From contig JAWQFM010000023.1 of assembly GCA_033442325.1 (NCBI GenBank), positions 628,410-692,409 of the forward strand: DNA of 64,000 nt, read 5' to 3'. This DNA is from Salpingoeca rosetta (lineage: Eukaryota > Protista > Choanoflagellata). Below, piece by piece: positions 1 through 64,000 of this stretch; position 1 is the first letter of the stretch, and each line of letters opens with the position of its first letter. The position numbers were made by a program, and so were the translations under genes. Below the pieces are notes generated by a model. The model was not told the DNA's origin. It searched no databases and worked only from the letters and a program-made list of their open reading frames with translations.

Positions 1-20
1 GCGTGTGTGTGTGTGTACGC

Positions 21-51
<31 letters not shown>

Positions 52-241
52 CGCGTGTGTGGGCGTGTGTGCATGTGTGTGTGGGCGCGTGTGTGTGGTT
101 CAACGACGACAGGAACGTGGCCACACCTCGCACACCCACATTACAGCACACGATACCCTCCTACGATACCCTCCCACGACCCGTACACCAACAAGCGCAC
201 ACACTCTACACCCTTTGGCTCGCAACAACAAGTGCCCCCAC

Positions 242-7601
<7,360 letters not shown>

Positions 7602-8396
7602 GACGACGATACTTCTGTTGACTATGGAAGGGAACCCAGAGAAAGCGGTGTGTGTGTGTGCGTGTGGGGGGGGGGGGGTTGCGCGTGAATTGGGGTGAGG
7701 TGTGGTGGAAACACAACACAACACAACACACAAACAAACAAAGCTTGCTTGTGTGGATGGAACTGGTGGTATCGCAGCGAGCGAGCAAGCGAGCCAGTGA
7801 GGAAGGTCATGTCACACCACACTACACACTACACACAGGCCACAACGCACCATCAACAGACACACGAGCCACACACACGCGTGCCGCCAACGTTACAGCA
7901 ACAGGCTTCCACAACCACCGCCAGAACCACCACAACACACCTTGCTGCCTTCTTGTCTTGTTCTTCGATCGATTGCCTGCTTCGTGAGCAGTGGAAATTG
8001 CCTCTTGCGCTTGGTGTGTCAGCCATTTCGCAATCGCCAGCCGTGGCTGCAACTTGTGCTGTTGCGCAATGAATAGTGTCGCGGGTGGCCTCAGTTGTTG
8101 ACATTAGTCGGTCATCACATCAGTTTGCTTGTCTCGCCTTGCGATTCAACTCTTCCACCACCCATCCCCTCCCTCCCCGCTTCGCACTGTCACATCACAT
8201 CAGCAGCGCTGTACAACAAACTGTATGGAGCAAAAGGAAAAACAAAAGGCCACGCAGCCACGCACGTGTGTGTGTTGTACGTCAAACAACCGCATATCAC
8301 AAAGACATCAGAAGAGGAGAAAAACAGGCTGTGCAAGCGCATGCATGCATGCATTTGTGGTGTGTATGGGCAACCGCTGACACTTAAGGGGGGTTG

Positions 8397-15050
<6,654 letters not shown>

Positions 15051-15578
15051 CTCAGCGGTCCTGGTGCTTCTTTGCTTTGCTGTGGTTGGTGCTTGCTGGC
15101 TTAAACCCTCCCGCTTTTATCAGCTGTGATTGTGGGCGTGAATGTGTGCGTCAACCGACCACACACGAGCTCAAAACAGTGTGTGTGCCAAAAAGTGCAC
15201 GAGCGGCAACAACAACAAAGGTGTTGTAGTGTGTGTGTGTGTGTGATTGCCGTGCTGATAGGCAGGAGGCTGTGCGCCGTAGTTGTTGTCGTTATTGATG
15301 TGGATGCTTGTTGCTTTGAATGCCTTCCTCGCCCACACCCCGCTCCGCAACAACGCATCGTCATGGTTGTGTGTGTGTTGGCAGCGGCATCGCTCCCATC
15401 TTCGCTCCCATCTTCGCTCCTGTTTCGCTCCAGCGAATCCGTCAGCAATTGCAAGCGACATGACAAATTGAGAAACTACGAGCATGATTTCATGCTCTTT
15501 TAAGGCACGTTGCAGCACGTTGCAAATTGCATTTTGCTCACTCACGGGAAGAAGCTCTCCATCCATCCTCTTGCCAAG

Positions 15579-16806
15579 ATGTTGTTCTCGCGCGTGAGTG
15601 GCTATGGCTATGATGATGCTGATGATGATGGTGATTGTGGTTGTGACACGGTAGTGGTCGTGCTGATGGTGTGAGAAGCGGTGGACACCAGACAACAGAG
15701 AGAGAGAGAGAGCCCCTTGCAACTGTTTTCTTTGACTATGCTTTGGGTTTTGAGGTTGTGCAAGGGCGCACATCGACACACACACGCCCACACACACACA
15801 CACCTACGCACTCACACGCACTCGCTCATTCACTCACTCACACACGCTCTTTCATCATTCGGTACACTGCAGGTGAACCGGAAAACGCTCGCTGCCGTGA
15901 GCGGCGCTGTGCGTCGCCTGGCCGCTACGCCCTCCAACTCCGTCACCGTCGCCAAGTCCCTGGCCTCTGTGCAGGCAACTGCCGCGCCCTGCGCTCGCCA
16001 GGTGCGTCGGCTTTCTTCTGCGGGCGTATGCTTCCCTCTGGACCAGAACGCACCAGCTCTCAGCAGCACATGCACCTGCTGCGGCATGCGGCTCACAAGC
16101 ACACACACACACATATACATATGCTCACAAGCACACGCATACACACACATATGCTCACAAGCACACGCATGCACACGCACACACACACACATCTGATATT
16201 GGTTGCCGTGGGCTGCTGTGCAGGCCGTTCCCCTCCTTGCTGTGAACCGCCGGCACCTCCACGCTGCCCGCGCTCTCCGTACGTTGCTGTTTTGTGCTGA
16301 TTGTTGCTGTTGGTGCTGGTGTACTTGTTGTTCTTCTTCGTTGTCTTGCTGTTCGTCTTCTAGTTTTGGCTGCTGCTCTTCCAGCTGTTCCTGTTGCCGC
16401 TGCCGCCGCTCTCATTTGTATTGTTCTCGTTGTGCCTCACACACTGACCTCATGCATGACTGGTGCGTTGTGCGTGCGAAGGCAACGGCGACGAGATTAC
16501 TGTGCAGCTTCCCCCAGTTGCCGAGTCCATCTCCGAGGGCGAAATTGGCGGCTTTGAGAAAGGTTGGTTCGATTGAGAAAGGTTTTGTTCAGTGGGAAGG
16601 CTTGTGCACTGGCTCTCATCGGGTTTCGCACGTTGACATTGTTAAATGGGTGCCTGTGATACTCCCTTTACTCCCAACACATACACCTTGCAGTCAACTA
16701 ACTCGCACTTCATCACCACCACCACCACCACAACAACAACAACACCATGCAGAGGTTGGCGACTATGTTGAGCAGGATGAGGCCGTCGTTGTCATCGAGA
16801 CCGATA

Positions 16807-16854
<48 letters not shown>

Positions 16855-18011
16855 ATCGGGGTAGCAAGCTTTGACCTTCATAGGATTGCTCCCCCTAAAC
16901 GCTTTGCTGTCATTTGTGCAACCCGTTGCGTTCTTCGACCAAGACGACCCATCACTACCATGGCGACCACCACCACCATGCTGCGTTGCTCACACGTTTG
17001 CGCCCCTGCTGCGTGCTCTGCACCCACACAGACGAGCGTGCCTGTCAACGCACCACAGTCTGGCGTCATTACGGAGTTTCTTGTTGAGGAGGGCGACACC
17101 GTCCCCATTGGCGCTGATCTCTTCAAGATGAAGCCTGGTACGTGTGATTTGGCGTGGGTGTGGTGCACGCTTGGTCGCCTGTGTTGCCGAGCAACAAGGA
17201 GCACAAATCTTGTCGGTTTCTCCCCCCCCCCCTTGCAATCCTCCTTACACCTACCTCGGTCCTTTTCTGTGGGAAAAACTTGGTCGCGTGCACACAAAAC
17301 CGTGCTCATACACCCACGTCCTTCATGCAACGTGCGCAACAATGCACACACTACTCACGAGCGAACGCGAAAACACACACACACATATGCACACAACATA
17401 CTCACTTGAAACCAGGCGAGGCGCCCGCTGGCAGCCAGAAGCCCGCTGCAAGCGAGGAGAAGAAGTCTGAGGGGGAGGAGAGTTCTTCTGCCGCCCCTGC
17501 TGCTGACACCACTCCGGCCCCGGCAAAGGAGGAGCCAAAGAAGCAAGAGTCGAAGCCCGCACCCGCACCCGCACCAAAGAAGCCCGCACCAGGTCGGTAT
17601 GCGTGCCTATGTATGTGCGTGTGTGTGTCTGTCTGCTTGTGTGCGTGTGCCTGTGTGTGTGTGTGCTTGTATGGAAGGGGTGCTCGCATGAATGCACGAG
17701 TGGTCGAATTACACCCATCCCTCTCTCTCTCTCACACATCTCAACACGACACCACACGACACCACCATGGCGTGTTTGTCTTGTCTGCACTGCACTGCAC
17801 TACGATTAGAGTCTGCTGGCGGCGTGACGCGCGTGAAGATGACCCGGATGAGGAAACGCACGGCCGAGCGCCTGAAGGACTCGCAGAACACCGCTGCCAT
17901 GCTCACCACCTTCAACGAGATTGACATGAGCCACATCATCGCCTTCCGCAACAAGCACAAGGACGCCTTCCTCAAGAAGCACGGCGTCAAGGTCGGTGGC
18001 GGCGTTTGCTT

Positions 18012-18073
<62 letters not shown>

Positions 18074-18370
18074 GCGGCAGCCCGTTGCCTTGTACAACAA
18101 CTGTCTTGTACAGCAACTGTCTTGTGTGCCGTCGTCATCGTTCTCCCTTGTTTTGCTGTTTCGATTGCGTGATTCCCCCTCGTTGCGACTCAACAATGTG
18201 TTCACGTGTACCTGCGATGGGTGCAGCTTGGCTTCATGTCTGCCTTTGCAAAGGCCGCCGCCTGGGCCCTTGAGCGCGAGCCAGCTGTCAACGCATGTGA
18301 GTGGCTGGGAATGTCACACGTGTGTATCTGTCTATCTGTCTGTGTGTGTGTGTGAGGAGGTCTGTCTGTC

Positions 18371-18402
<32 letters not shown>

Positions 18403-19335
18403 AGGAGGTCTGCGTATGGGTGCCCGCTCGTCCCGTGTTCACCAAGCCTGATGTGGTGTTGGTGGTTGCTTGGCCACATCATCGTCTCACTCCGCCACGT
18501 GTATCGTACGTTTCCAACCATCACCGCAGTCATTGACACGGACAACGAACACATCGTGTACAACGAGGACATCAACATCAGCGTCGCCGTTGCTACCCCT
18601 AAGGTTGCGCATCCCCCTCGGTCTTGCACAATGGTGTCTGCCACCATCGCTTAATGTTGCTTGCACGCATAGCTTGCAAACACGGCAAGGCGTGGCTCCT
18701 TGTCATTCGCGCATATTGACACACATTTTCACACAAACGCGTGCACTCACACACGTATTCACACACACACCACGTATTCACGTTATCTACACCACACAAA
18801 CACATGTTCACACGTGTGCGCGCACACACAGGGTCTGGTTGTGCCAGTTGTGCGGCGGGTGCAAGACATGACGTATGTTGACATTGAGCGGGAGATTGCG
18901 CGTCTGGGCAAGAAGGCGCGTGACGGCGACCTCGCCATTGAGGACATGGAGGGCGGCACCTTCACCATCAGCAACGGCGGTGAGATGCACGCGACCAATT
19001 ACAGCAGCAGGGCTGGAACACAAGAGCGTAGAGTCATGCGTTCGTGGCTGCCTGTGCTTGTTTGCCTGTCTGTCTGAACGATACGGCTTCGTGCTCAATG
19101 TCCGCGTGTCGACCCCCCCCCCCCTTCTCACGCCCTTATTACTCACCTTCATCCACCACCACCACCACCACTACCACACCCTTTCGCTCCGCCTGTGCGT
19201 GCGCCAGGTGTGTTTGTCTCACTTATGGGAACCCCGATCATGAACCCCCCGCAGTCGGACATCCTCGGGAAGGACCCCACCTTTGACCGCCCCGGCGTCA
19301 TTCACGGCAATGTGTGTCAGCACGTGGAGCCACGC

Positions 19336-19401
<66 letters not shown>

Positions 19402-19693
19402 GCATCTGTCTGTCTGTCTATCTGTCTGTCTATCTGCTTCGCTCTGCGTCGCTCTGCGTCAGTGCTGTCCTCCCTTTGACACCCTCACACTTGTCTCCCG
19501 CCACGCACCCGTGTTTGCATCACACATACACACTGTACACACGCGGTGCCGCGTGGCTGCAGGTTGAGATCCGCCCGATGATGTACGTTGCGCTGACGTA
19601 CGACCACCGGCTGATTGACGGGCGTGAGGCCGTGACGTTCCTCAAGAGCGTCAAGGAGGCTGTCGAGGACCCCAGGATCATCCTCCTTGACTA
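15579..19693 (+). CDS. DLST: Mitochondrial dihydrolipoamide succinyltransferase (2-oxoglutarate dehydrogenase E2), multi-exon
   Basis: ATG 15579, MLFSR|[16 protein letters not shown] presequence. Lipoyl domain AESISEG..VVIETDK|TSVPV (Lys 16806-16808). Ala/Pro linker. Catalytic core [74 protein letters not shown]. Stop at ~19691-19693. Confidence 0.95.
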
Positions 19694-20889
19694 AACACCC
19701 CGCCCTGTCCCCCCAATGCACAATGCACACATACACGCACACGCACATGCGCCTGCACACGCACATGCATCCGTGCATGCGATGCGTTCACCAAACAACA
19801 CAAAGCCAACGCAAGTCAACGCCGAGAGTGTTGTGGCGGTGGTGTTTTGTTTGTTTGATGTATTGCGTGTGCACTGCTGTTCAAGTTTGTTTGTTTTTCT
19901 TCGTCTGTTTTGCTTGTGGCTGGCTGCTGTTCGTTTCGTGTGTCGCACCAGATGCTGTTTGTTGTGTTCGTTTTCACGCGTGCTGTCGTTCTGAGTTTGG
20001 TATCTTTCGAGTTCCGCACTCACCGTGTGTGACAGTTCTCAAAGAGTGCAATACCATTTCCCAACAAGATGGTGTACACAAATGAAAGCGGTGTGGCTCG
20101 AGGGACTCTGACGGATGCCTGGCTGTCATTGGCGACCGCACACAAGACATCATGTGGACCTCACATTCTCGAAATGTGCTACGAATCATATTGTTCGTGC
20201 AGAATTGTCCCTTGTCCCTTTCACAAATTTTCGCCTCATACGCGCGTGGTGATTCGGGAGGGAAGCAAACAGAAGCGACCTCTCTGTCTCTCACACTACG
20301 AGGGTGCTACTGCTTCCTTGCGCCATCCCTCCCCTCCCCCTTATTTTTTGTCTGGTGGGCAATCTGTTCGCTTCTACATGTTCAAGATTAGTGCTTGGGT
20401 AGCACATGCACCTCATAGCACGTCCCGTCATTGCTCTTGGACTGTTGGATGCACCACGTCTTTCATTTGTTCATAAATGGTCGGCATGAGTCACTCTGAT
20501 GTTAATAAGAATATCACATGCAAGCAGCTGTCCTTGTCATGGTATGGTCGTTTCGTCACTGTCACAACTGTTATCCGCGTTACAACCAGACCTCCATGAA
20601 TATCTCATGTCAACTTCCTGCTGCTCGCTCGTCTTCATGTTAACTGCTCAAGTTTACTTGCGAAATGACAAAGACCAGAAAAACACATGAAGCCCTCAAC
20701 GGGGAACAAATATGCACAAAAGACGAAGGTCTTGCCCCCCCCCCCCTCATCCGCTTACCCCCGGCCATTTCCTCTTTCCCCCACCTCTCTCTGTCTCAAC
20801 CTGTTCACTCTCTCACAATCTCTCGAACTCACCCTTGCGCGCGCACAGACAAACACACACACACACACACCAAACACACACACACACAC

Positions 20890-20934
<45 letters not shown>

Positions 20935-20986
20935 CGTGCACACACTAACCCCAGCGCTTTACACTTTCTCCACCCCCTCCCTAGTG

Positions 20987-23810
20987 CTACAGGGCCGTGT
21001 CTTCGTCGTAGTTCAACGCCTCACCATGATATCCAAGCGCAGTCGTGAACATGTGCACGCTGCTGGTGGCAGATGCATCTCCATCACGATCATCATGGCC
21101 GTGCTCGCCACGTCGCTGGTGGTGATGCTGACCAGGATGTTGCATGTCGTGGATGATGTCATATCCCCTCGCATGACCAGGATCCGAGAATGCAGGCGGT
21201 GGTGGCGGCGGCGGGATGGTGCGTTGAATCAAGTACGGAATGCCATCATCCTCCTCTTCCTGCCGCCTGCGCTCACGACCCGACTGGTGCTGGTGCTGTT
21301 GCTGGCCGTGCCCATGATGTCCAGTGTGTGTATGGTGCTCCGCGTGGCCGTGGCTGGGATGCTGCTGTCGTGCACCAGCGTAGAGCGCGTTTGTGCTCAT
21401 GGTTGGCGGCTCGTCACCAACATCGCTCGCAAAGTGCACGTGCCCGTGGCCGTGGTGATGGCCACTGTGTGGCGTCGACGCTGTTGTTGTCGGACTGCCT
21501 TCGTCAATGGTGTGCGGCATATTCAGCAGTTCCTGCAACACAGAGGTGTGCACTGCCTTGCTTCGGAATTTGTGTACGGCCTCAGCAATGACACTGTCAG
21601 CCGACGCGTCTTCGCCTTCGCTATCGCCGTCACCACCACCGTTGTCGCTGCTGCCGTTGCCACGCACGTCTGGGGACGTCTCCCTTTGCAGCACCTTGGC
21701 AAAGTGCGCCAGGACTTGGTAAACGAAGCGCAGTTGCACGGGGCTGGGCATGAAGTAACGCCGCTTGCCAAGCATACTGGTGAGGATGCGAGGCACGTCC
21801 ACGTAGTCCGTCTCCAGCATGCTTCGCATGCCAGTCATGCACACCATCAGCATCGACGACAGGCCGCCGCCCAGCGCATCGTGCACCACACACTCCGTGC
21901 GATCGTGCAGGCCCGTGTTGATGTGCACGAGGCACGCCGCTGCAAAGCGCGCAAACATGGCCGGTGTCACCTGCGTCGGGTCTGTCGTCAGCAGTTGCAG
22001 CTGCGTGATTGTCGCCACGCGCCCCGTGTGGCGGTGCTGCATCTTAATCTCCCGCACCACCCACTCTTCCTTCTGCTCCACGCTGCACACCTCCACCAGC
22101 ATGCTGCCGTACGGCACAGCGTACCCTTCGTGCGCCGGCCAGTACTCGTTGCCGGGGGTGGAGTCCAGCACCGCCACCAGCTGCGCTTTGGAGTGGAAGC
22201 ACATGCGCCAGAACGAGCTCCAGGACGGCGGAAGCGGCGTCTGCGCCTGCACAAACCCTTTCGGGTGGTCGTAGCTCTCAACAAAGCTGGCGTTGATGTA
22301 GTCGCCCATGCCCTCAATGGGCACGCGCACGCGGTTGAAGTCAAACGGCACATAGTCCCTGTTGCGGTTCAGCTCAGCGTACTCGCTTGCCGCGCGGTGC
22401 GGCTTCGTGCAGCGCGCCCTGCTCTGGCTCACTGCCAGCATGTCCTTGAACGCGTCCTCAGACTCCAGCAGCTTCAGGTGCGCCCCCATGTCGCGTGCGT
22501 GCACGCACGTCCCAAACGTGTACGGCGGCACGGGCCGTGTCAGGCGCAGGTCGGGCGCGTACTCGCACTCGTAGTCAGTGCCATCCAACTCAAACGTCAC
22601 AGACACGGTGTCAGGCCCGCCGTGGTGCAGGATGGTCTCGTGGATGTGCGCGTGCCCGTCCGCGTCCGTGTCGCTCTCACGAATGCCGCTCATCGGGGTG
22701 AACGATGTCTCTGCCAGCGTCGTGCCCGGCTGCGCATCGCCCAAGTTGTAGAAGGACGAGCGGCGCGAGTCGAACAGCGAATTCCTCGACGTGCGGTGTG
22801 CGCGATCAAGCATCTCCAGCGTGTCCATTTGGTTCTCCAGGCGAGGGCGCGACGATGGGCCTTGCCCTTCATCCGCACCACCCTCGCTGCGGCTACGCTC
22901 AATGTCCACAGTGGTCACGCGTGGATGGCGGTGGTGGTGGTGGTGGTGGTGGTGGTGGTGGTGACGATGAACATCGTCATCGTCGTCGTCGTCGTCGTGC
23001 TCGTATGCGTGCTTGCCTTTCCGCTTGCTCTTCTTCTTGGTTTTCTTCTCGCGGCGATGTGGATCGACATCCGTTTCCTCGCCACCCTCAAACGCGGCGG
23101 CGCTCTCGCCCTTCTTCTGCTGCTCGTATGCCTTGAGCAGTGCTGGGCTCGTCCACGCCGACCGGCCCATCGGTCGCATCTCCTGCAAGGCGACGCAGCA
23201 GTGAGCATGCAAGCAAGAGGGTTGGTGTTGGTGTTGGTGTTGGTGTTGGTGACGGTGGTTGTGTGATGATGAGGTGGCGGCGACATGGACCACAAAGGGA
23301 CTGACAAAACACACAGGCATGATCTCATGCACACGCATACACACACACACACACGTGCACACAAAGATACAAACGCACACACACACGTGCACACAAAGAT
23401 ACAAACGCACACACACACGTGCACACAAAGATACAAACGCACACACACACACACGCAAAACAACTCACCACGTCGTATTCAACGTCTCGCACGATGGAGG
23501 ACGGTCCCGTGTCTGGAGCAACTTGTGGCGTGTTCAGCGCCTTGCTCTTCTTCGCACGGCTTGCGGATAGAAGAATGACAACCACCACCATGATGAGGGC
23601 GCCAACGCCAGCAAGTGCGATGACACCCGCTGCAGGCAGCGCCACGGCAGAAGATGTCGTCGCTCCTGCAAACATACACACAAAGAAAAACGTTCACACA
23701 TGTACACAAGTGAAAGCGCAAGTACGCGAATGGCAGTGTGAGTGTGAGTCGTGCAAGTGCGTGAATGACAGTGTGTGTGAGTCGTTTGCTGTGCAAGAGC
23801 GGTCATTCAT

Positions 23811-23856
<46 letters not shown>

Positions 23857-26800
23857 ACGAACGAAAGGACATCACCACAACCAACGCACCAACCAGCCGC
23901 TCCCGCCCCCAACATACGGCACAACACAACACAACACAACACAATACACACGGCTACATACCGAATTCCGGGTCGGGTTGGAAAGTGGTCGATGGCGAGG
24001 CAGTGCCACCAGCACTGGTGTAGGCGACAACGTAGAAGCTGTAGACGTAGTCTGCGGAGAAGGGGCCAATCACAACCGTCTCATCAGAGCCCGAGTACAG
24101 CACAACGTCGCCCTGATCTGGGGTGATGGACACCACATCGCGACGCCGCCGAGCGCCATCGTTTTGACTGCTGCTGCTGCTGTTGGTGGCAGCGGCACTG
24201 TTTGCAGCAAGCTGTGCACTCGCCACAAGCTCGAACCGCTCAATGCGGCCATGCGACGCTGTAGGGCGCGACCACGTGACTTGCACGTGCGTCTCATTCA
24301 CCTGCACAATCACGGGCGTTGCCGGCGCTTCAGGCACGCCGTCCAGCGTTGCGCGTGCAAACCACCGCGTTGACGACGAACCACCAGTGAGTGTCGTTGT
24401 CCACAGCTGGTACTCGTACACCGTGGCTGGCTTGAGGCCCGTGTCCACGTAAGTGGTCCTGTTCACGTCACGCGTCGTGAAGATGCTCACGGAGCGCGTG
24501 TTGCAGCCATCGCTCTCGTCCGGGTAGCCTGCGTTGCACTGCTGCGCCTCGCGTCGCACGAGTGTGTTGCGGATAAACTCTGCCGGTGTGTCAAAGTACA
24601 GCGACCAGTCCAGCCAGATGCTGGTGCTGTTCATGGCAAGCGCAAACGGCTGCACAGCCACCTCCACCGTCGCCAGCGCAAAGCGCCGCGGTGCCCCGCT
24701 GTCCGCCACCCCGACCGTCAGCGAAAACCGTGACAGAACATCGTAGTCGAGCGGACGCAGCAGGACCAGGCTGCCGTTGCTCGCCAGCTGGACGGTGCCG
24801 TTGGAGAAATCGTCCACAAGGTAAAACGCCAGCTGCCCGTTGCCACCAGCGTCCGCGTCCGTGGCCTCCAGCGTTGTCAGCACTGCGCCCACCGCCATCG
24901 TTTCGGGGAAGGTGAAGCGAAGCACGTCGGCAGCAAACGCGGGCGTGTTGTCGTTGATGTCGTCGATGGTCACCGTGATGCGGGCGCTTGTTTCCAGTTG
25001 CGGTTCGCCAGCATCGCGCGCCACCAGCACGAGCGAGTACGACGCACGCTCTTCGCGATCAAACCGCACATGCGGCACGGGGCGCACAACACCCGTGGTG
25101 GCGTCCACCGTGAACAGGTCCATCGCACTCAGCGCGCTATCATCATCAGCAGCATCAACAGTGTCAGGGATGAGCTCGTACGTGACGTTTGACGCTGGCG
25201 TCTCTGGAGCATCAGCGTCTGTGGCAACGAAAGGACCACAGCGCGCAAACACAGTGTCACCGTCACCACTGCTGCTCGATTCCCGCTCCGTCTGCGGCCA
25301 CTCTGTGTACGTGCATTCGTATTCCTCAGCAGCGAAGGCAGGCGCATTGTCGTTGACATCAAGCACGGTGACTACAAGGGCCACCTCTGTTGTCAGCGGC
25401 GCAGGCTCTGTTGCATCGCGTGCGCGCACAACAAGCGCAAAGGACGCGTTGGTCTCACGGTCGAGCGGTGTTGTGGTGGTGATTTCACCAGTCGCGTTGT
25501 CAATGGCAAACATGGTCGCGCCAGCACCGTGTAGCGTGTAGATCACCGTGGACTGCGGTGTTCCCGGCTGGTCAATGTCAGACGCGCGTGCAGTCACACA
25601 CGTGTAACCGCTGGGCGCATTCTCCGGCACATCGCACGCGTATGACGCCAGCTCAAACTCTGCGGCGTTGTCATTTTGATCCTGGATCGTCACCTGCACC
25701 TCGGCCACCGCCGTCATGCTCACGGTGCCGCCATCGCTGGCAACAACCCGCAGCGTGTAGTCAGATGCAACCTCACGATCCAGTGCGCGGGTGATGGTGA
25801 TGACACCGGTGGTCTCGCCAACAACGAAGCGTCCGCCCATGTCGTCCTCAAGCGCAAACGAGACTGCACCGTTGCTACCTGCGTCTCTGTCAGTCGCGCT
25901 CACAGTTGTGCAGAGCGAGCCCGCACCATCGGCGTTCTCCTCAAAGCTGCACGCATACCCGCTCGGCTGCGAGAACACGGGCGCTTCATCGTTCACGTCC
26001 AGGATGGTCACGGCAATGCTCGCGCTGGCCTGCATGGCAGGAATCCCGTTGTCTGTTGCCGTGACAGCAAGCACGAGGCTTGGCGTTGTTTCCCGATCAA
26101 GGGCGCCATTCACCACCACAGCACCCGTGCTGGCGTTGATGGCAAACAGGCTCGACCCTGTCAGCGTGTACGTGATCCTGCTGTTGACGGTGTTCGGTTC
26201 GTCCGCGTCGCTCGCCTGCACCAGCATGCACTCTGTTCCCACGCTCGCGTCCTCATACACGGCGCACGCGTATGGCGTGTTCAGCAGCACGGGCGCCTGG
26301 TCGTTGCGGTCCTCAAGACGCACCGTCACAGATACGCTCGACGTTTGCTGGAGGTCCGTGTTGGTTGCGCGCAGCGTCAGCGGCACCGTGTTACCAATCG
26401 TCTCCCGGTCAAGCGGGCGTGTCAGGGTAATGGCGCCAGTGGTCTCGTTCAGCGCGAAGGAAGAGGCAAGGCTGCCCTCAAGCTCAAAGAACACGGTGGA
26501 CGCTGGCGTGTCCGGTGCATCCGCGTCTGTCACCTGCAAAGGTGGTGTGAGCTCGCACGCGCCCGTCGTGTTCTCTGCAATGGCGCAGCTAAAGGCACTG
26601 GCGCTGAACGCCGGAGCGTTGTCGTTGCGGTCCAGCAGCGTCACAGTGACGCGCGTTTCGCTGTAGCGCGGAGGGAACCCGGCATCTGTGGCGCGCACAA
26701 CCACGGCAAGCTGCTGGTACAGCTCGTAATCCAGCGGCCCAGCAACGGTCACATTGCCCGTGCTGGGGTCAACAGCAAACGTGCTGACTGGAACCGAAGG

Positions 26801-29800
26801 GGCGTCAGCCGCAGGGTCGAGCACAACAACGGCGGCAACGCTGTACGTCACGGTGTTGTTGGTGGCATCGGCGTCCACAGCTGCGACCGTGTCGCAGTAC
26901 ACGCCGATGGCCGCGTCCTCCCACAGCGTGCACGATGCGTTTGCTGTTGTGAACACGGGCGTCTCGTCATTGCCGTCCACAACAACAATGAGCACTGGGA
27001 GCAACGCAAACATGCCGCCGCCATCTTCAGCTCGCAGCGTGAGGTTGTACGCTGCGCGCGCTTCACGATTCAGGCCGTTGTCGGCAACTGACACAACACC
27101 GGTCGCGGCGTCAACAGCAAAGAGAGCATCGGAGCCGTCGGCCGCAGGCTCAAGCGCGTACCACACGTTCCCCAGCGGCGAGTCGCTGCTATCCGCGTCC
27201 GTGGCGGCAAAGGGTTCTGGGCACTGGTACCCGGCGCTGTTCTCAGGGACATAGCACACGGCACCCGCTTCCACAAGCTCCCGGTCAAACTCGGGCGCGT
27301 ATTCGTTCACCTCCGTCAGCACCACGTCCACCCGCGCAGGCTCTGCGGCTGACAGCGATGTCGGTGAGCCAAGGTCGTACGCGCCAACATACACCACAAA
27401 CACTGGCTGTTGCTCTCTGTTCAGCAGTGCTGCTGATGCACCGCCTCGCGTGGACACGACGCCCGTCGTTGCATTCACCGTGAACAGCAGCGACGGCGAG
27501 GTGGTGGTGGAAGTGGTGGTGTTGGTGTCTGCGTTTTCGTCTTCATCGCTGGTGATGGGGAACCCCGTGGCGTTGACGAGAGCATAGCGCACGACGGCGT
27601 TCAGGCCTGCGTCAGCATCGCGTGCAAACACGGGCGCGGAGCATTCGACAGGCGGGGCAGCGCTGGCGGTGGCGTTGATGCGCGCATCCCATTCAGCAAT
27701 CTCGCACGTGTATACTGGCGCTTCACCTGTCGCATTGCCTGCAAGCACAAACTCTGGCTCGTTGTCGTTGACGTCATCCAAGACGACGTCGACAGGAATG
27801 CGCGTGGAGAGCGAGGGCATGCCAGCATCGCTCACCACAACAATAACAACAAAGGAAGACTGCACTTCGCGATCAAACAGAGTTGCGTTGAGCACAAGGG
27901 CACCCGTGCTGCTGTTGATGGCGACAATCGGGTTGGCGCCAACACCCCATTCGCTGGGCGCTGTTGTACCTGCAATTGAATACGTGAGCGCTGATGCTGG
28001 CGTGTTCGCCGCATCGTCATCCGTGGCCACAACACGTCCACAGGACACAAGCCTCTCACCGCCAGCGATACCAGTGGCGCCAGCCCCATCCCGCTCCAGC
28101 ACATGGCAGGGCGGCACACTCACAGCACGCGGCGCTTCATCGTTCACGTCAAGCACGGTGATGTACAGCGGCACCGTCGTTGCACGGCCGCCGCCATCTG
28201 TGGCAGTGATGTTCACGGTGAAGGCGCCCTCTTGCTCGCGATCAAGCACGCCGTCACCAGCGGGGCCGGACATGGGCGAGAAGAGCACGTGTGTGCCGTT
28301 CCAAGAGAAGCGGGCATCGGCAAAGGTGACGGTAATCTCCGAGTTTGGTGTGTTGGCTTGGTCTACATCCCAGAAGCGCAGCGAGGCCGAGGCTGGCGAG
28401 CACACTTGCAGCGCCGTCCTGTTTTCCACGAGGGAGCACGCGTACGAGGCAGCCGCAAACTGGGGCGAGTTGTCGTTCTCGTCCACAACCGTGATGCTAA
28501 CGCGTGCAAGGTTTTTACTGGCTCGCGGCGGGATGCCGGCATCAAACGCCTCAACGTACAGTGTGTAGTTGGAGATGGTCTCTCGATCCAGCTCCAGCGT
28601 GGTCGTGAGCTGCCCAGATGTGGCGTTGAGAGCAAACGGCAAGGCCAGATCACCTTCACCACCACCACCACCGACAACGCTGGTGCGGTTGGCGCTGGGA
28701 AGCACAAGGCGATAAGACACGGCCGCGTTGGCGCCAATGTCCGCATCGTCGGCGTGCACAACCGTGCACAGCTGCCAAGCAGGCAAATTCTCCCGGATGG
28801 CGCAGGTGTAGTTGAGCTGGTCGAAGATGGGGTTCTCTGTGTTCACGTCCAGGACCTGCACACGGACGGTGGCGAGCTCAGGTGCCTCAAGCGGCGGGCT
28901 GCCGTTGTCGCGGGCACGCACGGTCATGACTGCAACCTCTTGCCTGTCGCGATTCAGGGGCTCACGCACGTAGATGTCCCCCGTGGTGGCGTTGACGCCA
29001 AAGGAGGTCGAGTTGCTGGACACGAGCGTGTATGTGACGCGGGCGTTTGCGTTGCCTGGTTCGTCCCCATCCACAGCCAGCACACGCACGCACGCGTCGC
29101 CAATGCTGGCGTTCTCGTAGATGGAGCACGCGTACATGTCGTCGGTGAAGACGGGCACTTGATCATTGACGTCCTGCACCGTCACCCGCATGAACCCAGG
29201 CTGCGTGCTCGCCAGGTTGGCGTCGTCCGAGGCCACAAACGCGAGCAGGTACGTTGCCGTGGTTTCGCGGTCCAGTGGAGCGGTGAGCGACACAGCACCC
29301 GTCGACTCGTTCACGGCGAAGACGGGGGAGGAGAAGTTGGGAGCAAACGCATAGCGCACCGTGTCGCCTTGTTCGACATCCATGGCAACCACAGACCCGC
29401 ACACAGACCCAAGCGTCGCATTCTCGCGCAGGCTGCACTCAAACAAGGGCTGGGTAAACTCTGGCGCCACATCGCGCACGTTGGTCACAAGGACGCGCAG
29501 GGTCACAACGGAGGACGAGAGTTGCGGTGATCCGCTGTCGTGCGCCTGCACGCGTAGCACATGCTCGCGTGTCGTTTCGTAGTCAAGTGCACCGACCAGC
29601 TCCACCGTGCCGTTGGCGTGAACGCGGAACAGCTCGGACGGGTCCAGCAGCTCCACAACAACGGCGCTGTTTGCGGTGTTTGGCTCATCGGCATCTGTGG
29701 CAGCAAGGCCAAACGCCAGCACGCTACCGACTGCAAGGTCCTCCGGCACAGTCACGTTCGTGCTGCCCTCTGCGACGAGAAGCGGGCGGTTGTCGTTGAC

Positions 29801-32800
29801 ATCTGTCACGCGCACGCTGACGAGGACGGCGCCACTCAGCTGTGGCCTTCCCGCATCGCGCGCGACAAGGCTGAACGTGTACGTGTCGTTTGCCTCGCGG
29901 TCGAGAGCAGTGACGAGCGTCAGCGACGGCCGCTCTCGGTCGGTCGTGTTGAACAGGAACGGCAGGCGAGACAGCTCGTATTGCGCGATGCTGTAGGACA
30001 CGCGTGACGCGTTGCCCAGGTCGTAGTCCACCGCTGTGGGCAGCGCAAGCATCGTGTTGAACGCTGCGGCCTCAGACACCTCGACGGTGAACTGCGCCTG
30101 ACCAAAGTCTGGCGCGTTGTCATTGATGTCTGTGACATTCACGGTGACGACCGCCTGTGCGGAGAAGAACGGCGATGCGGTGTTCTCTGCGCGCACAACC
30201 AGGCGATAGAACGCCTGCGTCTCGCGGTCCAGCGTGCCGACAACAAGCACGTGACCCGTGGCGTTCACATCAAACGCGCCGTTGGAGTTCCCAGAGACGA
30301 TGGAGAAGCCCACAGCTGCGTTGTCCCCCACATCCCTGTCGCTCACGCTCACGGCGCCAATGCTCTCCTCCGCCGGGGTGTTGCGTTCCGCCACGCTCAA
30401 GGCGTATGTCGCCTGTGAGAACACTGGCGGGAACTCGTTCACGTCCTGCACGGCTATGACCACAGTCAGGTCCTGCGCCACAATGGGCGGCGTGCCGAGG
30501 TCCGTGGCGCCAATGGTGATGGTGATGGTGTCCACAGCCTCCCTGTCCAGGGGCGACTGCAGCGTGAGCACACCAAAGAGCGCGTCCAGGCTCACCTCCA
30601 CCGCGTCTGTGGGCGAGATTGTGCGCACAAAGTAGCGCGGGATGCCGGCAATGCCCTCGTCCGCGTCCGTGGCGTTCACCTGCACCAGCACGGACCCCGG
30701 CGCGGTGTCCTCTGAAACGTCCAGCACCAGTGTGGTCGGGTGGTCCCAGGTCGGTGTCTCGTCGTTCACGTTGGTCACGGTGATGCTGACGGGCACGGGC
30801 AGGGTGGGCCGCTGGCCCGCTTTGCTGTTGGACGCCGTCACCAGCAGCTGCACGGTGCGCAGGCCCGCCACATCGTAGTCAAGCTCAGACGCAACGCGCA
30901 GCACGCCCGTGGTGGCGTTGATGGAAAACAGGCCGGCGTGGCTCGGGTTCGACGGAGGCTCCAAGAAGAAGTAGATGTCGTCGTTGACGTCCAGGTCTGT
31001 GGCGCTCACGGTCAGCACGGGCGTACCAACTGGCGTGGTCTCCGGAAGCGAGGCTGCGTAAGCGTCCTCGTCAAACACGGGCGCGTTGTCGTTCACGTCC
31101 TCCACATACACGCGCACGCTGGCCGTTACACTGCGCGGCGTCGGCACGCCCGCGTCTGTCGCAGACACAAGCACGAGCAGCGAGGACGCGCCCGTGTCTT
31201 CGAAATCGACGTTCTGCACCAGCCACAGCTCGCCCGTGGCCGTGTCGAGTGAAAACAGGCTGGCGTTGGTATGGGGGACGGTCTCCAGCGCGAGCGACAC
31301 GCGGCCATTTGCACCGCTGTCATCGTCCGTTGCCCAAACAACGCCCACAAGGTGTGGCAGCGTCACGTTCTCCGAAACGGCAAACGCAAACTGGTTGCTG
31401 CCGGGTGGGTTTGCGTTTGCAAACACGGGCGAGTTGTCGTTGGCATCGACAACGCTGACTTCCACAGTCACCGTGCTTGTGTGCTGCAAGTCTGGGCCCT
31501 GGTCGCTGGCTGCAATCTCAAGCGTGTATGCCGTTTGCACCTCATAGTCAACGCTGTGCACGAGCAGCTCGCCGCTCACAGGATCGATGCTGAAGTTGCC
31601 AAATGGATCCCCAGAGACAAGGGCGTAGCGCACGCGCCCGTTGTCGCCGAGATCCGCGTCAACCGCAGACAGCGCGAGCACGACTTGATCCGAGAGGGTC
31701 TCGGACACATTCACCGCATAGGCGCTGGCTGAAAACTCCGGCGTGTAGTCGTTGACACAGTACGCCGTTGGCAGTGTGTTGTTCACCAGATGCAGGGGCG
31801 AGTACTCTGATGGCACAAACACGGTTGCGTTGGTGCTCGTGGTCAGCGGCAGCACGGCCAGCAAGTCGCCCTCGTACACCACAGATGATGACGATGACGA
31901 TGATGACGATGTTCCGACGTGCAGCGTGACAAAGGCCTGGCTGGGGTCGCTCTCGTTCTGGTTCGATACTTGCACAAAGGACACGCCAATGTTTGTGAGG
32001 TTGAACGCAGATGCACTTGTGAGCGCAAACGTGGCGTTCACACCCGCAGCAGGCGCCAGGCGCACCAGGCCGCCATAAGGCCCCGCGGTCCTGTTCACCG
32101 TGACCAGCGCCTCGCCGGTGCCCGGGTCCATGTACGTGCTGTCGTGGAACTGCTGCTGGAAGGCAGGATCGTTGGATGCCAAGTCCACAAACAGGTCGAT
32201 GCGGGTGTTGCTGCCAGACAAGGTGGCGGTGATGTTGAGGCTGCATGATGTGAGTGGCGAGTCCACCGTGCTCACGGCGGCCTCTGTCAGGATCTCCGCA
32301 CGCTTGTTGAGGAAGTTCTGCAGCGCAATGAAATCACGCGTGTCCACGGTTCCGTCGCGATTGACATCCAGCTCGCTATCCACCACCGCATTGCGCACCA
32401 TCTCGCTGTCCTCCAGCGTGAAGCCGCTCGCAGCGTGCACGAGATAGAGCATGAGCAAGTCGCCATCCGCACCGTCAAACACGCAGTCGCCGTTCACGTC
32501 TCCGCGCGGGCGGCCCCCGCTGCCGCAATCGTCCATCTTCACCGTGTTTCGGCGCACACGCTTCCCTGCGTGGATGACTTCAGCAGGGGAGGGAATGGTT
32601 GCACCTGGTGCACCATCACTGTCGTCAACAGGAACACCGTGGGCGTCAGCATTGTCGTTGTCATTGTTGCGATCGTTCTCCTCGCTGTGATCAAGCTCAG
32701 AATCGCTCACGAGATCACGACGACGGCGGCGGCGCGCGTAGAGCGAACACGCAGTGCTGGGATCGTCACCAGCCCCGCTGCTTCCTCCACTCATGCTCAC

Positions 32801-35800
32801 GGGCAGCTCTGCCTCACCTGCGATGATGGGATGGGGCTGCGCTCCAATACTGCTTCCTGAATCGTCGCGTGCGCTCAGCACTCTGCCGCTCACGGTTGCT
32901 GTTGGGGACGTGCGCTTCGGAACAACTACGACAGTGCCCAACAACACGCTGCCATCGTCCCCAGCAGCAGCAGCAGCAGCAGCAGGTGAGCTGACGGTGA
33001 GGTTGAATATGTGCTCATCAGTGGATCCGGCAGACGAGACCACGGACACGTTTGTGGCGGGCACAAACCGCTCAAAGGTGAGCAGCGTCAACGGCAGCTC
33101 CACCACCATGTCGAGGGAGGCGAGCCGCTGGGAGCTTGGGTTGAAGCGCACAGCAAAGCCGTACTCCTGCGCCAGCACGGCGCCAGAGAAGGTCAGGCCC
33201 GATTGCTGGCCAAAGTCAACGTCGCCCATATCCGGCTGCAAGTTCACGGTGAGGCCAATGGCCTCCGACACGAGGCTGGACACGCCAAGCGCGTCGGCAA
33301 CAATGCACACGGAGAAGCGTGTATTTTGCAGCGGTGTAAGGGCGCCCGAAGACGCGCCAACCTCCAGCACGCTCGGCGTTGTGGATGTGAATGACACCAG
33401 GCCTTCAACGGCAACATCACCTGTTGCCGGCGACACCACGCTCGGGTACCGGGATCCGTCCGCAAACACGACGTCACACGTCACCCGCGCCGCAGTGGTG
33501 TTTCGCACACCTGAAACCACGTCCACATCAACGACGCCTCCCTCGCCCTCGCCCGGTGCGACGGCACGCAAGTTATCCAGCGCAGCAATTGCCACAGCAT
33601 CGTTCACAGCGGCAGCCGTGATGACCAAGGCTTGCTCGGCAGGCAGCGTGGGCGAACTTGCGCTGCTGAACGTGGCCGCGATCACGACCCGTTGTTCCGC
33701 TCCCGTGCTTGATGCGCTGAGTACAAACGACTCACTGCTTGCACCATCACCAGCATTGACATCGGTGTTGAGCGAAAACACGCTGGAAACAGCGAGGCGG
33801 TCGCCTGTGGTGGCGTTGGTCAAGAACACGGCCGTGTCGTTGTTTGCGGTCACGTCCACAGTCGAATCATCGCTCAGCAGCAGCTGAACGCCCAGCGCAG
33901 CCTGCTGGTACACACCAGACTGGCCCATGGGCCGAAGCCGCGTGCGCGACACTGCATCTGAGCCAGCGTACCTTGGGTACGGCGTCGCCAGCACTTGCAG
34001 CCCCGTTGTCTGCACCACCGTGATGGTGGTGGAGGCAGTGCCAGCCAGGCTCGCAAAGGACACCCACACGTTGTACGCGCCTGCGCTGGCACCTGGTGCA
34101 ACAGACACGATGACACCCTGCCCAGCATCAGCATCAGCGGAGAGCACAAGCCCATTGTCAAGTGTGAGCTGCGTCTGCGGGTTGCTGGTCATGTCCTTTG
34201 TGCGGCCGTCCACAAACGTCACGAGGACACGCAGCGTGGTGTTGAGCGAGAGGCCCGCCACAGCGGCGGCATTGTCACCTTCAACACGCAGGCGGGTGGT
34301 CTCAAGCACAAGCTCCACGCTGGCAATCTCAGGCAGGGTGACTTGGATGTCTGCTGTCGTGCTGTAGTTTACAGCCGGACACGGCGAAAACGTTACAGAC
34401 AGCAAGTCGCCCTCGCCAACACCACTGGGCACCACAACGCCATCATCCGACACGACCACGACGTCTTCATTCAGGGACGCGTGCGAGACCACACTGGCGC
34501 TGGCAGGGACGGCAATCCACGTGCCGTCGTCCAAATACAGGTGGGTGACCACCTGCGCCGTGCTGTTCTCAAAGTCCTCAAGTGGCCCTGTTGTGATTGC
34601 ATCCACAACCAGCGTGGATGATGATGACGATGATGATGATGACGATGAAGATGATGATGATGATGACGATGACGATGATGATGATGATGACGATGATGAT
34701 GATGATGAAGACGCGTCGCTGTCCTCATTTTCAGTTGCAGCAGAAGAAATAGACGCGACAACAGACGCCTGCAGGTCAACGACGGCGGCAGCACGAATGC
34801 CAACGGGTGACACCGTCTCCACGCTGGTGACTCGGACGAGGGGCAGGAGGGGCACACCGAGGGATATCGAGACAATGCCATCGCTTGAGGCAGTAACGAC
34901 ACCATACTCATCCACCGACAGCACATCTGGGTTGGACACTTGCAGGCGATCAGCGACGAGAGACGTGATTTGCAGCTCCTCCTCAATGTCTGCGTTGTCG
35001 GTGAAGGTGACAAGCACATCCAGCTGGCCCTGCTGATACAGCGTGCCATCAGCACTGCTGCACGCGGAGAAGCTGACAGCGCGCAACGTGGTGCTGGGGC
35101 TGAGCACGGCTCGCGGGTCGCCCGCTGGTGCCAGCACAACAAAGGTCAGGTTGGTTGCGAGCTGTGGCTCCGAGACAAGCGTAATCGACACTTCCACCTG
35201 TGCCGACGGCTGTGTGGTGCTGCCATCCATGAGCACAGACTCGCAGCTGGCTGCGGTGGCCAGTGCGGTGGCATCCGAAGACGAGCACTGCAGGTCGTCT
35301 GCGCTTGGCGTGCGCACATCGCCGCTCACGTACACCACAATGTGGGACAGGTCCACCGCCACCTCGTCTTCCGTGAGCGAGTACGTGTTGATGAGGCGGT
35401 GCTGTGGAGAGAACGACAGCAGCCGCACAGGTTCATCCACAAACAGACGCACACGGCCCTCAGTCGATGCGCCCTCGGCATCCACCAGCACTCCAGCCGT
35501 GTTGGCAGGAACGGCAGCCGTGCCCTCAAGCGTGGTCGCCGCTTGCACGGTGATGGACAAGGTCACGGCGTCCTGTGCCACACCACGCGGCAAGTCAAGG
35601 GTCACTTGAACCACGCTTCTGCGCGCGTTCTTGGGGAGCGCGTTGGAGCGCTTTGACGCATACAGAAAGAAGAGGGCCTGACTGGATGTGGTGTCCACCG
35701 TGTGCTGGTCCCACCGCTGCGCGTCAAAGGCAACGTCGGTGATGTTGGCGTTGTCCACGGCCACGCGGAACTGCAGCGAGGACACGCGCACTTGGAAGAT

Positions 35801-38800
35801 GGCCTCCACATCAATGGTGAGCGTCGTCCGCGGCTCTTGTGGCTCGGGTGGCAGCACCGCCACCAGGTTGTTCTTGACCGACGACAGGCTCGCCTGCTGG
35901 CGCAGTGTCGCATAGACGGGGTCAGCCTCCACCCACGTTGTTGCTGTGGTGTCCGTGTTGGCATCCGTACTGTTGGCGGCGGCAGCGTCTGCGGTGACTT
36001 GCAGGGCCGCCGTGATGCGAATGGATTCGCTCGAGCCCGCGTCGACGACGGAGAACCAAGATGAAGGCACCGTCAGCCGCAGCAGGCACGATCCCGTTTC
36101 CTGCGACGTGTTGCACGCGGCCGTGAAGTTGCTCGGGTCCAGCGTGCTCGCCGTCACCGGCATGTGCACCACAACGCGAACGCTGCGCACAGCAGCGCGC
36201 GGGTTACCATCGGGTCCCCGCACGTGTGCGAACAGCACAATCTCGTCTCCGGTCGACCACACTTCACCTTGCAGCAGGTCGACAACCACGTATTCTGTGG
36301 AAGCCGACGTGCTGTTGCCGCTCCCGCTCGAAGAAGCGTTGGGTGCTGAGGAAGGCGACGACGAGGATGAGAGGGGAGGCAGGGCAACGTCAAGGGCGGC
36401 GCTTCTCTCCCCGATACTCGCCTCCACTTCGGCGCGCGTATCACTGAAGGAGAGGGAGGTGAGGGCCTGCGAAATGCTCAGCGATGCGCGGGACGGTGTG
36501 CCCTGGAACGCAGCCACGCTGGAGCGCAGCATGGGTGCCACCACATCCGCCACAGTCAGCTCGATTGTGGTCTGTACAGATTGCCGCACGCCAGCCACCT
36601 CCGTGTCGGTGGCCTCCACAACGACGCGCTGTGTTGGCACACGCGACGTCCCAGACACATTGAACAGGACCTGGCCGTCTTGCAGCACAATGAGGGGTGC
36701 GCTCCCACCGTTGTCTGCGCCACTGCTGCCGCCTACAACGGCAAATTCGACCGCGTTGTTGCCAGCCACATCTGCATCTGCCGCAGTGAGTTGGGCGAGA
36801 AGCGTGCCAACACGCGTATCCCAAGGCACAATCAGGCTCGCGTTCACAGAGGCAGGGGTCAGAACAGGCAGGTTGTCGTTGAGGTTCACAACCTCGATGT
36901 CCAACTGCAAGAGCGGTGACTGCAGTGCAGGATCGCCCATGTCCACAGCACGCACGCTGCAGGTAATGGCCTGGACCTGCTCATAGTCCACGTCAGCAAC
37001 GCGCAGCTCGCCCGTGGTCGCATTCAAGCTGACCAGGGACGGGTGCGACGCGCTCTCAAGCACAAACCGCACTTGTCCCCGCGGCCCAGAGTCCGCGTCT
37101 GTGCTGGTGAAGGTGGTGAGCAACACCCACTGGCCCGCGTTCTCGCGCACGAGCAGCTGCGTGCCGTTGGCAGAGCGCAACGTCGGTGCGTTGTCGTTGA
37201 TATCCGTCACTGCAAGTGTGATGGGCACAAGCACCGTGTGCGCTGATGCATCATCGTCGCTGTCACGCACGCGCACTTGCACAGTCACCGAGGGTCCTGT
37301 TTCTTCGTAATCCAGCGGCGCTGTCAGGAACACGTGCCCAGTGCTGTTCACGCTGAAATAAGCGCCCGCAGCAAACCCTTGGTACACGGGCACGATGGTG
37401 AAGGAGAGTTGAGTCACCGCAGCGCTGTCTGCGTCCTGCACCACCAACGCGGCCACGAGCAGCGGCGTGCTTGTCGCGTCTGCTGGCAGCGCCGTGAAGT
37501 TTTCGCTGACAGCGGTGACACGCTGCTCCACACGGGTGATGTTCGGTGCGTTGTCGTTCTCATCCTGCACATTCACAACCACGTTCAGGTCTGTGGTGAC
37601 CTGCTGCGGCGATCCGTCATCGCTGATGCTGAACCCGAGCGAGTACGACTGCGTTGTCTCGTAGTCGAGAGCACCCGCAATAACCACGCGCCCATCTGCT
37701 GTCAGGCTGAACGCTGGCGGCGCAACGCCGGTTGCCCGGTCAACGAGATCAAAAAAGGTGAGGACCGTGTCGACTGCATCCAAGTCGTGCGCCTGAATCG
37801 TGTCCACAACATCGCCCACCTGCGCCAGCTCAGACACGGGCGCCAGCACCTGGCCTGGCACATCGAGCTCTGGTGCAAAGTCGTTGGTGTTGACCACGGC
37901 CACCGTGGCGTCGATGGTGAGGCTGCGAATCGCGGGCTGCGTCATGGTGTCCTGCACGAGGATGCGAAGCGAGTACGAGCTTGCGGCTTCATAGTCCAAG
38001 CTCTCTGTTGTCTGCACAACCACCTCAAACGTGGCTGCGTCCGTCTGGTTCACAGTCACGGAGAACGCTGACGTGCCAGCGACGACAGCACCCGTTGGTG
38101 GCGTGTCCTGCTCATCCACGGCCACGATGATCAAGCCAGTGCCGTCCATGGGCACAACGAGGCCGCCGGGGCCAGGGTCCTGGTCGCTCACGACAGCACG
38201 GATAACAGTAACGCCGCTGCCGGCATTCTCTTCCACGGGCGTCTCTGTGAGGGAGACGAGCGATGGCGTGACGTCGTTCACGTTGCCAATGCTGACAGCG
38301 ATTGTGGCCGTGTCTGTGAGCGCAGGGTTGCCCGTGTTGCTTGCAAGCACCTGAATAGTGTAGGACGCCTGTGCTTCGTAATCCACGCCATCACCAACAA
38401 GCATCACCTCGCCGGTGACCGACGAGACAGTGAACAGGCCCTCGCCAGACACAGGGTCCACGCTCTGCACGGTGAGCGCGGTGTCGCGGAAACCTGGCGT
38501 GACATCCGCATCGTCCACGTGCAGCGTGGCAATGACAGTGGGCGTGCTCACGTCCTCGGACACAGACACCGCGATGGACGTGTTGGCAAAGCGGGGCGGC
38601 TCGTCGTTGACATCTGTCAGCGACACAATCACAGGGACAGAGGTCGACATGCCCTGGGCGCTGCCGCTCCGGTCCGTGGCCACCAAGGTGAAGTTCCACA
38701 CCTGCTGCGTGTCAAAGTCAGTCAGGCTGCCGTCCACATTCAAGTACACGATGGTGCGTCCACCGGCTTGGAAGGGCTGCACGGTGAAGGGGAAGTTGGG

Positions 38801-39583
38801 GTTGCCTGTGGCCGCGGGGATGGCTGGGCTGATGGCACGGTTGGTGCCGCTGTCAGCATCAGACACGGTCATGACCAGCAGCGGCTGGCGCGTCACGCCC
38901 TCAGCCACGGATATGCTGTACTGGGCTGCGTTGAACACGGGCGCGTTGTCGTTGATGTCGCTGACAAACACGGAGAATGTTGTGGTGCTGGCTGCCCCGT
39001 CTTGGTCCTCGGCAATGAGGGTGACGCGATAGGTGCTGATGGTCTCCCTGTCCAGCGACAGTTGCGTTGCCAGCGTCACCTCAACGTTCCTTGCACCGTC
39101 GGCAGTGATGTCGTCGTCTGTGACAGCGAGCGCAAAGGGCTCTGCTCCGTTCAGGGGCACTTGCACACCCAGCGGCGACGTGGCGCGCACGTTGCTGATG
39201 CGCACAGTCATTGTGTTAAAGGGCTCCCTGTCTGCGTCCTGAAAGATGGCAGTGCCAACAAGCTGTCCTGCATCCTGCTCCTCGGCCACAGAGAAGCTCG
39301 TGGTGTCCGAGATGAGCGCTGGTGTGCGGTCGTTCACCTGGGACACCGACACACCGACGCAGACAGCATTGGAGATCAGGCCTTCTTCATCACGCACGCG
39401 CAGTTCTACCGTGCGCGTGCCCGTCTGTGGCTCGTCGGCACTGTCCTCAAACGTGACGCCAGCAATTGCTTGCATCAGGTCATCCACGGTCGCACCGTCG
39501 CTGAGCTCCAGCGTGTAAATGCGCGCCGCACCACCGCCACTGGGCAGTGTCGTGGTGGTTGTGGTGGTCTTCAGTGCCGGCGC

Positions 39584-39658
<75 letters not shown>

Positions 39659-42600
39659 CGTCGTCGTCGTCGTTGTTGTTGTTGTTATTTGCTCACGTGG
39701 GAGCAAGCAAGGATCAGCGGTGATGGTGGACACGGAGACCGAAGATGCAGGCAACGATGACAGCAGCTGCTCCTCAGTCACGGCATCCAAAATGCCTGCA
39801 AGCACCAGCTCAATGCTGGCCACGCTTGCGCTGTCATCCCAGAACGCCAAGTTGGAGACGTTGACGAGTGACACAGGCGCCCCACCCTCCACAAAGGCAG
39901 GCTGGGCGCCACGTGGTGCCAGCGTCAGGATCGGTGCGTCGTTGACAGCTTGCAGCTGCATGTGCACATCCACGCGCGTGCGTCCACCCTGCGCGTCTGT
40001 GACACTCAGCTCAAGTGCGCGGCCGCTGTCAACGTCTGTCAACTCACCAGCACCGTCCACATAGAACAGGCCGTCGAGTACGAGCTCGTACTGTCGGAGC
40101 GTGGCGATGCCAGACACGCGCACAGCGTGTGTGCCGTTGCCCGAGAACGACATGGCACCACCCTCAGCCTGCAGCAGCTGCCAGGCTTGCTGGGTCGGCA
40201 GCAGGAGCAAGGCTTCATCATCGCCATCACGCGCATCCAGAAGCTGCAGCACAGCGCTGGAGAGCCTGCTCGAGTCCACATCGCTGATGCCAACGCCACT
40301 CGGGAACACGGCCGCAGGCTCACCCTCCTCCGCGTACGTGCCAGCACCGCCAACATCCACAACAGGAAGGTCGTTGACACCGACAAAGTTGATGCTGACA
40401 CGCGCAACTGCGCTTGCAGCGCCTTGGTCGTCCTCAACCTGCACGGCAATCTCCCGCGGCTGTGTCGGTGGCACATCAAAGCTGTGCGCGTACACAAGCG
40501 ATTCAAGTACGCGCGTGAAGTCAGCGAGGGAAGCGGTGCCGTTCACCACCAGCGTGTCCTCGCCCATCTGCGTCACGGCCACGCCGGCTGGAAGCGGAGT
40601 TGCGTCAATAGCGATGGTCTCCGTTGCATTCTGGCGACCGTTCAGCCACACGCGTGCGTATGACAGTGTTGCAGAGTCCACGTCCTCCAACACCAGGCCA
40701 GCGAGCGGAGCCAGGCCTGACTCTGTCTCGTTGTAGGTAACGCTTGCTGCTGCCACCGTGGCCACGGGAGCGTCGTTCATTGGTTCCACCACCACGGTCA
40801 GCACGGCCGCCTGTGATTCCCCAACAGCGTTGAAAGCTGGTTGTTGTTGTTGATTGGTGGTGGTGTGTGTTTGTGATTGGTAAGGTGAAGGCGCAAAATA
40901 CGTTGCACAAGCAGGTATCACGTTGCAACCAACAGAGCACACACACACGCACAAAAAAAAACCGATGTTCTGGGATACACTTTGCAACATAATCACACAT
41001 GCATATGCGTGCACGTGTGCATACTCGAATGTGCTTACCTGTGATGCGGACAGCAACAGGTACTGGAGCGTCGTCGAGGGGAGCAAACGTGATGCTCTGC
41101 AGAACTTGGTTGTACATCGCCAAGCCGGCAGCACCCGTGACGACGATTTGCATCTGGGCGCTGTCGCACGACACACCACTGGTACATGTCACAGCCAGTG
41201 CGTTGGTCTGCGGTGGAGAGCTTGCCTCGATAGCCACACGCAACTCTGGCAACGAGACACAGGTGCACAGCCATCACAGAGATCAAATTGGGATGGAAGC
41301 ACAATCGAGAGGCCGACGCGGGTCACCATGAAACAGACATGTACAAACAAAACACACGACGACATGTGCACATAAATACGCACACGTCCACGCACACGCA
41401 CACGCACACGCACACGCACACGCACACGCACACACAGACACAGACACACAGGCACAGGCACACGCACACGCACACGCACACGCACACACAGACACAGACA
41501 CACAGGCACACACACAGACACAGACACACAGGCACACGCACACACACGGACACACAGGCACGCACACAGACACGCGTGCACACACTAATCCCCCTCCCCA
41601 AAACACACCTGTGATGTCCCAGGTCCCCGTGTCCTGGTCGATGATGGCAGCGCCAGAGAAAAGGGCGGCTGGGCTCTGCTGCTCTTGCACAGTGGCTGTG
41701 ATATTGATGCTGGAGCCAGCAGCATCCAGCAGCACAAGCGGAGGGTAATCTTGCACAAGGTCAATGACGATGGTGGTGTTTTGCGACGTGGTGTACAGAC
41801 CGTCAAAGACCGTTACGACCACACGGCGTGTGGCGGCAGCGGGCTCATCCGCGTTGTCCACATACGTGATAGCCTGCAGCAGTTGCTCGTACACGGCCAA
41901 ACTCGCCTCTCCCGCAATGGAGACGGTGTGGTTGCCGTCTGAGAACCACACACGAACACCGCTGTTCGCGGCCGCTGCATCAACGGCGGCCTGTGCGATG
42001 CCAAGCTGCTCCCCATCGCCAACACCATCGCTGTCCCCAACGAGAGCGACGGTCGCCCACTGCAGCACCTGGAAGTCCGCATCGCTGTCCGACACACCAA
42101 CACCGGGCAGCACGACGATGGCTGGCGTGTTCTCCGTGTACGCTACATCCGACAGTCCTGACAACATGGGCGCGAGTGTGTTGGCGTCCTTAACAACCAC
42201 GCGAACCGTCGTAGTGCCCACAAAGGATGTCATGACTTGGTCGCGCGCCTCTACCACCACATCGTATTGTGCGGCAACGTCCACATCCAGACCCTCTTCT
42301 GCCACTGTCAATCGCCCGGACACCGCGTCCAAGGCAAAGAAGCGCGGTGGCGATGAGCCAGCAAGGGAATACAGCACGGGCGAGGCCACAGCGTCCGCGT
42401 CCGTGGCGGTGATCACGCCAATCAACTCGCCAACCGACGCGGTCTCAGACACGTTGTAGATGAGCGCGCCGGGCGCGGGCAGCTGTGGTGGCGAGTCGTT
42501 GACGTCCTCAACGGTGATGCGCAGTACCGCCGTCGTGCTGAGGGAGACGGGCGTGCCGTAATCCGCAACGACAACCGTGCATTGCAGAGTGGGCTGTTCC

Positions 42601-45600
42601 TCCCGGTCAATGTCGGCTGCCACCGTGACGCTGCCGCTGGTGTCGATGCTCACAGCAAGCACGCTTTCTCCGCCTTGTTGCACGAGGCAGTTTGTCTGGT
42701 TGTCGGCCGACAGCTGGAAACGCACACGCGCATTGTCGCCGCCGTCTGCGTCTGTTGCCTGCAGCTGCGTGATTGGCGTGCCAATCTCGCTGTTCTCCGT
42801 CACGCGCGCCGCAAACGAGGACATGACGGGCTCTGGCACGTTGTTGTTGACGTCCACAACCATCACGGTCACCGACGCAGACGACGCCAGCGCTGCGTCG
42901 TGGCTGTCTGTGGCGATGAGCGTAATGTCGTAGCTCGTGCGAACACTAAAGTCCAGCGGCGCCAGCAGCACCAGCGCGTACGATGTGTTGGCAAACGCAA
43001 ACACCGTTGACGGTGCGCCCGTGTCATCATCAAGCACCTGCACCACAAACGCGTCAAAGGGGGGCGAGTCTGCGTCCACAATGACCAGCGGAGCCGTGAA
43101 GTTGGTGCCCACAGCGTGATCTTCGTACACACTCAACGTCAGCGGCGGCTGCACAAACTGTGGCGCCTCGTCGTTCCTGTCCAGCAGTGTAATCTGCACT
43201 GGCGCTGTCACCGTGTGCACGCCGTCGCTGACAACGACAGTTGCGGAGAATGTTGGTGATGCGACTGCTTCAAAGTCAAGCTGCCCAGCCACGCGCAGGT
43301 GTCCAGTGGCGGCGTCAATGGAAAAGGGCACAGCCGGCTGTGATTCCAGCGAGAACGACAGCGGCGACACGACGGCGCCGTCTGGATCGCTCGCATTCAC
43401 CTGTAGCACTAGCGTGTCCACGGGCGTGTTCTCGTACACGCTCGCTTGCAACACGCCGCCAGCACCAACCCCAATCACAGGCTGCTCGTCGTTCACGTTG
43501 ACAATGTCCACAGTCACAGTGATAGTGACGGGTGCCCCGGGTGCGGGGCTTGCCCCCTCATCTGTCAGCACAACATCAAACACGTCCGGGGTGGCGTCTG
43601 CCTCGTAATCAACACCGCGCGCGAGTGCGAGGGATCCGTCATTCAGCAGTGAGACGAACCGCGGTGCTTCGCCCGTTGCCAGCGCATAGCGCACACGCCC
43701 GTTTGCGCCTGCGTCTGGGTCTGTAGCACCTAGCGATGCAAAGACAGCGCCAACTTCTGCGTCCTCGCGCACGTTGTAGGTGGGTGTGGTTGTGCCACCA
43801 GGCAGGCGCGGGTTGTTGTCGTTCACGTCGAGCAGCGTCACCAGCACAGTGGCGGCTGCCGTGTCCCCGCCAACATCCTGCACGTACACAGTGAGGTTGA
43901 ACGCGGCATGCGCCTCACGGTCAAGGGGCGCAACAACGCGCAGCGCACCCGAGCTCACGTTCACGGCAAGCGACTCCGTTGCGTCGAGGAACACGTCGCC
44001 GTCACGCCGCCCCAGCTCAATACCAAAGAAGAGGACGGGCGGGATTGGCGCGCGACCACCGTCAGCAAGGCCATCGCCGTTGGAGTCGTGGTCCGGGTCC
44101 GACACATTCAGCTGCAGGAGCTGCGTGTTCACCTGCACGGCCTCGCTCACGTTGAGTGCAAAGGTGGGGTGAGGTGCCGGCGTTGGCGTGCCGTCAGCGG
44201 TGAGGAACACGGGCACCTCATCCTGCAGGTTGTTCACGTTGACCACGACGCTGATGAACGACGTGCCGAGCGACGCGTCGAGGGCATCCGTCAGCGACAC
44301 GACAAGAAAGTACTGCGGCTGCGTCTCGTGGTCAAGCGGCACCGTTGTGGCGAGCGTGCCGTCCTGGGCGATGCTGAACTTGCCCTGCTCGTCGCCAGCA
44401 GCGATGGTGAAGCTTGCGATGGAGAATGCGTCGGAGTCGCGGTCCTCAAATGGAAGCGCGCCTACCTCGCCCACCACGCCTTCGTCCACGGAGAACGCCA
44501 GGTTGGTGTCGAGGAAGGCGGGCGCGTTGTTGTTGACGTCTTGGACGCTGATGCGGTGGGTGGCGTGTGTTGACCACCGCCCGCCGTCGCGTGCCGTGAC
44601 GTTCACCCAGTATGCGTTCTGCTCGGTCCAATCCAGCTTCTGCGCCACTTCCACCGCGCCAGTGGCCGCGTTGTAGGAAAACGCTGTCGTGGGGGTGCCG
44701 TTGCCGTCAGCTGCACCGCTGCCAGCAAAGAACGCAACATCCACGTCAGGCGGGGAAGCAACACCCTGTGGGCCTGCATCCCGATCTGTTACGACAATGG
44801 TCAGCACCACGGTGCCAATGCTTGCATCCTCGCTGACGCTGGCGGGGCTCGTCGGCGGGTCGAAGACAATCTCGGGCGCAAACTCGTTCACGTCCTCCAC
44901 GTCCAACGTCACGCTGATGGGCACGGAGTGGACACCATCAGACACGACGACGGTGACCGACCGCTGTGCATGCTGCTCATAGTCAAGGGCGCCCGCAAGG
45001 GCGACGCGAAGCAGCGCATCTGAGGCCGTGGCCTCACTGCCGTCGTCGAAGCTGTTGTCAACCTCAATGGAGAAGAGCGCATCGCTGTTGCCAATGACGG
45101 TGGCCACGGCAAGGTCGGTGTCCTGGTCGGCATCGTGCAACTGGAAGGAGGCAAGCCAGACGGGTGGCGCCACGTCTTCGCGCAAGGCAAGCGACGCCGT
45201 CGTGGCGTTGGTCGTTGGCGGGTTGTGTTGATGTCCGTCACAAACACCTCAATCAGGCCGCTGGTGGCCTGGCTCGGCGAGCCGCCATCCCTGCACAGCA
45301 CATGCAAGAACGCCGACTGGAAGCCGAGCTCGTAGTCGAGCGTCTGCAGCAGATACACGCTGCCATCGGAGCCGATGCCAAAGGACCCAAACGACGTGTC
45401 CAGAAGCAGCTGGAAGCCAACAATGGCGCCGTCTGCACCGGCATCTGCGTCCGTGCACGTCACGGTGGCCACGATGCTGCCGGGTGTCGTGTCCTCCCTC
45501 ACGTAGATGGTGTGCGGGTCAACAAGGACGGGCACGTTGTCGTTGGATTGCTGCACATCCAGCTGCGCGTACACGTCTTCACTCTCCAGGCCATCCACAT

Positions 45601-46821
45601 CCAACGCGCGCACCGCCACCGTGCGCACGCCGGGCGTGGGCTCTGCAAGCTCGTTCCTGTAGCGCACAAAGCCAAGCACGGTCGCCGCCTCCACGAGCGA
45701 CGCGGGGCGGCGGAACTGCACAAACACCTCCATCTCGCTGGCGCTGGGACGGGTGCTGTCCACATCCACATCAAGGCCAAGTGCCCAGGCCACGCCTTCC
45801 TCGTCCACATACAAGCCTTCGTCGCCCGTCACATCCATCATGTCGCCATCACTGCTGCCATCGCCAGTGTCGCGGATGTTGGAGAGATGCAGCCGCAGCC
45901 CTGCCAGTGGTTGGCCCTCCGAATCGGAAATAAAAGGGCGCGTGATAATGTCGGACACCACAAGCGCGTCGAGCTCAGTGGCAGGAACGGCAATAAACGC
46001 GTAGGCGTTGCGGCTGCACGCCACGACGTTGGCGCATGTGCCTGGGATGGCGCTGCCAGAGTCGCGTGGAAACACGCGTACATACTTCACGCCGGCCGTG
46101 CTTGTGGGCAGCACGAACGAGGAATCTGTCGCCAGGCGCACGGTCCCGCTCTCAACAAAGGATGAAGGGTTGCCGCTGCTGTCGGTTGACGTGGCACGGT
46201 ACAGGCTGATGCGATAGGCGACGGTTGCGCGCTGGGTGCCCGAAACCGTGCCGCGCACAGACCCAACAAATGATGGGCTGTTCGCGCGGTTGAAGGCAAC
46301 GGTGATGTTGTCAAACCGAGAGATGTGGCTTATCTGCGGTGCTGTGCTGTCGGGCACGCGCACGGAGAACCCGCTGCCCACCGTAAACGCATCCAAATCC
46401 AACAGGGGTGGATCGTTGGTGTTCACCACAAGCAGACGCGCAGTGAAGGTGGCGGACACGGCCTGGTGCGTGTCAATCACTTGCACGGTGATGGTACGCG
46501 TGCCTGCGGTGGGCTCCGCACGGCGGTTTGCGTACGCGATGGAGCGGAGGTACGCCTGTGCCTGCGCTGGTGTCATCACCCCCTGCCGCAGCAGTGCCCA
46601 TGACGTGTCGCCAACTTGTGGCTCAAACTGCGCGTCTGCATCCAGCATGGAAAACACCTCCTGCTGCCCGCCATCAAGCAGGCCGCCCACAACCACGCGC
46701 AGCGCCAGGATGTTGCTGTCCACGTCCTCCACCGTGATGCTGGGCAGGAGCAAGAGCGGATCACCCGCGTCGTCGTGGTCCTCCACATACGTGTTGGCGA
46801 GGATTGACATGCTGCTGCTGC

Positions 46822-46861
<40 letters not shown>

Positions 46862-49800
46862 GCCACTGCCATCGCCAGTGGAGTGCTCCCAGCCAACAAC
46901 GGGTGCGGAGTTGACGCCAGAGAAGGCGATGGTGACACCTGCGCTGTTGCTGGTGTCCTCGCCATCAGAGGCCGTGACGACCAGCAGCGTCTCCACGCTC
47001 GGGGCAACCGAGAAATCGTTGTTGTAGGTGACGAGCGAGGCCACGGCTTCCTCAAACACAGACAGCGGTGCGGGCCCACGCAGTATGAGGTGGGAGGCGC
47101 TCACACGTTCAAGAGACAGCGGTGAGGAAGCAGCGCCCGATGACGAGAAGTCCAACTGCTCGCCGGACTTGAGCGTGCTTGAGATGCGCACAGCAACCCA
47201 GGTCAGGTTGGCACTGTCGCTGTCCGTGATGCGAAGCACGTTCTGCAGCGGAAGCACGGCACCATCGCCCTCCCGGTACCGAAATGCAATGTTGTCTCCA
47301 TCCGGGGACCCCTCCCGTGCAAACAGCACAACTGGAGGGTCGTTCACCAGCGTCACGCCAACCGTCGTCGTGGCAGGCACAGACCACACACCAGAGGTGG
47401 CAGCTGCCTGCACAGATGACGAAGACGAAGACGATGACGACGAAGAAGCATCGACCATGCTCTGCTGCTGTTGCTGTTGCAACACCCGAATGGTGACACG
47501 ACGAGGTGTTGGGGTGGGCTCATCCACCCTGTTGACATACACGACACGGTTCAGTGCGGAGAGCACGGCTGAAGCAGACGCGCTGCTGCCTTGCTGCTGT
47601 TCTTGCTGCTGCTGTTCTTGGTCAAACACCAGTTCGAGCCGATGCCACGACCCATCAGCGGCAAAGGACGATGAAACGGTGAATGGGTCGGCAGAACCGG
47701 CGTTCATCACTTGCAGGCGATCGCTTCCGCCTTCAAGATCATCCAGCCTGTTCTCCAGTGTGAGCATGGCGCGCGTGTATGCGGGGTTGGGCGCGTTGTC
47801 CAGCGACAGGAGCCGCGTCGTTTGCAGCGGTGCCACGCGCACGCCTTGCTCGCTGCCTTCGACAAACTCCACTGTTGTGTCCACGAGCCACTGCAGCGTG
47901 TCTGACGCCAGCGGGTCTGCTGATGCGCTCAGGTCCAAGATGGGCCGTTCATCCAGCACGGGCGTGACGCGCACGCTGACACGCCCCAGCACAGAGCCGA
48001 CCCCGCTGCTACCGTTACTACCGCTGTCACTGCCACCAGCATCAGAGCTCGACTGGGCAGGAGAGGAAGTGGCGGCGTAAACAGTGACCGTGCGCAATGC
48101 GAGGTGCGGCTCCACAGCCGTGTTGGTGAAATGCAGCGCGCGCAACACACGCTGTGCTTCATCGAGGGAGGCGAGGTTGGTGATGTTGACGGCATTACCG
48201 GCGAGTCGCTGCACGCGCACGCTCGCGAGCGCGCTTTCATCGCTGGCACCACTCAACACGGCAACCAGCTGGCCGCCACAGGGGCTGGCGGAAGCGCACT
48301 GCACGGCGCGCACCACATCCGCAGCCGTGGTCGTCTCCCCGCCAACGAGTGCGACATCGGTAATGACGGCACCTGTGAGCGATGACGAAGCAGCAGCGGG
48401 CGCTCCGCCCAAATACAGCGGGCCAGGTGCGTCTTGAAGTGCACCCGCAGACACACCAGCCACGTCTCTGGTGGACAGGACAATGGCCGTGGCTTCGTCC
48501 ACGACTTGCTGTTGGACCCGTGTTGCTTCCAGCTGCCACGAGGGGGAGGAGAATGTCGACCAAGCGCCTTCACCGACACCCGCTTCGGCGTTGATGTTGG
48601 CTGCGATCAACACTGGCGGCTGCGCCTCCCCGGGTGTTGTTGACGAGAAGGCGACGATGGCAAAGTGCTCTGGCAACAGCGCGTCCTCTGTGTCACCGGC
48701 ATTGCTTGGCAGTTCAAAGGTGACAATGTGGCGCAGGAGCTGGCCGCTGTCGACGCTCGCAGTGTCACGCGCTTCCATGGACACACGCAACAGCCATGAG
48801 TCATCACCAACATCAGGGGCAACAACAGCCATGTCCAGCACGAGCCGGCCATCAGCTGCCTCCTTGCGCAGCAACGTCCCCGCGGTGCCTGCAGGCAACG
48901 CCGCGTGCACCCAAATGGCAAGCGGCCACGCCCCGTCGTCACCAGGAAGCTCCTGCGCTTCTGGGCGGAGCGCATCGCTGTCAAACGTCACAAAGGCGCT
49001 TGCGTCACCAACACCACCACTTGCTTCGCCATCACTAACGGTGAACGGCAGGTCACTGTCATAGCTCCATGATCCAAACAGCACATTCGTGTTGTTGAAC
49101 ACGGACGCCGCTGAAGCCACGCCGCACTTGCGGGCCGTGGTTGGGAGCAAGCGGCGACGATAAGGCGGTGTTTGAGCGCAGTCCAGCTGTGTGGTGGGAT
49201 CCAGTTCACCCGCCGTTGTTGCGCTGCTGCCGGCTATGTGCGCGCACACAGCAAGCCAGAACACGGAAGATGGCGAGGAGTCTGCATCTGTGAGGCGCGC
49301 ACCATCAAAGAGCGGCACAGGCGCGGCGTTCTCGCCATAGGTGATGTTGGCGTTGTCGGAAAGCCACAAGACAACTGGGTTGTCGTCGACGTCGGTCACT
49401 TGCACGCGAACGAGGACGTCTGTAGATTGGGGTTGCGGGATGCCGTTGTCGCTGATGCGGATCACAAACGCATGAGACGTTTCTTCCTCAAAGTCCAAGC
49501 CATCCCCGGCAACAACCAGGCTGTTGCCCTGCACATCAAACGGCACAGTGACGCCAGGATTGGCCTGCAAGGAGAACGACAGCACGTCGCTCGTGTCTGC
49601 GTCGACTGCATTGATCACATGGACGGTGGTACCAATGGGTGTGTTCTCCTGAACCGCAAAACGAATGCTTGTGCTTCCATCAGCAAGCATGGGGGCGTTG
49701 TCGTTTGCGCCATCCACGTTCACCACCAGCGTGTAGTACGCCATTTCCTCTCCAGTTGCATCCCTGATGGCAAGCAATGCCTCGTGCCGCCACTCCGACT

Positions 49801-52800
49801 CGAAATCAAGTGGTTGCTTCAACACCATGGACCCGTTGCTCAGCACCACAAACGGCGCGTCGGTTGCGGACGACGCATTGACAACGGAAAACCACAATTG
49901 CTGGCCCTGGTCCTGCTGCTGCTGCTGCTGATTGTCCTGTGTGTCTGGATCGGTGGCGACAAAGGCGCCAAGAGTCACGCCAGTCTTGAGCGCTTCCGTT
50001 GCGTTGATTTCGATGCGTCCAAACAGGGACGGGGTGCCATCGGCAGCACCCTCACGCGTGCGCGGTGGCTGATATTGCTGCACAGCAGCAGCGGACACGG
50101 CAGGCGCAACAACGGGGACGCTGGTGGCGTCTGGTGCATTGTCGCGGAGGCGTGTGTTTGGTTCGAAGCGCAGCAGGCGGGGCGGCTCATCCTCAATGTT
50201 GGTGATGTTCACACGCACGCTGATCAGGGAGGAGAGCTGTGGTGTGCCTGCGTCCTGTGCTCGCAACCGCGCGCGGATGTGGGTGGTTGTCTCGTAGTCA
50301 AGCACGCCAACAACCACCACGCGCAGGGTTGTGGTGGACACGGCATTTGCGCCCGCCTGCCGCACATCAGCAACGTGCAGGGCAAGGTTGTCGCTGGCGG
50401 GCGCATCTTGATCAACTGCCAGCAGGGAGAAGGAGAGACGAGAGTTGTTGTAGGATGCGTCTTGATCCTGCACCACCACGGTCGCGCAGACAAAGGCATC
50501 GTTGCTGTCCGCGGTGGTTGTGTACACGCCCTCTGGCAAGACACAGGCAATCTCGCCCACGCTGAAGGCTGGCGCGTGCTCGTTCACATCCTGGACGCGC
50601 ACGCGCAGGGCTGCATACGCAGGAAGCGGCTCGCTGCTGCTATCAACCGCAACGATGGTCACGTTGTAGAGCTGGACAGCCTCATAGTCAAGCCCGGGTG
50701 CGGTGATTTCAACGGCGCCCGTGTTTCGGTCAATGCGGAAGGGAAGTTGCGTTGCAGACGCGGCATCCCCCTCAGCCACCGTTACCCACGCAGGTGTCTC
50801 GCCGTGGCCAGTGCTTGGAACGCTGCTGGCAGCGACGTATGCACGCCAGGCGCCAATGTGGTACGTGACGTCTGCGTTTGGTGCCGTGTCCAGGGTGTCC
50901 ACTGCAGAGAAGTGTGCCACCATGGTGCCAATGGCGGTTGACTCTGGCACTTGCACACGCTCCTCATCGCTGTCGAACACGGCAGCGTTGTCGTTGATGT
51001 CGAGGACGTTGACGGTAACATTGACGCTGGTGGCACGCGGTGGAGTGCCGGCATCGGTGACGGTCACCGTCAGGTGGTAGCGGGTCGGGTTGCGGTTATC
51101 ACGGTCCAAGCGCACGTCATTGCGGTACAGCGTGCCGTTGCTGGCGTCGATGTTGAATGGCAGAGAAAGCGCATCGCCTCGTCCACCATTGAGTGAGTAA
51201 GCGATGGGGACGACACCCGTGACTGGGATGTAGCCTGTCGCAGTTGTGATGCCAAACGCCAAGCGCCCGTTGTCACCGGAATCAGGGTCCGAAACACCAA
51301 CAGCGCCCACACGGGTGTTGGTGGGTGTTTCTTCCGCCACGTCAAACTGAAACGACGGCTGAACGGATGCAGGTGCGTGGTCGTTGATGTCATTGACGGT
51401 GACGGTGACACGAAGGCTCGTCTGCTGTGGTGGAAGGCCGCGGTCTGTTGCCGTGACGACAAGCTCAAAGGCGTGCGGGCCTGTTTCATAGTCCAGGCGG
51501 CGCGCAAGCTCAATGGCATAGCCGTTGAGTGTAAAGTACGCCTCATCATCGTCAGCACCACCACCACCACCCGCACCACTACTACTACTACTGCTGCTGC
51601 CACCATTCCCCACGTCGGTGATTGTCTGTGTCAGTGCAAGGTCAACCTCGCCAGCGGCGCCAAGGTCTGCATCCTCGACGCTCTGCAGCGTAACGACGCG
51701 ACCGCGAACAGGCGATTCCTCGTCAATGGCCAGAGAAAAGTCGGCAGATGGGGTGATTTGGGGCGCGTTGTCGTTGATGTTGAGAACACTGACAGTGAGC
51801 GCGGATGACGTTGTCACGCCAGCACCAGCAATGCTCGCCTGCACAGAGAGGATGTACCGCTGCCTGAGCTCGTAGTCCAAGCCTGCGCTGCCAACCACAA
51901 CGCGGGCAGTGCCTTGCTGTGTTGATGGGTCAGCGTTGGCTGCCTCGTCAACAACAATGTCGAAGGGTGCTGCTGCGTCATCAATGGCAAAAGCCACTTG
52001 CAGGGCAGGGTCAGGGCCGAGCACGTTGTAGGGAGAGGAGAAGGTGATTTGGGCAACAAGATTGCCCGCGTCTGCCGCCTCGCTCAGCTCGACGGTTGCT
52101 GGCGTGATGGTCAGAGTGAGGCACTCATCGCCACACGGGCTGCACAACACGCCGGCACCATCACCATCACCAGCAGCATCGTCGGTCGGGTAGAATCGAG
52201 GCGGGCAGGTGGCAAGGCAAGTGCCGTTGGCCAAGTGGACGTTGGCGCATGATGCGCAGTCACTGGCGGTGGGGCCGGTGCAGCCGCCCTGGCATTGTGG
52301 GTGGCAGGGTGTGCACCCGTTGGTGGGGTCGCTGCCAAAGCCAAAGGTGTCTGGGGCGCACTCATCGCAGGAGAAACCACGCACGTTTGGCTTACACGTG
52401 CACGGGTCTGCCCCGTCCTCCGCACTGCACACGGATGCCCCATCCACTGTGCCTGTTGGATTGCACGTGCACAGCTCGCAGCCATCTGGGTTGCTGGCTT
52501 GCAGGTTGACAAACCCAGGGGCACACGTGTCGCACTTGATACCAACCACGTTCTGCTTGCAGGCGCACTGGCCCGAGCCCTGCTGGCACGTGAACGCGCG
52601 CGAGCCCCTCGCGTCGCACGCACACGGTTCACAGGGGTCTGTGCTGTTGATGGCGACGTTGCTTGGCAGGTAGTAGGCATCGGCGCACTGACCGCATTTG
52701 GGCCCTGTGGTGTTGGCGCCGCAGTCAACGCACTGGCCACCGCCAGACAGGTTGCTCGTGCCCGACTGCCCGGCGAGTGTTGCATTGAACATGCACGCGT

Positions 52801-54906
52801 TTGCGTGGCCGTTGCACTCACAGGGCTGGCACTCGAATGATGGCTGGTCGACGATGGAGGGCTGCCACTGTGCGTCATTGAGGAGGGTGTCGCACTCGGT
52901 GCACGCCGTGCCCGTGGTGCCATGCTCGCACTGGCACGCAAAGCCCGTTTCCGGCCCGCACACCTCCGCGTGTCCGTTGCAGACGCACGAGCCCGCGACA
53001 GCCACGTCACGCAGGGCGTAGTAGCGGCCCTGCTGCAGGCTGAGGAAGCCATCGAGAATGCCGTGATCCAGGAAGCGGATGCGGATGCGCCGTGCCTGCG
53101 AGAGTGCAAGCAGGGTCTCGCTCGCTTGCCAGGTGCTGACGTCACCGGCAGCGGCCAGCACGCGCGCGTCTGTGAAGGGCGTCAGGGTCACGGTGCGCTG
53201 GAGGCCGAGCACAGCCGGGATGCAGATGAGTGGAGAGCCGCCGTCAAGCAGCGGCGTGGACACGGCAGGTTCAGGGCATGATTCCCGCACAGCGACGATG
53301 TGGCGGTAGCTGGTGTCGCCACTGTCGCCGTCAGCGCCACTGGGTGAAGAAGTTGGGGAGAAGAGGATGTCGTAGGCGCGTGGCGAGTAGCCCTGGAACT
53401 TGAGGGTGATGGCAGTGACATGCTGCTGCACGGGCAAGGTGAGGGTGAGGTTGACCTGATCGATGCCCCGTGGCGCCTGCCAGATGGTGGTTGGATCCTC
53501 ATCCAGGGCAAACTCCGGGTAGAACGCGCCCGTGCCCGTGCGAATGCGAGCTGTGCCGCTGATGCCCTGGCCCTCGCTTGCTGCGGTTGCGCACTGCGTC
53601 GCGTCCGCGCGCAGGAGCAGCGGGTAGGTGCGCGGGCACAGGCACGTGCTTGCAGGCAAGCGAGCGCCGCCAACAAGCGCAGTCAGCGCCGGCTCGGTAC
53701 GGAGGGCGGCCGTGCTCAGGCTCGCTGCCTCCTGCTCCACAAGTGCGGCGTCTGCCGCCATGACACTGGCCAGCGTGCCCATGTAGTTGTCCTGCGGCGC
53801 GACTCCAGCTGGAGTTGCACCAAGGAAGAGGCGGTCTGGGCCACAGATGCCAAAGGACTGCAGGATGGGCACGCAGCGCATGAAGTCTGGGTAGGTGGGC
53901 AGTGCCGCTGTTGCTGCAAAGGCACCGTCCACGTAAGCGGTGGCCCGCAGCTGATGCAGGGCAAACACGAGGTGGTGCTCTGCGCCATCGTACAGGGAAG
54001 AGGGAATGGCGAGCGGCACGCTGAACTCTTGCAGCTGCCGGCTGTCCACAAACGCGGTGTACTGCAACACGAGCCGCTGCCGTTGCGTGTCCACCTGCAA
54101 CTCAAATACCAGCTCGTCATCCTCCGTATACACGCCAACCAGCGGCCTATTGAATTTCAGGCGGGGGAAAGCATGGATGGAGGTTAAGTGAGCATGTGCA
54201 TGTATGTGCATGTGTGTGTGTGTGCGTGTGTGCGTTCGTGCATGTGTGTGCATGTGCATGTGTGTGTGTGTGTGCGTTCGTGCATGTGTGTGCATGTGCA
54301 TGTGTGTGTGTGTGTGCGTTCGTGCATGTGTGTGCATGTGTGTGTGTGTGCGTTCGTGCATGTGCATGTGTGTGTGTGTGCGTGAGCATGTGCATGTGTG
54401 TGCGTTCGTGCATGTGTGTGCATGTGCATGTGTGTGTGTGTGTGCGTGTGCGTGAGCATGTGTGAGTGTGTGTGTGTGTGTGTGTGTGCGTTCGTGCATG
54501 TGTGTGTGTGCGTGAGCATGTGTGAGTGTGTGTGTGTGAGTGTGTGCGTGGGTGCGTTCGTGCATGTGTGCGTTCGTGCATGTGTGTGTGCATGTGTAAT
54601 TGCAATAGAGACGGTCTCTGCGTCGGGGAGGTGGCATGAAAGCAAACAACAGAGGGCAAATGGATTATATTGCAATTGCTTTGCATGCACGCACAGACGT
54701 GTTGGGTGGCACGTGTACCTTGAGTCGAAAAACGATGGCGTGAGCGCGAGGGAGAAGGCAATTGAGGGCACGGTGGGCAGGGAGAACGACTCGTCCAAGG
54801 GGATGGAGTACACCTCCGTGCCATTCAAGGTAACGCGCTCCTGTGCGGGCCAAAACAAGGAACAGGGGCAAGAAACGTGAGACACTGTTGCAAAGGAAGT
54901 GTGTGT

Positions 54907-54971
<65 letters not shown>

Positions 54972-55312
54972 GATATTGGGTTATCATAGGCTCTTGGCCC
55001 TCCATCCAGGCTCTAACAGGACAGACAACAAGCTTGGGGGCCTAGTCGAAGCAGCTAAAGGATGCATTAATATTGTGATGTTTACCTCCTGAGGGCTGTT
55101 CTGTACTTATTGCCCTTTGAAACAGTCTCACCGATAATACCCCCCCAGGGGTCGGGCCGTCAGCATAGCGATTTAGTGTGAAATACTGTCAATGACCCCC
55201 TAGATGGACTCATTTCCCCGCCTCCTTTCAGGAACGATTATCCCCCAGTTTTATCCCGAGTGCCTCTTTCTCATCGCATTGTCGGGCGGCCCGTGACCTG
55301 AGTGTAGTAGAG

Positions 55313-55386
<74 letters not shown>

Positions 55387-55617
55387 CCTGACTGCATGTC
55401 TCAGCGAAGTGACGAGTTCAATGAATGTCAAGCAGTGTGCGAATCAAAGCGGTTTGTAGGACTTGATGCTCGCAGCACTTGGGTGGAAGAGGGAAGATCA
55501 GAACTGAACTGCACGAGTGCATGCAACCGCGTGTACACGACACTTGCACATGTGCATATCATGTGCAAACTTGTGCATCCGTGCTTGCACACACACAAGC
55601 GTATGTGTACGCCCATG

Positions 55618-55659
<42 letters not shown>

Positions 55660-56042
55660 GCGCTCACGTTTGGAATTCCGGCAAGGGGAAAGAGGGGCGT
55701 GAGCTGTGCTGGGATCTCTGTGTTGGGACAGTCGTTGTTGCACACGCGAGTCTGGGAGCAGCGCAGAGGGTTGCTTGCAAGTTCGCAGTAGTCTGTTGCA
55801 GCATCACTGGTGCCACACGTGGCTGACGCCTCGATGCTGCTGGCGTAACGTTCGAGGTGTGCTGTGGCTTGGGGGAACGCTGGGTTTGGCACCTCTGCCG
55901 CCACGGCACACAAGCACGTGCTGGTGAGCAGCGTGACAGCAGCCAAGAGCAAGAGTGCTGTGGCAGCGGCGCGGCGTCGTGCCGTGGACACGAAGCCATG
56001 AGCCGCCGATGTTCTTGCCATCAAACGCTCACGTGGCCGCAT
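20987..56042 (-). CDS. Giant lefftyrin-type cadherin receptor (~10,800 aa after correcting one frameshift): signal peptide, LamG/Laminin-N, laminin-EGF, furin-like repeat, cadherin repeats, TMEM132-like and cohesin/dockerin modules, FN3, TM, inactive PTP domain
   Basis: Phase-consistent exons: 56021 (or 56042)-55668, possible micro-exon 55508-55479, 54840-54719, 54146-41609, 41245-41039, 40836-23962, 23665-23469 (TM: [19 protein letters not shown]), 23182-20987. These sum to 32,520 nt including one restored base. Dozens of DxNDNxP / LDxE / AxDxD cadherin motifs. The LamNT-EGF-furin N-terminal cassette plus FN3-TM-PTP C-terminal cassette matches the described lefftyrin family of choanoflagellates and sponges. 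Confidence 0.9.
21690..22400 (-). other. PTP-like domain of the giant cadherin, predicted catalytically dead
   Basis: Recognisable PTP motifs are present ([37 protein letters not shown]). The signature reads [11 protein letters not shown] (~21860-21890) instead of VHCSAGxGR, and there is no WPD loop. Confidence 0.85.
32300..32505 (-). other. Dockerin-like domain (two Ca2+-binding loops) within the giant cadherin
   Basis: [21 protein letters not shown] ... [21 protein letters not shown]: duplicated DxNxDGxxDxxD loop-helix motif typical of dockerins. Confidence 0.8.
34360..36290 (-). other. TMEM132-like cassette (conserved region + cohesin-like + Ig-like domains) within the giant cadherin
   Basis: [13 protein letters not shown] (~36051-36090), RLINTYSLT, and [24 protein letters not shown] resemble recalled TMEM132 motifs (C..EL...SSWF; ILNTAxLTG; CxSSDEDVxKVSxxCDxVFVNG). 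Confidence 0.7.
39585..39690 (-). repeat. Coding trinucleotide repeat giving a poly-Thr tract in the cadherin ectodomain (also poly-Ser ~34620-34710 and poly-Asn ~46823-46861)
   Basis: (TTG)n/(TCG)n on the + strand, in frame within the long cadherin ORFs. Confidence 0.9.
52190..54146 (-). other. N-terminal LamG-like + Laminin-N + laminin-EGF repeats + furin-like repeat of the giant cadherin
   Basis: [21 protein letters not shown] (LamG-like). [37 protein letters not shown] (LamNT end). [23 protein letters not shown] (laminin EGF). [20 protein letters not shown] (furin-like). Confidence 0.9.
54970..55314. mobile_element. Candidate ~345-bp insertion inside a (GT)n microsatellite in a 5' intron of the cadherin gene
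   Basis: Non-repetitive, TA-dinucleotide-rich segment with sharp borders, flanked on both sides by pure (GT)n. No TIR, poly-A or ORF recognised. Confidence 0.35.
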
Positions 56043-56862
56043 GCCTGCATGTGCACTGCTGCCGGTGCAGCTGGTGTAGCTGTTTCTGTGTATGTGGTGC
56101 TGTTGCTGGCGGCCACCTTGAGGCCCTGAGAGAACAGATGGCCTCATACGGCGGCGCACCATCGCTGGTGGGCTTGCTGGGGGGTGAGAGAGCTGCCTGG
56201 CCTGTTTGCGTAACGGCCGCTCCAAAAGCTAGTCAGTCAGTGCAGCGGTTGAGATGGGTGTGCGATTGTTGTTGTCCTTGTGTCTGTTGCGAGCGATTGC
56301 AATAGCCTTTGTGTTTGCGTTGCACGAGGAGGGGTGTGTGAAGATGCAAACAGACTGCTTAAGGGGCTGTCTGCGATGCGTGTGCGTCTGTATGTATGTA
56401 TGTATGTATGTATGGGTGAGGTTGATGGCCGACGGTGTGACGGTCGTGTGCTTGTGGCTGTTGTCTTCCTTCAGCACCAGCGTTAACGCTCCGCCCACAA
56501 CAACACAATAATGGCTGCGGAGTTTTTGCTTGCCTGCAAGCAAGCAGGCGGTGGGTGCGGCGGAAGAACAATTTTTTTATTTTGTGGAATTCTCAAATGT
56601 AAACGCTGATTGGTCGGTTGTCAATTCAAACAAGAGGAGGGGGGGGGGGGGGGGCAAGATGGCGAGGATGGCGAGGATGGCGAGGATGGTGTGTGCTTGT
56701 TGAAGTGCCTGCGGTGGCTGAACCGGCCTCTAGTTTGTGTGTCTGTGTGTGGTGATGAACGTCATTGATCCCGATTGCGTGGTTCGTGCACACACGATGC
56801 ATACACACACACACACGTGTTCACATGCTCACATGATACACAGTGGAAGTGGTGCACTTTCG

Positions 56863-59579
<2,717 letters not shown>

Positions 59580-59624
59580 GAGTGTTGAAGTGCGACACGA
59601 TAAAATGCATTTTCACGGAACCAG
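59580..59624. promoter_or_regulatory. 45-bp head-to-head spacer with perfect palindrome AAAATGCATTTT (59602-59613)
   Basis: Lies between the inferred epimerase ATG (59579, minus) and the PPR ATG (59625, plus). The regulatory role is inferred. Confidence 0.45.
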
Positions 59625-61487
59625 ATGGCTTTGGTTGTGGCAGGCGGCGCATGCAGACTGGCTGCAGCCAGCAGCGCTCGTGCCATTGCAGCGAGCACAC
59701 CAGCGAGAAGACTGGTGTCGTTGTCATCATCATCATCATCATCAGTATCAGCGACAACAGCATCTCCCCGTTCTGTTGTTCAGCCATGCAGAAGGCAGCT
59801 CTCGACAACGATGCGGCGGCGGCAGCAGCAGCAGCAGCAGCAGCAACGACACAGCGCACACTTCTGCAATCATCGCAGGAGATTGGCGCTGTGTGAGGTG
59901 AGGGCAGGACCAGCGTCCTTGATCTCGCAGTCATTGACACTGTCGCACAAGCCAACGCTTATTGCACCGTTGGCAAGAAGAACGGTAACAACCACAACTC
60001 GTGTGCTGGAATCAGAATCGACCTCACCATCAGCGACAAAACCCGATGCCGACGCCGCATCAGATCTCAGCACGCACACAACAACAACAGCTGGGGAATC
60101 AGCAGGCACGGATGCCAAGCAACAACAAGAACAGGAACAGGAACAACAGCAGCAAGATCAGCAGCAACAAGGCACTGACGCCATGGCTGCGAGGACTCTC
60201 CATGGCACAAGGTTCAAGGAAACGGTTGGCGGCGGGCAGGGAAAGAAGCGAGGGAAGCCGCGCCGCCCCAACGTGTTGAAGGACGAGCTCAAGGGCTTGT
60301 CTCCCGTGGCGGCGGTGCGCCACGTCATCGAGGCTGCGGAGCGCGGGCGCAAGGTGCAGCGCGCACACTGGCACATGGCCCTGGAAGCGTGCAGCCGCGT
60401 CGGGTTTTATAAGCCGGCCGAGAGCGTGTTTGAGGCCATGGAGCAGCACGGCGTCAAGCCCAACCCGTTCACGTATCGCCTGCTCATCCACGTGTACGGG
60501 GTGGCCAAGCACCTGGACAAGGTGCTGCACTTCTACAACAAGCTGCAGCAGCTGCAGCACGACTCGGACCACCCCACCTTTCGCCTGCGCATCAAGGACT
60601 TCAACACCGTCCTGGAGGCCATCAGCCACTGCGGCGCGCTGCGCGAGTTTGAGCACGTGTATGCGCAGATGCGGCAGGCTGGCGCGCAGCCGGACGACAA
60701 GACGCTCGTGGTGGCCATGGCCTGCTACAGCAAGGCCGGCGTGCAGCGGGAGCTTGACTACGCTTTTGAGCAGTACGTGCAGCAGCAGGACGAGAAGTGC
60801 CTGCCGCTCTCGCCCTACGTCTTCAACGCGTACATGAGCCACTACTCGCGCGCGTGCAACCCGACCAAGTGCCGCGAGGTGCTTGATCTGTGGCGGTCGC
60901 GCGGCAGCGAGGAGAACTGGTACCTCGTCAACTCGTACATGTCCTCATATGCGCTGAGCGGCGACTGCGAGGGGTGCGAGCGCGTGTTTCGACAGGAGGT
61001 GCTTGATCGCAGCGGCGGCACCGTCACGCCCTCTGTGCTCAACACGCTCATGAACGCGTATGTACGCGCGGGGCGCGTGGAGGATGCGCGCAACGTGCTT
61101 GCCTTGTTTGAGCAGCATCGCCTCCGGCCCGAGGTCACGACGTTTATGATCCTGCTGCAGGCGCTTGCGCAGCAGGGCAACGTTGCCGCTGTGCGCGCGC
61201 TGATGACGCACATGGAGCGGCTGCGGCTCAACGCGGGGGCGCGGGCATATGCGATGCTGCTGCGTGCCATGTGCGTGCGCGGGGACCCGCCGCAGGCGCT
61301 TGAGGCGACCTTTGACAAGATGCTGCACAGCAAGATCAAGCCGCTCCCGCTGTCGTTTGAGTCGCTCTACCTGGCGTATGCGAACGTTGGGGACGCGGCC
61401 GGTTGCGAGTCCACCCTTCGCCGCATTCGCCTCCTCGGCCTTCCCCTCACAACAGCCATCAAGCAGCACCAGGGCATGGCCTCTTGA
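59625..61487 (+). CDS. Pentatricopeptide repeat (PPR) protein, probably mitochondrial, single exon, 620 aa
   Basis: Arg/Ser/Ala-rich N-terminus followed by ~35-aa helical repeats: AESVFEAMEQHGVKPNPFTYRLLIHVY, FNTVLEA..MRQAGAQPD, VLNTLMNAYVRAGRVEDA, LRPEVTTFMILLQALAQQG, YAMLLRAM. Confidence 0.9.
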   Translation: MALVVAGGACRLAAASSARAIAASTPARRLVSLSSSSSSSVSATTASPRSVVQPCRRQLSTTMRRRQQQQQQQQRHSAHFCNHRRRLALCEVRAGPASLISQSLTLSHKPTLIAPLARRTVTTTTRVLESESTSPSATKPDADAASDLSTHTTTTAGESAGTDAKQQQEQEQEQQQQDQQQQGTDAMAARTLHGTRFKETVGGGQGKKRGKPRRPNVLKDELKGLSPVAAVRHVIEAAERGRKVQRAHWHMALEACSRVGFYKPAESVFEAMEQHGVKPNPFTYRLLIHVYGVAKHLDKVLHFYNKLQQLQHDSDHPTFRLRIKDFNTVLEAISHCGALREFEHVYAQMRQAGAQPDDKTLVVAMACYSKAGVQRELDYAFEQYVQQQDEKCLPLSPYVFNAYMSHYSRACNPTKCREVLDLWRSRGSEENWYLVNSYMSSYALSGDCEGCERVFRQEVLDRSGGTVTPSVLNTLMNAYVRAGRVEDARNVLALFEQHRLRPEVTTFMILLQALAQQGNVAAVRALMTHMERLRLNAGARAYAMLLRAMCVRGDPPQALEATFDKMLHSKIKPLPLSFESLYLAYANVGDAAGCESTLRRIRLLGLPLTTAIKQHQGMAS

Positions 61488-62081
61488 ACACATGTGTGTG
61501 TGTGGGGGGGGGGGTTGTGCGGATACGTTTGCTTGCTTGTCTCTGCCTGTGTTGCTTCGGTGCATCGAACCAAAGCCTTGCGAAAAAAAAAAAGAAACCA
61601 CACACAAACAAAGAAGGAAATCTGCTGCACAACCACCACCACAACAGAACAACAACCTCCAAAACATTCTTTCGCTTGCTGACCGCTGCTGGCGTCGAAG
61701 CGTGGTGGTCCTGGTGGTCCTGGTGTCACCCAACACGACAACGAAAGCAGAGCAACGTCGGCAGGGGAAGGCAGCCGTCTTTCATCGTCTCACACCCCAC
61801 CCCCACCACACTCACACTCTCTCACAAAGCAACCGGTGTCATCCTCCGCTTGTCGATCTGTACATGACAATTCCCCTCCCTCCATCTCTCCTCTCTGTCT
61901 TTCCTTCTCTTCTCTCCTTCTCTCTCTCTCCCTCTCCCTCCTCTCTCCCTCTCCCCCTCCCTCTTTCCTTCCACCACACCCGCACACACACACACACCCG
62001 CACACACACACACACACACACGCACACACACACAAACACACACACATCTCCACCACACAAGACACCACGCATCACATTTAG

Positions 62082-63180
62082 GTGGTGTCGCGTATGCCCA
62101 CGCAGCCAACACCGTGGTACGAGCGGCTGAGCGTGCGGCCACCCCCGGTTGAGTGGTACGACGACAACTGTACCCACACCCCAACACTCAACGCAAGAAG
62201 CCGGGCCCTGGCCAAGCACCGACGCGAGTCGCCAGCCAGACCACAACAACAGAACACACCCTCACCCACAACATCGGCGTCGTCCACCATCGCAACCACG
62301 TCCGCAACAGCCAGAACAATCACAACAACCACAACAACTACACCAGCAACCACACCAGCAACCACACCAGCAACAACCATATCTACCACAATAGCAACAA
62401 CAACAACAACAACAACAGTCGCAACAGCAGCTACGGCTGCTGCCACCATCCTCACAGAACCTCTGCCGCCAGTGCACGCGTCGCCTTCGCCCTCTCTGTC
62501 GCCTTCGCGTGTGCTGCAGGTGCCGGCCATCACCGTGCCTGCACCGCCGGGAAGCCCACGCATCGCCTCCATCAAGCCATCATCACCACCACCAACCTCC
62601 CCCACAGCATCCACAGCAACACTCAAGCGGTCCACATCGCTGCCCGCGTCGCCATCAAGGCCGCAAGTCGGCAGAGCACCAGGCTCGCCACGATCACCAC
62701 GGTCTCTGGCTCGGCGCGTCGGCGCATCACCGCAGCCAGCACGACGCTCGCCCGGCCCACGCCGCAGCCGCAGCCGCAACCTCGACGGCGAGGAGCACTT
62801 CACCTTCCGCCCGCGCATCAGCTCTGCCAGCCGTCGGCTCGCCGGCCGCCGCACCAACGGGTACTTGGAGGCGCGTCGCCAGTCCAACTTGGAGCGCATT
62901 GTCAAGGAGGCCAAGGCCGAGGAGGTGTTCCAGCCCCGGCTCAACAAGCGGTCTGCACAGCTCGTCACGTCGTCGTTCTTCGAACGCCAACAGCAGTTCC
63001 TGCACCGCAAAGCGGAGCTACAGGCTGTCAGCGACCTGTACCGGCTTGAGAGCGAGCAGAAGATGCACCGTCGCTCGCCCCCGGTTCGCATCGCCCCGCT
63101 TCCACCACCGCACGCACCAGCCGCATCCACGCACCAAGAGCACGCTGATGCCGGCCACCTCCACTCACCAACCCCAACCG

Positions 63181-63211
<31 letters not shown>

Positions 63212-63671
63212 GACTACGACAGCGGGCAGGGGATTGCGCAGCCCACAGCGTCGCATCGCTGCCGTTGTTCGCCGAGACAAGCTGGCAGCAAAGGCCAAGC
63301 AACAGCAGCAACTGCTCCAACACCACCAGCACACACGCGCCACCAATACATCAAAGAATGGTGGTGGCGGCGGCGGTGGTGGTGTATCCCCGAGCAAGCG
63401 CACGGCTTTAGTTCGCCTGCGCCGCCCGCGCTCTGCCGGTGGAGCGGTTGGTGACTCAGCACAGCGCAACAAACGAGGTGGAGGAGGAGGAGGAAGAGGA
63501 GTGGGAGGACTTGAGGAAGGACAGCATGCTGATCAGATGGTTCGTCCGGCCACGGCCTCCAGTGCCCTCATTCGCCGCCGCACCCCGTCCGCAACACCGA
63601 AACCCCGCGCCCTGCGCAGAACACACTCCGGTGCGACCACGTGTTTGTGTGTTGGAGATGAGCGTTTGTGA
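62082..63671 (+). CDS. Low-complexity Thr/Pro/Ser/Arg-rich hypothetical protein with three TFxPxI/L-like repeats; true ends uncertain
   Basis: 529-codon ORF directly after a pyrimidine/CA tract and an AG at 62080-62081 (first ATG ~62093). Repeats CTHTPTLNARSRALA, FTFRPRISSASRRLA, EVFQPRLNKRSAQL. It may splice at ~63640 to an exon near 63934. Confidence 0.6.
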
Positions 63672-63677
63672 TAGTGC

Positions 63678-63785
63678 GTTGTGTTGTGTTGTGTTGTGTT
63701 GTGTTGTGTTGTGTTGTGTTGTGTTGTGTTGTGTTGTGTTGTGTTGTGTTGTGTTGTGTTGTGTGGGTTGTGTTGTGTTGTGTGT
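63678..63785. repeat. (TTGTG)n pentanucleotide repeat
   Basis: Directly visible. Confidence 0.95.
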
Positions 63786-64000
63786 GTGGTGTGGTGTGGT
63801 GTATTGGGTTGTGTTGTGTCGTGTGGGGTTTGTACATGTTAATGTGCCACAGCTTCTTGAACCCCACCACGATCTTTTCGTCTCACCACCCTCATCATGT
63901 TATCAACAACAACAACGCCGACAACAACACCAGTTGCGTGTGCGCGGCCAACGGAGCACAGGGAGCGAACGATGTGCAGCCCAACACAGGAATCGCAGCA

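What the first reader, a model, noticed from the sequence alone, without database searches (positions are those of the whole stretch)
52980..55900. Usherin-like head: Laminin-N domain interrupted by a LamG-like fold
Seen: after the signal peptide, FP..ATCG..DYC..RC..CNNDCP, then LamG-like sequence, then [28 protein letters not shown]. This parallels the recalled USH2A order (FP..VCG..FC..C..CIQDCP-[LamG-like]-CRCPGSHP..YC..RL..HPLSFVNDNDxxTSW). Inference: one protein combines usherin-, calsyntenin- and TMEM132-like cassettes with cadherin stalks. Usherin and cadherins link hair-cell microvilli, so this is a candidate inter-microvillar link of the choanoflagellate collar.
Basis: partly seen in the sequence, partly recalled or inferred. 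Interest (0 to 1): 0.72.

Follow-up and report, generated by a model that had tools for sequence, protein, structure and literature searches.

The report
Usherin-type split laminin head on cadherin
A giant choanoflagellate cadherin receptor starts with a laminin N-terminal domain that has a LamG-like domain nested inside it, as usherin does; this shows the head module predates animals, but its proposed role as a collar link between microvilli is untested.

Summary
On the minus strand, exon 1 (56021..55668) encodes a signal peptide and the first ~55 positions of a laminin N-terminal (LN) domain. Exon 2 (54840..54719) and the start of exon 3 (from 54146) encode a ~200-residue LamG-like domain. 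The LN domain then resumes at CLCPRTYP.

Pfam Laminin_N matches exon 1 at profile positions 11-56 and exon 3 from position 57. A profile of the N-piece hits only the extreme N-termini of solved laminin and netrin LN domains. The gap between the two pieces is 227 residues here, 213-233 in fish and sponge usherins, and 17-20 in unsplit choanoflagellate relatives. The insert is homologous to usherin's LamG-like domain (hhalign 97.6%).

The gene is not an usherin orthologue. It continues as 4 laminin EGFs, a furin-like region, dozens of cadherins, a TMEM132/dockerin cassette, FN3, a TM helix and a PTP-like domain. That is the lefftyrin-type cadherin architecture. A separate usherin-like gene (split LN, LE, VWA, FN3) lies on another contig of the same genome.

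The LN tree excludes laminins only weakly and cannot place this divergent copy. The collar-link role remains speculation. No RNA evidence could be obtained, and the joined spliced protein was not searched or folded.

The parts
55896..56021 (-). Start codon and predicted signal peptide (first 42 codons of exon 1). Upstream in-frame ATGs exist.
   Evidence: Read from the translation: basic n-region, Leu/Ala-rich core, AVA|AE. Judged by eye; no signal-peptide predictor was run.
55668..55895 (-). LN domain N-piece (rest of exon 1): FP..TCG..YC..C..CNNDCP, ending at donor AAC|gtgagc (phase 0).
   Evidence: Pfam Laminin_N profile 11-56, E 2.2e-4, is the only family hit. It aligns with N-pieces of usherins and unsplit relatives. 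The N-piece profile hits only LN N-termini in PDB.
54841..55667 (-). Intron 1 (CA-repeat rich).
   Evidence: Stops in the coding frame; GT..AG borders.
54719..54840 (-). Exon 2: 40 codons plus 2 nt, encoding the first strands of the LamG-like insert.
   Evidence: Canonical acceptor and donor with phases that fit exons 1 and 3. It is 53% identical (E 1e-15), with the same splice phase, in TARA relative L010 276-395. An usherin LamG-like profile did not detect it significantly.
54147..54718 (-). Intron 2 (CA/CAT repeats).
53651..54146 (-). Remainder of the LamG-like insert (exon 3 residues 1-165), with an extra Cys-containing loop.
   Evidence: hhalign to usherin LamG-like domains 97.6%, E 4.5e-12. 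Pfam Laminin_G_3 E 0.02 and Laminin_G_2 E 0.13 are the only hits. ESM-Atlas nearest clusters are Laminin_G_3 at 0.97. AF2 strands have pLDDT 72-91 over residues 1-90.
52988..53650 (-). LN domain C-piece (exon 3 residues 166-386), from CLCPRTYP to just before CVCNGH. Strongly diverged.
   Evidence: Pfam Laminin_N profile 57-108. phmmer gives 443 LN-domain relatives. The AF2 model matches laminin alpha5 LN 2y38 at Z 17.3 and netrin-1 at Foldseek E 2e-14, starting at chain residues ~68-101, i.e. after the part covered by the N-piece.
52115..52987 (-). Four laminin-type EGF repeats followed by a furin-like / growth-factor-receptor Cys-rich region.
   Evidence: Pfam EGF_laminin E 2.1e-24 (4 stretches) and GF_recep_IV E 0.005.
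23957..52114 (-). Rest of the ectodomain in three giant ORF-exons: more than 40 cadherin repeats, TMEM132-type Ig, dockerin, FN3.
   Evidence: Pfam Cadherin E 1e-65 to 8e-284, Ig_TMEM132_4th E 3.3e-11, Dockerin_1 E 9.8e-4, fn3 E 8e-6. Introns between the ORFs were not mapped.
23559..23633 (-). Transmembrane helix on a small exon, followed by RAKKSK.
   Evidence: A 25-residue hydrophobic run in frame on the minus strand. Exon borders were not mapped.
21707..22375 (-). Cytoplasmic PTP-like domain lacking the catalytic Cys and Arg and the WPD Asp.
   Evidence: Pfam Y_phosphatase E 2.3e-34. The signature reads HD-ALGGG-L instead of HC(X)5R, and WPA instead of WPD.
20987..21001 (-). Predicted C-terminus ..EDTAL plus the stop codon: a class-I PDZ-binding-type ending.
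   Evidence: Tool-derived usherin (fish, sponge) and ADGRV1 C-termini end in DTHL. Conservation could not be tested, and an undetected 3' intron is not excluded.

Best explanation
This is the N-terminal head of a ~10,000-residue type-I membrane receptor of the lefftyrin type of choanoflagellate cadherins.

Shown:
- The head is a laminin N-terminal (LN) jelly-roll whose chain leaves the domain after its first ~55 residues, at ..CNNDCP.
- It then forms a separate ~200-residue LamG-like (ConA/pentraxin-type) domain and returns at CLCPRTYP.. to complete the LN fold.
- Four laminin EGFs and a furin-like region follow.
- The same nested arrangement, at the same LN position and with a homologous insert of the same size, is found in vertebrate and sponge usherins. 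It is also found in a second, usherin-like gene of this genome and in environmental LamG+LN+LE+cadherin proteins.
- Other choanoflagellate LN-LE4-furin proteins have the two LN pieces 17-20 residues apart.

Inferred:
- The split-LN/LamG head is one pre-metazoan module. Domain shuffling placed it on different stalks: FN3 in usherin, cadherin in this receptor.
- Mechanistically, the head sits at the membrane-distal tip of a calcium-stiffened cadherin stalk. It acts as the ligand-binding end, with LN and LamG-like surfaces binding a protein or glycan partner on an apposed membrane, matrix or particle.
- The cytoplasmic end is a catalytically dead PTP-like domain plus a ..DTAL tail. It most likely anchors to scaffold proteins rather than dephosphorylating substrates.

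Whether the apposed surface is a neighbouring collar microvillus is not known.
For: - Split LN: Pfam profile coordinates are consecutive across exons (11-56, then 57-108). The same holds in usherins and the C3 paralogue and in C-pieces of relatives.
- The N-piece profile hits only LN N-termini in PDB.
- The AF2 model of exon 3 aligns to solved LN domains only from chain residue ~68-101 onward. This is complementary to the N-piece hits.
- Gap lengths are 227 aa here, 213-233 in usherins and 17-20 in unsplit relatives.
- Insert homology: hhalign 97.6%. The LamG-like assignment is supported (the sponge usherin model matches TSPN/pentraxin/ConA-like folds).
- Gene model: splice phases and a conserved exon 2.
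- Architecture.
- Relatives with LamG+LN+4 LE+LamG+cadherin: P0002.
- Paralogous usherin-like gene.
- Tree: LamG-bearing cadherin-type LNs group with usherins at 84/85, and the laminin alpha/beta/gamma clade is separate at 83/97.
Against: - AF2 did not place the N-piece in the sponge usherin head (pLDDT ~30), so the physical docking of N-piece onto C-piece is inferred from homology, not modelled.
- The window's own LN C-piece is a long branch that the tree cannot place. By path length it lies as near to the unsplit furin-type LNs as to usherins.
- A Savillea parva protein carries a different, LysM-like insert at the same site. The site therefore tolerates insertions, and convergence is conceivable.
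- No transcript evidence for the junctions.
- The Pfam hits on the window's own pieces are each below the curated cut-off.
- The lefftyrin definition is from my memory of Nichols et al. 2012, which could not be read here.
Confidence: 0.75

Rival explanations
1. Convergence. The head descends from the unsplit choanoflagellate LN-LE4-furin family and acquired a LamG-like domain independently of usherin, at a loop that tolerates insertions.
For: - The window shares the 4 LE + furin-like continuation with the unsplit proteins of S. infusionum and Savillea parva.
- In the trees the window pair lies next to or among these rows.
- Savillea P0217 has a LysM-like insert at the same site.
- The unsplit paralogue on C14 has a phase-0 intron exactly at the site, a ready entry point for exon insertion.
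Against: - The inserts are homologous (97.6%) and of the same length.
- The other LamG+LN cadherin-type proteins group with usherins, not with furin-type LNs (84/85).
- Monophyly of all LamG-bearing cadherin-type LNs including the window is not rejected (AU p 0.125).
- The window pair's position is flagged as long-branch attraction by the tree tool.
Confidence: 0.17
2. Functional reading of the first reader: the protein is the inter-microvillar link of the collar, a counterpart of hair-bundle ankle links and shaft connectors.
For: - S. rosetta has ~70 nm links between microvilli at the collar base whose composition is unknown (PMC4012994).
- Sponge usherin is choanocyte-enriched (PMC4942974).
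- The protein combines an usherin-type head, FN3-TM-PTP-like tail and a ..DTAL end resembling the DTHL of usherin and ADGRV1.
Against: - There is no localisation or expression data.
- The published links resisted EGTA, which argues against a cadherin-dependent link.
- An ectodomain with more than 40 cadherin repeats would be far longer than 70 nm if extended. This estimate rests on my own figure of ~4.5 nm per repeat.
- The genome has a separate usherin-like gene that is an equally good candidate.
- The PDZ-type ending is not shown to be conserved.
Confidence: 0.12
3. Artefact: exon 1 and exon 3 belong to different transcripts, so the 'interruption' is an accident of gene-model reading.
For: No RNA evidence could be obtained. 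The public gene model of the TARA relative starts inside the intron.
Against: - Half an LN domain on each side, on the same strand, with fitting phases.
- Exon 2 is conserved, with its splice sites, in the relative.
- The same order is contiguous within one exon in the C3 paralogue and in a complete sponge transcript.
Confidence: 0.03

Closest known systems
Usherin (USH2A) N-terminal head (LamG-like + laminin N-terminal + laminin EGF)
   Same: - The order is identical: signal peptide, FP..TCG..YC..C..CxxxCP, LamG-like domain, CxCPxxxP.., rest of LN, laminin EGFs.
- Insert length is 213-233 aa in usherins against 227 aa here.
- The inserts are homologous.
- Both are single-pass membrane proteins whose predicted C-terminus is D-T-x-L.
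   Different: - Usherin continues with 10 LE, FN3, 2 LamG, ~28 FN3 and a short tail. This protein has 4 LE, a furin-like region, more than 40 cadherins, a TMEM132/dockerin cassette, FN3 and a PTP-like domain.
- The LN C-piece here has lost several canonical blocks and carries FYPEF where usherins have HP.
- A better usherin counterpart exists on contig C3.
- The usherin literature I could read describes LGL and LN as consecutive, not nested, domains (PMC7317166, PMC10258241).
Lefftyrin family of cadherins (Nichols et al. 2012 PNAS; defined from my memory, cited in PMC6030884 and PMC10084454)
   Same: An N-terminal LamN-EGF-furin cassette, long cadherin array, TMEM132-type cassette and C-terminal FN3-TM-tyrosine-phosphatase domain are all found here. 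The family is reported from choanoflagellates and sponges.
   Different: In what I could read, the family description does not say that the LamN domain is interrupted by a LamG-like domain or that it is of the usherin type. Here the phosphatase signature is degenerate. The protein also carries the cohesin/dockerin features of 'coherins' (earlier finding s1-432388).
Choanoflagellate LN-LE4-furin-repeat proteins (Salpingoeca infusionum P0003, Savillea parva P0211; own-genome gene on C14)
   Same: The same N-piece and C-piece motifs (CxxxCP .. CxCxxxxP) and the same 4 LE + furin-like continuation.
   Different: The LN is uninterrupted, with 17-20 residues between the pieces. There are no cadherins. 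C14 has an intron at the site instead of an insert.
Laminin alpha/beta/gamma and netrin LN domains (solved: 2Y38, 4AQS, 4AQT, 4OVE, 8DMK)
   Same: The same fold. The window's C-piece model matches at Z 14-17 and the N-piece profile matches their first ~50-60 residues.
   Different: Their LN is contiguous. They form a separate clade (83/97), and joining the window to it is disfavoured (AU p 0.042). This protein has no coiled coil, NTR or laminin IV domains.

Membership tests
Usherin (USH2A orthologue) | LN domain with a LamG-like domain nested after its first ~55 residues, followed by laminin EGFs | tested here: met
Usherin (USH2A orthologue) | Body of ~10 LE, FN3 x4, LamG x2, FN3 x~28 (Pfam content of the named usherins) | tested here: not met
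   4 LE, furin-like, cadherins, TMEM132/dockerin, one FN3 region. The FN3-rich usherin-like gene is elsewhere, on C3.
Usherin (USH2A orthologue) | LN domain groups with usherin LNs in a phylogeny | tested here: inconclusive
   Window + P0001 form a long unresolved branch. Related LamG+LN cadherin-type rows group with usherins at 84/85. AU p is 0.125 for one cadherin-type clade.
Usherin (USH2A orthologue) | Short cytoplasmic tail ending in the PDZ-binding motif DTHL | tested here: inconclusive
   The predicted end is ..EDTAL after a PTP-like domain and a His-rich tail. The gene's 3' end is not verified.
Lefftyrin cadherins | N-terminal LamN - laminin EGF - furin-like cassette | tested here: met
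   The family definition is recalled from Nichols et al. 2012, which was not readable here.
Lefftyrin cadherins | Cadherin repeat array | tested here: met
   Pfam Cadherin in every large ORF of the gene.
Lefftyrin cadherins | C-terminal FN3 - transmembrane - protein tyrosine phosphatase domain | tested here: met
   fn3 E 8e-6, TM helix at 23559-23633, Y_phosphatase E 2.3e-34. The catalytic residues are missing.
Lefftyrin cadherins | Orthology to the M. brevicollis and sponge lefftyrins named in the literature | not tested
   No named lefftyrin sequence was retrieved. Length limits of the word search exclude proteins over ~5,400 aa.
Laminin / netrin | Contiguous LN domain followed by LE repeats and coiled coil (laminin) or NTR (netrin) | tested here: not met
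   The LN is split. No such downstream domains were found.

The most novel reading that the evidence does not exclude
This receptor is a component of the EGTA-resistant ~70 nm basal links between collar microvilli of the choanoflagellate. It may act together with the usherin-like protein on contig C3. Its usherin-type head, FN3-TM-PTP-like base and DTxL tail would make it a pre-animal relative of the hair-bundle ankle-link / shaft-connector system (usherin, ADGRV1, PTPRQ).
Probability: 0.1. Interest if true: 0.85.

Novelty: new variant of a known kind. Interest (0 to 1): 0.5.

Why it matters
There are three consequences if the reading holds.

1. The usherin head is a nested two-domain module that existed before animals. 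It was shuffled onto different stalks: FN3 in usherin, cadherin in a lefftyrin-type receptor. This refines the picture that choanoflagellates have ECM domains but not their metazoan arrangements (PMC3308698).

2. The first ~55 residues after the usherin signal peptide belong to the LN domain. The usherin papers I could read treat LGL and LN as consecutive domains and use an LN-LE10 construct starting at residue 310 (PMC7317166). The nested reading changes domain boundaries for expression constructs. It also changes the interpretation of N-terminal missense variants in Usher syndrome.

3. It nominates two concrete genes for the unknown basal collar links of S. rosetta: this one and the C3 usherin-like gene. 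CRISPR tagging and knockouts are feasible in that organism.

Tried and rejected
- RNA support. The look-up of sequencing runs listed three raw RNA-seq runs.
- Joined spliced protein. It was never built, searched or folded. All searches were exon by exon, by reference.
- AF2 of the sponge usherin head. LamG-like and LN C-piece are confident, but the N-piece is unplaced (pLDDT ~30).
- Deeper alignment including tetrapod usherins. Structure prediction turned it away (rows 1, 2, 3 ...). Those rows were not sent to any other tool or used again.
- phmmer of exon 1 alone against PDB: no hit. The profile search did hit.
- Usherin LamG-like HMM against the intron region: it did not pick out exon 2 (all E > 1). 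Conservation in the TARA relative did.
- Word searches with the window's head returned mostly laminins because of EGF words. The window's own annotated protein was not retrieved.
- Metagenome scan for relatives of the PTP-like tail: none found.
- Search of the own genome with the sponge usherin tail: only FN3 matches.
- Nichols et al. 2012 could not be opened. The supplement of Ozbek et al. 2010 listing choanoflagellate usherin homologues is not held.
- Rejected idea: that P0176 was a protist usherin. It is from the sponge Oscarella pearsei.
Full report
**What is there.** The window (G000 contig C23:628410-692409) carries one giant gene on the minus strand, from about 56021 down to 20987. Its 5' end reads as three exons:
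- Exon 1, 56021..55668, ends at AAC|gtgagc in phase 0.
- Exon 2, 54840..54719, is a short exon (acceptor cag|GAG, donor AG|gtacac, phase 2).
- Exon 3 starts at 54146 (acceptor aatag|G) and runs as an open frame for about 3,000 codons.

The phases fit. The introns are CA/GT microsatellite-rich.

I could not get transcript support. 

Comparative support exists. A TARA metagenome scaffold (L010) encodes the closest relative (P0001, 58% identity over the head). It has a 40-codon open stretch 53% identical to exon 2 (pairwise E 1e-15). The donor phase and the downstream acceptor are the same, and the surrounding sequence is repeat. The public gene model of that relative starts inside the intron and misses exons 1 and 2.

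Every search and fold used single exons by reference. The search and fold of the joined product is left out.

**The LN domain is split.** Exon 1 encodes a signal-peptide-like start and then FP..TCG..YC..C..CNNDCP.
- Scanned alone, its only Pfam match is Laminin_N at profile positions 11-56 (E 2.2e-4).
- Exon 3 matches the same profile from position 57 (57-108, E 1.6e-3), but only after 211 residues of other sequence.
- Each hit is below Pfam's curated cut-off, yet the coordinates are consecutive and the pattern repeats elsewhere. The corresponding N-pieces match Laminin_N positions 2-57 in a fish usherin, 2-58 in a sponge usherin (27 bits, above cut-off) and 2-54 in a second gene of this genome.
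- C-pieces of relatives start at positions 53-61.
- A profile of ten such N-pieces (A5), searched against all PDB sequences, returns seven hits and nothing else. All are the extreme N-termini of solved LN domains: laminin beta1 7-67, netrin-1 34-87, UNC-6 31-79, laminin gamma1 and alpha1.
- Conversely, an AF2 model of the window's exon 3 (residues 1-440, mean pLDDT 78.9) superposes on laminin alpha5 LN (Z 17.3), netrin-1, netrin-G and laminin alpha1. The match starts only from chain residues ~68-101 onward. The two halves therefore tile the solved domain.
- The distance from CxxxCP to CxC is 227 residues in the window, 225-233 in three fish usherins and 213 in Oscarella usherin. It is 17-20 in unsplit choanoflagellate relatives.

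What is missing is a model with the N-piece docked. AF2 on the sponge usherin head left residues 1-90 at pLDDT ~30. I did not send those rows anywhere else.

**The insert is LamG-like and homologous to usherin's.**
- The window's insert aligns by phmmer with environmental proteins P0002 and P0004 from residue ~45 on. P0002 and P0092 hit Pfam Laminin_G_3 (E 1.7e-6 and 1.7e-13).
- The window's own insert gives only Laminin_G_3 (E 0.02) and Laminin_G_2 (E 0.13).
- A language-model feature search puts it among Laminin_G_3 and pentraxin clusters (0.97, 0.95).
- A profile of the cadherin-type inserts against a profile of usherin LamG-like domains gives 97.6% probability, E 4.5e-12, over 82 columns.
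- The sponge usherin model's insert matches TSPN/NC4, pentraxin and other ConA-like jelly-rolls.
- The cadherin-type inserts share an extra Cys-containing loop that usherins lack.

**What the gene is.** After the LN come four laminin EGFs and a furin-like region. Then follow more than 40 cadherin repeats in three giant ORF-exons, a TMEM132-type Ig cassette, a dockerin and FN3. Next are a small exon with a transmembrane helix and a PTP-like domain (E 2.3e-34).

As I recall it from Nichols et al. 2012, this is the lefftyrin architecture: LamN, EGF, furin, cadherins, FN3, TM, tyrosine phosphatase. I could not open that paper. Papers that cite it confirm three points:
- Choanoflagellate and sponge cadherins carry LamNT, LamG, FN3 and PTPase domains.
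- Lefftyrins, coherins and hedglings contain the TMEM132 cassette.
- These families predate animals.

It is therefore not an usherin orthologue.

The same genome holds a different gene on contig C3. There the LN N-piece and LamG-like domain lie in one exon, followed by CRCPASHP, the LN C-piece, five LE, a VWA domain and FN3 repeats spread over at least 22 kb. That is presumably the choanoflagellate 'usherin homologue' mentioned by Ozbek et al. 2010.

A third LN gene, on C14, is unsplit. It has a phase-0 intron exactly between the two pieces.

**Phylogeny.** I built a maximum-likelihood tree of the LN C-piece: 47 rows, 227 columns, LG+C20+F+G4. The usherin rows were three fish sequences, the Oscarella sequence, a related unnamed protein (P0221), four unnamed usherin-like fragments and the C3 gene's C-piece. 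Tetrapod usherins and the C14 gene were left out.
- Laminin alpha, beta and gamma form one clade (83/97).
- The environmental LamG+LN cadherin-type proteins group with the Oscarella/P0221 pair and the fish usherins (84/85).
- The window and its TARA orthologue form a long branch (1.9 changes per column) that is not resolved. The tool flags it as meeting other long branches.
- Forcing all six LamG-bearing cadherin-type rows together is not rejected (AU p 0.125).
- Forcing the window pair to the laminin clade is weakly disfavoured (p 0.042).

The stronger argument for common origin is the shared rare feature: the same domain family inserted at the same point with the same length. That argument is weakened by a Savillea parva protein carrying a LysM-like insert at that very point (LysM E 0.0015).

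**Function.** Nothing here tests it. From established knowledge, LN domains are protein-binding heads (laminin polymer nodes, netrin-receptor contacts), and LamG/pentraxin-type domains often bind glycans or calcium. The head lies at the tip of a very long cadherin stalk. I therefore read it as the ligand-binding end of an adhesion receptor.

The cytoplasmic PTP-like domain has HD-ALGGG-L in place of HC(X)5R and WPA in place of WPD. It is most likely a pseudophosphatase that binds rather than cleaves.

The predicted C-terminus is ..EDTAL. Fish and sponge usherins and ADGRV1 all end in DTHL. This fits a class-I PDZ ligand, but I could not verify the 3' end or its conservation.

For the collar-link idea, S. 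rosetta does have ~70 nm links at the collar base of unknown composition. They resisted EGTA (PMC4012994). A stalk of more than 40 cadherins would also be much longer than 70 nm. I give the idea about one chance in ten.

**Novelty.** The gene family and the presence of LamNT on choanoflagellate cadherins are known. I did not find either of the following in the literature I could search:
- That this LamNT is of the usherin type, with a nested LamG-like domain.
- That usherin's own LN domain begins before its LamG-like domain. Usherin papers draw LGL then LN, and one used an LN-LE10 construct starting at residue 310.

Domain databases or AlphaFold-based parsers may already show this; I could not check.

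Noticed in passing
window 21650-22375 (-): The receptor's PTP domain lacks the catalytic Cys and Arg (HD-ALGGG-L instead of HC(X)5R) and the WPD Asp (WPA). It is probably a pseudophosphatase.
   Followed up: partly
window 20987-21001 (-): The predicted C-terminus is ..EDTAL, a class-I PDZ-ligand-like ending close to the DTHL that ends fish and sponge usherins and ADGRV1. Several choanoflagellate LN-furin proteins also end in S/T-x-L.
   Followed up: partly
P0217 (Savillea parva) residues ~90-176: A different, LysM-like domain (Pfam LysM E 0.0015) sits at the same point of the LN domain where usherin and this cadherin carry the LamG-like domain. The site may be an insertion hot spot.
   Followed up: partly
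L001 and L011 (G000 contig C3:365123-377999 and on to ~390700): A second split-LN gene in the same genome has an usherin-like body (5 LE, VWA, many FN3). Its N-piece and LamG-like domain lie in one exon. It is a likely choanoflagellate usherin homologue.
   Followed up: partly
L005 1088-1803 (G000 contig C14): An unsplit LN paralogue has a phase-0 intron exactly between the LN N-piece (..CNATCP..LLPQ) and the C-piece (PECGCPASYP..). This is the position of the LamG-like insert in the other genes.
   Followed up: no
window 52988-53650 (-) and L010: The LN C-piece of this receptor and its TARA orthologue is strongly diverged. The canonical RS.DGG.TW..QY block is replaced and extended. The usual HP motif reads FYPEF, a change shared with all LamG+LN cadherin-type relatives.
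   Followed up: partly
window 54147-55667 (-); L010 1-600: Long (CA)n/(GT)n-rich introns are read through as Cys/Val/His/Thr-rich 'protein' by ORF callers. The public model of the TARA relative starts inside such an intron and loses the first two exons.
   Followed up: yes
window 53800-53900 (-) approx. (exon 3 residues ~95-115): The LamG-like insert of the cadherin-type proteins has an extra loop with two conserved Cys (..C....C.PD..) that is absent from usherin LamG-like domains. AF2 confidence is low there.
   Followed up: no
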